DNA of 52,066 bases, from NCBI GenBank assembly GCA_001821555.1, contig MHMM01000005.1, positions 6,956 through 59,021 of the forward strand, read 5' to 3'. The notes below the pieces were generated by a model. The model made no database searches. It saw only the letters and a list, made by a program, of their open reading frames with translations, and was not told where the DNA came from. The translations under genes were made by a program, and so were the position numbers. The number at the start of each line of letters is the position of its first letter. Position 1 is the stretch's first letter. This document shows, one piece after another, positions 1 to 52,066 of the stretch. Origin of the DNA: Candidatus Nealsonbacteria bacterium RIFOXYB1_FULL_40_15. GTDB taxonomy: Bacteria; Patescibacteriota; Minisyncoccia; Minisyncoccales; GWA2-38-27.

Positions 1-13
1 CTGGAAGCACATA

Positions 14-349
14 TTGATTTATTCTTTCTCGGGTATTATTATGGTTTTAGCTATAATCTTCCTCTCTTTAACAAACTGGAAGATATACCAAAGAAAAGCG
101 AATCTGAACGAAAAGATTGCGGAGCTTCAAGGAGAAATTTCAGTTTTAGAAGAGAGAAAAATAGAGCTTTCCGGGCTAATTTCATATGTTCAGAGCGATG
201 ATTATGTGGAGCAGGTTGCAAGAGACCAGTTAAATATGAAGCGCCCCGGAGAAGAAGTTGTGGTTATACAGGACGATAAAAAGGATTCAGGGGATAAAGA
301 GAGAGAGGTGGGCTGGTGGGAAAAGCTAAAGAGCATATTTTCAAAGTAG
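14..349 (+). CDS. ftsB: Septum formation initiator, FtsB/DivIC family (start may lie upstream of the window)
   Basis: N-terminal TM helix, coiled coil and the DivIC-like motif 'DDYVEQVARDQLNMKRPGE'. Confidence 0.75.
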   Translation: MIYSFSGIIMVLAIIFLSLTNWKIYQRKANLNEKIAELQGEISVLEERKIELSGLISYVQSDDYVEQVARDQLNMKRPGEEVVVIQDDKKDSGDKEREVGWWEKLKSIFSK

Positions 350-434
350 GTCAGGCGTTGCGTAATAAATTTACTTTGCAAATTTAAACGCGACAGCAAC
401 GTTGAAATTTTTACCAAGAAAATTTCTTGCCGTT

Positions 435-505
435 GCGGGATTAGTACAGCGGCAGTACGCTTGCTTCCCAAGCAAGAGACGCGAGTTCGATTCTCGTATC
501 CCGCT
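435..505 (+). tRNA. tRNA-Gly(CCC)
   Basis: Acceptor GCGGGA/TCCCGC, anticodon stem CTTGC/GCAAG with loop TTCCCAA, T-loop TTCGATT; CCA not encoded. Confidence 0.95.
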
Positions 506-514
506 CAAGAATAG

Positions 515-586
515 GCCGAGATAGCTCAATGGCAGAGCAACGGTATCGTAAACCGTAGGTTGCGAGTTCGACTCTCGCTCTCGGCT
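515..586 (+). tRNA. tRNA-Thr(CGT)
   Basis: Acceptor GCCGAGA/TCTCGGC, anticodon stem ACGGT/ACCGT with loop ATCGTAA, T-loop TTCGACT. Confidence 0.95.
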
Positions 587-647
587 CATAGTTTTGGAAA
601 TTTTAAGGTTTCATGCTAAACTATTAAAAAGACTAAACCTGTTAAAT

Positions 648-1764
648 ATGGATGAAAATCTGGAGAAAATAGAGGAGCTAGAAAAAAGAATCCATCATTT
701 AATGGACTGTCTTTGATGTTGAAAAGATTAAAAAAAGAATAATTAAGATCAGAAAAGAGAGCGAAAGTCCGGATTTTTGGCAGGATCAGGAAAGGGCAAA
801 GTCTTTGAGCAAAGAAATGGCCGATCTTTCAGAAGAGGCCGAAGAGGCCTGCAGGATTTGCAAAGATTTAGATACGGTAAAAGATTTTAAGGCGGTAGAG
901 GACAAAGATATAGAAAAAGAGATGGCCGGAAGAATAGAAAAGCTTGAAAAAGATGTAGGAAAGCAAGAAACCAAAGCTTTTTTATCAGGAAAATATGACA
1001 AAGGAAGCGCGGTTATTGAAATTTCATCGGGGGCCGGAGGAGTGGATGCCCAAGATTGGACAGCTATGCTGTTCAGAATGTATGAGAGATATTGTTCAAA
1101 TAAAGGATTTGAAACAAAGGTTATAAACTGTTCTTACGGGGAGGGAGTGGGGCCCGAAGGAAGAATAGGAATAAAATCAGTTTCATTTGAAGTGAAAGGA
1201 AGGTATGCCTACGGTTTTTTAAAAAAGGAATCGGGAATACACCGGCTTGTAAGGCAATCTCCTTTTTCGGCAAAGGATTTAAGGCACACCTCTTTTGCTT
1301 CTGTCCAAGTAATGCCCGAGATAGAAAAAGAAGACGAAATTGAATTAAAACCCGAGGATTTAAGAATAGATGTATTCAGATCTTCAGGACCCGGAGGGCA
1401 GAATGTGAACAAGAGAGAGACGGCTGTAAGGATTACCCATCTTCCAACCGGAATAGCAGTTGCTTCCCAGTCCGAAAGACTCCAGGGGACAAACAAGGAG
1501 AATGCAATGAGGATACTTTATTCAAAACTGTACCTTATGAAAGAAGAAGAAAAAAAGGAGGAATTAAAAAAGATCAAAGGGGGACAGGTTTCAGCCAGCT
1601 GGGGCAATCAAATAAGATCTTATGTCCTTCATCCTTATAAAATGGTAAAAGATTTGAGGACTCAAATCGAGACCTCTGATGCCGAATCAGTATTGGACGG
1701 AAACATCAATCGCTTTATAGAATCTGAAATAAAGTTAAATGATATCAGTAAAAGATCTGACTAA
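648..1764 (+). CDS. prfB: Peptide chain release factor 2, translated through a programmed +1 frameshift
   Basis: ATG648 reads MDENLEKIEELEKRIHHLMDCL to CTT TGA (711-716); the +1 frame continues DVEKIKKR...PDFWQDQERA into the 805..1764 ORF with SPF and GGQ motifs. Confidence 0.95.
702..717 (+). other. prfB +1 frameshift site (ATG GAC TGT CTT TGA T)
   Basis: CTT-TGA slippery stop at the expected position, about 22 codons into prfB. Confidence 0.9.
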
Positions 1765-2431
1765 AATATATCCCTCAAAGTCATCTGTGCCCGCAGTGGC
1801 TTTAAATGAGGTTTCTTTTGATATAAAAGAGAAGGAATTTGTTTCAATAGTAGGAAAATCGGGGGCGGGCAAAACAACTCTCTTAAAGCTTATCTTAGCA
1901 GAAGAAGAACCGACTAAAGGCCAGATATTTTTCCAGGGACAGGATATAGGGCAGATAAAAAGATCAAAGCTTCCCTTTTTAAGACAAAAACTGGGAGTGG
2001 TTTTTCAAGATTACAAGCTTTTTCCCTCAAAAACGGCCTATGAGAATGTATCATATGTTATGGAAGTGATGGGGGCTTCGGGGGAGGAGATCGAAAGAGA
2101 TGTTCCTAAGGTTTTAGATCTTGTGGGGCTTTCCGATAAGGCGTTTAATCTGCCATCGGAGCTTTCGGGAGGAGAAAGGCAGAGAGTAGCCATAGCCAGG
2201 GCTTTCGTGCACAGGCCGGATGTTATTCTGGCCGACGAGCCTACGGGGAATTTGGATCCTTATAATACTTTTGATATAATTCAGCTATTGATTAAGATAT
2301 ATGAAATGGGCACTACTGTGGTTCTTGCCACTCATGACAAGGAAGTGATTAACAGTCTGGGTAAAAGAGTTATTACTTTAGATCAGGGCAGGGTTGTAAG
2401 AGACGATAAAAAAGGAAGATTCGTTTTATGA
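1739..2431 (+). CDS. ftsE: Cell division ATP-binding protein FtsE
   Basis: Walker A GKSGAGKT, VVFQDYKL, LSGGE, DEPTGNLD; directly upstream of ftsX. Confidence 0.92.
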   Translation: MISVKDLTKIYPSKSSVPAVALNEVSFDIKEKEFVSIVGKSGAGKTTLLKLILAEEEPTKGQIFFQGQDIGQIKRSKLPFLRQKLGVVFQDYKLFPSKTAYENVSYVMEVMGASGEEIERDVPKVLDLVGLSDKAFNLPSELSGGERQRVAIARAFVHRPDVILADEPTGNLDPYNTFDIIQLLIKIYEMGTTVVLATHDKEVINSLGKRVITLDQGRVVRDDKKGRFVL

Positions 2432-3333
2432 ATTTATTTAAAAGAGTACTAAAAAACGGGTGGAAGAATTTCTCGGGCAGTTTCGGCCTAAGCTTTGCGA
2501 CTGTTTTTGTGATGATTTTGGTTATATCCACCATTACCATCCTTTATTTCTTAAATCCTATTTCAGATATGCTTGTAAAAGATGTGGAGGAGAAAGTGGA
2601 TGTTTCCGTTTATTTCAAAGAAGAAACAGATCCCGAAGATATACTAGAAGTTAAATCCGAAATCGTAAAGATTCCCGAAGTGGAGGAAGTCAACTATATA
2701 TCCAAAGAAGAGGCCTTTGAGAGCTTTATGGACAGGCATAAAGAAGACCATATTCTGATAGATTCTTTGGCCGAAGTGGGGTATAATCCTTTTCTTGCTT
2801 CTTTGAGCGTCAAGGCCAAAGAAGCTTCCCGATATGAGCAAGTTGCTGTTTTTCTTGAAACAGGCCCTTTCAAAGAGCTAGTAGATAAAATAGACTATCA
2901 CCAGAGAAAGCCTGTTATTGAGAAAGTCTTTGCGTTTACAAAAGGAGTAAAGAATATAGCATTCTTTTTTAGTATGGTTTTTGGGATAATTGCCTTAATA
3001 ATAGCTTTTAATACAGTAAAGATAGCTATACAGAGCTCCAAAGAAGAAATATCAATTATGCGGCTTGTGGGAGCTTCAAACTGGTTTGTAAGAGGTCCTT
3101 TTATAATTCAAGGGCTAATAGCAGGATCAATAGCCGCTTTAATTACTTTTGTTTTGACTTTTGTTGCCTCCCACTTTCTTGATTCTAACATATCCTCTAT
3201 AATTCCCAGCGTAAGTCTTCTCGGAATATTTAGCTCCAATCTATTGGCATTGCTCTTGATTCAGTTGCTTTCGGGGGCTATACTGGGAACTGCTTCCAGC
3301 TTGATAGCTGTAAGAAAGTATTTGAAGATATAA
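2428..3333 (+). CDS. ftsX: Cell division permease FtsX
   Basis: Four TM helices, extracellular loop, 'EISIMRLVGASNWFVRGPF' motif; ATGA overlap with ftsE. Confidence 0.92.
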   Translation: MNLFKRVLKNGWKNFSGSFGLSFATVFVMILVISTITILYFLNPISDMLVKDVEEKVDVSVYFKEETDPEDILEVKSEIVKIPEVEEVNYISKEEAFESFMDRHKEDHILIDSLAEVGYNPFLASLSVKAKEASRYEQVAVFLETGPFKELVDKIDYHQRKPVIEKVFAFTKGVKNIAFFFSMVFGIIALIIAFNTVKIAIQSSKEEISIMRLVGASNWFVRGPFIIQGLIAGSIAALITFVLTFVASHFLDSNISSIIPSVSLLGIFSSNLLALLLIQLLSGAILGTASSLIAVRKYLKI

Positions 3334-3404
3334 TGCGGGATCGTCTAATGGTAGGACACATCCCTCTGGAGGATGGTATCTAGGTTCGAGTCCTAGTCCC
3401 GCAG
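3334..3404 (+). tRNA. tRNA-Gln(CTG)
   Basis: Acceptor TGCGGGA/TCCCGCA, anticodon stem CATCC/GGATG with loop CTCTGGA, T-arm CTAGG TTCGAGT CCTAG. Confidence 0.95.
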
Positions 3405-3519
3405 CAAGCTTGTGCATGGTTCTTGCGACCGAGTTTTATATTTAAAATCGGTTCTAATCCTAGAGCCATCGGAAGCTTTAGAAATACCAGATATTGAGTA
3501 ATTATGTTAAAATAATAAT

Positions 3520-4536
3520 ATGAAATTTCCCCGAACCAAGAAAATAATTTTTGTTAATAATAAAGGCGGGGTAGGAAAAACAACATTGGCTTTTAATTGT
3601 GCAGTTTCTTTTGCTGAGCAGGAATACAAAACCGTTTTAATTGATTTGGATCCGCAATGCAACTTGACTCGGCTTGCCATGGGTGAGAATTTTTACGAAA
3701 AGAACTTATTTTCCAGTTCTGAAAAAACAATTTATGATGTTTTGCGCGGAGTGATAGAAGGAGGGTCGGATATCGATTTGAATGTTAAGTTCTTACCCAC
3801 AAAGGCGGATAAAAATCTTTTCCTTTTAAAGGGAGACATCAAACTTTCTTTATACGAAAGTATCTTGATGACAGCTTTTGTTCAGGCAGCATCTGGCGCT
3901 CAAATAGGGTATTTCCAAACAAGCGCAATAGACCGTTTCTTGCGGGAAAAGGGATTGAGCGATCAAATAGATATTTTTGTTATAGATACTTCCCCCAGCT
4001 TGGGAATTCTTAACGAGATGGTTCTTTTGGGAGCTGATTATTTTGTTGTTCCAATGCTGCCCGATGCATTTAGCGTACAAGGAATTGAGAATCTTGGCGT
4101 GGTATATGAGCAATGGAAAATACAATGGCGAAACACAGCAAAAGCTTTGGCTGGGAATACCGAGACCAAATTTGTGCTTCAAGGAGATCCGCTTTTTATT
4201 GGATATGTAGTCAATTCTTATAATGTTTACGGTAAGCAGCCGATTTTGGATCATCGCATCTGGATGGAGAAAATTCCAGAACGTGTAAAAAGGTATCTTT
4301 CGGAAAAGCATTGTCGCAACGGTTTAGTTGAGCAAAGCTGGAAAAATCCCCTGCAGGTTATTCAGGACTACGGGCGAATTCCTGCCAAGTGCCAAGAGCT
4401 GGGCGTTGCTATTTTTGAACTTGATCCCAAACTAGTCGCTGATAATCAACAAGGCACTAAAGATAACATAGAAAAATCGAAAGAAGAATTTACCGGTTTG
4501 TCAAAAGCAATATTGGAAACTCTTTCTGCTTATTAG
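3520..4536 (+). CDS. ParA/Soj-family ATPase (island type, no parB partner)
   Basis: Deviant Walker A NNKGGVGKTT, IDLDPQCN, IDTSPS. Confidence 0.88.
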   Translation: MKFPRTKKIIFVNNKGGVGKTTLAFNCAVSFAEQEYKTVLIDLDPQCNLTRLAMGENFYEKNLFSSSEKTIYDVLRGVIEGGSDIDLNVKFLPTKADKNLFLLKGDIKLSLYESILMTAFVQAASGAQIGYFQTSAIDRFLREKGLSDQIDIFVIDTSPSLGILNEMVLLGADYFVVPMLPDAFSVQGIENLGVVYEQWKIQWRNTAKALAGNTETKFVLQGDPLFIGYVVNSYNVYGKQPILDHRIWMEKIPERVKRYLSEKHCRNGLVEQSWKNPLQVIQDYGRIPAKCQELGVAIFELDPKLVADNQQGTKDNIEKSKEEFTGLSKAILETLSAY

Positions 4537-4539
4537 GTT

Positions 4540-5127
4540 ATGTTGCCCAAAGGATCAATCAGCAAAGTTTACGAATATTATTTTACAGAACCTCGTTTTA
4601 AGAACGAAGCATTGCATTCCCTCGAAGAGTTTTTTAATTGTCCGGATTTGTGCGAAGGAGGCGCTATCAATATGGAAAGCGAAAAGGGAGGGGAATTCTT
4701 CAACGAGTGGTTTTTATATGATTTTATTATGAGTAGCGGGCAAACCGTTTTGGAAAATTTTATTGCCGACAACCCACTCGGCTTGAAAGATGCGGAAATG
4801 GAAATTTATCGAAAATTACTCAATAATAAATATGGACTTTTTGAAACTATAAATATAGAAATAGGAAAAAGTATTGCATTGAAAGATTTGCAAACGGGGA
4901 AACGATGGGATGTCAGAGAAAATAAGGCCACTTTTGATCTCAAGAAGGGGGATTTATTTTTTGCCAGAATAGGAGAGGTGGAGGACCATTACGAATTGAT
5001 TGGCTCCGATACTTTTATAATGAGGGATATTGATGGAAACATAGAAAAATCTCTTCGAAATGAAAAGATTAAATTTACACCAAAAATAGTAAACGAGATT
5101 TATCACAACTCCGGGAAACTTAAATAA
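4540..5127 (+). CDS. Hypothetical protein
   Basis: 195-aa ORF 3 nt after parA; no motif recognised with confidence. Confidence 0.7.
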   Translation: MLPKGSISKVYEYYFTEPRFKNEALHSLEEFFNCPDLCEGGAINMESEKGGEFFNEWFLYDFIMSSGQTVLENFIADNPLGLKDAEMEIYRKLLNNKYGLFETINIEIGKSIALKDLQTGKRWDVRENKATFDLKKGDLFFARIGEVEDHYELIGSDTFIMRDIDGNIEKSLRNEKIKFTPKIVNEIYHNSGKLK

Positions 5128-5152
5128 CAATGGCGATAGGGTGACCGAGACG

Positions 5153-5203
5153 GGTTCGAATACTAGCGCCGCAGCAACCTTGAGCGCCCCCAACCCGACC
5201 GAG
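5153..5203 (+). repeat. Degenerate direct repeat of the tRNA-Gln 3' end and flank (3383-3433); att-like
   Basis: ggttcgaatactagcgccgcagcaa vs ggttcgagtcctagtcccgcagcaa (21/25), followed in both copies by CTTGWGC and then CGACCGAG at identical spacing. Confidence 0.7.
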
Positions 5204-5239
5204 AGGGGGTCAAAGAGGCCCGTACCTCTTGAAAACTTG

Positions 5240-5259
5240 CCTGCCTGCCGGCAGGCAGG
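5240..5259. repeat. Perfect 20-bp palindrome CCTGCCTGCCGGCAGGCAGG (REP-like)
   Basis: Directly visible; I recall this as a dispersed repeat in Parcubacteria genomes. Confidence 0.8.
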
Positions 5260-5336
5260 AGCCCGGTCTTTGAGAGGCTCGCCTCGCTAGATCCTACGGC
5301 GAAGCGGGTCGGGCCTCTGCCAACTTTTCCCGACTC

Positions 5337-5379
5337 TTTTCTACTGCCCATTTGGGCAGTTTTGTGTTAGGATAAAACA
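5337..5379 (+). promoter_or_regulatory. Repeated hairpin + extended -10 module, copy 1
   Basis: ACTGCCC-attt-GGGCAGT-TTTGTGT-TAGGAT, then 6 nt to ATG5380. Confidence 0.7.
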
Positions 5380-6153
5380 ATGGTGCCGTTTACCGATAAA
5401 CAGTTAAAAGTTTTAATGAAGCTTGGCCTAAGTGAAATCCAGGCAATTTTATATTTAACATCCTTGAAACATGGCATTCTGTCAGTTTTAGAATTATCAA
5501 AACTTACGAAAATTAACAGACAAAAAATATACGAAGAGTCGGAGAAACTTGTGGAAATGGGTTTGTACGATATAACCAGAAAGCAAAGGAGAAAATATAT
5601 TTCTGCTGTCCCGATGAAATTATTAAAACTTGGCGAAGAAAAAATAAATAAAACTCAAGAAACCCTGAAGGAATTGTCTGGCATTATCCCTCAGCTTGAG
5701 TCTATGCCTGCGAGTAAGAAAAACAAGGTTGTCGTTAAATATTATGAAGGAATAGGTAAAATAAAAGAAGTGTATAAAGAAGAGTTGGAAATGGCTAAAA
5801 ACACAGAGGTGTTATCCTTGGCAGGATCTATTGACGATATATTTAAATTTTTTCCTGAGTCTTATTGGGAAGAATGGAACAAAAAATTCGTTAAGCAAGG
5901 ATCAAAAACCAGAATGTTGGTTCATAAATCAGATGCTGCACGGGAAACAACGGGACATGACAATGATTATAAAAGGGAGACCAGGTATATTGATAATTTC
6001 TCGCTCAAAGTAAATATAGATATTTTCGGAGAAAATGTTTTATTGGTTTCTTTTTATGATGAAATTGCCATATTGATTAATAGTCAAATACTTTCTCAAT
6101 CGTACAGAATAATGTTTGAAACTCTCTGGGGTATGGCAAAATCATTCAAATAA
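5380..6153 (+). CDS. TrmB-family transcriptional regulator
   Basis: N-terminal 'LMKLGLSEIQAILYL..LKHG..SVLELSKLTKINRQKIY' wHTH; 'VKYYEGIGKIKEVY' and C-terminal 'FETLW'. Confidence 0.85.
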   Translation: MVPFTDKQLKVLMKLGLSEIQAILYLTSLKHGILSVLELSKLTKINRQKIYEESEKLVEMGLYDITRKQRRKYISAVPMKLLKLGEEKINKTQETLKELSGIIPQLESMPASKKNKVVVKYYEGIGKIKEVYKEELEMAKNTEVLSLAGSIDDIFKFFPESYWEEWNKKFVKQGSKTRMLVHKSDAARETTGHDNDYKRETRYIDNFSLKVNIDIFGENVLLVSFYDEIAILINSQILSQSYRIMFETLWGMAKSFK

Positions 6154-6315
6154 GAAAAATGTTGTAGAAAACAAACAACAAAATAACCCCTAATTTATAT
6201 TCATTTTAACGTCACAAAAGACGTTTTTTGTTTTTTTATTACGCGAATTTGTAAATGGCATTATTATTATAGCGTAGAGTGGTTTTAATGTTCTTTTGAT
6301 TGGAAAGGAGAAAAC

Positions 6316-6516
6316 ATGCCACCTAGCGGATTTACCCCAAAAGCCGTAGAAGGTGCCCTAACTTTTATAGGGACCTGCTACGAAGATTTGCTGGCAGAGG
6401 TTCGTTCTGGCAAATACAAAAGCATCGAAGAAGGGATTGAGCATGAGCTGGGGCTAATCAAAAAAGCCCTCACGAAGCTTCATCTCGACAATGATGGCAA
6501 CATCACCGAAAGGTGA
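6316..6516 (+). CDS. Small hypothetical protein (66 aa)
   Basis: Strong SD AAAGGAG 5 nt upstream; structured 3' flank. Confidence 0.7.
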   Translation: MPPSGFTPKAVEGALTFIGTCYEDLLAEVRSGKYKSIEEGIEHELGLIKKALTKLHLDNDGNITER

Positions 6517-6526
6517 CATTGTCTCA

Positions 6527-6553
6527 AGACCTGAGTATGTCTGTAAACTACTC
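6527..6553 (+). ncRNA. Putative H-type pseudoknot 3' of the 66-aa gene
   Basis: AGAC(6527-30)/GTCT(6539-42) and GAGTA(6533-37)/TACTC(6549-53), followed by a T-tract. Confidence 0.4.
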
Positions 6554-6560
6554 TTTTTAT

Positions 6561-6947
6561 TTATTCCAATATTATTTTTTTGTCTTTGAGGATTAATTTG
6601 CTTTTGAGGAAATATAGAAGTTCGCGTTTCTCGATAATGGTTCCGTCTTTAAGGAGATATTTTGCATAATTTCTCACATCCACATCCGTATTATTCGGTT
6701 CTTTTTCGTGGCCCAGGACCCCAACTCTGAATTTGTTAAATCTAGCTATTTCCTGCTCTATTTTTGATTTTATTCCAAGTTCATCCAAATCTATCTTATC
6801 CATTAACTCTATAAACTCTTTTATCAAATCTTGCTCATTAATATTCTGATTCTTGCAGTCTATATTCCTGGCCTTGGTGCAGAAGTAATAGACATGGCGG
6901 TTCGTCCCGCCGTTTTTTAGTTTCTTGAATTTCTCATCAGCAAATAT
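6561..6947 (-). pseudogene. C-terminal remnant of a large serine recombinase (Zn-ribbon/coiled-coil part)
   Basis: The frame upstream of the listed ORF reads IFADEKFKKLKNGGTNRHVYYFCTKARNIDCKNQNINEQDLIKEF; catalytic domain and first Cys pair are absent. Confidence 0.7.
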
Positions 6948-6948
6948 G

Positions 6949-6984
6949 AAAGACTGTTTCCCCTCGGGGATAAACAGTCTTTTT
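6949..6984. terminator. Inverted repeat / intrinsic-terminator-like hairpin at the recombinase breakpoint
   Basis: AAAGACTGTTT(6949-59)/AAACAGTCTTT(6972-82) followed by Ts. Confidence 0.6.
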
Positions 6985-7030
6985 CTTTTTGGGATTGGAG
7001 CATTTAGCGATTATTTGGTACAATAAAAAT

Positions 7031-7279
7031 ATGACGATACTGGAAATATCTCAAATAATATATAATCTTGTCTCTGTGGTTGCGATAACTGTGATTACGA
7101 TACTAATTTGCGTAATTGGTTTTGACATAATCAAAATTGTAAGATCAGTTAAAAAGTTCACAAATAATATAAGCAAAGAATCATCCGAGTTATACGAAAA
7201 GATAAGTAAATTTATGGCCGGTATATTAAATCTGTCGTTTATTCCAAAGTTGTTTAATAAGAAAAAGAAGCGGAAATAA
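7031..7279 (+). CDS. Small membrane protein, translationally coupled to the GH3 gene
   Basis: TG-G-TACAAT 6 nt before ATG7031; one TM helix; TAATG overlap with the next gene. Confidence 0.7.
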   Translation: MTILEISQIIYNLVSVVAITVITILICVIGFDIIKIVRSVKKFTNNISKESSELYEKISKFMAGILNLSFIPKLFNKKKKRK

Positions 7280-9108
7280 TGAAAATATTTAGAAGTTTTC
7301 GAAGTTTTAAAGTTCTAGCAATTTTAATTGCCTGTTTTGTGTTAGTCGCGGGAGTTTTGACTTTTGTTTTTTTAAAATTTTCTCCCAATCCAAACCTTAA
7401 TACTCAATATTGCCATGTAGCAGGTTTGCCTTATCAAAATCTGGCGCTGCCAATAGAGGAAAGAGTAGACGACTTAATGAGCAGAATGAACGACTGGGAA
7501 AAAATAGGGCAGATGGCCTTAGTGGAAAAAAACAGTGTTAGTCCTAAGGATGTTACGAAATATAATTTGGGAGCTGTTTTGAGCGGAGGCGGAGCAGGAC
7601 CAAAACAAGACACTCCTTTGGCTTGGCTTGAGATGTTGAATAATTTTCAAGATGCAGCCAACGAGACATGCTTGGGAATACCGCTTTTGTATGGAGTTGA
7701 TGCCATACACGGCCATAGTAATGTTCTTGGAGCCACAATCTTTCCTCACTCTATTGGCTTGGGAGCAACCGGGGACGCAGATTTGGTTAAGCGGGTTGCA
7801 AAAGCAACTGCCGAAGAGGTGGTAGCTACTGGGATTTATTGGAGTTATTCGCCCAATCTTGATGTTGTCACAGACATACGCTGGGGCAAAACCTATGAAA
7901 CATTTGGGTCGGATACGGCAAATGTGAGTAAATTGGGATTGGCTTATCTGGAGGGGACTCAAGGATCTCTAAACGGCTATTTTGAAGTTTTGGCCAACCC
8001 AAAACATTTTATCGGCGGAGGGTCTATGACTTTTGGAACCTCGCGCAATCCAAAATTTAAGGTAGAAGAAGGGGATATAAGAATGGATGAGGAAACATTA
8101 CGCCAAACTCACTTGGTTCCTTTTAGGGCAGTTATAGACGGCGGAGCGCAAGTTATTATGGTGGGTACTGCCAGTTGGAACGGAGAAATAAACTCGGCTA
8201 ATCATCATCTTCTGACAGATATATTAAAAAACGAACTTGGATTTTCGGGGTTTGTTGTTTCTGACTGGTACGGAGTTTATGAGATAGAAAGCAATAAATA
8301 TAACTCTTTGGTCAGAGCGGTAAATGCGGGAATTGATATGGTTATGCTTCCGTTTGAATACAAAAGCTTTATGGGCTATATGCAAAAAGCGGTGTCTAGC
8401 GGCGATATATCCAGGGAGAGGCTAGACGATGCCGTAAGAAGAATCTTAACAGTCAAATTTAAAACAGGTTTATTTGACCGTCCCCGGGCTACCGTAGAAG
8501 GATTGTCTGTCATAGGGAGCAAGGATCATCGTGAATTGGCCCGAGAAGCAGTTCGTAAATCGCAAGTGTTGCTAAAAAACACAAATTCTACCCTGCCCTT
8601 ATCAAAATCATCGGCCAAGATTTTGATCTCCGGGTTTTCAGCAGATAATTTGGGAAGGCAAGCAGGAGGATGGACAACAGAATGGCAAGGCATAGATGGG
8701 AATTATGGAATAGTGGGGACTACCATACTTCAGGCAATAAAGAATACAGTTTCCAAAGACACAGAGATTGTGTTTAACAAGAAGGGCGATTTTTTGACAG
8801 AAAACAATCCGGCAGATGTTGGGATTGTAGTTGTGGGGGAGAAACCTTATGCTGAAGGCTGGGGAGATAAGGACAGTATAACTTTGAGTCCCGAAGATTT
8901 ATCGGCTATAGAAAAAACAAGGGCAAACAGCAAAAAAGTTATAGTTGTTATTGTCTCGGGCAGGCCGATGGATATAGCAAAATATGCAAAAGATTGGGAT
9001 GCGGTGGTGGCTTCGTGGCTTCCGGGTAGCGAAGGCGGGGGAGTGGCAGATGTTTTATTTGGGGAATATCCTTTTGTAGGTTCGCTACCTGTTATATGGG
9101 ACCTATGA
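7279..9108 (+). CDS. Glycoside hydrolase family 3 (beta-glucosidase/exo-glucanase type), N-terminal anchor
   Basis: GIPLLYGVDAIHG, RWGKTYETFG, KHF, GFVVSDW nucleophile, GEKPYAEG, WLPGSEG. Confidence 0.93.
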   Translation: MKIFRSFRSFKVLAILIACFVLVAGVLTFVFLKFSPNPNLNTQYCHVAGLPYQNLALPIEERVDDLMSRMNDWEKIGQMALVEKNSVSPKDVTKYNLGAVLSGGGAGPKQDTPLAWLEMLNNFQDAANETCLGIPLLYGVDAIHGHSNVLGATIFPHSIGLGATGDADLVKRVAKATAEEVVATGIYWSYSPNLDVVTDIRWGKTYETFGSDTANVSKLGLAYLEGTQGSLNGYFEVLANPKHFIGGGSMTFGTSRNPKFKVEEGDIRMDEETLRQTHLVPFRAVIDGGAQVIMVGTASWNGEINSANHHLLTDILKNELGFSGFVVSDWYGVYEIESNKYNSLVRAVNAGIDMVMLPFEYKSFMGYMQKAVSSGDISRERLDDAVRRILTVKFKTGLFDRPRATVEGLSVIGSKDHRELAREAVRKSQVLLKNTNSTLPLSKSSAKILISGFSADNLGRQAGGWTTEWQGIDGNYGIVGTTILQAIKNTVSKDTEIVFNKKGDFLTENNPADVGIVVVGEKPYAEGWGDKDSITLSPEDLSAIEKTRANSKKVIVVIVSGRPMDIAKYAKDWDAVVASWLPGSEGGGVADVLFGEYPFVGSLPVIWDL

Positions 9109-9172
9109 TATGCAAAAGGTGAAGCGTCCCCTCTTTGTTATTTGTCTCATTTCAATCCAAAATGCTATAATT

Positions 9173-9278
9173 TAGGCAGACCGAGACGCCTCGTTATAAT
9201 AGAGAGGAAAGACCCCTGTTCTACCTTCAAATTACAGGGTAGCAGTCACATTACAAGTCAAATAGACTAGGATGCCTA
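9173..9278 (+). ncRNA. Putative structured RNA between a consensus promoter and the NYN leader hairpin
   Basis: TG-C-TATAAT at 9163-9171; closing stem TAGGCA/TGCCTA with three internal hairpins (CCTC/GAGG, CCCTGT/ACAGGG, AGTC/GACT); no ORF. Confidence 0.4.
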
Positions 9279-9282
9279 TTCA

Positions 9283-9326
9283 TTTTCTACTGCCTAAAGG
9301 GGCAGTTTTGTGTTAGAATTAATCTA
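9283..9326 (+). promoter_or_regulatory. Repeated hairpin + extended -10 module, copy 2
   Basis: TTTTCT-ACTGCC-taaagg-GGCAGT-TTTGTGT-TAGAAT, then 7 nt to ATG9327. Confidence 0.7.
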
Positions 9327-9824
9327 ATGAGTGAAAATAAAGAGAAAAATAACTTTGCATATATTGACGGAGCCAACTTGAACAATGCGTTAAAAGAATT
9401 GGGTTGGGATTTGGATTATAAAAAGTTCAGAATTTGGCTGTCTGATAAATATAGAGTAGAGAAGGCATATATTTTTATTGGATTAATTCCGAAATATAAA
9501 AACCTATATAAATATTTGCAGGAGGCGGGTTTTACTTTAATATTTAAAGAAGTGATTTATGATGGAACCGGGAAGCCGAAAGGAAATTGCGATGCTGATC
9601 TTGTTTTGCAGGCAGTTTGCGATACTTACGAAAATGAGTCTGATAAAGCAGTTATTGTTACAAGTGACGGAGATTATTCTAGTCTGGTTAAGTTTTTGAT
9701 GAAAAAGAGTAAGTTGATTGCTATTTTATCTCCCAGCAGTCCTAAAAAATGTTCCATATTACTAAAAAGAACAAACGCAAAAATATCTTATATAAATGAC
9801 CAAAAAGATAATTTGAAAGCTTAA
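9327..9824 (+). CDS. NYN-domain (LabA/DUF88, PIN-like) nuclease 1
   Basis: YIDGANL, KGNCDADL and TSDGDY acidic motifs. Confidence 0.9.
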   Translation: MSENKEKNNFAYIDGANLNNALKELGWDLDYKKFRIWLSDKYRVEKAYIFIGLIPKYKNLYKYLQEAGFTLIFKEVIYDGTGKPKGNCDADLVLQAVCDTYENESDKAVIVTSDGDYSSLVKFLMKKSKLIAILSPSSPKKCSILLKRTNAKISYINDQKDNLKA

Positions 9825-9878
9825 AAGAAAAAACCCCCGGTACGGACTAACCGTACAAGGGTTTCTTTCGTAGTAATC
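9823..9878 (-). ncRNA. Putative small antisense RNA convergent on NYN gene 1
   Basis: Downstream of a minus-strand consensus promoter; two-segment hairpin ending in a U-tract at the NYN stop codon. Confidence 0.55.
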
Positions 9879-9884
9879 GTCTTC

Positions 9885-9912
9885 ATTATAGCAAAACATA
9901 AATTCGTGTCAA
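9885..9912 (-). promoter_or_regulatory. Sigma70-type promoter pointing back at NYN gene 1
   Basis: Minus strand: TTGACA-16 nt-TATAAT with extended TG. Confidence 0.7.
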
Positions 9913-10008
9913 TTGGGGACGGCGTTGGGGCGACTGGAGAGTAAAAGAATTTATTAATTCTGATAAATCCATGCATATTGGAGCAATTGAAAAGGAGAAA
10001 TAAAGCTT

Positions 10009-10497
10009 ATGAAAATTAAGATCAGAATAGCAAAACCTGAAGATGCTGGGAAGATTGTAGCGATAAATAAAATTGGGTGGTTGACCACTTATGTGAATCA
10101 GGAAAACGGAATAACTAAAGCGGACATTTTATCTAAAAACTTTAATAGACAAAAAGCTTGGAGAGAATCAATTCAAAACCATAAAAGAGAATCTCATTTT
10201 TGGATTGCTGAGTGCGACGGAAAGATTATTGGGTATATAAGCGCTAAAAAAGACAAAGAATATAACGAATTGGGAATATATATTCTTCCTAAATTTCAAT
10301 CTATGGGAATAGGCGGCAGGCTTATTAAGAAAGCTTTCAAATGGTTAGGAGAAGAGAAGAAGATTAGAATAAGTGTTGTAGGTTATAACGCCAAAGCAAT
10401 AAATTTCTATAGCAAGCACGGTTTTATAAAAATTAAGAATGAAAATCATAAATTGCCTTCAGGTAAAAATTTACCAACAATTATGATGATTAAGTAA
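10009..10497 (+). CDS. GNAT-family N-acetyltransferase
   Basis: IYILPKFQSMGIGGRLI acetyl-CoA motif; NAKAINFYSKHGF. Confidence 0.9.
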   Translation: MKIKIRIAKPEDAGKIVAINKIGWLTTYVNQENGITKADILSKNFNRQKAWRESIQNHKRESHFWIAECDGKIIGYISAKKDKEYNELGIYILPKFQSMGIGGRLIKKAFKWLGEEKKIRISVVGYNAKAINFYSKHGFIKIKNENHKLPSGKNLPTIMMIK

Positions 10498-10500
10498 AAT

Positions 10501-11154
10501 ATGAAATTATTACTAACATCAGCTGGTATATCAAATAAGTCTATTGAAAAGGCATTGTTAGATTTTATGGAGAAGCCTTTTTCTGAACTCAATCTCGCTT
10601 TTATTCCCACTGCCTCGAATGTAGAAAAGGGAAATAAAGACTGGCTTATAAAAGATCTTCAAATTTGTACGGAATTGGGATTTAAGCAAATAGATATTGT
10701 AGATATTTCCGCTCTGCCCAAAGAACACTGGGAGCCAAGGCTAAACGAAGCAGATGTTCTGATGTTTGAGGGAGGTGACACTTATTATTTGATGCATTGG
10801 GTAGATAAATCAGGGTTAAAAGATTTACTACCAGAAATGCTTAAAACGAAAGTGTATATTGGGATTAGCGCGGGAAGTATGATTTGCTGTCCCAAAATAC
10901 ACGCAGGCGAGAAGCTATATTCTTCAGAGAAAGAAAGATATAAGGGAGATGAAAAGGCCTTGGGTTTGGTAGATTTCTACATTGAACCCCATCTCAATTC
11001 CCCGTGGTTTCCGGAAGTCAAAGACGAATTTTTAAAGGAAATTGCAGAGAAAGTTAAAGAGCCAATGTATGCGATTGACGATAATACCGCCATTAAAGTT
11101 ACCGATGAAAAAGTTGAAGTTATAACGGAAGGAAAGTATATAAGATATAATTAA
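10501..11154 (+). CDS. Peptidase E (S51) family protein
   Basis: MKLLLTSAG, FIPTA, GGDT, GISAGS nucleophile, EPH. Confidence 0.88.
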   Translation: MKLLLTSAGISNKSIEKALLDFMEKPFSELNLAFIPTASNVEKGNKDWLIKDLQICTELGFKQIDIVDISALPKEHWEPRLNEADVLMFEGGDTYYLMHWVDKSGLKDLLPEMLKTKVYIGISAGSMICCPKIHAGEKLYSSEKERYKGDEKALGLVDFYIEPHLNSPWFPEVKDEFLKEIAEKVKEPMYAIDDNTAIKVTDEKVEVITEGKYIRYN

Positions 11155-11158
11155 AAAT

Positions 11159-12367
11159 ATGATTGAAAATAGTATTGTATATAGAAATTTTAGAGGCAAA
11201 TACGAATATCTGCCTATTTCAAAAGCCCAAGGGTCTGAAATTTGGGATAAAGATGGAAAAAGATATATTGATTTTACTTCTGCCTGGAACGTGACGAATT
11301 TAGGGTGGAATAATCTGGAAGTTAATGAGGCTGTTATTCAACAGGCAAAGAAGAATGTTCAAGGGCTTTTGTGGGGATCGGATCCCATCCAGGAAGAATA
11401 TGCTAAAGCCTTAACTTCTGCATTGCCGAAAAGTCTCGATGCCTGCGTAAAAGAAACAGGCGGGACGGAATCGGTGGAAACCGCCATTAAGATAGCTCGC
11501 ACTTATACAGGCAGGAAAAAAATTATTGGATTTAAGAATTCATATCATGGACAGCTTTTTGCTTCTGTTGCTCTGGGATATTCGCCAAACTCTGTAGAAA
11601 AACTTTCTCCGCTTGTGCCCGAGATTATCCAAATAGATTTTCCGCACGAAGATGTCGGAGAAGAAGGCTTTGATAAATTTATTTCCGATTTGGAAAATCT
11701 TTTATCAAAAGAAGATATCGCCGCGGTCGTAACTGAACCCGGGATTATCACCGGCTGGGGATCGACAGTTGTTGCCTATCCTGGTTTCTTGAAAAAGGTC
11801 AAAGAGCTTACTCAAAAATACGGTACTTTACTTATTGTAGATGAAGTTGGAACAGGATTTTCCAGAACCGGAAAGCTTTTCGGGATTGAACACGAGGATG
11901 TTGTTCCTGATATGATAGTTTTGGCAAAAGGTATTTCGAACGGAGCTTCTGCAATTGGGACCGTGGTCGGGCAATCTGTAATTTTCGAAAAGGCTTTTTC
12001 TGACGCTATTTTAGTCTCAACTTTTGGCTGGACTCCAATTGCCTGTGCTGCCGCCTTGAAGACGCTTCAAATTCACCGGCGTGATAAGGTTTGGGAAATG
12101 GCAAAGAAAAAAGGGGAGTATATCTTAGAGAAATTAAAACCTTTTGTGGGTAAAGCCATAACCAGCTTACGTGGAAAAGGAATGGAAATCGGTATCAGAT
12201 TCAAAAATCCGGAAACTTGCTCCGAGGTTCGTAAGAAATCATTTGAAAACGGTTTACATGTAGTCGTTGGGGGAAACGACAATATGCAGATTATGCCTCC
12301 CTTGACCATTTCTCAAAAATTATTAGATAAGGGATTGGAGACCTTGATCGAGAGCATTAGAAAATAG
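11159..12367 (+). CDS. Class III PLP-dependent aminotransferase
   Basis: DGKRYIDF, GTESVETAIK, SYHG, LIVDEVGTGFSRTG, PDMIVLAKG. Confidence 0.92.
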   Translation: MIENSIVYRNFRGKYEYLPISKAQGSEIWDKDGKRYIDFTSAWNVTNLGWNNLEVNEAVIQQAKKNVQGLLWGSDPIQEEYAKALTSALPKSLDACVKETGGTESVETAIKIARTYTGRKKIIGFKNSYHGQLFASVALGYSPNSVEKLSPLVPEIIQIDFPHEDVGEEGFDKFISDLENLLSKEDIAAVVTEPGIITGWGSTVVAYPGFLKKVKELTQKYGTLLIVDEVGTGFSRTGKLFGIEHEDVVPDMIVLAKGISNGASAIGTVVGQSVIFEKAFSDAILVSTFGWTPIACAAALKTLQIHRRDKVWEMAKKKGEYILEKLKPFVGKAITSLRGKGMEIGIRFKNPETCSEVRKKSFENGLHVVVGGNDNMQIMPPLTISQKLLDKGLETLIESIRK

Positions 12368-12439
12368 GGAGAGTATCGCGTTTGTTTCATTTTGAATTAA
12401 AGTGCTATAATTCAGGCAAGCCGAGAGGCGTTATTAAAT

Positions 12440-13165
12440 ATGGATATAAAGAAAATCGTAAAAGACGCATATAAGGATATTGCAACCAATAATTCTGGTT
12501 GTGGTTGCGGTTGCAATAACGCCAAAAGCATTTCAAAAAGTATTGGATATTCTGATGAAGAATTGAAAATAGTAGGGAAAGCCAATCTTGGCTTAGGTTG
12601 TGGCAACCCCTTAGCTTTTGGAAAGATAAAAGAAGGGTATATTGTGTTAGATTTAGGATCCGGCGCTGGCATAGATGCAATTTTAGCTGCTAAAAAAGTT
12701 GGCGAAAAGGGAAAAGTAATCGGTGTTGATATGACGGGAGAAATGATTAAAAAAGCAAAAGAAAACGCCGAAAAACAAGGCATAAAAAATGTTGAGTTTT
12801 TGTTGGGAGAAATTGAAAATTTGCCAATCGCTGATAACTTTGTTGACGCAATAATTACCAATTGTGTTATTAATTTAACTCCGGACAAATCTAAGGTATT
12901 CAGTGAGGCATATAGAGTTTTGAAGCCAGGAGGAAAGATCTATTTGTCTGATATTGTTTTATTAGAAGAACTTACAGAAGAACAGAGGAATAATAAAGAA
13001 CTCATATCCGGTTGTGTTGCAGGCGCTTTGTTAAGAAACGATTACTTGAATAAAATAAAAGAAGCTGGTTTTCGGGTAAAAGTTCTTTATGAAAACACCG
13101 GCATCAGCAAACATCAATATAACGGAATGCCACTGGAAAGCATAATGGTTGAGTTGACGAAATAA
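12440..13165 (+). CDS. arsM: Arsenite methyltransferase-like SAM methyltransferase
   Basis: GLGCGNP, LDLGSGAGID, NCVINL, GCVAGA, N-terminal GCGCGC. Confidence 0.8.
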   Translation: MDIKKIVKDAYKDIATNNSGCGCGCNNAKSISKSIGYSDEELKIVGKANLGLGCGNPLAFGKIKEGYIVLDLGSGAGIDAILAAKKVGEKGKVIGVDMTGEMIKKAKENAEKQGIKNVEFLLGEIENLPIADNFVDAIITNCVINLTPDKSKVFSEAYRVLKPGGKIYLSDIVLLEELTEEQRNNKELISGCVAGALLRNDYLNKIKEAGFRVKVLYENTGISKHQYNGMPLESIMVELTK

Positions 13166-13280
13166 ATAAAAAAACATCTAAAAATGAAAATAACGTGGAG
13201 AAGCGGGTCACCCCAATTTCCATGTAAGTCTCTCTATATGATTAATTTATGCCATGGACAATTAGAATAGATATCGGAGA

Positions 13281-13380
13281 GTGATAGATCCCGAGGGTCT
13301 AACACTCTCCGAGGGTCTAACACTCTCCGAGGGTCTAACACTCTCCGAGGGTCTAACACTCTAACACCCCTATGACAACT
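13281..13380 (+). repeat. Element with four tandem copies of CCGAGGGTCTAACACTCT (18 bp; 13291-13362)
   Basis: GTGATAGATC + 4 identical 18-mers + AACACCCCTATGACAACT; second copy at 14565-14622. Confidence 0.9.
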
Positions 13381-13388
13381 TTTTCAGG

Positions 13389-13427
13389 ACTGCCCAAATG
13401 GGCAGTTTTGTGTTAGGATAAGATTAT
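13389..13427 (+). promoter_or_regulatory. Repeated hairpin + extended -10 module, copy 3
   Basis: ACTGCCC-aaat-GGGCAGT-TTTGTGT-TAGGAT, then 8 nt to ATG13428. Confidence 0.7.
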
Positions 13428-13871
13428 ATGAAAGAAAGATTTAAAATTACACCCGCAGTTTATTTGATTTTAATAAAAGACGGTAAAATTCTTCTCCAAA
13501 GAAGATATAATACTGGATATTTTGATGGCTATTATAGTCTTCCAGCCGGGCATTTGGATGGAAACGAAACCTTTAAGCAAGCGATGGCAAGGGAGGCAAA
13601 AGAGGAGACGGGCATTGACCTGGATGTGGCGGATTTGGAGCTGGTTCATGTAATGAACCGCAAAATACCCGAAAACGAAAGAGCAGATTTCTTTTTTACG
13701 GCCAAAAATTGGATAGGCGAACCGAAAATAACGGAATCGGACAAGTGCGATGATTTAAGTTGGTTTGATTTGAATAATCTGCCGGATAATATAATTCCGT
13801 ATATAAAGCAGGCAATTAATTCTTTTTCAAATAATATAATTTACAGCGAATGCGAAGGCGAAAAAAAATAA
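13428..13871 (+). CDS. NUDIX hydrolase
   Basis: Nudix box PAGHLDGNETFKQAMAREAKEETG. Confidence 0.92.
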   Translation: MKERFKITPAVYLILIKDGKILLQRRYNTGYFDGYYSLPAGHLDGNETFKQAMAREAKEETGIDLDVADLELVHVMNRKIPENERADFFFTAKNWIGEPKITESDKCDDLSWFDLNNLPDNIIPYIKQAINSFSNNIIYSECEGEKK

Positions 13872-13872
13872 T

Positions 13873-14310
13873 GTGAAAGAAGAAAAGAAACTATTTCCCA
13901 ACGAAACTGTTTTAATAACCAAGTATTTTGATATTCATCAGGATTGGGAAGTTCCTATTCCCGGATTTTTTATTATTGCATCTGTAAGAAATATAAAGTC
14001 TATTGCAGATTTTACGGAAGATGAGTTAAGAGAATTCAGCCAAATTCTTTGCCAGATGAGAATTGGCATGAGGGAAATTTTGAATATTCAAGAAGTTTAT
14101 CTTTTTCAAAGAGAAGATACTGAGCACACTTTTCATTTGTGTTTATTTCCCAGATATGATTGGATGGAAAAATTCGGAAAAAAATCAGAATCAATGCGCC
14201 CGATTATAAATTATGCAAAAGAAAATATGTGCAACGAAGATATTTTCAGAGAGGTAAAAAAGACGGTGGCTAAAATCAGAAATTATATGGAAAAATTAAT
14301 AAAAATATGA
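13873..14310 (+). CDS. HIT-like protein with a degenerate histidine triad
   Basis: QDWEVPIPGFFII and HTFHLCLFPR resemble HIT-fold diadenosine hydrolases. Confidence 0.65.
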   Translation: MKEEKKLFPNETVLITKYFDIHQDWEVPIPGFFIIASVRNIKSIADFTEDELREFSQILCQMRIGMREILNIQEVYLFQREDTEHTFHLCLFPRYDWMEKFGKKSESMRPIINYAKENMCNEDIFREVKKTVAKIRNYMEKLIKI

Positions 14311-14564
14311 GAAAACTTATTCTTGCGTCTGGTTCGCCATCGAGAAGGGAAATGTTCGAAAAAGCCGGGTTAGTTTTCGAAGTTAATCCGAGCAATTACG
14401 AAGAAGATATGTCTTTGTAGCTTTCTCCGAAAGAGTTAGCGATGCATCTTTCTATAGGCAAGGCTCGGGCGGTTGCCGATAGATACAAACAAGGCGTGAT
14501 AGTTGGTGCGGATACATTTGTAGTTTATCAAAATCAAATTCTAGGAAAGCCGCATACTCCTGAA
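14307..14564 (+). pseudogene. maf: Maf-family nucleotide pyrophosphatase pseudogene
   Basis: MRKLILASGSPSRREM...YEEDMSL*LSPKELA...KARAV...IVGADTFV...ILGKP; in-frame TAG at 14418-20 and truncated by the repeat element. Confidence 0.88.
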
Positions 14565-14622
14565 AGTGATAGATCCCGGTGATAGATCCCGAGGGTCTAA
14601 CACTCTAACACTCTATGTCAAC
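14565..14622 (+). repeat. Second copy of the GTGATAGATCCCGAGGGTCTAACACTCT element
   Basis: GTGATAGATCCCG duplicated, one 18-mer, then AACACTCTATGTCAAC. Confidence 0.88.
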
Positions 14623-14666
14623 TTTTTCTACTGCCTAAAAGGGCGGTTTTGTGTTAGAATAAAATA
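14623..14666 (+). promoter_or_regulatory. Repeated hairpin + extended -10 module, copy 4
   Basis: TTTTTCT-ACTGCCT-aaaa-GGGCGGT-TTTGTGT-TAGAAT, then 6 nt to ATG14667. Confidence 0.7.
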
Positions 14667-15158
14667 ATGGAAAGAAAAGGGAAAAATAACTTTGCATTTA
14701 TAGACGGTCAAAATCTCCATCTTGGTATTCATAGCTTGGGCTGGAAGCTAAGTTTTAGCCGTTTCAGAAAATATCTTGCCGAAAAATATTCTGTGACAAC
14801 CGCCTATTATTTTATCGGATATATGCCCGGAAATCAGCCATTATATTCAGAACTGCAAAAATCCGGATACGTGTTGATATTCAAGCCAACCGTTCCTGAC
14901 GACAACGGCAATGTTAAGGGAAACGTAGACGCCGATTTAGTTTTACAGGCGATGATTGATTTCCCAAACTATAATAAAGCAATAATTGTAACAAGCGACG
15001 GGGATTTCTATTCTTTGGTAAAATATCTTTATCAAAATAATAAATTACGGTTTATAATGAGTCCTTATGTTAAAACCTGTTCAACCTTACTAAAAAAGGA
15101 AGCAAAAGAAAAAATCGTATTTATGAATAATTTACGACAAAAACTTGAATTAAAATGA
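14667..15158 (+). CDS. NYN-domain (LabA/DUF88, PIN-like) nuclease 2
   Basis: FIDGQNL, KGNVDADL and TSDGDF motifs; paralog of 9327..9824. Confidence 0.9.
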   Translation: MERKGKNNFAFIDGQNLHLGIHSLGWKLSFSRFRKYLAEKYSVTTAYYFIGYMPGNQPLYSELQKSGYVLIFKPTVPDDNGNVKGNVDADLVLQAMIDFPNYNKAIIVTSDGDFYSLVKYLYQNNKLRFIMSPYVKTCSTLLKKEAKEKIVFMNNLRQKLELK

Positions 15159-15208
15159 AAAGGCACCGCCAAGGGACGAAACCCAGGGAGGTGCCTTCTC
15201 TTATGGAT
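15152..15208 (-). ncRNA. Putative small antisense RNA convergent on NYN gene 2
   Basis: Same architecture as 9823-9878: promoter, short 5' tail, two-segment hairpin, U-tract at the NYN stop. Confidence 0.55.
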
Positions 15209-15214
15209 ATTTGT

Positions 15215-15244
15215 AGTATAGCATAAAAAGAGGTTAAAGGTCAA
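15215..15244 (-). promoter_or_regulatory. Sigma70-type promoter pointing back at NYN gene 2
   Basis: Minus strand: TTGACC-18 nt-TATACT with extended TG. Confidence 0.65.
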
Positions 15245-15320
15245 TGAATCTGTGGATAACTAAAATATGAAGCCGATTTGTTAGGGGATTTATATAAATT
15301 AATTCTAAAATTCTAAAAAA

Positions 15321-15911
15321 ATGGCAAAGACTAAAATTTTAGTTAAAGGTTATGCGAAAGAGATAGACGGGGAAGAGCATGCTTCTTCTACGGCGACACT
15401 GATTCAAGAGAACGGTTTAAACATAATTGTAGATCCGGGCATGGACAGGAAGGCATTGTTGGAAGGAATGTCAAAAGAAGGATTAGCAACAGGAGATATA
15501 AATTTTGTTGTTTTAACTCATACTCACTTAGACCATTGCCTTTTGGCTGGTATCTTTGAAAATGCCAAGGTTTTGGACAATAGCGACATATTTTCTTTTG
15601 ACGGGCGCATTGGCGAACACGATGGCAGAATTCCAGGCACCGACATAGAAATTGTAGGAACACCTGGCCATGATCAATTTCACTGCTCCGTCTTGGCGAA
15701 TACGGAGGATTTGGGCAAAGTAGTTATTGCCGGAGACATATTTTGGTGGTCAGATGATGAAGAGCAGAAAACAGATAGGGAATCATTAATAAACCACGAA
15801 GATCCTTACGTAAAAGATGAAGAAGCTTTAAAAGAAAGCAGGAATAAGATTTTGGATATTGCAGATTATATCATCCCGGGCCACGGCGAAATGTTTAAAG
15901 TCAAGAAATAA
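15321..15911 (+). CDS. Metallo-beta-lactamase-fold hydrolase
   Basis: IVDPG, THTHLDH, TPGH, AGD, IPGHG. Confidence 0.9.
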   Translation: MAKTKILVKGYAKEIDGEEHASSTATLIQENGLNIIVDPGMDRKALLEGMSKEGLATGDINFVVLTHTHLDHCLLAGIFENAKVLDNSDIFSFDGRIGEHDGRIPGTDIEIVGTPGHDQFHCSVLANTEDLGKVVIAGDIFWWSDDEEQKTDRESLINHEDPYVKDEEALKESRNKILDIADYIIPGHGEMFKVKK

Positions 15912-15915
15912 TTTT

Positions 15916-16362
15916 ATGAAAGATGTTAAAAAGCACCCGAAAGTGGGAGTAGGAGTTATTCTATTAAAGAATAACAAGATTTTATTGGGAAAAAGGCATG
16001 AAGATCCAGCGAAAGCCGATAGTCAGCTTCATGGAGAAGGAACTTGGACATTACCCGGAGGCAAGCTTGATTTTGGAGAGAATCTAGAGGATTGTGCGGC
16101 AAGGGAAACATTGGAAGAAACAAGTATAAAAATTAATAAAGATAGCATTAAAATTATAAGCGTGACAAATGATAAAGTTAAAGATGCCCATTTTGTAACT
16201 GTTGGTTTCTTGTGCGAAGATTTTGAGGGAGAAAAAAAGGTGATGGAGCCGGATGAAATAACAGAATGGAAATGGTTTGATTTGGACAACATCCCGAGCC
16301 CGATGTTTTTCCCAAGCGAAAAAGTAATAAAAAACTTTATTAATAAGGAAAATAAATTTTAA
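15916..16362 (+). CDS. NUDIX hydrolase (NUDT15/MutT-like)
   Basis: PKVGVGV; Nudix box PGGKLDFGENLEDCAARETLEET; likely start ATG15916. Confidence 0.9.
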   Translation: MKDVKKHPKVGVGVILLKNNKILLGKRHEDPAKADSQLHGEGTWTLPGGKLDFGENLEDCAARETLEETSIKINKDSIKIISVTNDKVKDAHFVTVGFLCEDFEGEKKVMEPDEITEWKWFDLDNIPSPMFFPSEKVIKNFINKENKF

Positions 16363-16364
16363 TC

Positions 16365-16850
16365 ATGGTTCAGAGATATTTCACACAAACATTCGGAGTA
16401 GTTGCTGCAATCATAGAAAAGGAAGGAAAAATTCTTATGGTTAAAGAAGTCAAAGAAATAGCCAAGGATTTATGGAACCATCCTGCTGGCTGGATTGATG
16501 TTGGAGAAAATCCCATCGAAGCCGTAAAGAGAGAGGTTAAAGAGGAAACAGGATATGATTTTACACCGACAGGAATTATAGGCATCTATTCTTTTTACAA
16601 AAAGCATTTGAAAGAAGATTATAATATAACGCCTCACGCTATTAAGATTGTATTTGCGGGCACGATAGTAGAAGAAGGGAGAACAGAACTGGCTGAAGAT
16701 GTTTCAGAAAATAAATGGTTTTCTCCGAAAGAAATTTACAAAATGGATAAAAATACTTTAAGGGATATTGATATAAAACAGATTCTAAAAGATTATCTTT
16801 CCGGCAAGAATTACCCCTTGGAATTAATAACTCAGATCACAAGTGAATAA
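16365..16850 (+). CDS. NUDIX hydrolase (NudJ-like)
   Basis: WNHPAGWIDVGENPIEAVKREVKEETG. Confidence 0.9.
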   Translation: MVQRYFTQTFGVVAAIIEKEGKILMVKEVKEIAKDLWNHPAGWIDVGENPIEAVKREVKEETGYDFTPTGIIGIYSFYKKHLKEDYNITPHAIKIVFAGTIVEEGRTELAEDVSENKWFSPKEIYKMDKNTLRDIDIKQILKDYLSGKNYPLELITQITSE

Positions 16851-16886
16851 CATAAAAAACAGAACCAAAAGATAGGAATTATCAAA

Positions 16887-17987
16887 ATGAATCGAGAGAA
16901 AATAAAAAACGAAGACTTAGGATATAATTCTTTTTTTGAAGCCGAAAGAAACCGGCTCAAGATGAATGATTTTCCGGTTGCCCGGGTTATTTCCGAACTC
17001 AAAGAAGCATACAGGGTTAAAAATCCAAAAGGAGAGTTTTTTGCAAAAATCACCGGTAAGCAGATTTTTACAGCTTCTTCCAGAGAGGATTATCCTGCCG
17101 TTGGCGACTGGGTTGTTATTACCGAGCTTGATGAAGAACGCGCCGTTATTCGCGGTGTTTTTCCCAGGATGACGATGATTAAAAGAAAATACGGAGATAA
17201 GAATAGGGCTGGCGAGAAAAGCGAAACTCAAATTATTGCGACAAATATTGATGTTGCTTTTGTCGTTGAATCAGTCGATCGGGATTATAATTTGAACCGT
17301 TTTGAAAGATATTTTGCCATTGCAGAAAACGGGGGAGTAAAACCCGCAATTATACTTAATAAAATAGACCTTCTTTTGAAAGAAGACCTGGGAAAAAGAT
17401 TAACTCAATTGAGAAATAGGTTTCCCGGCATTGACATTATTTTAACGAGCGTCTTGAATAACGAGGGCCTTAATGAATTACGAAAATATATAATCAAAGG
17501 CAAGACATATTGCTTTTTGGGCTCATCTGGAGTGGGAAAATCCTCTCTAATCAATAAATTAATCGGCGAGAAAATAATTAAAACAGAGGATATTAGCTCT
17601 TATTCCGGCAGAGGCAAACATGCAACCACAAGCAGGCAGATGTATTTTCTGGATAACGGGGGGATAGTGATTGATAATCCGGGCATCCGCGAAGTCGGCA
17701 TGACCGATGTCGGCCAAGGAATTAATATAACCTTTAGCGAAATAGCTGCGTTGGCTCAAAAATGCAGATATACCGATTGCGCACATACTAATGAACCGGG
17801 TTGCGAGGTTATAAAAGCCGTAAAGTCCGGAAGATTGGATAAAGAAAAATACTCCAATTACATTAATCTTAGAAAAGAAGCCGAATATTATGAGATGAGC
17901 GATGTTGAAAGAAGAGAAAAAGACCGCCAGTTTGGCAAGTTTGTAAAGAATGCCATTAAAGATCTAAAAAAATACAAGGATAATTAA
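16887..17987 (+). CDS. rsgA: Ribosome small subunit-dependent GTPase A
   Basis: PAVGDWV, NKID, GSSGVGKSS, GKHATT, DNPG, C-x4-C-x-H-x5-C zinc finger. Confidence 0.93.
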   Translation: MNREKIKNEDLGYNSFFEAERNRLKMNDFPVARVISELKEAYRVKNPKGEFFAKITGKQIFTASSREDYPAVGDWVVITELDEERAVIRGVFPRMTMIKRKYGDKNRAGEKSETQIIATNIDVAFVVESVDRDYNLNRFERYFAIAENGGVKPAIILNKIDLLLKEDLGKRLTQLRNRFPGIDIILTSVLNNEGLNELRKYIIKGKTYCFLGSSGVGKSSLINKLIGEKIIKTEDISSYSGRGKHATTSRQMYFLDNGGIVIDNPGIREVGMTDVGQGINITFSEIAALAQKCRYTDCAHTNEPGCEVIKAVKSGRLDKEKYSNYINLRKEAEYYEMSDVERREKDRQFGKFVKNAIKDLKKYKDN

Positions 17988-18027
17988 ACTAAAATAAATC
18001 TGTTTTTGAATTGTGCAGAAAGTGAAT

Positions 18028-18498
18028 ATGGCATATAGGTATTTTTCAGCAGGGTACTTAGTAAGAAATGGAAAGGTTTTTTTGATACACCACAGAAAAT
18101 TTGATAAATGGACTCCGCCCGGAGGACATATTGAAGAAAATGAAACACCAGATCAGGCTCTGACAAGAGAATGGAAAGAAGAACTTTCTTTAGACATAGA
18201 TATTCTGCCAGCTTATCAATCTGCTTTTTCGGGTGATGCAAATGCCACGCCAGTGCCAATGCCATTTCATATTGATCTTGAGCGAGAGGGATTTGAGAGT
18301 CCTCATATCGGGTATTTTTTTTATGTTAAGCTGCGTGATGAAAGCCAAAAAATCAACATTTTAGAAAGAGAGATGTTTGGCACAGGATGGTTTTCTAAAA
18401 GTGAATTACCAGGACTTAAAACCTTTGATCAAGTGAAATCCTTAGCAAGATTTGCAATTGAAAACTACCCCGGTCCGACAGGAAGCATTAAAGAATAA
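18028..18498 (+). CDS. NUDIX hydrolase
   Basis: HHRKFDKWTPPGGHIEENETPDQALTREWKEEL. Confidence 0.9.
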   Translation: MAYRYFSAGYLVRNGKVFLIHHRKFDKWTPPGGHIEENETPDQALTREWKEELSLDIDILPAYQSAFSGDANATPVPMPFHIDLEREGFESPHIGYFFYVKLRDESQKINILEREMFGTGWFSKSELPGLKTFDQVKSLARFAIENYPGPTGSIKE

Positions 18499-18503
18499 AA
18501 AAT

Positions 18504-18534
18504 CCGCCAAGAAAAAGTTTTCTTAGCGGTTTTA
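18504..18534 (+). terminator. Intrinsic terminator closing the accessory gene run
   Basis: CCGCCAAGAAAA/TTTTCTTAGCGG followed by a T-tract. Confidence 0.6.
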
Positions 18535-18775
18535 CTTTGAATTGAGAACCGCTAGTCCACTAGGGGGAAATAACTTATTCTTGTTCAAACAGAAGGGTTG
18601 TTAACAGAACTGTGGAAAAATCCTGTGGAGAACCGGTTTGACTGCCCTTTTGGCCGGCAATATTATCAAGATTAAGCGAAAAGCATTATAGAAAATGCGC
18701 GTAAAAGGTCGAAGGGATTAATAACAAACTATTTATTCAAGCCAATCTTGGGTAAATAAGGTTAAAAGAAAAAAT

Positions 18776-19840
18776 ATGAAAAAAATAATAATTAGTTTAA
18801 GCGTAATTGGCGTAATCGCCGTGGCCGTGATTGGAGGAACAGTTGCTTATTTCACAGACACAGAAACAAGCGTTGGGAATACTTTTGCGGCAGGAACAAT
18901 AGATATTGAAGTAGATGGAGAAAATCCTTGGACAGAAACAGAAACTCTCAATGTTTCTGATATGAAACCGTCCCAGCATGAATATACAGAATATGTAATT
19001 CATAATGTCGGAGAAAACCCTGCAAACATATTCAAAACAATAAGCAATATCAGAGAAGATGATGGGCAGGTGTCTGAATCAGAGTGTACGGATGCTGGGG
19101 GGGCATGGGAGGGTGAAGGAGAGTGCAGTAATTATACATCCAAAGACGATATATCGTCTGTGGTGAAATACGATATGTCTGTTTGGGTTTATAACGAAAA
19201 CCCCGAAGATTCCCAAGCCAAGCCAATATGGTGGCAAGTCATATATACCGATGGAATGGGAGAAACATTAAAGAGCATTGAGAATGTTGATGTTTTGTTG
19301 GGAATGTTGCCAGCCGGCTGGTATATGAAAGTTCAGCAGAGCTATCATATGGACGGAGAAGCAGGAAACGAATATCAAGGGGATATCATGAATTTTGATA
19401 TTACTCTTAAAGCAGAACAGTTGATAAATACTGTGATTTTGGAGAATAAAATATTTCCAGCAGGAGAAGAGCCCACAATAGAGTATGATTCTATAAGTGC
19501 GAAGGTTGAATATACCGTAAAGGATGCAGAATTTGACTATGTGTTGACAGTGAACGGCATGTCAAACGGACAATACACCCTAATCGCATGGGATGATACT
19601 CCCAATGGTTATACATTTGATTGGAATAATAGAGGAAGCGCTATTTCTCTGGCTAATATAACTGTAAGCGGAGATCCTGCCAGTGTGAGTGGAAGCATTG
19701 ATCTTGAAAGGGATCTTATCAATGCCAAGCTATGGTTGATTACCGGAACCTATCCGGTTGGCAGTCCTGTAGGTAGCTTTGGATGGAATCCAAACGGATT
19801 ATTTGAAACTGCCTTGATGGACTACTACGATAGTTTGTAA
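18776..19840 (+). CDS. TasA/camelysin (M73)-family protein with SipW-type signal peptide
   Basis: MKKIIISL...GGTVAYFTDTETSVGNTFAAGTIDI; 'AGNEYQG' motif. Confidence 0.85.
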   Translation: MKKIIISLSVIGVIAVAVIGGTVAYFTDTETSVGNTFAAGTIDIEVDGENPWTETETLNVSDMKPSQHEYTEYVIHNVGENPANIFKTISNIREDDGQVSESECTDAGGAWEGEGECSNYTSKDDISSVVKYDMSVWVYNENPEDSQAKPIWWQVIYTDGMGETLKSIENVDVLLGMLPAGWYMKVQQSYHMDGEAGNEYQGDIMNFDITLKAEQLINTVILENKIFPAGEEPTIEYDSISAKVEYTVKDAEFDYVLTVNGMSNGQYTLIAWDDTPNGYTFDWNNRGSAISLANITVSGDPASVSGSIDLERDLINAKLWLITGTYPVGSPVGSFGWNPNGLFETALMDYYDSL

Positions 19841-19892
19841 GTTTTGATTGTTTATGAATCCCTGCTTTCTTCGAAGGCGGGGGTTATAAGCA

Positions 19893-20402
19893 ATGAAAAC
19901 AGCAATTAAAATAATATACTATGCCTGCCTGGGAATTTTGGCTGCTATTGCCTTATTTTTGATGGCTTCTGCTCTTCCGATTACCGGTAACTACAAAATT
20001 AAAATTGTTCTTTCAGGATCAATGGAGCCGACTATAAACAAGGGGAGCATTGTCGTGATTAAGCCAGAAGAAAGATATAATTTGGGAGACATAGTTAATT
20101 TTAAACGGGGGAGCAGGGGAGAAACGATTACCCATAGAATAATCGCAGAAGAAAAATCAGGATATATAACAAAAGGAGACGCCAATGACGGGCCTGACAG
20201 GCAAGAGGTCGGGAGAGCTGATATACTCGGCAGGGTGTTAATATATATTCCTTATTTGGGATACTTGGTTTCTTTTGTTCAAAAGCCCGCCGGATTTGTT
20301 ATTACGATAATCGTTCCTGCTGCGATAATAATCGGCGATGAAATAAAGAAAATATATGAGGAAATCCTCAATAAGAAAAAGAAAAAAGCCCGTATCAGCT
20401 AA
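19893..20402 (+). CDS. sipW: Signal peptidase I, SipW/archaeal type
   Basis: VLSGSMEP, ITHRI, ITKGDAN, IPYLGY. Confidence 0.9.
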   Translation: MKTAIKIIYYACLGILAAIALFLMASALPITGNYKIKIVLSGSMEPTINKGSIVVIKPEERYNLGDIVNFKRGSRGETITHRIIAEEKSGYITKGDANDGPDRQEVGRADILGRVLIYIPYLGYLVSFVQKPAGFVITIIVPAAIIIGDEIKKIYEEILNKKKKKARIS

Positions 20403-21333
20403 AAGATATCAAAGAAGGAAAAAAGCGATTTCTTACAATATAGAAAAGGATATTTTTTGGCTGAAAGGATCGGCCATTCTCAAAATGGCGGCAGTTTCTC
20501 TGGTCGTTTACTCTAGCTGGCTTAATATTTTGGATATCGGCCATACTTTTTCTTACTTTAATGACGCAGAAAAAAACGCAGACAACAGATATGAAGCAGG
20601 TTTATTAGATTTTTCTTTGGAGGAGCGTAAAAAGTCTCCTTTAAAAATAAATTATTCTTCAACCGGGGTAAAAACAATTAAGATTTTGAATAATGGAAAT
20701 TTGAATTTCAACTATACTGCAGAAGGAATAGATTTTAAGGGGCAGCTTTGCAATTTTTTGGAAGTGAGAGCAAAAGCAAACGGAAAAGAAAAGTATGCCG
20801 GAGATCTTACTGATTTAAACTTTGGAGCGTTGTTCTCTGAATCGGAAAATCTCCATTTCTCCTTCAGCTTTGAGGGAAACGAAACAGATTATCCCGGATC
20901 GTCTTGCAGTTTTTACATCAATTTTAAAGGGTGGAGAGAAGATGCCCCGGATTTTTCAATTCCCGGGTTTAGCGACGAAGAAAAAGTATTTATAGAAGTA
21001 ATTCTTAAGAAGCCAAAATTAAAGCCGGCTGACCTGCCTCAAGAAGATATTGCTGTTATATCTTTGGATATAACAGACATGCCGGTTATTCAAGAAGAAA
21101 TCCAGGAAAACAAAAATGAAAATCTGCCCCAAGAAGAGCCATCTGGCTCTAGAGAGGACGCTGTTCTTGAAGAGCCATTGCCGCAAGAAGATCAAGAAGA
21201 AATTTTGTTTCAAGAAGAGCCATCTGCATCCAAAGAAGATCCTGTTATAGAAGAAGTATTCTTGCAAAAAGATTTAGAAACAGAGGAAAAAGAAATAATA
21301 GAGGGTTCGCCCGTAGAGGAAAATGCGCAATAG
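20356..21333 (+). CDS. Second SipW-cognate secreted protein with acidic repetitive tail (TapA-like position)
   Basis: TFSYFNDAE...YEAGLLDF motif; tail repeats QEEPSGSREDAVLEE / QEEPSASKEDPVIEE; start uncertain. Confidence 0.65.
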   Translation: MRKSSIRKRKKPVSAKRYQRRKKAISYNIEKDIFWLKGSAILKMAAVSLVVYSSWLNILDIGHTFSYFNDAEKNADNRYEAGLLDFSLEERKKSPLKINYSSTGVKTIKILNNGNLNFNYTAEGIDFKGQLCNFLEVRAKANGKEKYAGDLTDLNFGALFSESENLHFSFSFEGNETDYPGSSCSFYINFKGWREDAPDFSIPGFSDEEKVFIEVILKKPKLKPADLPQEDIAVISLDITDMPVIQEEIQENKNENLPQEEPSGSREDAVLEEPLPQEDQEEILFQEEPSASKEDPVIEEVFLQKDLETEEKEIIEGSPVEENAQ

Positions 21334-21345
21334 ATATAAAAAGGT

Positions 21346-22596
21346 TTAGTTGACGCGGAAATTCTTTCTTCTATAGCCGCGCCATCTTTTTTTATTTGGC
21401 CGAAAATTGTTTGTATAATCGCATTCTAATTTGCTTATAGGCAGATTGCCGGGCAATCTGGAAATAGGCAAGTTTATTTTTGTCAGCTTTTCTATTTCCC
21501 TAATCTTAGGTTTTTGGTCTGGCATGGCAAACGATATTGCCTTTCCTTTCATTCCGGCTCTTCCGGTTCGGCCAATGCGATGGACATAATCTTCTGCGTT
21601 TTCGGGAAGGTCGTAATTGACAACCAATTCAATATTTTTTACGTCTATGCCGCGCGAAGCTATATCTGTCGCCGTTAAAACCCTGTATTTTCCGGATTTG
21701 AATCCTTGCAATGCTTCCTTTCTTTGCCCTAAAGATCTGTTTGAGTGTATTTCGGCTGCGGATATGCCAGTTTCTTTTAGAAAATTACAAACCTTCTTGG
21801 CTCCGTGCTTGACCCTTATAAATATCAATACGCTTCCATTATATTCTGAAAGCAAGCTTTTTAAGAGGGCTGATTTCTGGTTTTTTGATACGAAAAAAAG
21901 CTGGTGTTCAATATTTTCGGCCATTGTTCCGGATTTGGCTATTTCTATCCTAACTGGCAACTTCATGTAGTTTGAAGCTATCTTGGCAATGCTATCTGGT
22001 ATGGTGGCGGAGAAAAGCATTGTTTGGCGGTTCTTTGGAACGACCTGCAGAATTTTATTTATCTGCGGGGCAAATCCCATATCCAGCATCCTATCGGCCT
22101 CGTCTAAAACCAAAATATCAACATTGTTTAAATTTAATGTTTTTTGGTGGATATGGTCGTTTATTCTTCCCGGGGTTCCTATAATAATATGAGGATTATT
22201 CCTTATCATTCTTATCTGTCTGTATATCGGAACTCCTCCGATTAAAGTAGCTGTTTTTAGGCCGAAAGCACGGCCGATCTTTGACAGAGTTTCTTCAACT
22301 TGCATCGCTAATTCTCTGGTTGGAAGAATAATCAGGCCCTTTCCGTTTTTTGTTTTTTGAATAACGCTCTGTATCAAAGGAACGCTAAAGGCCAGCGTTT
22401 TGCCCGTGCCGGTTTGGGCAATCCCAATAATGTCTTTGCCTTGAATTGACAGGGGAATGGCTTGATTTTGTATGGGAGTCGGAATTTTGTACCCCAAGCG
22501 ATCCAGGGCATCAAATAATCTCCGGTCTATTCCAAGACCGATAAAAGTTGCTCCCGGCTTGGTGTTTTCTGATTTGTCTATCTGTAATTGATTCAT
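21346..22596 (-). CDS. DEAD-box RNA helicase (RhlE-like)
   Basis: PTPIQ, AQTGTGKT, PTRELA, DEAD, SAT, HRIGRTGR. Confidence 0.95.
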   Translation of the reverse strand: MNQLQIDKSENTKPGATFIGLGIDRRLFDALDRLGYKIPTPIQNQAIPLSIQGKDIIGIAQTGTGKTLAFSVPLIQSVIQKTKNGKGLIILPTRELAMQVEETLSKIGRAFGLKTATLIGGVPIYRQIRMIRNNPHIIIGTPGRINDHIHQKTLNLNNVDILVLDEADRMLDMGFAPQINKILQVVPKNRQTMLFSATIPDSIAKIASNYMKLPVRIEIAKSGTMAENIEHQLFFVSKNQKSALLKSLLSEYNGSVLIFIRVKHGAKKVCNFLKETGISAAEIHSNRSLGQRKEALQGFKSGKYRVLTATDIASRGIDVKNIELVVNYDLPENAEDYVHRIGRTGRAGMKGKAISFAMPDQKPKIREIEKLTKINLPISRLPGNLPISKLECDYTNNFRPNKKRWRGYRRKNFRVN

Positions 22597-22604
22597 ATCT
22601 TTTA

Positions 22605-22633
22605 ATTATACATCAAAGTATTTTAGATGTCAA
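22605..22633 (-). promoter_or_regulatory. Consensus promoter of the DEAD-box helicase
   Basis: Minus strand TTGACA-17 nt-TATAAT, 8 nt from the ATG. Confidence 0.75.
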
Positions 22634-22734
22634 TTTAATGCCCCTTTCCTATTGACATGGGCATAGTTATGAATATATAATCAAAATAGAGGGGCTAGGT
22701 CATCCTCTCTGAATAATAATTAAATATTTAAATT

Positions 22735-22953
22735 ATGCCAAGATTTGACGGAACAGGCCCCGGAGGAGCAGGCTCTAAGACAGGTTGGGGAAGAGGCCCC
22801 TGCGGATCAGGCCTTAGAAGATGCTTTGGAAGATTTTGGAGCAATCCAATTTTGACCAAAGATCAGGAAATTGAGGTTTTATCTTCTGAAGCAGAATCTT
22901 TGGAAGAGGAGCTTAAGGCGGTAAAAAATCGCCTGGAAGAGCTTAAGAAATAA
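22735..22953 (+). CDS. DUF5320-family small protein
   Basis: MPRFDGTGP.G.G..TGWGRGPC followed by a C-terminal coiled coil. Confidence 0.8.
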   Translation: MPRFDGTGPGGAGSKTGWGRGPCGSGLRRCFGRFWSNPILTKDQEIEVLSSEAESLEEELKAVKNRLEELKK

Positions 22954-23004
22954 CCGAAATATGCTGCGGGCTTCTGCCCGCAGTATTATTCTCAACTAAA
23001 AGAT

Positions 23005-23292
23005 ATGGTAAGACCCTTAAAACCAAGGAAAATATTGTTTGATCCTTCCGTAACCTACTTTAAGCCCAGAGCCGTTCCTTTGTCTATGCTTGAGGAGATA
23101 GAACTGAATATAGACGAACTAGAAGCTTTGCGGTTGAGAGATTACGAGGGTATAGAGCAGATAGAAGCTGCCGAGAAAATGAAGATTTCCCAAAGCACCT
23201 TTCAAAGGATTTTGTCATCTGCCAGAAAGAAAGTTTCCGAAGCTTTGATTGAAGGGAAAGCGATAAAGCTAAGCAATAAACCTAAACGTTAG
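23005..23292 (+). CDS. DUF134 DNA-binding protein
   Basis: MVRPLKPR..YFKP, DELEALRL, EAAEKMKISQSTFQRILSSARKKVSEALIEGKAI. Confidence 0.88.
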   Translation: MVRPLKPRKILFDPSVTYFKPRAVPLSMLEEIELNIDELEALRLRDYEGIEQIEAAEKMKISQSTFQRILSSARKKVSEALIEGKAIKLSNKPKR

Positions 23293-23298
23293 ATATCC

Positions 23299-23799
23299 TT
23301 ATCTTATAATCTTGATGCCGGCGGGAAGTTTCTGGCTGATAATGTTTAAATCAAGTTCTGAATAGTTGTTGCCGGAAATATCAAATGTTTTTAGATTCTT
23401 AAGATTCCCGAGCTCATAAGGCAATCCAGTGAGCTGGTTATCTGATAAATCCAGTACTTCCAAATTGATAAGCTGGCCTATTTCAGCAGGCGCGCCGGTC
23501 ATAAGATTGTTGCTGGCATTTAATACCTTAAGATTTTTGAGGTTTCTTATTTCTGCTTGAATTGCTCCGCCGATTTTGTTATTGGATATATCCAGTTCTT
23601 CTAATTCTTGCATGCCAAAAACGTAGCCAGGGATTTTATCAAGACTTTGGTTGCTTAAATCCAACTTTCTCTCCGCTGCTACTCCGCCATTATTATTTTT
23701 CGGATTTTCAATATTGCCGAATAACTGCTGGTCGAAGAAGGTATAGCCAGAAAGAGCGACAGCCACAATAATTAAGATTCCAATGATTATACTTTTCAT
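23299..23799 (-). CDS. Secreted/anchored leucine-rich repeat protein
   Basis: N-terminal hydrophobic segment; about five LxxLxLSxNxL repeats. Confidence 0.88.
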   Translation of the reverse strand: MKSIIIGILIIVAVALSGYTFFDQQLFGNIENPKNNNGGVAAERKLDLSNQSLDKIPGYVFGMQELEELDISNNKIGGAIQAEIRNLKNLKVLNASNNLMTGAPAEIGQLINLEVLDLSDNQLTGLPYELGNLKNLKTFDISGNNYSELDLNIISQKLPAGIKIIR

Positions 23800-23826
23800 A
23801 AAAAATTATATGGTCAAGGCAACTTC

Positions 23827-24384
23827 TTAGAAATTGTCTTTTACTGTAAATATTACAAGTCTTTTGGTATATGTTTTTTTGCTTTCTATCCAGTCTCCGT
23901 TGCAGGTAATAAGGTTTAGATATGAATTATTATCTTCTTTATGAAATATTTCAGGAGCCGGATCTGCAGGATTATAAATACGGCTTCCTTGGACTGTAAA
24001 AGATAAAAGATTTCCCCTGTCATCTTTTATGTAAACCTTGTCTCCCTCTTTTAGCTTGTGTAGTTTGTCAAAAACTGATCCTACTCCTATTTTCCAGGGC
24101 CCAAAATGGCCTGTTATTATAGAGCTTCCGGGGCTTCCGGGCTTAGGCCCTAAATTGAACCAGGCCACATCGCCGGGAGTTGAAGGAGCTCCTACCGATC
24201 CGTCATCTGCTAATCCTAGATGAATTATATTTGCATCTACGTCAATAGAAGGAATAACAAGCCGGACAGGATATCCGGGCTCTTCAGAAACAGAAGGCCC
24301 GCCCGGAATATCCTGTTCTACGGCAGGAGCCGCCAGCAAAGAAAGAAGTATGACTATAATTGGAATTATTTTCAATACCATCAT
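23827..24384 (-). CDS. Class F sortase
   Basis: PVRLVIPSIDVDA, PGSPGSSIITGH, LNLITC, KRLVIF (His/Cys/Arg triad). Confidence 0.9.
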   Translation of the reverse strand: MMVLKIIPIIVILLSLLAAPAVEQDIPGGPSVSEEPGYPVRLVIPSIDVDANIIHLGLADDGSVGAPSTPGDVAWFNLGPKPGSPGSSIITGHFGPWKIGVGSVFDKLHKLKEGDKVYIKDDRGNLLSFTVQGSRIYNPADPAPEIFHKEDNNSYLNLITCNGDWIESKKTYTKRLVIFTVKDNF

Positions 24385-24432
24385 TCAGAGAAAATAAAAG
24401 CTGAAATTAATCAACTTTTATTTTTTAAAAAC

Positions 24433-24876
24433 TTACCTTGCCCAGTTTAGCTTATAAGCTAAAAATAGCAAGAGGGATGCCAAGGCAATAGATCCTGCAA
24501 TAGCCAAAGTATTCAGTCCCTGCGGGGCTAAGCCTGTATCAGGTAGCGTTGTTACGGTGAAATTTACCGAATTGGAGGCTGCTCCCCCCGGATTGACCAC
24601 GGTTATAGTCCTTGTTCCGGCTGTCGTAAGATTTGCCGCAGGCACTACTGCCGTAAGGCTTGTTCCGGACACAAACGTAGTCTGAAGGTCAACGTTATTC
24701 AGCCTTGCAACCGAACCCGAAACGAAATTTGTTCCGGTAATTGTTACGGTTGTGGCAGAACTTCCTAAAGATACTGAACTTGGAGAAATGCTGGTAATGG
24801 TCGGATTCGCCTGGGCAAGAGTGACTGCGGGGAGAACCAGTGCCAAAGCTACCGCCAATAATAACTTTCTATACAT
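24433..24876 (-). CDS. IPT/TIG-domain surface protein with LPXTG sorting signal
   Basis: Signal peptide, PTITSISP...TITGTNF Ig-like domain, LPDTG + TM helix + basic tail. Confidence 0.88.
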   Translation of the reverse strand: MYRKLLLAVALALVLPAVTLAQANPTITSISPSSVSLGSSATTVTITGTNFVSGSVARLNNVDLQTTFVSGTSLTAVVPAANLTTAGTRTITVVNPGGAASNSVNFTVTTLPDTGLAPQGLNTLAIAGSIALASLLLFLAYKLNWAR

Positions 24877-25022
24877 AAAATTATATATTAATTTAATTAA
24901 TTTATGTCGGCCTTTTTATTTGTACTATAAATAATACAGAATATAGATTAAAAATTATTTAAAATATGCTAATATTATTACCGTAGTTGCTTTTTGAAGC
25001 AATTTTCGTAATATATTTATTG

Positions 25023-25547
25023 ATGCAAAAAAAGGAAAATAAGGAATTCGCCAAAGTCTATGACGATTACGCCGTCCGTATTTATAATTTTATTTATTAC
25101 AAGACTCACCATAAAGAAACAGCGGAGGATTTGGCGAGCCAAACATTCTTAAAGGCCTTTTCAAAGTATGAAACGTTTGATATCAATAGGGGATCAGTTT
25201 CTTCGTGGCTTTATAGAATAGCCAGAAACACGGTGATAGATTTTTACAGAACTAAAAAAAATATCTTAAACATAGATGATGTCTGGGATCTTTCAAAAGA
25301 AAACGGGATAGAAAGAGATTTTGATACGTCAGAAAAACTTAAAGAGGTAAAGGGTTATCTGGAGAAGCTGAATAGCGTTCAAAGAGAAATAGTCATGTTG
25401 AGGATATGGGAGGGGATGTCTTACAAAGAAATAGGAGAGATAATCGGAAAAACCGAAGCCGGATCCAAGATGGCCTTTTTAAGGACTATGCAGGCACTGA
25501 AAAAAGAAATACCGGCCCTTCTTATGATATTTATGTTACTTTTTTAA
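25023..25547 (+). CDS. ECF sigma factor
   Basis: AEDLASQTFLKA, SWLYRIARNTVIDFYR, GMSYKEIGEIIG; likely start ATG25023. Confidence 0.9.
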   Translation: MQKKENKEFAKVYDDYAVRIYNFIYYKTHHKETAEDLASQTFLKAFSKYETFDINRGSVSSWLYRIARNTVIDFYRTKKNILNIDDVWDLSKENGIERDFDTSEKLKEVKGYLEKLNSVQREIVMLRIWEGMSYKEIGEIIGKTEAGSKMAFLRTMQALKKEIPALLMIFMLLF

Positions 25548-25569
25548 AGCAGAACGTATTAAACATTGT

Positions 25570-26907
25570 ATGGACAAAAAAACAAAAGAAATATTAGAAG
25601 AATTATATGCTATAGACCAGAGCTTTAGGGGCTATGAGAAGGACTTGGTTGAAATTATCCAGAAGCTTTTGTTGTCTAAGCCAGACACAAAAGTGAATGC
25701 TGAATTTATAAAAAAACTTAAATTGAAGGTGTCTGAAAAGCCGAAGACTTCCAGTATGCTATTCTTTAAATGGGCCCTGGCCGGAGTTTTTGCCTTGGCT
25801 TTGATTATCTTTTTTGCTTATCCAAAACAACAGCAAGATCAACAGTTTGCAGTTGAAGAAAAAATAGAAAAATTAGGCGAGAATGCTTTTGGAAGGATTT
25901 ATTTTTCCCAGCAGGATCAGCAGAAGTCGCTTTCTGTTGAAGGATCAAACAGGGCTTTCGGCGGAGGAGGGGACGATGCAATTATGCCTCCCATAGATAT
26001 GGTCAACTACAGGTATGCATATAAAGGGGAGGATTTTATGGTGGGAGAGGATAAAGTTATTGTCTACAGAAAAGCCAAAGGAAGTTCGATTGGAAATTCC
26101 TTGAATAATCTTCTTGGCGGAATAAGAACCGATCTTTTGGACGCAGGCAAGTTTTCAGACAGGAAAATCGGAAGCTTGGAGTTTTCCGAAGACAGAGATT
26201 TTGGATATTCTGTCTACTTTGACGCAAGGAATGATTCTGTATATATAAATCCAAATTGGGAGAAATGGCCCAATTACGGAGGAGTAACGCCGCTGTCAAA
26301 GTCTGTAGATTCGTCAATTGCAAGACCGGAAGGCAATCCGTTGGATCCGATTCCGGACAGCCATGCAATTTCTATAGCCGACAGTTTTGTTTCTCAATAT
26401 GGCCTGGATATGTCCGATTACGAGAAAGGAGAGGTTTTGAGGTTATGGTATGGAGGAGAAGATGTTGCAGTAGTTTATCCTCTAAAAGTGTCAGGACAAA
26501 TAGCCTATGAGGAAAATGGCCAGAAATACGGTCTTTATGTAAACGTGAGTTCAAGATATGAAAAAGTTACTTCGGCTGGGAATATTTCTCCAAATCTTTT
26601 TGAAAGCTCAGAATATGCTCCTGAATTGGATGCGGGAAAGGCGATAGAAATAGCCGAAAGGGGCGGGATATATGGGTATATACCGCTAATGGAATCCTCC
26701 GTGAGAACCGTGGATATAGAGCTGGGAACGCCCGAGAAAAAACTGGTTAAAATATGGGTTTATAGCGACAAATTCAATTCGGGGGAAATTTTCGCGCCAG
26801 CCCTGGTATTTCCTTTTTTAAACAAGCCGGAAGGATTCTATAGAGACAATATAGTTGTTCCTCTGGTCGGACTCTCAAACGAAGAGCCCGTAAGAGTGAT
26901 GAAATAA
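25570..26907 (+). CDS. Putative anti-sigma factor: single TM helix with a large extracellular domain
   Basis: Follows the ECF sigma gene; short cytoplasmic N-terminus, TM helix at about aa 65-85. Confidence 0.6.
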   Translation: MDKKTKEILEELYAIDQSFRGYEKDLVEIIQKLLLSKPDTKVNAEFIKKLKLKVSEKPKTSSMLFFKWALAGVFALALIIFFAYPKQQQDQQFAVEEKIEKLGENAFGRIYFSQQDQQKSLSVEGSNRAFGGGGDDAIMPPIDMVNYRYAYKGEDFMVGEDKVIVYRKAKGSSIGNSLNNLLGGIRTDLLDAGKFSDRKIGSLEFSEDRDFGYSVYFDARNDSVYINPNWEKWPNYGGVTPLSKSVDSSIARPEGNPLDPIPDSHAISIADSFVSQYGLDMSDYEKGEVLRLWYGGEDVAVVYPLKVSGQIAYEENGQKYGLYVNVSSRYEKVTSAGNISPNLFESSEYAPELDAGKAIEIAERGGIYGYIPLMESSVRTVDIELGTPEKKLVKIWVYSDKFNSGEIFAPALVFPFLNKPEGFYRDNIVVPLVGLSNEEPVRVMK

Positions 26908-26934
26908 AGCTAGTTCTTAGCTTGTAATATACTA

Positions 26935-27480
26935 ATGGGGGAAATTCCTATAGAGGATCAGATCAAACTTGTCCAACAGGGTAGAATTGAGCTTTTTGAC
27001 CGGGTTGTAAAAGAATATGAGGAAAAGCTTTTAAGATACGGCCGGAGGTTTCTGAGCAGAGAGGAAGATATAGAAGAAATAGTCCAGGAAGTGTTTATAA
27101 AAAGCTATGTTAATATAAAGAGCTTTGATTCTTCAAAGAAGTTTTCTCCTTGGATATATAGGATAGCCCATAATGAATTTGTAAACGCCCTAAAGAAAAG
27201 AAGGCCTCTTTATTTTTTTGATTTGGATGTTTTTTTTCCTTATTTTATTTCAAAGGAAAACTTTAATGACGAGTTTGATAAAAAAAGGATGCAAGAGATT
27301 ATAAATAAATATATCGGCAGTCTAGATTATAAATACAAAGAGCCGGTAATCCTTTATTATTTTGAAGACTTAAGCTATAAGGACATATCGGATATATTAA
27401 GGATTCCCGTTTCAACTGTAGGGGTAAGGATTAAAAGAGCCAAAAAAATATTAAAAAATCTATGGACGAAAAAATCTTAG
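26935..27480 (+). CDS. ECF sigma factor (SigW-like)
   Basis: IVQEVFIKSY, FSPWIYRIAHNEFVN, EDLSYKDISDILRIPVSTVGVRIKRAK. Confidence 0.9.
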   Translation: MGEIPIEDQIKLVQQGRIELFDRVVKEYEEKLLRYGRRFLSREEDIEEIVQEVFIKSYVNIKSFDSSKKFSPWIYRIAHNEFVNALKKRRPLYFFDLDVFFPYFISKENFNDEFDKKRMQEIINKYIGSLDYKYKEPVILYYFEDLSYKDISDILRIPVSTVGVRIKRAKKILKNLWTKKS

Positions 27481-27878
27481 AAAAAATCAGGCAATTAAAA
27501 ATGCGTCCCAAATGCTATTTTGTCTTCAAAACAGCGCTTTTGATTATCTTGGTTGCCGTTGCTTTTATCGCGGTTCTTTTCCTTTCTAGCTTTCTTATGT
27601 TCTGCATGTGCTGTTCAGGAATCTTTTTTATCGGGATATTGGCCTTGATATTTCTGCTGATTATATTTATGGAAAAGATAACGAGCGAGGTTTCTTACAG
27701 AAAGCCGCTGGTTTATTCTTTGTTATTTATGATTATCCTGATATTGGTTTTTTCTTCGGCTATAAACAGGATGAAGTTTCACGAGAGAATAGAAAGAAGG
27801 AATCTGCCGATGATCAGAAGAATATACAAAGTTCCCCGTCCGGAATTTGAAATAAAATCCAAAAGGATGATGTATTAA
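27462..27878 (+). CDS. Membrane protein (putative anti-sigma)
   Basis: Three TM helices; overlaps the 3' end of the ECF sigma gene. Confidence 0.6.
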   Translation: MDEKILEKIRQLKMRPKCYFVFKTALLIILVAVAFIAVLFLSSFLMFCMCCSGIFFIGILALIFLLIIFMEKITSEVSYRKPLVYSLLFMIILILVFSSAINRMKFHERIERRNLPMIRRIYKVPRPEFEIKSKRMMY

Positions 27879-27913
27879 GAATGAAAGGTCGCAAAAAACA
27901 AATAATTATTTCC

Positions 27914-28369
27914 ATGAGTAAAAAATTGATTTTTGCATCAGCAGGGGTTATGGCTGTTTTCTTGTTTGCAGGAATTGCAGCCGCCCAATCTTTTGGGGGT
28001 TCTCAAGATATCGTCCAAAGGATCGCTGAAAGGTTCAACCTGGAAGAATCTGCTGTCCAAGAGGTGTTTAATGAAATGAGGGAAGAAAAAATGCTTCAGC
28101 AGGAAGAAAGGGTAGAAGAAAGGCTGGATAAGTTCGTGGAGGACGGAAAGATTACGCAGGATCAGGAAGATCAGATCTTGGCCAAAAGAGAAGAGATCAA
28201 GAATCTTCCTGTAGAGGAAAGAAAAGATGCGGTGGATGAGTTTAGGGAGTGGTCCAAAGAAAACAACATCCCATTTGGCTTTATGGGGCCTTGGGGAAAG
28301 GGACCAAAAGTGGGAAATTGCCCAATGATGGGCGGGTTAGGCCAATTCAATAGAGGCGAAGTAAATTAA
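27914..28369 (+). CDS. Secreted helical hypothetical protein
   Basis: Signal peptide from ATG27914; 'VEDGKITQDQEDQI' motif; terminator follows. Confidence 0.7.
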   Translation: MSKKLIFASAGVMAVFLFAGIAAAQSFGGSQDIVQRIAERFNLEESAVQEVFNEMREEKMLQQEERVEERLDKFVEDGKITQDQEDQILAKREEIKNLPVEERKDAVDEFREWSKENNIPFGFMGPWGKGPKVGNCPMMGGLGQFNRGEVN

Positions 28370-28454
28370 AAAGTAAAGCAGACAGCCCATAGGGGCTGTT
28401 TTGCATTTTAAGAAACCTGCTTGACTAGATGTTTCAGTATGATAGTATAAACCC

Positions 28455-28473
28455 ATACCCTAGGTAGGGGTAT
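28455..28473. promoter_or_regulatory. CsoR-type operator
   Basis: ATACCC-TAGGTAG-GGGTAT pseudo-palindrome with C/G tracts, just after a TTGACT...TG-A-TAGTAT promoter. Confidence 0.75.
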
Positions 28474-28520
28474 TAATACTATGTTAAAACATTGCAAATG
28501 TAATCCCCGGAAAACCGAGA

Positions 28521-28850
28521 ATGAATACTGTGATCATTGCGGAAGAAAAAAAGACGAATGTGCTTGCGACAACAATGAAGCCGAATAAAAAACAGAGGGC
28601 TTTAATTAATTTTAAAAAAGCCCAGAGTTTGATTGGAAAAATCATAGAAATGGTGGAAGCAGATGAATACTGCATAAATATAATGCAGCAGAATTTGGCT
28701 GTCCTTGGCCTATTGAAATCTGTCCATCAGATGCTTATGGAAAACCATCTCAACACTTGTTTTAAGAAAGCCATAGACTCAAAAGATAATAAAAAGAAAA
28801 ACAAAATGGCGGAGGAGATACTAAAAGTAACTAAATTATTTAATAGATGA
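28521..28850 (+). CDS. csoR: CsoR-family copper-sensing repressor (start may be ATG28575)
   Basis: EYCINIMQQ...ENHLNTC gives the Cys-His-Cys ligand set. Confidence 0.88.
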   Translation: MNTVIIAEEKKTNVLATTMKPNKKQRALINFKKAQSLIGKIIEMVEADEYCINIMQQNLAVLGLLKSVHQMLMENHLNTCFKKAIDSKDNKKKNKMAEEILKVTKLFNR

Positions 28851-29224
28851 AGGGCATCAAAGGATTTATTATGCTTGTTCTTGCTGCTTTCCTGGCGGGA
28901 AGCTTCAATATTTGTTTTTTGCATACAGAAGATGCCCTTGCCTTGGGTGGCAAGATGGATCCGGAAAGTTTTGATATTTGCCCGAAAACGGACGGTTCGA
29001 CCAAAGACGGCGAAACCAGCCAGCAGAATTTTTTATACTGCTGTTTTTCGCATGCTCAAGCAAAAAAAGAAGCTCCCGACAGCGAAAAAGGATGTTACGA
29101 ATTTACTTTTTTAGAATCAGAAGATGAGCCACCTTGCATAAGCCAGATATTTTATTTTAAGGATTCTTTTGATTTTTTTGCCTATGAAGATTTATCTCTT
29201 CTGTCCGTTTTTAAGAAAGAATAA
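28847..29224 (+). CDS. Cys-rich secreted hypothetical protein in the copper operon
   Basis: ATGA overlap with csoR; signal peptide; six Cys including YCCFSH. Confidence 0.6.
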   Translation: MKGIKGFIMLVLAAFLAGSFNICFLHTEDALALGGKMDPESFDICPKTDGSTKDGETSQQNFLYCCFSHAQAKKEAPDSEKGCYEFTFLESEDEPPCISQIFYFKDSFDFFAYEDLSLLSVFKKE

Positions 29225-29291
29225 ACAAAATCTTATGCTATTTTTCCCTAAATAGCGTTGGTTTAGGGTTGTTTTACTTTGTAATAAATTT

Positions 29292-30647
29292 ATGTTTACA
29301 CTCAAAGAATATACTTATTTCGTAAACGGCATGCACTGCGCCTCATGCGAGATAATAATAGAAAAAAAACTGCTTGAGTTCAAAGAAATAAAGTCAGTTG
29401 ATGCAAAAACGGAAAAAGGGGAGGTATTAATTGAATATGTGGGAGAAAAGCCTTCTTTAAACCAGCTTAATAAGTGTTTTAGGGAAGAAAAATACATCTT
29501 TTCTGACAAACCAATTCTGTTCTCAAAAAAAGGATTTATGCGATCTGTTCTGACCGCCATAATCTTAATCGGAGCATTTCTTTTGTTAAATAGGCTGGGT
29601 TTTTCAAGCATAGCCAACATTAATTCTTCCTCCTCTTTAATTTCTTTTTTCATCTTCGGCTTGATTGCCGGCCTTTCCAGCTGTGCGGCTCTCGTCGGGG
29701 GGATTGTTCTGTCTATGTCAAAACAATGGCTCCAGTATTATTCGGACAAAGATTCTGTTTATGAGAAGCTGAAACCCCATCTGATGTTCAATATTGGAAG
29801 GATTGTGTCTTATGCTGTATTCGGAGCGGTATTGGGGATCATAGGAAGCCAGCTTAAAATCTCATTGACGTTCACCTCGTTATTGATCATTGTTGTTTCG
29901 CTGGCAATGGCTTTCTTTGGGGCCCAAATGCTTGGAATCAAGGCCATTAAAAGATTCCAAGCATCGGCTCCGAAGTTTATTTCCCGCTATATTGCCAATG
30001 AAGAAAACTTCAAGGGTAGAAAAATGCCTTTCATAATGGGAGCCTTGACGTTTTTTCTTCCCTGCGGATTTACTGTTTCGGCCCAGGGGGTAGCTCTACT
30101 GTCGGCAAGTCCTGTCCAAAGCTCTCTTATTATGCTTGCTTTTGCCCTGGGAACATCCTTTCCTCTTTTGGGCATAGGATTGTCAGCCATAAAGTTTTCC
30201 AAACCCGAGCTAACTTTGCAGTTTTCAAGAATTGCCGGAATAATGATTCTTTTTTTTGCTGTTTTCAATATAAACAGCCAGCTGGCCGTTTTGGGATTTA
30301 AAAATCTAGCGGATCTGGATTTGTTCCGGGCAAATGCGATCACGTATAACGAAAGAGATTTGCCAGAGATAATTAATGGAAAGCAGGTTATAAAAATGGA
30401 TGCAATGTCTTATGGTTATAAGCCGAATAATTTCAAAGTGAGAGCAAATATTCCCGTAAGATGGGAAATAACAGACAAAGGAACCTCTGGCTGCGCAAAC
30501 GCTATTATTTCTAATAGCCTCTTTCCTGACCAGATTTCTTTGAAGCCGGGCCAAATAAGCGTTAAAGAGTTTATTCCTCAAAAGCCCGGAAGATATAAAT
30601 TTAGCTGCTGGATGGGAATGATCTCCGGCGCGATAGAAGTAATATGA
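29292..30647 (+). CDS. HMA + DsbD_2-like membrane domain + cupredoxin fusion protein
   Basis: GMHCASCE, SSCAALVGG, FFLPCGF, GC...FSCWMGM. Confidence 0.88.
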   Translation: MFTLKEYTYFVNGMHCASCEIIIEKKLLEFKEIKSVDAKTEKGEVLIEYVGEKPSLNQLNKCFREEKYIFSDKPILFSKKGFMRSVLTAIILIGAFLLLNRLGFSSIANINSSSSLISFFIFGLIAGLSSCAALVGGIVLSMSKQWLQYYSDKDSVYEKLKPHLMFNIGRIVSYAVFGAVLGIIGSQLKISLTFTSLLIIVVSLAMAFFGAQMLGIKAIKRFQASAPKFISRYIANEENFKGRKMPFIMGALTFFLPCGFTVSAQGVALLSASPVQSSLIMLAFALGTSFPLLGIGLSAIKFSKPELTLQFSRIAGIMILFFAVFNINSQLAVLGFKNLADLDLFRANAITYNERDLPEIINGKQVIKMDAMSYGYKPNNFKVRANIPVRWEITDKGTSGCANAIISNSLFPDQISLKPGQISVKEFIPQKPGRYKFSCWMGMISGAIEVI

Positions 30648-30790
30648 GCAAGATACTTTTAATTTTTATTGCAATAATTGCATCGCTTTCGAGCACAGCT
30701 CTGTTTTACGGGTATGCAAGGGAAAGCGCGCCTCCGAGAGCCGATTCAATTAATGAAGAATCAGAACAGCCGGTTGCGGACTTGTTCTGA
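30644..30790 (+). CDS. Small membrane-anchored protein (48 aa), not in the ORF track
   Basis: ATGA overlap; MSKILLIFIAIIASLSSTALFYGYARESAPPRADSINEESEQPVADLF fills the gap before copA. Confidence 0.6.
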   Translation: MSKILLIFIAIIASLSSTALFYGYARESAPPRADSINEESEQPVADLF

Positions 30791-30799
30791 TTATAAAAT

Positions 30800-33136
30800 A
30801 TGGAAACAGTCAATTTAACAATTTCAGGAATGCATTGCGCTTCATGCGCCAGACTGATCGAAAAATCAATTAAAAAAATAAATGGAGTCAGCAAAATAAA
30901 TGTGAATTTTGCCGCAGAAAAAGCATTTATTGTTTTTGACGAGAAGATTGTCGGCAAAGATGTTTTTATCAGGGCAATTGCAAAAGCAGGATATAGCGCG
31001 GCCGAGGAAGACAAGGAAAAAGATTCTAAAAAAAAGGAAGCTGCCGTTTCCACCGTTTTTAGAAAGTTTATTTTCAGTTTTGCCATAAGCCTTCCTATGC
31101 TTTATTTCATGCTTTTTGATTTTTTTGATCAGCTTCCTGGCAAAAGCCAGCTTTTCCCTTATATAGGAATAATTTCCTTGCTTTTGACTTTGCCGATTCA
31201 ATTTGTAATCGGAGCTGGTTTTTACAAGGGGATGTGGTCTGGCATTAAGATGAAAACTTTTAATATGGATTCTTTGATCGCGATAGGAACTTCTACGGCT
31301 TTCATCTATAGTTTAGTTAACATGGCTGTTTATTTCTCCAAAACAGGATCTTTAATCGGAATCAACGGATCAAAAGTGCCAGATTTGTATTTTGAGACTG
31401 CCGCATTCCTTATAACCTTCGTTCTTCTCGGAAAATGGCTTGAAGCAAGAACTAAAAGCAGGGCTTCAGATGCTATTAAAAAGCTGATGGGGTTGCAACC
31501 AAAAACAGCGAGAGTGATACGGATGAATCAAGCCCAAGATATTCCTATAAGCGAAGTTGTCCAGGGCGATACGGTTTTGGCGCGTCCTGGCGAGAAAATT
31601 CCAACTGATGGAAAAATTACAAAGGGAAGTTCATTCGTGGACGAATCTATGATTACAGGCGAAAGCATGCCTGTTGGAAAAAATGTGGGGGATAATGTTA
31701 CAGGAGGGACAGTGAATAAAACGGGTAGCTTTGAATTTTCCGCATCAAGAGTCGGAGGGGAAACTGTTTTGTCCCAGATTATCAGACTGATAGAAGAGGC
31801 GCAGAATTCAAAAGCTCCCATTCAAAATTTTTCCGATAGGATTTCATCCTGGTTTGTCCCGATTGTTATCGGAATAGCATTGTTAACTTTTGCAATATGG
31901 TATTTCTTTCTTGGATCGGAACTAAGTTATTCTTTAATGGCCTTTACTGCAGTGATTGTGATCGCCTGTCCCTGTGCACTGGGTCTTGCCACGCCCACTT
32001 CATTGATGGCCGGGACAGGAAAGGGAGCCGAATACGGAATTCTGATAAAGGGAGGCGAGCCCTTAGAAGCTGCTTGTAAAATAAACACAATTGTTTTTGA
32101 CAAAACAGGGACCATCACTAAAGGTAAGCCCGAAGTGACAAATATATGCAAATTCGGATCAATAGAAAAGGGGGAAATAATGAAAATCTCTGCTAGTCTT
32201 GAAAAACAGTCTGAGCATCCGCTGGCAGAAGCAATATTTAGTTATGCAAAAGAAAAGTCCATTATTATTGAAGACGTGAATAATTTTAATGCGATTCCGG
32301 GAAGGGGCGTTTCTGGCGACATAAAAAGTAAAAAGTATTTCTTGGGAAACAGGGTGCTTGTTTCGGGATTCTTAAATTTGCCCATTGACAAATTTAGCAG
32401 AGAGATAGAAGATTTAGAAGAACAAGGAAAAACAGTTATGATTCTAGCGGACGCAAAAGATATTTTAGGAGCTGTCGCGGTTGCAGATACAATCAGGCCC
32501 AGCTCATTAAAAGCAATAAAAATGCTCAAAGAAATGGGTATGAACATATTTATGATAACCGGGGACAATAAAAGAACGGCAATGGCGATTGCCTCTGAAA
32601 CGGGCATTGAAAATGTTTTGGCCGAAGTGTTGCCCAAAGACAAAGCAGATGAAGTTAAAAAGCTTCAGCGGAAAGGATTTAAAGTAGCCATGGTGGGAGA
32701 CGGCGTAAACGATGCTCCGGCCTTAGCCCAGGCCGATCTGGGGATTGCTATGGGTTCTGGAACGGATGTTGCCATGGAAGCGGGCGGAATTGTTATAATG
32801 AAAAACGACATAAGCGACATTCCGACTGCCTTTGAACTGTCAAAAGAAACAGTGGGAAAAATAAAGCAGAACCTTTTCTTCGCTTTGTTCTATAATATTT
32901 CTGCCATACCGATAGCAGCAAGAGCATTTGCTTTTTGGGGGGTTGTATTAAAGCCCGAACTGGCAGGGCTAGCCATGGCCTTAAGCTCTGTTTCGGTAGT
33001 GGTTAACTCATTGTTTTTAAGGCTTTTCAGGCCGGGCAGAAAGAATTACGTATCCTTGATAGCTCCTGTTATAATGCTTATTATCTTCGCATTATTATTT
33101 ATTGAATTTGCAAGATTTAGTTCTAGAGCAATGTAA
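30800..33136 (+). CDS. copA: Copper-translocating P1B-type ATPase
   Basis: [37 protein letters not shown] and MALSS. Confidence 0.95.
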
Positions 33137-33143
33137 AACTAAA

Positions 33144-33797
33144 ATGATACTGCCCTCAATTACAACAACTGAAGGATCTGATTGGAAAAAGAAGATAAAA
33201 GAAGCAGAGGAGCTGGATGAAGTCTGCTTTTTTTTGACCTGCCTAGAACGCAAAGAGCGGGAAGAGTTTTACTTTTTGGCAAGAAAAATAAAAAGAGCGC
33301 CCTTTGTCCACCTAAGAAGCGATATGGGCGCTGACGAGATAGAGCTTCTTAAAAATAACTTTGGATCAAAAATATTCAACATACATACTCTTAGAGAACA
33401 TCCCCTGGAAAAAGACCTTTCCGAATTTAAAAAAAGCATTTTCATAGAAAATATTTATTTCCCTTTGGACGAAAAGGAGCTGAAGGAGTTCGGGGGGATA
33501 TGCCTTGATTTTGCCCATCTTGAGAATGACAGGATTCTTGAAAAAGAAAAATATCAGCGCAATCTTTCTGTCATTAAAAATTTTCCAATAGGATGCTGCC
33601 ATATAAGCTGCGTGAAGAAAAAGCCCAGGCTTGACCATAGAAATTTCCTAAGATATGACAGCCATCAAATGGGAGAATTGAAAGAGCTTGATTATCTTAG
33701 GGGGTATAAAGATTATTTTTCTGGAATCTTAGCCATAGAACTTGAAAATAGCATTGAAGACCAGCTAAAAGCGATAGAATATATAAGATCTTTTTAG
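33144..33797 (+). CDS. Hypothetical protein, possible xylose-isomerase-like TIM barrel
   Basis: FVHL, IEN, CLDFAH, CHIS and IELE metal-ligand-like motifs. Confidence 0.6.
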   Translation: MILPSITTTEGSDWKKKIKEAEELDEVCFFLTCLERKEREEFYFLARKIKRAPFVHLRSDMGADEIELLKNNFGSKIFNIHTLREHPLEKDLSEFKKSIFIENIYFPLDEKELKEFGGICLDFAHLENDRILEKEKYQRNLSVIKNFPIGCCHISCVKKKPRLDHRNFLRYDSHQMGELKELDYLRGYKDYFSGILAIELENSIEDQLKAIEYIRSF

Positions 33798-33841
33798 AAT
33801 TATTAATCATAAGTTAATACGATTCTATGTATTTTTAGGAT

Positions 33842-34153
33842 ATGATTTTGAATTCACTGGACTATTTTTCAAAAAATAGGGAAAAGATGAAAAAACTTGT
33901 CTTAATCGGAGGAATATTTAACGCCCTGTATGCTGAACAAATTGAGTTTTTTGAGAAAGCAAAAAAACTGGGGGATACCCTGGCGGTGCATGTAGCCGGA
34001 GAAAAGAAGGGAATCTTAAGGTCCAGAAAAAGAGCGGAGCTTGTTTCGGCCATAAAGCACGTGGATATTGTTTTCATTTCTAATAAGGATATAGGAAGCA
34101 AAAGTATTATGGAAAAAATAAAGCCGGATCTTTTTTATATGTTTCCTCATTGA
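33842..34153 (+). CDS. Cytidylyltransferase-like protein with degenerate HIGH motif
   Basis: GGIFNALYAEQIEFFEKAKKLGDTLAV...IKHVD; paralog of the next gene. Confidence 0.75.
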   Translation: MILNSLDYFSKNREKMKKLVLIGGIFNALYAEQIEFFEKAKKLGDTLAVHVAGEKKGILRSRKRAELVSAIKHVDIVFISNKDIGSKSIMEKIKPDLFYMFPH

Positions 34154-34156
34154 TTT

Positions 34157-34507
34157 ATGGCAAGCATAAAGTATTTGGCTGACAATAGGCATAAGATGAA
34201 AAGACTTGTTTTGGCAGGCGGTATTTTTGATGTTATCCATATAGGCCATATTAATTATTTCAAAAAAGCCAAATCTCTCGGGGACACCTTGGCAGTCCAT
34301 ATAACCGAAGGAAAAAGCTTTTTTAACGCCAAAAAAAGAGCGGCAGCTATTTCGGCGATTAAGTTTGTGGACTTTGTTTTTATTGCTCCCGGCGATTTCT
34401 GCGATAAAAATATTCTAAAAAAACTAAAGCCGGATATCTTAATGCTTAATGACGGTCCCGATAAATTTGATTGCAAGGGAACGGTCGTATTCAGGAAGTA
34501 TTTTTGA
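34157..34507 (+). CDS. Cytidylyltransferase/FAD-synthase-like nucleotidyltransferase
   Basis: GGIFDVIHIGHINYFKKAKSLGD. Confidence 0.85.
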   Translation: MASIKYLADNRHKMKRLVLAGGIFDVIHIGHINYFKKAKSLGDTLAVHITEGKSFFNAKKRAAAISAIKFVDFVFIAPGDFCDKNILKKLKPDILMLNDGPDKFDCKGTVVFRKYF

Positions 34508-34538
34508 AAAGTTCTGCATTTCTGCTATAAATACAGTA

Positions 34539-35201
34539 ATGGATGCGCTTTATGAAGATAACCACATTATTGCTGTTTTTAAGCCCGCAGGAGTTTTAGT
34601 CCAAGAAGATTCTTCCGGAGACGAAAGCTTGCAGAAGCAAGTTAAGGGTTTTTTAAAACAAAAATACGGAAAGAAAGGCAATGTTTTTCTTGGTGTCTTG
34701 CACAGAATAGATAGGCCTGTTTCTGGAATTGTGCTTTTTGCAAAAACCACCAAAGGGGCATCAAGGATTTCAGCCCAATTCAGGGCCGGAGAAATCCAAA
34801 AGACTTATCTTGTCTTGGTTTCGGGTTTGCCCAAAGATTCTGAAGGATGCCTGAAGAATTTACTTGAAAAAAGAGGCGGAAAAGCCATTATTTCGGTTAA
34901 GGGAAAAGAATCAATACTTTGCTATAAGGTTTTGAAATCCAACGGGGAATATTCGCTTCTTGAGTTAACTCCTAAAACAGGAAGGTTTCACCAGATAAGG
35001 GCCCAGCTTTCTAATATGGGAAACCCCATTCTGGACGATTTAAAATATGGAGGGAAGCTGTTTTTTAAGAACAGGAGCATTGCCCTTGTGGCTTCGGGGA
35101 TTTCTTTTAAAAAAGCGGTTGGGGGAGAAAAAGTAGAGCTTTCTATAAACATGCCCAGCGAATGGGAGCGTGTTTTTAAAAATAATGTACAGAAAAGATA
35201 G
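34539..35201 (+). CDS. RluA-family pseudouridine synthase
   Basis: LYED, KPAG, HRIDRPVSG, TGRFHQIR. Confidence 0.92.
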   Translation: MDALYEDNHIIAVFKPAGVLVQEDSSGDESLQKQVKGFLKQKYGKKGNVFLGVLHRIDRPVSGIVLFAKTTKGASRISAQFRAGEIQKTYLVLVSGLPKDSEGCLKNLLEKRGGKAIISVKGKESILCYKVLKSNGEYSLLELTPKTGRFHQIRAQLSNMGNPILDDLKYGGKLFFKNRSIALVASGISFKKAVGGEKVELSINMPSEWERVFKNNVQKR

Positions 35202-35817
35202 GAAAGAAGAATATTATACTAAAAAGGCGAAAAAGGAAGGCTATCCTGCCAGGTCTGTTTATAAACTGAAAGAAATAGACGAAACATTCGGGGTTATAAA
35301 AGAAGGAGATCTGGTGCTGGATTTGGGGTCTGCTCCCGGCTCCTGGCTTTCTTACATTTCTAAAAAAGCAGGCAAGGTTTATGGGATAGACGAGAACGAA
35401 ACGGAGATTGGGGGAGACAATATTGTTTTTATCAGAAAGGATATAAATGACGAGAGCGTATTGGATATGATTAGGGGCCTGAAATTTGATTCTGTTGTCG
35501 CTGATCTTTCTCCTAAGACAACGGGAATCAGGTTTTTGGACTCCGGACTCTCTCTGGAGCTTTCAGAGAGGGCTTTTTTTATTGCAAAAAAGGTTTTGAA
35601 AGAAGGGGGAGACTTTGTCTGCAAGATTTTTGAGAGCCAGGAATCCTCTGATTTTATAAAATCAATTGGACCTTCATTTAAGATGATAAAAAGATTCAGG
35701 CCGAAAGCGGTTTTGAGGAAAAGCAAAGAATTCTATATTGTAGCCAAAGGATTCAAAAAAAGTAAGCTTACTTTAGGAGACTGCTCAGAAAGCAGTTTTT
35801 GTGTTAAAGTAAAATAA
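35185..35817 (+). CDS. rlmE: 23S rRNA Um2552 methyltransferase RlmE/FtsJ
   Basis: AKKEGYPARSVYKLKEI, DLGSAPGSW, DLSPKTTG, SKEFY. Confidence 0.9.
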   Translation: MYRKDRKEEYYTKKAKKEGYPARSVYKLKEIDETFGVIKEGDLVLDLGSAPGSWLSYISKKAGKVYGIDENETEIGGDNIVFIRKDINDESVLDMIRGLKFDSVVADLSPKTTGIRFLDSGLSLELSERAFFIAKKVLKEGGDFVCKIFESQESSDFIKSIGPSFKMIKRFRPKAVLRKSKEFYIVAKGFKKSKLTLGDCSESSFCVKVK

Positions 35818-35818
35818 T
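35780..35818 (+). promoter_or_regulatory. Divergent fifth copy of the hairpin + -10 module
   Basis: ACTGCT-cagaa-AGCAGT-TTTTGTGT-TAAAGT, then 8 nt to ATG35819. Confidence 0.5.
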
Positions 35819-36253
35819 ATGAAAATAGAATTCAACAAAGTTACGTGGTATTCTAAGCTAGCGGCAGCAGTTATCTTTTTATGCGTCTTTGCCATTGCTT
35901 TTTATTTGGGAAAGGGATTTGGAGAATTGGATCGCCACACGCCTCAAATAGAAGAAAAACCGACAGTCTCTTTGAATGAAATTATGCGAAAAATAGACCA
36001 ATGCTTGCCGTTAAGCGATATAAAAAGCCATGAAACTTGCCAGCAGTTAATGGCAGAAGCGTGGCCTTTTGTATCGGAGGCAATTAATGATTGCAAGGTG
36101 GAAAGAGTTTTTCAGGCGCACAGTCTGATAGTTTCGGCTGACTTGAAAGACGGCCGGAGAATAACGGCCTTTGAGCCTAAAATAGACGATATCCTGAATT
36201 TGGCCGAATCAGCCGAAAGCCGTTGCGGACACATACCCGTTGCAACCGAATAA
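35819..36253 (+). CDS. Membrane-anchored hypothetical protein
   Basis: NKVTWYSKLAA N-terminal TM segment; four Cys. Confidence 0.7.
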   Translation: MKIEFNKVTWYSKLAAAVIFLCVFAIAFYLGKGFGELDRHTPQIEEKPTVSLNEIMRKIDQCLPLSDIKSHETCQQLMAEAWPFVSEAINDCKVERVFQAHSLIVSADLKDGRRITAFEPKIDDILNLAESAESRCGHIPVATE

Positions 36254-36259
36254 AAATAT

Positions 36260-37021
36260 ATGGAAAAAGACCTAAAAAAACTTGTGATTGAAGAGTTTTC
36301 AGGGGTAAATGCCCAACTGCAATATGTTAAAAAAGCAGAGGAAGGTCTTTGGATTTCAGAACAGCATTTTATTAAAAAATACTTTATTCAAAAGGGAGCT
36401 AGGGTTTTGGATATTGGATGCGGAACTGGCAGAACAACTATTCCTTTGCATAAAATGGGTTTTAATGTAATAGGAATTGATCTAGTTTCAGCCATGATTG
36501 AAAACGCAAAGAAGATTGCCCACAGCAAGAATTTAAATATGGATTACAGAATTGGCGATGCTACAAATCTTAACTTTCAAGACAACAGTTTTGATTATGC
36601 TCTTTTTTCAAATCAAGGATGGACGCAAATACCTGGAAGCAAAAACAGGCTTTGTGTTCTGAACGAAGCATGGAGAGTTTTAAAAGACGGGGGAATATTT
36701 ATATTCACCGCTCACCCCCGAGTTTGGGTAGGAAAATATTGTTTCTTCTGGCTCTGGCAGTGGGTCCGCTTCTATATCTTAAAGCCACTGGGCTTTAATA
36801 TTGCTGAACTTGATTTCGGAGACAGGTTTTTTAGCAGAGAGTCTAGTGATACCCAGAAAACATATAAGACAAAGCAATATATTCATATTTCTTCGGTGAG
36901 AGAGACCAAGCGTGAAATTGAAAAAACAAAATTCAAAATTCTTGAAATAAACGGATTATTTCAAATATCTAAAGAAGATGTTAGAAAACATCCCTCTGTT
37001 TTCTATATCTGTCAAAAATAA
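36260..37021 (+). CDS. Class I SAM-dependent methyltransferase
   Basis: [27 protein letters not shown]. Confidence 0.9.
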
Positions 37022-37025
37022 TTAT

Positions 37026-37412
37026 ATGTGGTATTTCGCAACGCCCCATACTAATGTTGAAGTAAAAATAAACGAGCTGGATCACAACAAATTGGACAGA
37101 AATGAGCAGTTAGCAAAGCTTTTAGAAGAAGCTGGTCTTGAAATATTCCTGCCCTACAGGGATGCGGATCAATCCTTATCGGGCAAAGATCTGTTAGAAA
37201 AAGAATTGGAGGTTATAAGAAGGAGTGAGGGAATCATAGTCGCTTTGTCAAATACTAGAGGAGTTTATCTCGAAGCAGGTTATGCCAAAGCTTTGGATAA
37301 AAGAATGATCGGACTGATTGTGGAGGAAACAAGAGAATTGAGCGATTGGGGCAAGGCTTTTTTTGAATATATTGCTAAAGATCCGCAGGACTTGATAAAT
37401 TATCTAGCTTAA
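37026..37412 (+). CDS. Nucleoside 2-deoxyribosyltransferase-like protein
   Basis: YFA, IFLPYRD, GVYLEAGYAKAL. Confidence 0.75.
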   Translation: MWYFATPHTNVEVKINELDHNKLDRNEQLAKLLEEAGLEIFLPYRDADQSLSGKDLLEKELEVIRRSEGIIVALSNTRGVYLEAGYAKALDKRMIGLIVEETRELSDWGKAFFEYIAKDPQDLINYLA

Positions 37413-37424
37413 AATAACTGTGCT

Positions 37425-40271
37425 ATGTTCAAAGAGCTATACGGGCAGTTGAATAGGGAGCAGAAAGAGGCGGTGGACGCGATTGAGGGGCCTGTGATGG
37501 TTATTGCAGGCCCGGGGACGGGCAAAACCCATCTCTTGACCATGAGAATCGCCAATATCCTGGATAAAACAGACGCTTTGCCAGAGTCTGTTTTGGCTTT
37601 GACCTTTACAGAGTCCGGAGTCTCGGCCATGAGAAAAAAGCTTTCTTCTATAATTGGCTCTTTGGCATACAGGGTTGAAATATATACGTTTCACGGCTTT
37701 TGCAACAAGATTATAAAAGACTATCCCGATGAGTTTTTGGATATAACGGGCTCTGACAATATTTCAGACGTGGAGCAAATCAAATTACTGAAACAGATCC
37801 TAGAAAACACAAACCTCAAGCACTTAAAGACTTTTTCAGATCCCTGCTTTTTTCTTTGGGCTGTTGTTTCTGCAATATCCGAATTAAAGCGCCAGGGATT
37901 TGACTACATTGCTTTCAAAAAACTTGCAGAAAAAAAGGAGGCAGAGTTTCTTAAAATAAAAGATCTTTATTACGAATCAGGAAAATACAAAGAGCAGATG
38001 AAAGGCAGGTATCTAAAGGATCAGAAATACATAAACAGGAATAAAGATTTGGCTGTGATATATGAAAAATACCAGCAAGAACTGAAAAAGAAAAAGCTTT
38101 ATGACTATGGAGATATGGTGATGAGAACAGCCGAAGTTTTGCAGAAAAACAAAGAATTGCTTTTGATTCTGCAGGAGCAATACCAATATATTCTGGTGGA
38201 CGAGCATCAGGACACCAATTCAGCCCAGAATAGGATATTAGAGCTTTTGGCCAGTTATTTTGAAAGCCCCAATCTCTTTATTGTGGGAGATGAAAAACAG
38301 GCCATATTCCGCTTTCAGGGGGCTTCTAAGGAAAATTTCAATTACTTTAAAAAACTCTACAAAGGCGTAAAAGTCATTAGTTTGAGATCAAACTACAGGT
38401 CTCCCCAGATAATTTTGGATGCTGCCTTCAGCGTTGATTCTTTAGGAGGAAAACTAAAATCAGAATCAAAGAGGCCGGAGGATCCCATTTCTTTGATGGT
38501 TTTTGATTCTACGGAAGAAGAGCTTTTTAATCTGGCCGAAGATATATTGAAACACAAAGATGAGAAAGTTGCTGTTCTTTTCCGCGAGAACAAAGAAGCT
38601 CTCTCTATTGCCAGAGTATTAGAAAAGAAAGGCGTATCCTTCTCAATAGAATCCGATCAAGACGCGCTAGAAGACGAGGACATCAAAAAACTTCTTATTA
38701 TCCTAAAGGCAATTCAAAACTTTGGATCGGACAAGGATTTTATATTCTTCCTGCACTTAAGCTTTTTGAATATTCCGGCAATTGATATTTATGAAATCTC
38801 CAGATCTCCATATAAATCAGCAAAAGAAGGAAGATGCTCTGATGCTGTCAAAAAAGCATACAACGATCTTGCCGAATGGAAGAAAAGCTCAATGAATGAG
38901 AATGCGCCAACAATATTTGAAGATATTGTCAGAGATTCCGGCTTCTTGGGATATTTGCTTTCAAAGCCCGGCTCTGCAGAAAAGATAAAAAAGCTCCACG
39001 CTCTTTTTGCCTCTCTAAAAAATGAACTGGCGAGAAATAAAAACTATACTTTGGATGACTACTTTTACCACATTGATGTTTTAAGGGAGCAGAATATCTT
39101 TCTTAAATCAAACCACATACCTTCCCAGGATAAGGTTAGATTAATGACTATACATAAATCAAAAGGGCTGGAATTTGATATTGTTTATTTAATTAACGCC
39201 ATTTCAAAGCAGAACATCAGGAGAAGCTATATTAAGTTGCCAGAAGAAGTCTTGGGGGCAGAAGAAGACGAAGAAAAGAATTTGTTTTATGTTGCCCTTA
39301 CCCGAGCCAGAAAAAAGCTGATTATTTCTTACTCCAATCAAAATACCGAAGGCAAAGCCCAGTATCCTGCAAGCTTTTTGGAGTTAATTCCGGAAAAATA
39401 TATAAAAAGAGAATCTAATTTAAATAAATTTGAGCTTAAAGAAGAATTTGCCCCTCCTCCTATCTTAAAAGACGCAAAAGAAAAGAGCATCTTAAATGAG
39501 CTGTTTTTAAAATATGGGCTTTCTGCAACCGCTCTAAACAATTATTTGGAATGCCCGTGGAAGTATTTTTACAGAAGTCTAATAAGAATTCCTGAATCTC
39601 CTAACAAGCATCTGATGTTTGGAACTGCTACGCACAGCGCCTTAAAGAGTTTTTTTGATAAATATTCAGCGGGTGAAAATCCTGGCGCAAAAAATTTGAT
39701 AATGTTTTTTGAGAAATCACTTAATAGCCAGCCATTGCAGAAAAATGAGTATGATGAGATTCTTGAAAAAGGAACAAATGCTTTAGCAGGGTATCATAAA
39801 GAGCATTCTTTAGGGTGGAAAAGGAATATTTTATCTGAATACGGAGTCAGGGGAGTGGAGCTGGCCAAAAATATAATTATTGCAGGAAAGATAGATAAAA
39901 TAGAAATAAATGATTCGGCCAACAATGTTAACGTCGTAGATTATAAAACGGGAAAGCCGAAGACTAAAAACTGCATTGAGGGCAAAACCAAAGATAGCGA
40001 CGGAAACTACAAAAGACAGCTTATTTTTTACAAGCTTCTTTTGGATGGGCACGGCAGGTATAATGTAAAGACAGGAGAAATAGATTTCATAGAGCCCGAT
40101 CAAAAAGGAAGGTATCATAAGGAAGCTTTTGATATAAAAAAAGAAGATGCAGATATTCTAAAGGAAGAAATAATTCAGATTTCTCAAGAAATAATAAATC
40201 TTGATTTTTGGGACAAAAGATGCGATGACCCTGATTGCCAATATTGCAAAATGAGGGCGTTAGCCCGTTGA
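37425..40271 (+). CDS. UvrD/PcrA-like helicase fused to a C-terminal PD-(D/E)XK nuclease
   Basis: AGPGTGKT, VDEHQD, VGDEKQAIFRF, TIHKSKGLEF, YVALTRA; GKIDKI, VVDYKTG, QLIFY. Confidence 0.92.
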   Translation: MFKELYGQLNREQKEAVDAIEGPVMVIAGPGTGKTHLLTMRIANILDKTDALPESVLALTFTESGVSAMRKKLSSIIGSLAYRVEIYTFHGFCNKIIKDYPDEFLDITGSDNISDVEQIKLLKQILENTNLKHLKTFSDPCFFLWAVVSAISELKRQGFDYIAFKKLAEKKEAEFLKIKDLYYESGKYKEQMKGRYLKDQKYINRNKDLAVIYEKYQQELKKKKLYDYGDMVMRTAEVLQKNKELLLILQEQYQYILVDEHQDTNSAQNRILELLASYFESPNLFIVGDEKQAIFRFQGASKENFNYFKKLYKGVKVISLRSNYRSPQIILDAAFSVDSLGGKLKSESKRPEDPISLMVFDSTEEELFNLAEDILKHKDEKVAVLFRENKEALSIARVLEKKGVSFSIESDQDALEDEDIKKLLIILKAIQNFGSDKDFIFFLHLSFLNIPAIDIYEISRSPYKSAKEGRCSDAVKKAYNDLAEWKKSSMNENAPTIFEDIVRDSGFLGYLLSKPGSAEKIKKLHALFASLKNELARNKNYTLDDYFYHIDVLREQNIFLKSNHIPSQDKVRLMTIHKSKGLEFDIVYLINAISKQNIRRSYIKLPEEVLGAEEDEEKNLFYVALTRARKKLIISYSNQNTEGKAQYPASFLELIPEKYIKRESNLNKFELKEEFAPPPILKDAKEKSILNELFLKYGLSATALNNYLECPWKYFYRSLIRIPESPNKHLMFGTATHSALKSFFDKYSAGENPGAKNLIMFFEKSLNSQPLQKNEYDEILEKGTNALAGYHKEHSLGWKRNILSEYGVRGVELAKNIIIAGKIDKIEINDSANNVNVVDYKTGKPKTKNCIEGKTKDSDGNYKRQLIFYKLLLDGHGRYNVKTGEIDFIEPDQKGRYHKEAFDIKKEDADILKEEIIQISQEIINLDFWDKRCDDPDCQYCKMRALAR

Positions 40272-40336
40272 CAAAGCATTAATCTTAAGATAAAAAGCAA
40301 GAAGTTCGTCGAGCCAATCTAAATATGGAGAATCCT

Positions 40337-40480
40337 ATGTCTGAACAGAAGAGAGCGTTAAAGATGGAATCATTTGATAGAGCGGCAAGAGAGGACGATA
40401 TTGCCCGCTTTATCGAAGAACACACGGTTATTCACATTTTTGAATGGAAAGGACTCTTGAGGATTGTCTATATCGCATAA
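40337..40480 (+). CDS. Small hypothetical protein (47 aa), not in the ORF track
   Basis: TTGACA upstream, GGAG SD, ORF MSEQKRALKMESFDRAARE..., GC hairpin terminator after the stop. Confidence 0.6.
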   Translation: MSEQKRALKMESFDRAAREDDIARFIEEHTVIHIFEWKGLLRIVYIA

Positions 40481-40562
40481 GGCATAAAGGGCGGCTTGAA
40501 CGCAAGACGCCCTTTTGTATTAAGCTTGATTATTAAATGAAATTTGTTAAAATAAAAGCATT

Positions 40563-40808
40563 ATGTTTGATAAATTGAAACAGCTAAATCAAATAAGGCA
40601 GTTGAAAAACGAGCTTGAAAAAGAAAGCCGGGAAGTTGAAAAAGAGGGAGTTAAAGTTAAAGTAAACGGAAAAATGGAGGTTTTGGAGATTACTCTGAAT
40701 CCCGAGCTTGATTCTTTGAGGCAGGGGCAAATAATAAAAGAATGCATCAATGAGGCCATGAAGCAGATCCAAAAAGCTGCAGCCGAAATGATGTTTAAAA
40801 TGCAATGA
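40563..40808 (+). CDS. ybaB: YbaB/EbfC nucleoid-associated protein
   Basis: MFDKLKQL, GVKVKVNGKMEV, INEAMKQIQ. Confidence 0.85.
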   Translation: MFDKLKQLNQIRQLKNELEKESREVEKEGVKVKVNGKMEVLEITLNPELDSLRQGQIIKECINEAMKQIQKAAAEMMFKMQ

Positions 40809-41554
40809 ATAAGAAAAATTTAGCCATAATAATCATATTAGTCTTGATAATCTTGGGGGTAGGATTGTACTATGCTTTCTTTGCAAAAGAAGAAATCTCT
40901 CAAGAGGAAATTAACTTTAATAAAACCGGAAGACTAGCTATAAATAATCCGGGGATGGATGAGAATACCTGGTATTTTATTTACGAGGAACCGGGGCAAC
41001 CGGCTCTTGTTGCTAAGTTGGATATAAAACAAAGCGCTGTGTGCTATGAGAATTCTGCAGAAAAGAGCTGTGCTGATATTGAGTTTTTGCAGAGTCAGAA
41101 AGTTGAGGTAAAAGGATTTCTTTCGGAAAATATTGTATCGGTCCACGAAATAAAAATTCTTGAAGAAACAATACAGGTTATAGTTTATTACCGAGACAAA
41201 AATGCTAAGAACGAAGATGTATGCTCTGAAGAGGGGCTTATGCCTGTTTTCAGAGAAGTGTCCGAAGAGAATAAAATAGAAGAAACTTTAGATCTTCTTC
41301 TATCGGGGTATATTACCGAACAAGAGAAAGAGAGGGGAGTTGCCACAGAGTTTCCTCTAGAAGGTCTTGAGATTGAAAGTTTTGTTCTTGAAGACGGAAA
41401 GCTTACTTTAGTTTTCAGGGATCCAAACAATAAAACGGTGGGAGGCGCTTGCAGAGTTGGAGCTCTATGGTCCCAAATATCAAAAACAGCAAAGCAGTTT
41501 GAGGAAGTAAAGGAGGTGAAATTCAGTCCGGAAGACGCTCTTTTTCAGCCCTAA
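40805..41554 (+). CDS. Membrane-anchored GerMN-domain protein
   Basis: N-terminal TM helix; GGACRV...QISKTAKQFEEVKEV..EDALFQP. Confidence 0.8.
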   Translation: MNKKNLAIIIILVLIILGVGLYYAFFAKEEISQEEINFNKTGRLAINNPGMDENTWYFIYEEPGQPALVAKLDIKQSAVCYENSAEKSCADIEFLQSQKVEVKGFLSENIVSVHEIKILEETIQVIVYYRDKNAKNEDVCSEEGLMPVFREVSEENKIEETLDLLLSGYITEQEKERGVATEFPLEGLEIESFVLEDGKLTLVFRDPNNKTVGGACRVGALWSQISKTAKQFEEVKEVKFSPEDALFQP

Positions 41555-41572
41555 TTTTATTCAGGAGTTTGC

Positions 41573-41653
41573 ATGGCAGAGAAGAGAGGTGGAAAGGAAA
41601 AGAAGCAAAAATACAGAAATAATCCGGGAGGAAGGAGGAGAAGAAGAAAATAG
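41573..41653 (+). CDS. Very small basic peptide (26 aa), not in the ORF track
   Basis: AGGAG SD, MAEKRGGKEKKQKYRNNPGGRRRRRK, followed by terminator GCTGTCCC/GGGACAGC-TTTTT. Confidence 0.5.
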   Translation: MAEKRGGKEKKQKYRNNPGGRRRRRK

Positions 41654-41731
41654 GAAACAGGCTGTCCCTGCTCATCGGGGACAGCTTTTTATTTCACATA
41701 TTTTTTACAGATAAAGAGTTAGAATTAAAAC

Positions 41732-42466
41732 ATGTTAAAGCAAAAGGAAATACCTTTTTTCAAGCTTAACAACCGATCGGCAATGCCGATAATTGGCTTT
41801 GGAACAGGAAGTTTGAAGGGAGAAGATGCTTTTTCCAGCGTTAAATTTGCGTTGGAGGCAGGATATAGGCACATAGATACGGCTGATATTTATGAAAACC
41901 ATAGAGAAATAGGCCGAGCAATAAAAGAATCTCTTTTGAGCAGGAGGGATATTTTCATAACCACAAAATATCACGATTCTTTGTCAGAAAACGTAAAAGA
42001 TTCGCTTGATAGATTCTTAAGAGAGCTTCGGACGACATATATAGACCTCCTTCTTCTCCACAGGCCTGCAGAAAATTCAAATTCTATAGGAGTTTCTAAT
42101 TTTAGTATAGAACAGCTTAACGAAGCCCTTCATTTGGGATTTGAGATTTCAAACAATCAAATAGAATTTCATCCCAGTCTAAACGAAAGAGAATTGCAGA
42201 ATTTCTGTTCTGCAAACAGGGTGGTTGTCACGGCCTATTCTCCTTTGGGGCAGGGAAAAGATCTTAGTATAAAAGCGGTTGAAGAGATAGCTGAAAAGCA
42301 TGATGTTGAGCCATCAAATGCGATACTTGCCTGGCATATCCAGAGAAACAGGGCTGCTATACCTTCCTCTAAGAATAAGGACCACATAAAAGAGAATTTA
42401 GAAAGTCTTAGCGTAGAACTTTCAGAAGATGAGCTGGAAAAGATAGACAAAATAGGGGAGTATTGA
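41732..42466 (+). CDS. Aldo/keto reductase (apparent internal deletion)
   Basis: GYRHIDTADIY, IFITTK, YIDLLLLH, SIGVSNF, AYSPLG. Confidence 0.85.
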   Translation: MLKQKEIPFFKLNNRSAMPIIGFGTGSLKGEDAFSSVKFALEAGYRHIDTADIYENHREIGRAIKESLLSRRDIFITTKYHDSLSENVKDSLDRFLRELRTTYIDLLLLHRPAENSNSIGVSNFSIEQLNEALHLGFEISNNQIEFHPSLNERELQNFCSANRVVVTAYSPLGQGKDLSIKAVEEIAEKHDVEPSNAILAWHIQRNRAAIPSSKNKDHIKENLESLSVELSEDELEKIDKIGEY

Positions 42467-42540
42467 AGGCCATTGCAATTTGATGTAGAAATAAATCAGT
42501 TCTTCAAACAACGTAATAACTTTGGTTAGGAGACTTTGAG

Positions 42541-43530
42541 ATGGAACATGTATTTGCCGGGGCTATTGATCTGCAGGTAAACGGTTGTTGCGGAGTTGAT
42601 TTTAACAACCCTGACATTACGGTGGAGGAAGTTAGGAAGGCGTGTGAATACCAATGGAGGACGGGAACGGTGAAATTTCTTCCCACAATAGTCAGCAATC
42701 CAAAAGATGTTATTATCGGAGTCCTTTCAAGAATCAAAGAAGCGATGTTCGACGAGCTTATTGGTCTGTCTATTCCGGGGGTTCATCTGGAGATATATCC
42801 CGCCCTCGGAGCAATAGGATGCCATAACCCGAATTACTTGCAAAATCCCGATTGGAGCTTCATCGAGGGTTTGGGCGAATTGTCCAGGATGGTAAGGATA
42901 ATCACTCTGGCTCCCGAACTTGAGGGAGCCATAGGATTCATCAAGCAGGCAATAGCCAATGGAATTGTCATTGCTCTTGGCCACACTCTAGCTGATTACG
43001 AGACCATTAGAGGGGCATGGTTTGCCGGAGCATCCCTGTCCACTCATCTTGGGAACGGGATACCCGCTGTTCTCCCAAGAAATGATAATCCCATAAACAG
43101 CCAGCTTTTTCTTGCTGGCCTGGGAGCTACTTTTATTGCGGATGGCTTCCATATTCCCTCGCATGTCTTAAAATCATATATAAGGCAAGGAAAGGGAATA
43201 GGAGCCAGTGCGATCGTCACAGATAGCATATCTGCTGCTGGCATAGGAGAGGGCGCATTCCAGCTGGCCGGGAAAGATATCGTTGTCAGCGGAGGAAAAG
43301 CTTCTCCCAAAGGGAGAACTGACATTCTTGCGGGATCAGTGGCATCTATGCTGGATATGATCGGGAATCTTATTGATATGGGGTTCAGCCCTCAAGAGAT
43401 AGGGTGGCTCATATCCAAGAATCCCGCCGGAGTCCTAAGGCTTTCTCCTACTGAAGTTTCTCAATCCGAAGTTCGTCTTGAATTTCCGCAGGTCAAAAGG
43501 GTCAGGATAGGAGATCATTGGGTGATCTGA
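42541..43530 (+). CDS. nagA: N-acetylglucosamine-6-phosphate deacetylase-like amidohydrolase
   Basis: DLQVNG..GVDFN, GVHLE, TLAPE, LGHT, THLGNG, IADGFH, LAGS. Confidence 0.85.
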   Translation: MEHVFAGAIDLQVNGCCGVDFNNPDITVEEVRKACEYQWRTGTVKFLPTIVSNPKDVIIGVLSRIKEAMFDELIGLSIPGVHLEIYPALGAIGCHNPNYLQNPDWSFIEGLGELSRMVRIITLAPELEGAIGFIKQAIANGIVIALGHTLADYETIRGAWFAGASLSTHLGNGIPAVLPRNDNPINSQLFLAGLGATFIADGFHIPSHVLKSYIRQGKGIGASAIVTDSISAAGIGEGAFQLAGKDIVVSGGKASPKGRTDILAGSVASMLDMIGNLIDMGFSPQEIGWLISKNPAGVLRLSPTEVSQSEVRLEFPQVKRVRIGDHWVI

Positions 43531-43566
43531 AGGAGTAAAACAAAGGCCCGCGCTTTACAGCCGGGC

Positions 43567-43657
43567 TTTTCTTTTTGACTAAAGCAGAGAAAATTGGCAA
43601 ATTTGAAATATGCCATTAAGCATCGGAACGGTAGGGACGCAACTCGACCTAATTTAA
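43567..43657 (+). pseudogene. Degenerate duplicate of the ychF promoter and first codons (MPLSIGTVG...)
   Basis: Aligns without gaps to 46992-47061; ATG43610 reads MPLSIGTVGTQLDLI*. Confidence 0.8.
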
Positions 43658-43770
43658 TACCTTTCAATTTTAAGATAAAACTTTTAAGAAATGCAGAATT
43701 ATCCACAGTTAGCAGTTGATTTATTGGATATAATCGTATATAATCGGATATAGTTAAAATATAGACGATT

Positions 43771-44832
43771 ATGGATCAAAATAGATTTAATAAAAGAATA
43801 AAACTTACCCAGGAGATTCTTGCAAAGATAGGCAAAATAGATGAATTTAAAGGTCTCTGGCAAGGGAGTTTAAGAATCAGTCCGCAGATATTGGGCCGTC
43901 TTAAATTGTGGGTGATTATAACTTCAACTGGCGCTTCTACTCGTATAGAAGGAGCAAAAATGACAGATGAGGAAATCGCTCGTTTTTTACGTGGATTAAA
44001 CTCTAAACACCCAAAAAATCGAGACGAACAAGAAGTTGCCGGATATGCTGATTTAATTGGAAGAATTTTTGATAATTGGAAAACTGTTAAATTATCCGAA
44101 AATTGGATATTGCAATTTCACGATATTCTTCTTCATTTTTCTGATAAAGATCAAATACATAAAGGTAAGTATAAAAGCGCTCCGAATACAGTGGTAATGA
44201 CAAATAGCAAAGGAGAACAAGTGATATTATTTAACCCGACGCCTCCATATTTAGTAAAACCAGAAATGCAGATTGCGATTGAATGGGCGAATGAAGAGTT
44301 AGAAAAGAAAGAAATACATCCGCTTCTTATTGTTGCAAATTTTATTTTTGAATTTTTAGCTATTCATCCTTTTAAGGATGGCAATGGAAGAATCAGCCGT
44401 GCGTTAACAAATCTTTTACTTCTAAAATCAGGATATGGCTATATTCCGTATGTGTCACTTGATGAAATCATTGAAGAAACAAAAGCAGATTATTATTTGG
44501 CGCTTCGAGCAACTCAAAAAAATCATAAAACAGATAAGGAAGACATTACGCCATGGGTTGATTATTTTATAGATGCCTTAATGGAACAAACGATCAGGGC
44601 TAAAAAAATAATGGAAGAAGACCAACCGGAAAAATTGCTTTCTGAAAAACAAATGTTAATCTATGATCTTTTCGAGGGAGATAAAGAACTAGCCGTCGCA
44701 GACATAGATAAACTCCTAAAAAACAAAATACCACAATCAACCATAAAGCAAGCATTATCCCGCTTGGTTGTTTTGAAATTGATTAGTCGCATCGGCCAGG
44801 GACGTAGCACGAGATATAAGAAAACTGTCTAA
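43771..44832 (+). CDS. Fic-domain protein with C-terminal wHTH
   Basis: STRIEG inhibitory motif, HPFKDGNGRISR, C-terminal GQGRSTRY. Confidence 0.92.
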   Translation: MDQNRFNKRIKLTQEILAKIGKIDEFKGLWQGSLRISPQILGRLKLWVIITSTGASTRIEGAKMTDEEIARFLRGLNSKHPKNRDEQEVAGYADLIGRIFDNWKTVKLSENWILQFHDILLHFSDKDQIHKGKYKSAPNTVVMTNSKGEQVILFNPTPPYLVKPEMQIAIEWANEELEKKEIHPLLIVANFIFEFLAIHPFKDGNGRISRALTNLLLLKSGYGYIPYVSLDEIIEETKADYYLALRATQKNHKTDKEDITPWVDYFIDALMEQTIRAKKIMEEDQPEKLLSEKQMLIYDLFEGDKELAVADIDKLLKNKIPQSTIKQALSRLVVLKLISRIGQGRSTRYKKTV

Positions 44833-45006
44833 TGATTATCACAAACCGAAACGAGCAGGGGAGGATTTTATGCTCAACGGCTCCAAAGCAAAAGCTTTTT
44901 ATCTGTGGCCTGAAACTTGACATATTCAATTATCTTTTATAATATATTGAATTGCTCATTGTAAACTCAATAACTCTATTTATGCATACGAGAAAGGAGA
45001 ATTTCT

Positions 45007-46950
45007 ATGGCAGAGCAGACAGCTCAACTAAGGTTTCCCGAGATTGTTCTCTGGGACAAGGACAAGAGAACGCCCAAAATCACCTTCATCAACCCCAGTG
45101 ATTTCCGGAGAGAATCTTTGCTGGAAGTTTTGGGCTTGGCAACGAGCCCTCTGGCAGAGAGTTTCGGCGTCATCGACAGGGAGGAGGTGATGAGAAGGCA
45201 AAGGATTGCCAAGTTCATCTTCGACAATCCCGCAATGGCCAGTTTTTTCATGGGGACAGAGTTTCCTTTCTCTGTTCCGACAGAAGGCCAGGTTTTTCTG
45301 GACTACTACAATCCCAGAAAAGAACACAACCCGTTTTGGCGGGTTATGGGAGTGTTCGCAGAAATACTGCCTTCCTGCCAAAATGTTCCTCCGGAGCTGG
45401 AATCTCTGGCGGAATTTTTGTCTCAGACACGGCCTGAAATGGAAAAGGCCGAAACGGAGATGGCCCGAGAGATCGGTGAAAGACTCCAGAGAGCCACGTA
45501 TTTTGAGGGAGTGGCCAGTTTCAAACTCTCCGACTCCAATGGAGGACTCTCTCTCGATCGGAAGAAAACGGTTTTCTACGGTTTCAGGAGGTACTCCTAC
45601 ACGCTTTCAAGAATTCTGCGGGAAGTCGATTCTCCTTTCGAGAATTGCGTGTTGTCCAAGCTCGCAGAAATCTGCCAGGCGGTGATAAGCTGGATCAACG
45701 GGAGGATTTTTTATGCCCCTCTGAGAATCCGGCAGATGCCATATCCTGCGCTGAACGACATCTGTTTTTTCTTGAAGAAGCAGGTGGGCGAATGCCTGGG
45801 AGAGTTCTACGACTACCGCCGCCCTGTCACCCTGAAGGTTCTCTTCAGGTATTCTGACCAGGGATTACAGGCCCAATTGGTCGGGATTGATCGGGAAGAT
45901 GAATCAGGCAGAAGTGAGAAAAAGGAGGCCGAAAACCGAATCGGCAGGGGATTCTCTGGCTACAGCACGATGGACCGTTTCCGGATCTCCAGAACCAACC
46001 GTATGGTTCTGAATCGGATATCCGGATCGGAAGAGCAACTTTTCCTGGCCAGAGTTTTGGCCAAAATCAGAGAGGTTGCGCCGGAGATAGTCAAATCGTT
46101 CGTTCCGGTGGAATCTCCCATTACAGATCTGAAATACAGATGGGACTGCGTTCCCGTTCTCTGCAGCCACGAGTTCAGGGATGTTTATGAGCGGACTTGT
46201 CTCTATCACGAGTATTTCGGCTATCACTTCCAGATTTTCAGAGAGATCGCCGAAGCTATTCAGGCGTTGAAAGATCGTTCCAGGAAGTGGCGGAAACCGC
46301 TGTGTTTCCCGACTATCCTCGAAGATGGCAACCATCTCGTGTCTTTCGATTCGCTTGTTCCGGTTCATCTTGTCGGACAATCGGAAGATCCGAAGAAGCG
46401 GGTCAAGCTCGTCCCAATCAATTCTCTGCCCAAGCTCAACGGACAGATGATCGGCTTGACTGGCCAGAACGCAGGCGGTAAATCGACGACCATGGAAACC
46501 ATCGTCAACGCCGTTTATTTGGCACAGTCCGGGCTACCTGTTTTCGGGAAGGATGTCAGTTTGAACGTCAAAACCAGAGTTGGCATGAGCTTTCTCGAAA
46601 GAGGCAGCGGTTCCACGCTGCAACTTCTTCTGGCAAAATCCAAGGCAATCCTGGAAGTTCTGGACGGCAAGGAGCAAAGCGGAACACTCTTGGTTGTTGA
46701 CGAGGTTGGCACGGGTACCCAGGAAGTGGACGGCCTCGACTTCGGAAAAGTGTTCCTCGGGAAACTTTCCGGATCCGGCTGCAGTGTCATATTTAGCACC
46801 CAGATCATCGATTTGGCAAAGCATGCTCAAGAAAGACTTGGCGCGCAATGCTTCACCTTTGATCTGGATCACCGCATTTCTCCCGGTGTCGGGAGGGGCG
46901 GAATCGAGAAGCTGATGGAACAGATAGGTATGAAGGAGTTATTGAGTTAG
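45007..46950 (+). CDS. MutS domain V-like ATPase with an unrecognised N-terminal region
   Basis: LTGQNAGGKST, YLAQSGLPV, VVDEVGTGT..DG; strong SD and its own promoter. Confidence 0.8.
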   Translation: MAEQTAQLRFPEIVLWDKDKRTPKITFINPSDFRRESLLEVLGLATSPLAESFGVIDREEVMRRQRIAKFIFDNPAMASFFMGTEFPFSVPTEGQVFLDYYNPRKEHNPFWRVMGVFAEILPSCQNVPPELESLAEFLSQTRPEMEKAETEMAREIGERLQRATYFEGVASFKLSDSNGGLSLDRKKTVFYGFRRYSYTLSRILREVDSPFENCVLSKLAEICQAVISWINGRIFYAPLRIRQMPYPALNDICFFLKKQVGECLGEFYDYRRPVTLKVLFRYSDQGLQAQLVGIDREDESGRSEKKEAENRIGRGFSGYSTMDRFRISRTNRMVLNRISGSEEQLFLARVLAKIREVAPEIVKSFVPVESPITDLKYRWDCVPVLCSHEFRDVYERTCLYHEYFGYHFQIFREIAEAIQALKDRSRKWRKPLCFPTILEDGNHLVSFDSLVPVHLVGQSEDPKKRVKLVPINSLPKLNGQMIGLTGQNAGGKSTTMETIVNAVYLAQSGLPVFGKDVSLNVKTRVGMSFLERGSGSTLQLLLAKSKAILEVLDGKEQSGTLLVVDEVGTGTQEVDGLDFGKVFLGKLSGSGCSVIFSTQIIDLAKHAQERLGAQCFTFDLDHRISPGVGRGGIEKLMEQIGMKELLS

Positions 46951-47034
46951 TATCATGGCCTGCGATTTGCGGAAACGCATTTCGCGGGCCTTTTTCTTTT
47001 TGACTAAAGTGCATAAATTTAGTAAATTTGAAAT

Positions 47035-48099
47035 ATGCCATTAAGCATTGGGATAGTTGGGTTGCCAAACGTAGGCAAGTCCACATTGTTCCAGACAATT
47101 ACAAAGAAACAGGTGGATATAGCAAACTATCCTTTTTGCACCATAGAGCCCAATCTGGGAGTTGTTGCCGTTCCCGATGAAAGAGTAGATAAACTGGCCA
47201 ACCTTACAAGCTCTAAAAAGAAAATATATACTACTATTGAATTCTGGGATATAGCAGGGCTTGTAAAAGGAGCTAATAAGGGAGAGGGGCTGGGAAATAA
47301 GTTTCTTGCAAATATCAGAGAAACAGACGCAATAGTATATGTATTGCGCGCCTTTTCTGATAAAAATGTGATAACGACTCAGAATAAGATAGATCCCTTG
47401 TCCGAAAAGGAAATTCTGGACACAGAGCTTATCTTAAAAGATCTAGAAACATTGGAAAAAAGATTGTCCGGCCTGGAAAGAGATATGAGGTCAGGAAATA
47501 AAGAGGCGATAAAGGAGCATGATGCCGTCAGAAAAGCCAAGCAGTTTTTAGACGAAGGAAAGATTTTGTATGGACAAGATTTTGATGAGGAAGAGTTAAA
47601 TATTCTAAAGCAGTACCAGCTTTTGACTTTAAAGCCAAGATTATACCTTTTGAACGGAAAAGACGAGGAGGTTCCAAAAGAAATCATAGCCGAATTTAAA
47701 ACCCGCAACTGGCATTTTTTGATAGCAGATATTTTGGCTGAGTTTGAAGTGGCAGGACTGAACAGAGAGGAGAGAAAAGAACTGGGATTTGCAGAAGAAT
47801 CAGAACTGGATATTTTAATCAAGAAAGCATATCAGACTCTGGGGCTTATAACCTTTTTGACAACGGGGCCCGATGAGACCAGGGCATGGACTTTGGAGAA
47901 GAACAAAAAAGCCCCGCAGGCCGGGGGAGTAATACACTCGGATTTTGAAAAGAACTTTATCCGTGCCGATGTTATAAACTGGAGGGATCTTTTGAATGCA
48001 GGAGGATTTGCTCAAGCTAGAGAGAAAGGCCTTATCCGCACCGAAGGCAAAGAGTATATCGTCGCTGACGGTGACGTGATTGAAATACGCCACGGTTGA
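47035..48099 (+). CDS. ychF: Ribosome-binding ATPase YchF
   Basis: GIVGLPNVGKST, ANYPFCTIEPN, DIAGLVKGA..GEGLGNKFL, TGS domain. Confidence 0.96.
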   Translation: MPLSIGIVGLPNVGKSTLFQTITKKQVDIANYPFCTIEPNLGVVAVPDERVDKLANLTSSKKKIYTTIEFWDIAGLVKGANKGEGLGNKFLANIRETDAIVYVLRAFSDKNVITTQNKIDPLSEKEILDTELILKDLETLEKRLSGLERDMRSGNKEAIKEHDAVRKAKQFLDEGKILYGQDFDEEELNILKQYQLLTLKPRLYLLNGKDEEVPKEIIAEFKTRNWHFLIADILAEFEVAGLNREERKELGFAEESELDILIKKAYQTLGLITFLTTGPDETRAWTLEKNKKAPQAGGVIHSDFEKNFIRADVINWRDLLNAGGFAQAREKGLIRTEGKEYIVADGDVIEIRHG

Positions 48100-48195
48100 G
48101 CCCATTGGCAAACATAGAATTTGTGGAAATAATAAATCTTAAGCAAAAGAAAACCTCGGGTGATGTTTTGTGTTTACATCACGCGAGGTTTTGCA

Positions 48196-48504
48196 CTAAA
48201 GAATCTCGATGGATTCCGCGAGCGGCGTAAATTCGTGCGCGAAGACTTCTTTTTGAACATCGTTTATCTGCCTGACTTTGAAGTCTTGAATGCGAGGGAC
48301 GCTTCCCCAAATTCCATAAACCGCAAGTTGGTTGTGAGCGACCGCGAGCCACATCGTATCAAATTCCAGTCTGTGCTGGAGCCGCAGAAATGTACGTTGC
48401 TGGAACTTTTCTCCAACATCGGCTTTGAAAGTTATTCGGATAATATTGCCTACGGCAATACCCTTCAGCGCTTCGTTTGCATCTTGTTCACTAGTAATCT
48501 TCAT
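48196..48504 (-). CDS. Hypothetical protein (102 aa)
   Basis: AAGGAG SD and a TTGACA...TATAAT-like upstream region on the minus strand. Confidence 0.65.
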   Translation of the reverse strand: MKITSEQDANEALKGIAVGNIIRITFKADVGEKFQQRTFLRLQHRLEFDTMWLAVAHNQLAVYGIWGSVPRIQDFKVRQINDVQKEVFAHEFTPLAESIEIL

Positions 48505-48654
48505 ACTTATTCTCCTTCTGTTCGGAAAAATTCGGTTTTTAAGCGGTTGAATATATCAACCTTGCTACCCATATTGTATATTATAATACACTATTTGTCA
48601 ATAGTTGGACATAAAACCCAAGTGCAGGGTGTATTGAATAGAAATCCGACATAA

Positions 48655-48882
48655 TTAGAGTAAATCTATAAATTCGTCTATCGTGAGGCCTGCTTGCAGA
48701 ATGATTGATTTTAAAGTTTTTGGCGCAAGGTCTCTATTGTGATAAGGGATAGTGACTCTTAAATTTAAATTATCGGGATGCCTTAATTGAACATGGCTTC
48801 CCGATTGATGATATTCAAAAAAACCAGCTTTTTTTAAGGCCTTGATTGTCAAGGCAGATGGTATCCGAGGAAGCTTGGGCAC
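48655..48882 (-). CDS. hicA: HicA-family mRNA interferase toxin
   Basis: MPKLP, QSGSHVQL, VTIPYH..DL...TLKSIILQAGL. Confidence 0.9.
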   Translation of the reverse strand: MPKLPRIPSALTIKALKKAGFFEYHQSGSHVQLRHPDNLNLRVTIPYHNRDLAPKTLKSIILQAGLTIDEFIDLL

Positions 48883-48884
48883 AA

Positions 48885-49115
48885 CTAGATGCTTACATTA
48901 ACTGTTCCTTTCTTTTTGGCGCTTTTCAGCATTTTATCTTTAAGTAAAGCTTCAAGATAACACCGAATAGCATCTTTTGCCATTTCTTTCGCCTCTTTAA
49001 GGTTGTTTCCCTCTGTTACAAGACCGGGGAGTTTTGGGACAGTTACTGTATATCCTTGGCCGTTATTTTCAAAAACTACCTCAAAGTTATAGATTGTTTG
49101 TTTTCTTTGCTTCAT
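48885..49115 (-). CDS. hicB: HicB-family antitoxin (short form, no DNA-binding domain)
   Basis: GYTVTVPKLPGLVTEGNNLKEAKEMAKDAI; true start ATG49115 after TG-A-TATAAT. Confidence 0.88.
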   Translation of the reverse strand: MKQRKQTIYNFEVVFENNGQGYTVTVPKLPGLVTEGNNLKEAKEMAKDAIRCYLEALLKDKMLKSAKKKGTVNVSI

Positions 49116-49237
49116 ATTTTTTATTATATCAAAATAACAGGTTATAATCAAATTAAAAATATCCGCACTAATTGTGAGGGATTTTTTAATCCTTGCTTTA
49201 CCGGAATAATTGAATATAATGTAAATAGCACGTTTTT

Positions 49238-49372
49238 GGGGCCGTAGCTCAGTTGGTAGAGCACAAGGTGAGCTCATTCTCGCTAACCAAGCTTGCAAGC
49301 GCTGGTTCAAATGAAAATTTGAATCAAGATGAGTGAGGCTTGAGGTCGTGGGTTCGAATCCCGCCGGCTCCA
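49238..49372 (+). tRNA. tRNA-Ala-like gene (G3:U70, A73) with about 62 extra nt in the anticodon arm
   Basis: Acceptor GGGGCCG/CGGCTCC-A, D-arm GCTC-AGTTGGTA-GAGC, variable AGGTC, T-arm GTGGG-TTCGAAT-CCCGC; 71 nt between CAAG and CTTG. Confidence 0.8.
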
Positions 49373-49396
49373 ATTAGCCTGTAAGGGGGTGCAGGC

Positions 49397-49430
49397 AAAA
49401 AGAGCCTCTTATTCTTAGGGGCTCTTTTTT
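49397..49430. terminator. Bidirectional terminator between the tRNA-like gene and efp
   Basis: AAAAAGAGCC...GGCTCTTTTT. Confidence 0.75.
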
Positions 49431-49998
49431 ATTTCTTTTCTATCCTTCTTACGTATTCTTCCTTTTCCGTATTTATTTCTATAGTATCGCCCTCTTCTAT
49501 AAAGAGAGGAACCTGTATTTCAGCTCCTGTTTCTAATTTAACGGTCTTTGTTCCGCCTTGCGCCCTGTCTCCTTTTATTCCCGGAGGAGCTTCTTTCACC
49601 GCAAGCTCCATTTTGATCGGAGTTGATATGCTGATGATTCTGTCTTCATAAACTAGTCCGTCCACTTCAATATTAGATTTTAAGAATTTAAAAGCGCTCC
49701 CTATCTGTTCTTTTGACAGTTCAAACCTTTCGGAGGGTTTGTCAGGGTAGCAGAACACATATTTATCTTTATTTGAATATATAAACTTTATAACCGTTCT
49801 CTCAAGTTCGGCTTCTTCAAAAATATCTCCCTGATGGAAATTTCTTTCAAATACATTTCCTGTCACCAGATTCTTTATCTTTGTTTGAATGACAACTCTC
49901 CTTTGGGCTTTTTTCATAGGCATGGACCATAAAACCTCGTAGGGTTGCCCGTCTATTATAATCCTTATTCCTTTTCTTAATTCCGAATGTGAAATCAT
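49429..49998 (-). CDS. efp: Elongation factor P
   Basis: ELRKG...DGQPYEV, KIKNLVTG, PPGIKGDRAQGGTK...LETGAEIQVPLFIEEGD...YVRR. Confidence 0.93.
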   Translation of the reverse strand: MISHSELRKGIRIIIDGQPYEVLWSMPMKKAQRRVVIQTKIKNLVTGNVFERNFHQGDIFEEAELERTVIKFIYSNKDKYVFCYPDKPSERFELSKEQIGSAFKFLKSNIEVDGLVYEDRIISISTPIKMELAVKEAPPGIKGDRAQGGTKTVKLETGAEIQVPLFIEEGDTIEINTEKEEYVRRIEKK

Positions 49999-50005
49999 AT
50001 TTGTA

Positions 50006-50121
50006 AAATTCTTTCTCGGAAAACGCTTTGCTTGACACGCATATTTTTCTGCTGAAAAATTGCTCTATCTCGCGCCGTCGCGCTGCGAAAGGTCTCGCAA
50101 AGCATTTATCCGGTAGAATTT
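50006..50121. repeat. Long imperfect intergenic inverted repeat
   Basis: AAATTCT..CGGA.AAACGCTTTGC..GAC ... GTC..GCAAAGCATTT.TCCG..AGAATTT. Confidence 0.55.
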
Positions 50122-50974
50122 AGAAAAATTTCGAATGTCCTTTTAAATATTCCTCGTAATCCATTTCTTTCTTTCCTTCAGGCTGCACTTTTTTGATTGT
50201 AAGGTTTCCTTCAGAAAGTTCTGCTTTTAATATTTTAACTCTTAACACTTTACCATTTTTCTGGACAAAAGTAAACGCTCCCGGCCATGGATTGTACGCC
50301 CTTATTTTCCTATCTATTTTTTCAGGACTTTCATTCCAGTCAATTTCTCCGTCTTCTTTTTTAAGAATCTTGGTAAAAGTCGCTTCTTCGTGGTTTTGAT
50401 CTTTGGCTTTTATCTCCCCCTTGATCCAGCTCGGGATTGTTTTTAAAAGCAAATTAGCTCCGGCGTTAGCCAATTTTTCAGACAATGATTTGCATGTATC
50501 TATGCTTGATACTTGATACTTTACGCTTGATACTATTTTTCCGTGATCCATTTTTTCATCCATAAGCATTATAGAGACACCTGTTTCTCTTTCTCCTTCT
50601 AATATCGCAGACTGGATAGGGGAAGATCCTCTGTATTTTGGAAGCAACGACGGATGGACATTTAATGACCCGTATTTTGGAATATCCAGGATATTCTTTG
50701 GGATTATTTGCCCATACGCCGCTGTAATAATAATATCTGGCTTTATGCTTAATACTTTATACAAAATACTTGATATTTTTATGGGCTGTTCAACTGGAAT
50801 GTTATATTTTTGGGCAGTTATTTTGACGGGAGGGGGCGTCATTTCTTGCCTTCGGCCGACTGGCTTATCGGGGGAGGTTATAACCAAAACCGGCTCATAA
50901 AGATTGGCTATGAGTTTTTCAAGTATTATCGCTCCGAATTCCGGTGTTCCTATAAATACTATTTTGGGCATCAT
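50120..50974 (-). CDS. fmt: Methionyl-tRNA formyltransferase
   Basis: IVFIGTPEF, PDKPVGR, AAYGQI, NVHPSLLPKYRGSSPI, PWPGA. Confidence 0.95.
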   Translation of the reverse strand: MMPKIVFIGTPEFGAIILEKLIANLYEPVLVITSPDKPVGRRQEMTPPPVKITAQKYNIPVEQPIKISSILYKVLSIKPDIIITAAYGQIIPKNILDIPKYGSLNVHPSLLPKYRGSSPIQSAILEGERETGVSIMLMDEKMDHGKIVSSVKYQVSSIDTCKSLSEKLANAGANLLLKTIPSWIKGEIKAKDQNHEEATFTKILKKEDGEIDWNESPEKIDRKIRAYNPWPGAFTFVQKNGKVLRVKILKAELSEGNLTIKKVQPEGKKEMDYEEYLKGHSKFF

Positions 50975-51642
50975 TGCTCTGTTTTCCATTCTATTTTGTT
51001 TTCTTTATCAGCAAATTCAAGCCATTCGCCGTCTTTTGAAATAACATACCATTTCTTTTTGGCTTCAGACCATACCATAGGCCTGCTATTGTAATACGGT
51101 TTTTTGACTATTTCTTTTGGTTTTAATCTGTCTAGTTCCAGCCACTTTTTGAACACTGTTTCTATTGTGTAATCCAATTTTCTTGAATTTGCCCAATCTG
51201 CAACCTTGGTTATTGCCTGTTTTGCTTTATCCAGAGATCCTGCAAGTTCCAAAAGCTCTTTAGCTGGCCTGGTATATCTTGAGTAGATTATCTTTCTTTT
51301 TCTTGCGCTTTGCTTTAATTCTTTTAAGTCCACCCCCTTGCTTTCAAAAAAATGGGTGACAATCTGCCTGATTTTAGTTTCTTCTTTTAATTCTTCCAAA
51401 CGTTTCATCTTTCCCTTTTTTAGATACTCCTCTATTTTCTTTGCTGTTTCTTCTCCTATTCCTTCTATCTTTGTCAGTCCTTTCTTTCCCTCTTTTTTAT
51501 ATATTATAGCGACGTCTTCATTAAAACTTTCTAAAGATTCGGCTGCTTTGTTATAGGATTTTATTTTAAATAAGTTTTCTCCCTTTATATCTAAAAGCTT
51601 TGCGATTTCACGAAATGCCTCTGACAATTCCTTGTTTTTCAT
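50971..51642 (-). CDS. PolX N-terminal (8-kDa, HhH) domain fused to an unknown C-terminal domain
   Basis: MKNKELSEAFREIA.LLDIKGEN.FKIKSYNKAA...IEGIGEETAKKIEEY; no polymerase palm or PHP domain. Confidence 0.75.
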   Translation of the reverse strand: MKNKELSEAFREIAKLLDIKGENLFKIKSYNKAAESLESFNEDVAIIYKKEGKKGLTKIEGIGEETAKKIEEYLKKGKMKRLEELKEETKIRQIVTHFFESKGVDLKELKQSARKRKIIYSRYTRPAKELLELAGSLDKAKQAITKVADWANSRKLDYTIETVFKKWLELDRLKPKEIVKKPYYNSRPMVWSEAKKKWYVISKDGEWLEFADKENKIEWKTEQ

Positions 51643-51932
51643 AAAATCTGCTTTATTCTTTCTGCCTCCTGCTGGACAATAGGAGAATCATATTCTCCCG
51701 AATGGGCAGTGGAGCCCTTGTATACGGGCCTTTTCTGATCCAAATGCAGATTAATTACAAGTTCCCCCTTCTCTTTCTTTATATACAAATGGAATCTTGG
51801 GTATCCTGACCTCTCCAGGGGCCTGGCAAAAACAGCTTGCTTTGTTTTTTCGTCTTCGTGCATAAACAAATAACCAGCCCTTCTCAACAGGGTTATAACG
51901 CTTCCGCCCGGATCAGAGATATTAAATGTCAT
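51639..51932 (-). CDS. Conserved-looking hypothetical protein
   Basis: GYPRFHLY...LHLDQKRPVYKG..AHSGEY; ATGA overlap with the next gene. Confidence 0.75.
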   Translation of the reverse strand: MTFNISDPGGSVITLLRRAGYLFMHEDEKTKQAVFARPLERSGYPRFHLYIKKEKGELVINLHLDQKRPVYKGSTAHSGEYDSPIVQQEAERIKQIL

Positions 51933-51956
51933 TATTGAATGTTATCACTTTTGAAG

Positions 51957-51985
51957 AAAAAAAGAAGCCCGAAACTATGTCGGGC
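51957..51985 (-). terminator. Intrinsic terminator of a gene entering from the right edge
   Basis: Minus strand GCCCGA-catagtt-TCGGGC-TTCTTTTTTT. Confidence 0.65.
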
Positions 51986-52066
51986 CCATATAACGCGATT
52001 TTTCGACTAGATGGGGTCATCCATCAATAATCGGCTCTTGAGATCCCATATCAAAATCTGGTGAAG

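Follow-up and report, generated by a model that had tools for sequence, protein, structure and literature searches.

In type III toxin-antitoxin systems (ToxIN, AbiQ/antiQ, CptIN), a ribonuclease toxin is silenced by a structured RNA encoded next to it. Their antitoxin consists of tandem repeats encoded ahead of the toxin gene on the same strand, with a terminator between the two, and the toxin cuts it. Nuclease-plus-RNA modules are also found in mobile elements, as in HEARO/IscB, TnpB with omega RNA, and IS10 with RNA-OUT, which acts on the transposase mRNA at its 5′ end. Patescibacteria represent a large share of bacterial diversity, and to our knowledge hardly any regulatory RNA or toxin-antidote system is known from them.

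In the par(pAD1) Fst/RNA II system of Enterococcus faecalis, complementary terminator loops start the RNA-RNA pairing (PMC7472228). A CRISPR-associated NYN protein of Bacteroides fragilis is reported to be a robust, sequence-nonspecific, Mn-dependent ssRNase (PMC11346440); such an enzyme would need to be restrained. This protein and VPA0982 of Vibrio parahaemolyticus (PDB 2qip) share domain family and fold with the NYN proteins analyzed here, and the acidic residues are conserved. The literature consulted describes no partner RNA gene for either protein. Our literature search found no description of an NYN-RNA pairing, and the association of NYN with a partner small RNA is apparently undescribed so far.

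Two NYN genes facing small RNA genes

The window, i.e. the whole stretch of 52,066 nucleotides that was analyzed, contains two copies of the gene pair, with the following features:

9289..9319, plus strand: hairpin and extended -10 element ("joint"), 8 nt ahead of the NYN1 start codon
9327..9824, plus strand: NYN1, gene for a 165-aa NYN/LabA-like nuclease (Pfam PF01936, 52.6 bits)
9823..9877, minus strand: predicted small RNA 1, 55 nt (model R1, 65.1 bits at G000:C5:16778-16832(-))
9885..9912, minus strand: promoter of small RNA 1, TTGACA, 16-nt spacer with TG, TATAAT (12/12 match)
14630..14660, plus strand: second copy of the joint, 6 nt ahead of the NYN2 start codon
14667..15158, plus strand: NYN2, gene for a 163-aa NYN/LabA-like nuclease (Pfam PF01936, 52.9 bits)
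15153..15208, minus strand: predicted small RNA 2, 56 nt (model R1, 65.7 bits at G000:C5:22108-22163(-))
15215..15244, minus strand: promoter of small RNA 2, TTGACC, 18-nt spacer with TG, TATACT (10/12 match)
15251..15259, no strand assigned: perfect DnaA-box-like 9-mer TGTGGATAA, 6 nt past the -35 of small RNA 2

The sequence-only reading had assigned both proteins to the NYN family, and the Pfam scores, against a cut-off of 24.2 bits, bear this out. The two proteins are 50% identical. Foldseek comparison of the NYN1 AlphaFold model (pLDDT 92.9) returned 2qip as the top PDB match (E 3.9e-10, TMq 0.78), followed by the MARF1 NYN domains 5yaa and 6fdl; the predicted model thus has the PIN-like alpha/beta fold of the NYN family. 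Among 28 NYN homologues, D14, N17, D89, D114 and D116 are invariant, and we take the acidic, metal-binding D14, D89, D114 and D116 to be the catalytic positions. As a PIN-like, metal-dependent nuclease, NYN probably acts on single-stranded RNA. None of the NCBIfam models matched this sub-family, and in PADLOC-DB 2.0 we obtained only a partial match to the generic NYN model PDLC01154 (28.9 and 30.2 bits) and a weak one to HEC-09. With regard to the conjectural anti-phage role raised by the sequence-only reading, the genes neighboring NYN1 and NYN2 are metabolic, no partner defence genes were found within the window, and only three relatives were present among 2.9 million viral contigs.

According to the sequence-only reading, the minus strand behind both NYN genes carries a promoter, a short tail, a hairpin and a U-tract. 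All of these elements are in place, the promoter being of the sigma-70 type, the hairpin interrupted and the tail 9 nt long. Small RNA 1, row one of alignments A2 and A6, consists of the 9-nt 5′ tail, an outer stem, an internal loop, an inner stem, the loop UUAGU and the U-tract. Small RNA 2 is a variant with a GCACC/GGUGC outer stem and the loop UUUCGU. The RNA ends (9877 to 9823 and 15208 to 15153) were mapped from covariance-model matches. The U-tracts of both RNAs finish on NYN stop codons, and small RNA 2 overlaps the final two NYN2 codons, stop codon included. The predicted folds have energies of -22.3 kcal/mol (z = -3.7 vs. shuffles) for small RNA 1 and -28.7 kcal/mol (z = -6.2) for small RNA 2, and a hairpin is predicted from either strand of the locus.

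The -35 and -10 elements lie at 9912-9907 and 9890-9885 for small RNA 1 and at 15244-15239 and 15220-15215 for small RNA 2. Promoter 1 is the sole 12/12 match in window positions 5000-20000, where promoter-like sites are not enriched overall (50 vs. 41.6 ± 6.0 in shuffles). As claimed before, neither promoter serves an ORF: the minus-strand ORFs 9762-9899, 9821-9976 and 15065-15244 begin within or upstream of the promoters, so their start codons are absent from the predicted transcripts. The DnaA-box-like 9-mer occurs 17 times without mismatch in the 761-kb genome. When one mismatch is allowed, it lies no more than 60 nt past the -35 at 32 of 107 homologous loci, compared to a background of 0.025 per 60 nt. 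The joint is present in five copies in the genome and is unrelated to the upstream regions of NYN homologues elsewhere; it probably represents a promoter of the leaderless type that was taken over from the host genome and lies outside the conserved cassette.

A conserved RNA family linked to NYN genes

The family RNA is approximately 56 nt long, with a 5′ tail starting AUCAC, an interrupted hairpin of 16 pairs and an apical loop UUYYGU closed by GG/CC. Across 109 distinct sequences, 92.9% of the cells are paired, compared to 79.0 ± 0.5% in shuffles, none of 500 of which reached the observed value; slid controls gave at most 69.8%. In the same sequences both-sided changes occur at 13 of the 16 pairs, and the covariation score is 0.465 vs. 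0.196 for shuffles. The earlier observation that the stems differ while geometry and loop are kept therefore extends to the family. Conservation is 90–100% in the tail, the internal loop and the apical loop, and the inner stem is free to vary. In a set of 31 sequences, pairing reaches 93.7% on the RNA strand and 87.9% on the NYN-sense strand, with 29 and 2 G-U cells, respectively. Since the G-U pairs favor the RNA strand, the folded strand is the one opposite to NYN.

Promoter statistics were obtained from 78 loci, a contig end having truncated two. In 60 loci the -35 reads TTGACT or TTGACA; the spacer measures 16–17 nt in 64, and the -10 finishes 6–7 nt ahead of model position 1 in 59. The -35, the TG, the -10, their spacing and the distance to the hairpin are kept where the NYN proteins share only 43–70% identity. 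Nucleotide identity over the same 104 loci is 0.72 for the RNA, 0.59 for the NYN coding sequence and 0.40 for third codon positions. Part of the conservation, that of the A-tract and U-tract, is a requirement of any bidirectional terminator. In Rfam 15, only four tRNAs in the window were at or above the gathering threshold, and the best sub-threshold match on 9780-9960 was rliE with 22.3 bits vs. 90.

Within the same order, 201 genomes yielded 30 loci, and in every one of them the RNA gene follows NYN. Among GTDB species genomes, where 80 loci were kept out of 589 relatives, it does so in 79, the 80th being cut by a contig end 5 nt past the gene. A convergent promoter and hairpin were also seen in all seven more divergent NYN loci inspected by eye, and three more divergent NYN groups have the identical layout with different RNAs. 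One sister group, NYN3, carries GNRA, UUCG and similar tetraloop hairpins together with a single-stranded tail of 13 nt that is conserved and not part of the terminated NYN mRNA. A metagenome scan with the RNA pattern alone gave at least 120 exact-pattern matches. Of 80 loci found by such a pattern, 65 have NYN beside the RNA (55 full and 10 partial, converging on the RNA 3′ end), five leave no room for a gene, eight are orphans and the remaining two adjoin the beginning of a different NYN gene. In the genome of the window, the only strong R1 matches are those after NYN1 and NYN2 (65 bits), the next one, on unrelated DNA, scoring 21 bits. Within the order, R1 has a match in 41 of 151 genomes, 33 of which also have an NYN match.

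Among NYN genes with downstream sequence read, none lacked a convergent promoter and hairpin except in orientation: the tally is 30 + 79 + 65 + 7 convergent loci vs. one co-directional, in genome G010, where the RNA gene lies downstream of NYN with its own promoter on the same strand. This is a single genome, and the seven others searched in that family lack the cassette, so the co-directional arrangement may not be a maintained one. The homologue comparison proposed by the sequence-only reading thus found promoter, geometry and loop retained rather than a generic terminator. These results establish promoter and hairpin together as a genuine, conserved small-RNA gene whose link with NYN is near-obligate. 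Species-representative genomes contain more than 589 NYN loci. Hundreds of ultra-small bacteria retain the pairing, which is common across Patescibacteria (CPR); the cassette was also seen in MAGs labelled Nanoarchaeota.

Long direct repeats link the two flanks of the cassette in 26 of 99 loci (one of the 26 being a duplicate entry), above the 99th percentile of mismatched-pair controls. Because about a quarter of the loci carry such repeats, NYN and its facing RNA gene behave as a self-contained two-gene cassette moving between genomic sites. Neither window copy has flank repeats, and no transposase or integrase accompanies the cassette in the loci read. In-frame fusions between host gene fragments and NYN were found. 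Decayed NYN genes with a high-scoring RNA retained occur in genomes G043, G085, G038, G017, G060 and G079. Five of the eight metagenome orphans are internal NYN deletions that keep the first and/or last codons and the RNA gene; one of these five, L198, keeps only the last NYN codons. RNA-retaining remnants, together with the lack of any RNA-less NYN among those read, form an asymmetry of the toxin-antidote kind, but the difference in target size (NYN about 500 nt, RNA gene about 95 nt) would by itself also produce remnants with only the RNA. Both this cassette behavior and the par(pAD1)-type convergent, terminator-sharing layout had been missed by the sequence-only reading.

Possible action of the RNA on the nuclease

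We consider it somewhat more probable than not that the RNA has a controlling role of some kind over NYN. The best explanation overall, which we put forward tentatively, is that the cassette itself supplies, in the form of this RNA, an antidote to its nuclease or a controller of it. An RNA of about 56 nt would be made from the near-consensus promoter facing NYN and would end at a terminator common to NYN. The NYN protein may then recognize it directly, the RNA serving as a type-III-like inhibitor or decoy; this mode is possible rather than established, and we lean slightly towards it over antisense action. We infer RNA transcription, NYN toxicity, its neutralisation and the binding mode from the genomic pattern.

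The alternative that survives best, although we regard it as doubtful, is a par(pAD1)-like type I cis-antisense mechanism. Here the small RNA and the NYN mRNA would share a bidirectional terminator, so that the 3′ hairpin of the one is perfectly complementary to that of the other; a duplex would follow from loop-loop contact, and RNase III cleavage or loss of a protective 3′ hairpin would lower NYN. The hairpin folds on both strands, the NYN ORF extends into it in many homologues, and the conserved internal loops would aid strand exchange, as in CopA/CopT-type antisense RNAs; with the 5–6-nt apical loop, they also suit an antisense RNA starting by loop-loop contact. All but one of about 180 loci are convergent, and convergent promoters with a shared terminator are the layout of par(pAD1) (PMC7472228). 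This near-invariant layout, kept even with unrelated RNAs, points to a cis effect, either antisense or transcriptional interference. As a purely trans-acting RNA would not need it, the layout also counts against a reading with protein binding only. On the other hand, the conserved primary sequence of tail and loop goes far beyond what an antisense RNA targeting only its own complement needs, and the terminated mRNA does not include the tail. The RNA pairs with its own NYN translation start no better than with foreign ones (-16.1 vs. -15.9 kcal/mol, 104 loci), giving no second pairing region, and the G-U pairs favor the small-RNA strand alone. The same-strand gene in G010, as well as the NYN3 tetraloops, which are poor kissing loops, argue against a purely antisense role. 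The initial preference for protein binding over antisense pairing is thus favored by tail, loop, G010 and the NYN3 group, none of which is proof, while the par-like layout keeps antisense alive.

It is improbable that the RNA or DNA hairpin is instead a working part of mobility or of the nuclease, either as a cofactor activating or aiming NYN or as a cis-acting element end like attC or the IS200/IS605 hairpins. The flank repeats, the in-frame fusions, the miniature derivatives that lost the NYN body and resemble non-autonomous elements, and the precedent of IscB/TnpB with omega RNA would fit such a role, to which the DnaA-box-like site just past the -35 may belong. However, the tail is conserved and not variable, which makes a programmable guide impossible, and the conserved promoter at fixed spacing indicates an RNA product rather than a DNA site alone. 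The few R1 matches away from NYN, the missing transposase or integrase and the window copies without flank repeats also speak against it. An ordinary bidirectional terminator without a dedicated RNA is highly implausible: hairpins between an A-tract and a U-tract are common terminators and promoter-like sites are not enriched in this AT-rich region, but conserved linkage, promoter geometry, loop and tail conservation and covarying stems contradict it, and the 761-kb genome has no R1 copy above 30 bits on unrelated DNA.

Returning to the RNA as antidote or controller, a broader version joins these observations, and we offer it as speculation that is unlikely to hold in every part. In this version the AUCAC tail and the GG-UUYYGU-CC loop would bind NYN directly and silence or license it. 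The pair would then form a new RNA-antidote class and, among self-mobile cassettes of a nuclease and an RNA, the smallest known, having spread through Patescibacteria; RNA-only derivatives would be anti-addiction copies, and DnaA would tune the RNA promoter.

The locus provides an abundant small-RNA family in which covariation is clear and the protein partner is fixed. Binding of the RNA to NYN, if it occurs, would establish a new toxin-antitoxin architecture, with the first RNA antidote to a nuclease of the PIN-like/NYN kind; antisense action would mean that the par-type design serves enzymes as well as tiny membrane peptides. In both cases, the family offers a handle on the role of bacterial LabA-like NYN proteins and on the spread of a 600–700-bp recombinase-free cassette that leaves long duplications. 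The compact promoter-RNA-terminator unit is portable and seems functional in many hosts.

Comparison with known systems

In par(pAD1), as in our loci, convergent promoters and a small RNA of about 40–60 nt are combined with one bidirectional intrinsic terminator for both transcripts (PMC7472228), and we found the same arrangement in homologous loci. The toxins differ: that of par is a hydrophobic 33-aa membrane peptide, whereas the window encodes soluble NYN proteins of 163–165 aa, that of NYN1 being a 165-aa nuclease. Moreover, duplex energies reveal no counterpart of the DRa/DRb second complementarity at the start codon, and the RNA family is conserved in primary sequence over a phylum-level range.

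With type III systems, the cassette shares a ribonuclease-type protein beside a small structured RNA gene, as well as the notion that the RNA may silence the enzyme by binding it. Here the RNA is a single-copy hairpin that is encoded downstream of NYN, converges on it and is driven by a promoter of its own. This rules out the canonical type III layout, and the NYN/PIN-like match, in place of a ToxN-like fold, rules out a toxin of the ToxN/AbiQ/CptN type.

IS10 RNA-OUT differs in acting at the 5′ rather than the 3′ end of its target, the transposase mRNA. Compared with HEARO/IscB and TnpB, our RNA is far shorter, has no variable guide and is convergent with the nuclease gene instead of co-transcribed, but the likeness is a small selfish unit with a nuclease gene, a structured RNA at one end and non-autonomous remnants.

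NYN genes and convergent RNA genes in the window

The host genome is 761 kb long and 99% complete, a usual size in Patescibacteria (CPR). Two of its NYN genes lie in the window, and each faces a small-RNA gene on the opposite strand. We refer to such a pair, an NYN gene plus a convergent hairpin-RNA gene of about 56 nt with its own promoter, as a cassette.

9327-9824, plus strand: NYN1
9823-9877, minus strand: predicted small RNA 1
9912-9885, minus strand: promoter of small RNA 1
14667-15158, plus strand: NYN2
15153-15208, minus strand: predicted small RNA 2

Both ORFs match the Pfam NYN family PF01936 above its cut-off of 24.2 bits (52.6 bits for 9327-9824, 52.9 bits for 14667-15158), and the two proteins are 50% identical. 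The AlphaFold model of NYN1 is confident (pLDDT 92.9), and its nearest PDB folds are 2qip (TMq 0.78), a LabA-like protein of unknown function, and the NYN domain of MARF1. Five presumed metal-site residues (D14, N17, D89, D114, D116) are unchanged across 28 homologues. No NCBIfam model covers the NYN1 sub-family, and PADLOC returned only a weak match to a generic NYN model. An excerpt of PMC11346440 describes an NYN protein of Bacteroides fragilis as a nonspecific Mn-dependent ssRNase.

On the minus strand 3′ of both NYN genes, the sequence-only reading had placed a -35 box and a TG-extended -10 box, then a short tail and an interrupted hairpin with its U-tract, and each of these elements is present where it was claimed. 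In both predicted small RNAs the U-tract ends at the stop codon of NYN. The promoter of small RNA 1 is the sole 12/12 consensus match within 15 kb, a stretch in which promoter-like sites are not above shuffles (50 vs 41.6 ± 6.0). The predicted fold energies are -22.3 kcal/mol (z -3.7) for small RNA 1 and -28.7 kcal/mol (z -6.2) for small RNA 2. The opposite strand folds less well (-18.0 and -24.5 kcal/mol for copies 1 and 2); since both strands fold, the hairpin is predicted to be a bidirectional terminator common to NYN and the small RNA. A covariance model of the small RNA (R1) finds strong matches in the window's genome only after NYN1 and NYN2 (65.1 and 65.7 bits), followed by the reverse strand of one copy (29.3 bits) and then by matches at 21 bits. 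A hairpin at 6894-6914 has a loop similar to that of the small RNA; lacking both a promoter and an R1 match, it reads as an ordinary terminator.

Conservation and fold of the small RNA

A search with the NYN1 protein found a relative in 49 of 201 genomes searched in the order (42 of 151 genera). The downstream DNA of 30 homologous loci and of NYN2 was read, and all 31 carry the same element opposite NYN: TTGAC(A/T), a spacer of 16-19 nt in which TG is frequent, a -10 box, and an RNA whose length hardly varies (53-56 nt). These 31 sequences were used to build R1. A GTDB scan with one genome per species gave at least 589 NYN relatives, of which the best 80 were kept. R1 matches 79 of these 80, each time immediately 3′ of the gene and on the minus strand, with 36.7-77.1 bits; at the remaining locus the contig ends 5 nt past the NYN gene. 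Among the matches listed, the relatives with names are nearly all Patescibacteria MAGs. Taking the binning of the MAGs as given, the lineage labels of the best 80 loci cover many CPR lineages, two Nanoarchaeota, one Bacteroidetes and two Gammaproteobacteria. Seven divergent NYN loci, either without a listed R1 match or from genomes outside the RNA search, were inspected by eye, and each of them shows a convergent TTGACA/-10 promoter with a variant of the hairpin RNA, likewise beginning AUCA(C/A)G. The homologues do not keep a generic terminator only; promoter, geometry and loop are kept across loci. One small-RNA alignment (A5), in which reverse-strand echoes were mixed with true matches, was left out of the counts.

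The layout extends to other NYN groups. A third NYN paralogue of the same genome, outside the window (G000:C6:46597-47118, 174 aa), is about 28-33% identical to NYN1 (28% over the tblastn alignment). It too faces a convergent promoter, and the predicted small RNA is a different one, with a 13-nt tail, a 9-pair stem and a GCAA loop. Relatives of this paralogue (the NYN3 group) occur in 10 of 201 genomes. Downstream DNA could be read at 13 loci, and 12 of them have a convergent TTGACA/TGnTATAMT promoter, the other being ambiguous. Next come a tail of 7-17 nt, a simple hairpin and a U-tract, and the loop is a tetraloop or similar (GCAA, UUCG, GAAA, UUUU). At the five closest NYN3 loci the 13-nt tail is conserved and the stem sequence is wholly different yet paired. 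A fourth and distant NYN gene (L046) shows the same convergent promoter-hairpin layout. The sole locus seen with the small-RNA gene 3′ of NYN on the same strand is L039 (G010:C1, 1538-2134), where the 3′ end of the NYN ORF and the -35 box of the RNA promoter overlap. We sought a maintained co-directional layout in seven other genomes of the same family, and the cassette is absent from all of them.

The stems covary. Among 109 distinct sequences, 92.9% of cells form standard pairs, a value reached by 0 of 500 shuffles (79.0 ± 0.5% paired); 13 of 16 pairs show two-sided changes, the covariation score is 0.465 vs 0.196 in shuffles, and sliding the pairing partners gave 69.8% pairing at most.

Parts of the small RNA
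Outer stem: 6 pairs, A/U-rich
Between the stem parts: one A-G or C-G position, then three G-C pairs
Internal loop: small, mostly U,U opposite C
Inner stem: 6 pairs, covarying freely
Apical loop: 5-6 nt, UUYYGU, closed by GG/CC

In the 31 sequences, G-U cells number 29 on the strand opposite NYN, which is 93.7% paired, against 2 on the NYN-sense strand, which is 87.9% paired. This bias points to the minus-strand RNA as the folded molecule under selection. Promoter scoring across 78 loci (a contig end truncates two of them) showed that the register is kept: 32 have TTGACT and 28 have TTGACA as the -35 box, 45 have a 16-nt and 19 a 17-nt spacer, and in 59 the -10 box ends 6 or 7 nt ahead of model position 1. 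From this fixed register the predicted RNA start is the conserved A of AUCAC.

Mean pairwise identity across 104 loci
NYN protein: 0.55
NYN coding DNA: 0.59
NYN third codon positions: 0.40
Small RNA: 0.72

The small RNA reaches its identity of 0.72 despite the freely varying inner stem. Positions conserved at 90-100% are A1, U2, A7 and G9 of the tail, the G-C pairs flanking the internal loop, and the GU and closing pairs of the apical loop. The NYN ORF ends before the hairpin in some homologues; in others it extends into the hairpin or right through it, and the frame differs. Coding therefore does not account for the conservation.

Columns 7-12 of a further small-RNA alignment (A6), ACGAAA, span part of the tail and the start of the outer stem and approximate the complement of the apical loop UUYYGU (columns 28-33). 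As the near complement of its own loop, ACGAAA resembles the loop of the 3′ hairpin of NYN mRNA, and this likeness might reflect a shared recognition motif. A tail-to-loop pseudoknot (tail positions 7-12) was rejected: the tail sits at the foot of a 16-pair helix whose tip is out of its reach, and the variable loop positions do not covary with the tail.

At gathering thresholds, Rfam 15 finds only tRNAs in the window, and its E-value mode gives nothing near threshold at 9780-9960. One tRNA match, at 49238-49372, is 135 nt long for a 71-position model and may carry an intron or insert. A full-text literature search found no NYN-linked small RNA; motif lists in paper supplements could still include one. 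The NYN-RNA module is real and conserved, and apparently undescribed.

Cassette surroundings, mobility and remnants

Both copies in the window sit in a patchwork region. In a recurring joint, a palindrome or hairpin (ACTGCC and GGCAGT, 6 nt apart) runs into an extended -10 box, TGTGTTAGRAT; the genome has five copies, four of them within 10 kb.

5343-5373: joint before a TrmB-like regulator gene
9289-9319: joint before NYN1
13389-13419: joint before a NUDIX gene
14630-14660: joint before NYN2
near G000:C4 39364, minus strand: fifth copy, outside the window

At the four window joints the start codon lies 6-8 nt past the -10 box, so the mRNAs look leaderless, and NYN1 and NYN2 are both likely driven by the joint promoter. 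Similar terminator-plus-TGnTAnAAT units occur 5′ of NYN in other genomes. The upstream DNA of the NUDIX gene and of NYN2 has about 90 nt in common (13281-13372, 14567-14622), and an 18-nt unit, CCGAGGGTCTAACACTCT, is present in four tandem copies before NUDIX and once before NYN2; this shared stretch looks like a recombining cassette joint. Just 5′ of NYN2, a Maf-like pseudogene (14307-14582; Pfam Maf positions 1-33 and 40-86 of 187) has an in-frame TAG at 14418-14420 and breaks off at the start of the joint and the NYN2 cassette. On the other side, a DnaA-box-like 9-mer (TTATCCACA or its complement) lies at 15251-15259, near the promoter of small RNA 2. With up to one mismatch in either orientation, such a 9-mer is found 2-20 nt beyond the -35 box at 32 of 107 loci (about 2.7 expected), and it is visible by eye at several NYN3-group loci. 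It may mark a DnaA-controlled promoter or a cassette end.

NYN upstream regions are wholly different between genomes. At 26 of 99 loci, a direct repeat links the 300-nt flank 5′ of NYN with the 300-nt flank beyond the RNA promoter; one of the 26 is a duplicate, since three genomes entered by two routes. Repeats were counted when above the 99th percentile of mismatched-pair controls (control maximum 18, observed up to 125), and the best are 40-130 bp long; neither window cassette has convincing flank repeats. Reads from four DNA runs gave short, low-depth contigs, none across an empty site, and the joints in them are conserved NYN cores of other organisms. A search for longer homologues returned six proteins, each with NYN fused to host-gene fragments or extended. 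In three (P0002, P0004, P0006) a full NYN domain is in frame with an inositol-monophosphatase, GNAT acetyltransferase or TPP-enzyme fragment, and these are probably cassette insertions inside genes. None of the six has an intein domain, which is weak evidence of absence. A collection of 2.9 million viral contigs yielded only three relatives. The NYN gene and its RNA gene behave as a mobile cassette.

Starting from the RNA instead, R1 at E ≤ 0.001 matches 41 of 151 genomes of the order, 33 of which also have an NYN match. Two of the others (G043, G085) contain C-terminal NYN fragments, three (G145, G057, G081) have a strong RNA copy adjoining unrelated genes, two (G052, G100) have weak matches resembling plain terminators, and G130 has a variant copy close to a contig end (87 nt away). 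Metagenome contigs were scanned for the exact pattern of the two outer-stem halves; at least 120 stretches were found and 80 loci examined.

Metagenome RNA copies (80 loci)
Full-length NYN converging on the RNA 3′ end: 55
Partial NYN at the RNA 3′ end, some cut by contig ends: 10
Room too small for a gene: 5
Orphans without NYN within 400 nt: 8
Adjoining the start of another NYN gene: 2

Five of the eight orphans (L165, L184, L187, L198, L229) are internal NYN deletions with RNA gene and promoter intact. A few first codons remain in four of them. Last codons remain in three of those four and in L198, which has no start. In such miniature derivatives the residual NYN codons are fused together or straight to the hairpin. 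Decayed NYN genes with a high-scoring RNA were also seen in six genomes (G017, G060, G079, G043, G085, G038). Conversely, every NYN gene whose downstream DNA was read had the convergent promoter and hairpin, apart from the ambiguous NYN3 locus and the co-directional L039. As a mutational target NYN (about 500 nt) exceeds the RNA gene (95 nt), so this asymmetry is partly expected and only suggestive.

Mode of action of the small RNA

The sequence-only reading had proposed an NYN toxin with an RNA antitoxin or cofactor, perhaps directed against phages. Linkage, covariation and promoter register bear out a real, conserved pairing. The interpretation as a whole is partly supported, with NYN as a putative toxin, the RNA as a candidate antidote and the anti-phage role as a suggestion. 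The RNA gene is dedicated to NYN. From its consensus promoter one would expect constitutive output at a high level, which would fit an antidote kept in excess.

We tentatively favor direct binding of NYN, or a decoy role, as the mode of action suggested by the genomic patterns. Tail and loop are conserved in primary sequence, and the NYN3 sister group combines tetraloops with a conserved single-stranded tail. The RNA tail falls outside the terminated NYN mRNA, the RNA gene with its promoter follows NYN co-directionally in G010, and NYN is the only protein that always travels with the RNA.

The small RNA could instead be antisense to NYN mRNA, which we regard as somewhat less likely. The nearly invariant convergent, terminator-sharing layout and the internal loops of the RNA speak for it; however, pairing with the NYN start region, as in par(pAD1), was sought and not found. 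That the RNA serves mobility, or acts as a cofactor, seems improbable. A chance terminator is barely credible.

Among the closest known systems is par(pAD1), whose layout, as given in an excerpt of PMC7472228, is likewise convergent. The second pairing site of par has no counterpart in the NYN cassette, whereas the convergent genes and the shared terminator are common to both.

Follow-up and report, generated by a model that had tools for sequence, protein, structure and literature searches.

An extra alanine-type tRNA-like gene with a 79-nt folded domain in place of its anticodon arm in a Candidatus Nealsonbacteria genome

The analysed window (the whole stretch of 52,066 nt from contig MHMM01000005.1 of assembly GCA_001821555.1; the genome is labelled G000 in the comparisons below) carries at 49238-49372 of its plus strand a 135-nt element built as the body of an alanine tRNA with a greatly enlarged middle part (Table 1). 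The Rfam tRNA model (RF00005) matched it with 52.7 bits (gathering score 29, E 1.5e-08, model positions 1-71); this score, together with a fold of the 135-mer that was better than all 200 shuffled sequences, exceeds chance. The textbook acceptor, D and T arms claimed in the original prediction are thus real, as are the alanine identity elements: G3:U70 is formed by G at 49240 and T at 49369, and position 49372 is A73. The spacing between CAAG and CTTG was also correctly described as 71 nt instead of the 9 nt expected in a tRNA. The element does not have the arm of a decoding tRNA-Ala, i.e. a 5-bp stem and a 7-nt loop with U33, purine 37 and an alanine anticodon; no CCA tail is encoded at its 3' end, and the gene went unreported by ARAGORN in the default mode.

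Table 1. Features of the tRNA-like locus and its surroundings (positions in the window).
Feature	Position	Strand	Basis
TATAAT hexamer, possible -10, 17 nt 5' of the mature end	49215-49220	+	sequence
5' tRNA-body part: acceptor strand GGGGCCG, U8 A9, complete D arm, N26	49238-49263	+	Rfam match, stem pairing
Acceptor stem GGGGCCG / CGGCTCC	49238-49244 / 49365-49371	+	sequence; 7/7 paired
D arm GCTC / AGTTGGTA / GAGC	49247-49262	+	sequence; 4/4 paired
Anticodon-arm replacement, 79 nt for 17: CAAG (49264-49267), 71 nt, CTTG (49339-49342)	49264-49342	+	sequence, folding
Internal CCAAGCTTGCAAG, with TGC at 49294-49296	49287-49299	+	sequence, pairing probabilities
A/U-rich 10-bp hairpin TGGTTCAAAT / ATTTGAATCA, GAAA tetraloop	49303-49326	+	present in MFE, centroid and constrained folds
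3' tRNA-body part: variable loop AGGTC, T arm, acceptor strand CGGCTCC with U70, A73	49343-49372	+	sequence, Rfam
T arm GTGGG / TTCGAAT / CCCGC	49348-49364	+	sequence; 5/5 paired
Terminator-like (intrinsic) hairpin of 13 pairs (5 G-C) between an A run and a T run	49397-49429	+	terminator scan
efp	49429-49998	-	gene identification

The TATAAT hexamer, originally noted as the gene's own, is indeed present and is accompanied by a -35 candidate TTGCTT at 49193-49198 (16-nt spacer, three of six consensus positions matched), but a complete sigma-70 promoter on the plus strand was not called by the consensus scan. The downstream terminator was confirmed as a hairpin followed by a T run, common to the element and to efp, which are arranged tail-to-tail. 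The next gene after efp is fmt, while a hicA/hicB toxin-antitoxin pair is located directly upstream of the element. An origin from a mobile element or a prophage was considered and rejected: the neighbours are housekeeping genes, and bodies of this type are native to the family.

The gene was present with zero differences over its length in one contig from each of three runs belonging to three studies (X5 record 14, X7 record 25 and X11 record 3; the window itself may derive from one or more of these contigs), and, therefore, it is not an assembly artefact, which had been named as one way in which the prediction might fail. The joints reported in the same comparison belonged to ordinary tRNAs of other organisms. 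The insert was searched for in several sequence sets: a second copy was not found in its own genome, in a BLAST search of 61 genomes (G000 with 60 relatives) the 135-mer hit tRNA arms only, a metagenome scan for the same body type with a long gap returned four loci, none of them related to the insert, and no similarity was found to the phage and genome long-arm sets. The search for orthologs of the insert suggested in the original prediction consequently came back empty from the related genomes, the metagenomes and the long-arm sets, and, by these comparisons, the insert is a singleton among all sequences scanned.

The host genome, that of a groundwater bacterium (761,172 bases in 21 contigs, approximately 39% G+C, rated 99.12% complete), resembles those of CPR/Patescibacteria in size and gene content and harbors 49 tRNA genes according to ARAGORN. 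These include normal tRNA-Ala genes with CGC, UGC and GGC anticodons, so the proposed check for ordinary alanine tRNAs elsewhere in the genome had a positive outcome. A genuine tmRNA gene (103.2 bits) is located directly after smpB (C13:33519-34295). Given the three normal tRNA-Ala genes and the genuine tmRNA, the element is an extra Ala-type gene, which is neither the sole tRNA-Ala nor the tmRNA. A custom scan identified it as the sole aberrant tRNA-like in the genome, the four other candidates not being tRNA-like. The whole-genome search with RF00005 produced 49 matches, equal to the ARAGORN count and with the element unlisted, which makes it unfit as a census of long tRNA-likes.

The genuine tmRNA also bears on a reading of the element as a miniature tmRNA-like rescue RNA, in which an alanine-charged tRNA-like domain would be combined with a short internal reading frame. 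The Rfam tmRNA model aligned its own tRNA-like domain here, but the 32.3 bits obtained fall short of the gathering score (47). Common to the element and this domain are the G3:U70 identity, the T arm and a large insertion separating the halves, and frames starting with GCT can be read by eye in the insert. However, the ARAGORN tmRNA mode found nothing; the element is 135 nt long compared to approximately 350 nt, no tag frame or pseudoknots were recognised in it, and it has a full D arm, while tmRNA is without one. The miniature tmRNA reading is effectively refuted and its probability is close to nil.

The MFE fold of the 135-mer reached -53.4 kcal/mol (z -3.49; none of 200 shuffles was as good) with the acceptor, D and T arms kept. 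The best fold retaining the CAAG/CTTG pairing was 2.4 kcal/mol above it (-51.0), while the branched fold of the original prediction, drawn by eye and encoded for evaluation, gave -36.9 kcal/mol and is thus not the preferred one. In the ensemble, the 3' CUUG preferred an internal CAAG at 49288-49291 (P 0.82-0.93) over the 5' CAAG (P 0.014) as its pairing partner. The insert folded alone showed moderate structure (z -2.70; equalled by four of 200 shuffles), and the one robust element predicted within it is the A/U hairpin with the GAAA loop. This hairpin had been proposed in a shorter form: its presence was confirmed, but with 10 bp it is longer than suggested, and in this form it is incompatible with the proposed CCA/TGG hairpin displaying TGC.

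Upstream of this hairpin, CCAAGCTTGCAAG looks like a degenerate copy of the anticodon stem and loop of tRNA-Ala(UGC), the loop of the normal anticodon arms in the family being TTTGCAC. The CAAG of this segment and the 5' CAAG are rivals for pairing with the 3' CTTG. Both CAAG and GTGAG occur twice inside the element, and these internal repeats together with the degenerate anticodon-arm copy suggest that the insert originated by duplication or slippage.

The same segment would favor an intron-containing tRNA-Ala, whereby removal of one or two inserts would produce a decoding tRNA-Ala(UGC) or tRNA-Ala(AGC): CTTGCAA in the insert is a perfect Ala(UGC) anticodon-loop sequence situated beside the second CAAG, and this internal CAAG is paired with the 3' CTTG in the MFE fold. 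However, no U33-containing loop resulted from any of 18 single excisions, and two-cut combinations never gave a 5-bp stem with an alanine anticodon loop, i.e. the canonical arm was not restored in either way. ARAGORN with introns allowed, a check proposed in the original prediction, returned an implausible tRNA-Phe(gaa) with a 43-nt intron and nothing else. Group I introns and other intron or ribozyme families were not found in Rfam at E<=1, the splicing endonuclease (PF01974) and RtcB (PF01139) were not found in the 99.12%-complete genome, and inspection by eye identified no helix-bulge-helix with the required strand arrangement. The known intron-bearing tRNAs (bacterial with group I introns, archaeal with the bulge-helix-bulge) similarly contain extra sequence in the anticodon arm, but that of the element is not excisable to a tRNA. 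Accordingly, the tiny non-canonical intron, one of the two options in the original prediction, has become very improbable.

Bodies of the same GGGG type were detected with a relaxed body pattern in 11 of the 39 genomes of the family and were absent from the remaining 28, while a strict pattern, applied to a sample of 301 genomes from the order, matched two, both within this family. A covariance model (R1) was unspecific, with all tRNAs scoring at 60-80 bits, and served to expose the genes of G005 and G012. Four genomes had a normal alanine anticodon (UGC in G008, G013 and G029, CGC in G031), and seven of the 39 had an aberrant arm: 79 nt in G000, 55 nt in G005 (a 112-nt gene), 28 nt in G011, 22 nt in G012, 18 nt in G035, 17 nt in G003 and 16 nt in G018. 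The stems were completely paired in all seven aberrant genes (acceptor 7/7, D 4/4, T 5/5), the intactness of the bodies being partly an ascertainment effect of patterns in which the D arm, the T loop and the acceptor ends had to be intact. Five of the aberrant arms, the short ones of 16-28 nt, were closed hairpins with outer stems of 6-8 bp and RNAfold terminal loops of 3-8 nt; their folding energies ranged from -6.2 to -11.4 kcal/mol compared to -2.7 to -4.8 for four UGC arms, -4.3 for the CGC arm and -8.1 for a GGC arm in G034. Arms of this kind cannot be introns, a further point against the intron reading. ARAGORN labelled the aberrant genes of the relatives as Lys(ttt), Stop(tta), Asn(att) or '???'. 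No two species had the same aberrant arm.

In a comparison of 13 sequences, the G000 gene was 79-91% identical over 48 body positions to six genes with alanine anticodons; ordinary Ala genes of other members are similar, and the GGGG-type body is native to the family. Since, in addition, the aberrant bodies formed no cluster apart from the normal ones in the identity matrix, the loss of the anticodon loop is recurrent. The body positions left open by the search pattern (5:68, 6:67, 7:66, 50:64 and 51:63) were paired in six of six sequences with two to four pair types.

Two chromosomal slots were occupied repeatedly. Convergent with efp, a tRNA gene was found at three of 30 loci (G000, G003 and G011), the other 27, two of them truncated, being without it and showing no visible remnant of a decayed gene; in G018, where efp was not found, the gene adjoins fmt. 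All four genes of this efp/fmt slot, coming from four genera, were aberrant and none was normal. The second slot, just downstream of tRNA-Arg(TCG), contained normal genes in G008, G013, G019 (UGC) and G034 (GGC) and aberrant ones in G035 and G012, and this mixture indicates that the loop loss is derived as well as recurrent. G012 and its close relative G034 have near-identical flanks and tRNA-Arg but very different, although fully paired, genes in the Ala slot, which indicates an allele replacement rather than slow decay or drift. On the other hand, ordinary decay is evidently occurring too, as judged from the copy in G029 with a normal UGC loop but only five of seven acceptor pairs. The genomes concerned are 0.3-0.8 Mb in size with short intergenic regions. 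The neighbours varied from genome to genome: hicAB, an SDR-like ORF, a zincin-like ORF or a CCA-adding-like ORF (ORF names assigned by eye).

AlaRS recognises the acceptor stem and ignores the anticodon, and, therefore, a tRNA-Ala body may be chargeable without an anticodon. We tentatively prefer, with a probability just short of an even chance, to read the element as a tRNA-like RNA that can be charged with alanine but does not decode, and that is retained for the sake of its body. The element would represent an extra tRNA-Ala paralogue in which the 17-nt anticodon arm was replaced by the 79-nt folded domain; its RNA would come from an independent transcript, have its ends matured by RNase P and 3' processing, receive CCA and be charged by AlaRS via the acceptor stem, while the absence of the 7-nt anticodon loop would prevent ribosomal decoding. 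Ala-tRNA-like RNAs with a disabled anticodon would then form a recurrent set in this bacterial family, to which the element would belong. This corresponds to the second option of the original prediction, whose non-decoding part fits with the three ordinary tRNA-Ala genes and with the aberrant arms in six other genomes of the family, while the charging is a step that we infer.

Retention of the RNA is favored by the pairing of every body stem in all seven aberrant genes, by the all-aberrant efp/fmt slot across four genera, by the closed hairpins, the element's own terminator and the compact genomes, and by the body covariation with two to four pair types together with the allele replacement in G012. 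Arguing against it are the ascertainment by the patterns, the patchy distribution and the decayed copy in G029, as well as the singleton insert and the arms unshared between species, so that no long-term upkeep of any arm is evident. The 27 of 30 efp loci without the gene and the 28 of 39 genomes without a GGGG-type body indicate that the gene is dispensable. Template switching in quasi-palindromes can yield perfect closed hairpins without selection, and the hairpins of the short arms could have arisen in this way, which also weighs against retention. So does the partner side: no partner gene was identified, and FemAB is present irrespective of the RNA (37 of 39 family genomes against seven with aberrant RNAs), i.e. 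there is no specific co-occurrence.

A close rival, a serious possibility although appreciably below an even chance, is a neutralised duplicate. According to it, insertion or duplication destroyed the anticodon loop of a redundant copy of the tRNA-Ala(UGC) type, which is functionless and will eventually be deleted; such a copy may still be transcribed and charged, any selection acting solely against decoding. The redundancy with three normal tRNA-Ala genes fits such an origin, as do the patchy distribution with species-specific arms, the insert known from one genome with its internal repeats and degenerate anticodon-arm copy, the classical decay of the same gene type in G029, the tRNA-Arg slot, normal in four genomes and aberrant in two, and the missing partner protein and FemAB association. 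The ordered structure of the insert, which the original prediction used as an argument against simple decay, may or may not carry this weight in a unique insert, and a decaying duplicate is still in close competition. Against the duplicate stand the paired body stems in seven of seven aberrant genes, an observation which ascertainment nevertheless favors; the all-aberrant efp/fmt slot, more simply derived from an already aberrant ancestor with the body conserved across four genera; the short intergenic regions with no remnant visible at the other efp loci; and the G012 allele, which is a well-formed replacement and not a drifted gene.

Under the preferred reading of a retained non-decoding RNA, one conceivable role is to pass alanine to an acceptor outside the ribosome, a candidate being the FemAB-family peptidoglycan transferase of this genome (an open frame of 376 aa on C17 matching FemAB in three stretches). 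This is the weakest step of the proposal, improbable even at the most generous estimate. FemX is reported to use Ala-tRNA with G1-C72 and G2-C71 as determinants (PMC2175331). Both pairs are present in the element and also in the normal tRNA-Ala genes of the genome, and, hence, are non-discriminating. An aminoacyl-lipid synthase was not found in the genome, and its best match to the RqcH-type NFACT_N domain (30.1 bits) was under the cut-off.

Several known RNAs can be compared with the element. With the canonical tRNA-Ala of the family (the GGGG-type UGC genes of, for example, G008, G013 and G019) it shares the body, G3:U70, A73 and the chromosomal slots, but its arm consists of 79 nt instead of 17, with neither the 5-bp stem and 7-nt loop nor an anticodon in a canonical loop. 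The non-proteogenic tRNA-Gly of Staphylococcus aureus is described as having a normal anticodon loop and being barred from translation via features of the D and T arms (PMC7826273). The tRNA-Gly/FemX system and the element would be alike as a chargeable tRNA set apart from translation, and they share the FemAB-family gene and the G1-C72 and G2-C71 pairs; in contrast to that tRNA-Gly, the element has lost its own anticodon loop. The pseudo-tRNA tRNAOther of Bacillus cereus is described as tRNA-shaped and not translational and may matter to the cell (PMC3399842); it and the element are both tRNA-shaped and non-decoding, while the identity and the organism differ and the likeness is one of description. 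A search of the literature outside subscription journals returned no paper on tRNA introns of CPR bacteria or on anticodon-less Ala tRNA-likes.

Global scans revealed many open-ended Ala-type bodies with central domains of 35-65 nt in other phyla, and 16 such loci tested were labelled by Rfam as tRNA only. One conserved Ala-type tRNA-like family adjoins Ro60 orthologues (TROVE and vWA_Ro60, E down to 1e-65), with carriers such as Janthinobacterium or Chryseobacterium, another is located upstream of DUF2828/DUF7788 proteins, and a third, in Bacteroidota, upstream of a conserved protein of approximately 746 aa. In phage contigs, 34 plus 86 loci matched the long-arm pattern; with the long central domain, U70 was found at 86 loci and C70 at 49, while the normal-length scans gave at least 119 loci each. 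As far as can be judged from the sequences, this shows that an Ala-type body with a long central domain is used elsewhere too.

These observations bear on the possibility that the element is a scaffold or decoy RNA, the body providing stability and processing and the insert binding a partner protein, by analogy with the Y RNAs of Ro60 or with a decoy for a tRNA-targeting toxin or a phage factor. The un-permuted Ala-type bodies directly beside Ro60 orthologues or DUF2828/DUF7788 in other lineages and the phage loci of the same pattern kind are in line with it, as is the hicAB pair directly upstream of the element. However, TROVE, vWA_Ro60 and DUF2828 (PF05731, PF25045 and PF11443) had no match in the genome at E<=0.1, and thus the Ro60-associated RNAs do not explain the element; moreover, the neighbours vary among the relatives and the insert is unlike any other long arm. 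A direct identity as a Y RNA was rejected with 17.7 bits for the Rfam YrlA model against a gathering score of 69. YrlA is described as needing Ro60, with its ends in a Ro-binding stem and a loop-closed acceptor stem (PMC4201824). A tRNA-like acceptor/D/T module joined to a second structured module is common to both, but such an ending and a closed acceptor stem distinguish YrlA from the element, whose genome is without Ro60. Altogether, a scaffold or decoy function is distinctly unlikely.

Standard tRNA finders miss or mislabel genes of this type, as demonstrated by the Lys, Asn, Stop or Phe calls made by ARAGORN on the relatives and on the element. The tRNA-Ala body is among the few that may lose the anticodon and yet stay chargeable. 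If the aberrant genes are only neutralised duplicates, they would be an example of how a dangerous duplicate is disarmed, the closed loop preventing the incorporation of alanine at wrong codons. A broader reading, rather doubtful at present, is that this CPR family keeps and exchanges, by allele replacement, anticodon-less alanine-charged tRNA-like RNAs whose bodies are selected and whose arm is free to vary. Such RNAs would work apart from decoding: they might supply alanine for cell-wall or other non-ribosomal transfer, or regulate tRNA-binding factors or act as decoys for them, and the 135-nt RNA would be the most elaborate member. Should this hold together with the Ro60-linked and phage RNAs, the open-ended alanine-accepting tRNA body would be a general scaffold of non-coding RNAs. 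If expressed and alanylated, the RNAs of this family would give organisms with minimal genomes a natural aminoacyl carrier devoid of an anticodon, and in them the split of aminoacyl-tRNA between translation and other uses, and the birth of tRNA-derived non-coding RNAs, would become testable.

The hicA/hicB toxin-antitoxin pair beside the window's tRNA-like gene was absent at the corresponding position in G003 and G011, two genomes of the same family. Among the other tRNAs of the window's own genome (G000), one on contig C6 had an acceptor identical to that of tRNA-Ile GAU and a canonical loop with TTA as an ochre-suppressor-like anticodon; it was called tRNA-Stop(tta) by ARAGORN and scored 45.3 bits with the Rfam tRNA model. 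The tRNA-Ala(CGC) and tRNA-Ala(GGC) genes, both with D stems GTAA...TTAC, were more distant from the typical tRNA-Ala of the family than the aberrant gene of the window.

The slot downstream of tRNA-Arg(TCG) was compared in two closely related genomes of the family with near-identical flanks: it was occupied by a normal tRNA-Ala(GGC) in G034 (locus L223). The Ala-type gene at this position in G012 (L220) is 80 nt long and forms an 8-bp stem that ends in a 6-nt loop. Since both genes are fully paired and differ along their whole length between such flanks, the sequences suggest an allele replacement. ARAGORN made no call for the GGGG-type tRNA-Ala(UGC) of G029, which seems to be a copy of this gene type undergoing ordinary decay.

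Coordinates of tRNA-like genes and associated features (L, loci from the scans for Ala-type tRNA bodies; C, contigs)
Feature	Location	Strand	Remarks
hicA/hicB toxin-antitoxin pair	window 48655-49115	minus	directly upstream of tRNA-like gene
Promoter-like site by hicA/hicB	window 49151-49123	minus	
tRNA, Ile-like body	G000 C6:9235-9311	minus	outside window; anticodon loop TT-TTA-AA
tRNA-Ala(CGC)	G000 C9:18509-18582		unusual D arm
tRNA-Ala(GGC)	G000 C17:39185-39258		unusual D arm
GGGG-type tRNA-Ala(UGC)	L222 = G029:C28:12214-12287		anticodon loop normal, acceptor pairs 5/7
Ala-type tRNA-like, 124 nt	L070:7744-7867		inside LSU rRNA match 6407-8000; Parcubacteria MAG
tRNA-like of ~120 nt, Ala-type ends	L071:6878-6997; L128:2953-3072; L097:3923-4041; L129:1205-1321		
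Long Ala-type tRNA-like	L120:1531-1643		DUF2828/DUF7788 ORF 1729-3315
Long Ala-type tRNA-likes, three copies	L126:4846-4962, 4999-5109, 5168-5282		DUF2828/DUF7788 ORF 5362-6924
Ala-type tRNA-like	L080:5459-5567		Ro60 ORF 5728-7515
Ala-type tRNA-likes, two copies	L103:767-875 and 1009-1128		Ro60 ORF 1314-3092
Ala-type tRNA-like	L101:6399-6510		beside Ro60 orthologue
Ala-type tRNA-likes, two copies	L078:2896-3018 and 2316-2439		beside Ro60 orthologue

Ala-type bodies with an enlarged central region were found in IMG/VR phage contigs (L227-L340) at 34 loci with a gap of 61-91 and at 86 loci with a gap of 30-60, most with the acceptor (7/7) and T stem (5/5) paired and with highly diverse inserts; the control search with C70 instead of U70 gave 49 loci in phage contigs. 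In L070, the Rfam alignment of the surrounding region covers positions 1-1287 of 23S rRNA, and the tRNA-like inside it may be an insertion in the rRNA gene.

Three further groups adjoined protein genes. The RNA conserved in Bacteroides and Flavobacterium was immediately followed by a conserved protein of ~746 aa, whose only match was a weak one to Prok-RING_4. The Firmicutes tRNA-likes (L120, L126) formed one family with the common motif GGAG.TTTGACAAAA.CTC and with proteins containing DUF2828 and DUF7788 downstream, and were present in three tandem copies at the Lachnospiraceae locus. The third group, frequently in two copies, occurred in Chloroflexia, Janthinobacterium, an uncultured proteobacterium MAG and Longimicrobiaceae, where it directly adjoined Ro60 orthologues with TROVE and vWA_Ro60 matches at E-values as low as 1e-65. 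Its members, labeled by Rfam as tRNA only, had in common a central domain of the form CATCGCCGC...hairpin...GGGCCG...GGATGGTTATC. In contrast to YrlA, their G3:U70-containing tRNA bodies were un-permuted with open acceptor ends (GGGG...CTCCA); the Ro60-adjacent tRNA-likes look like Y-RNA-like RNAs of a different topology.
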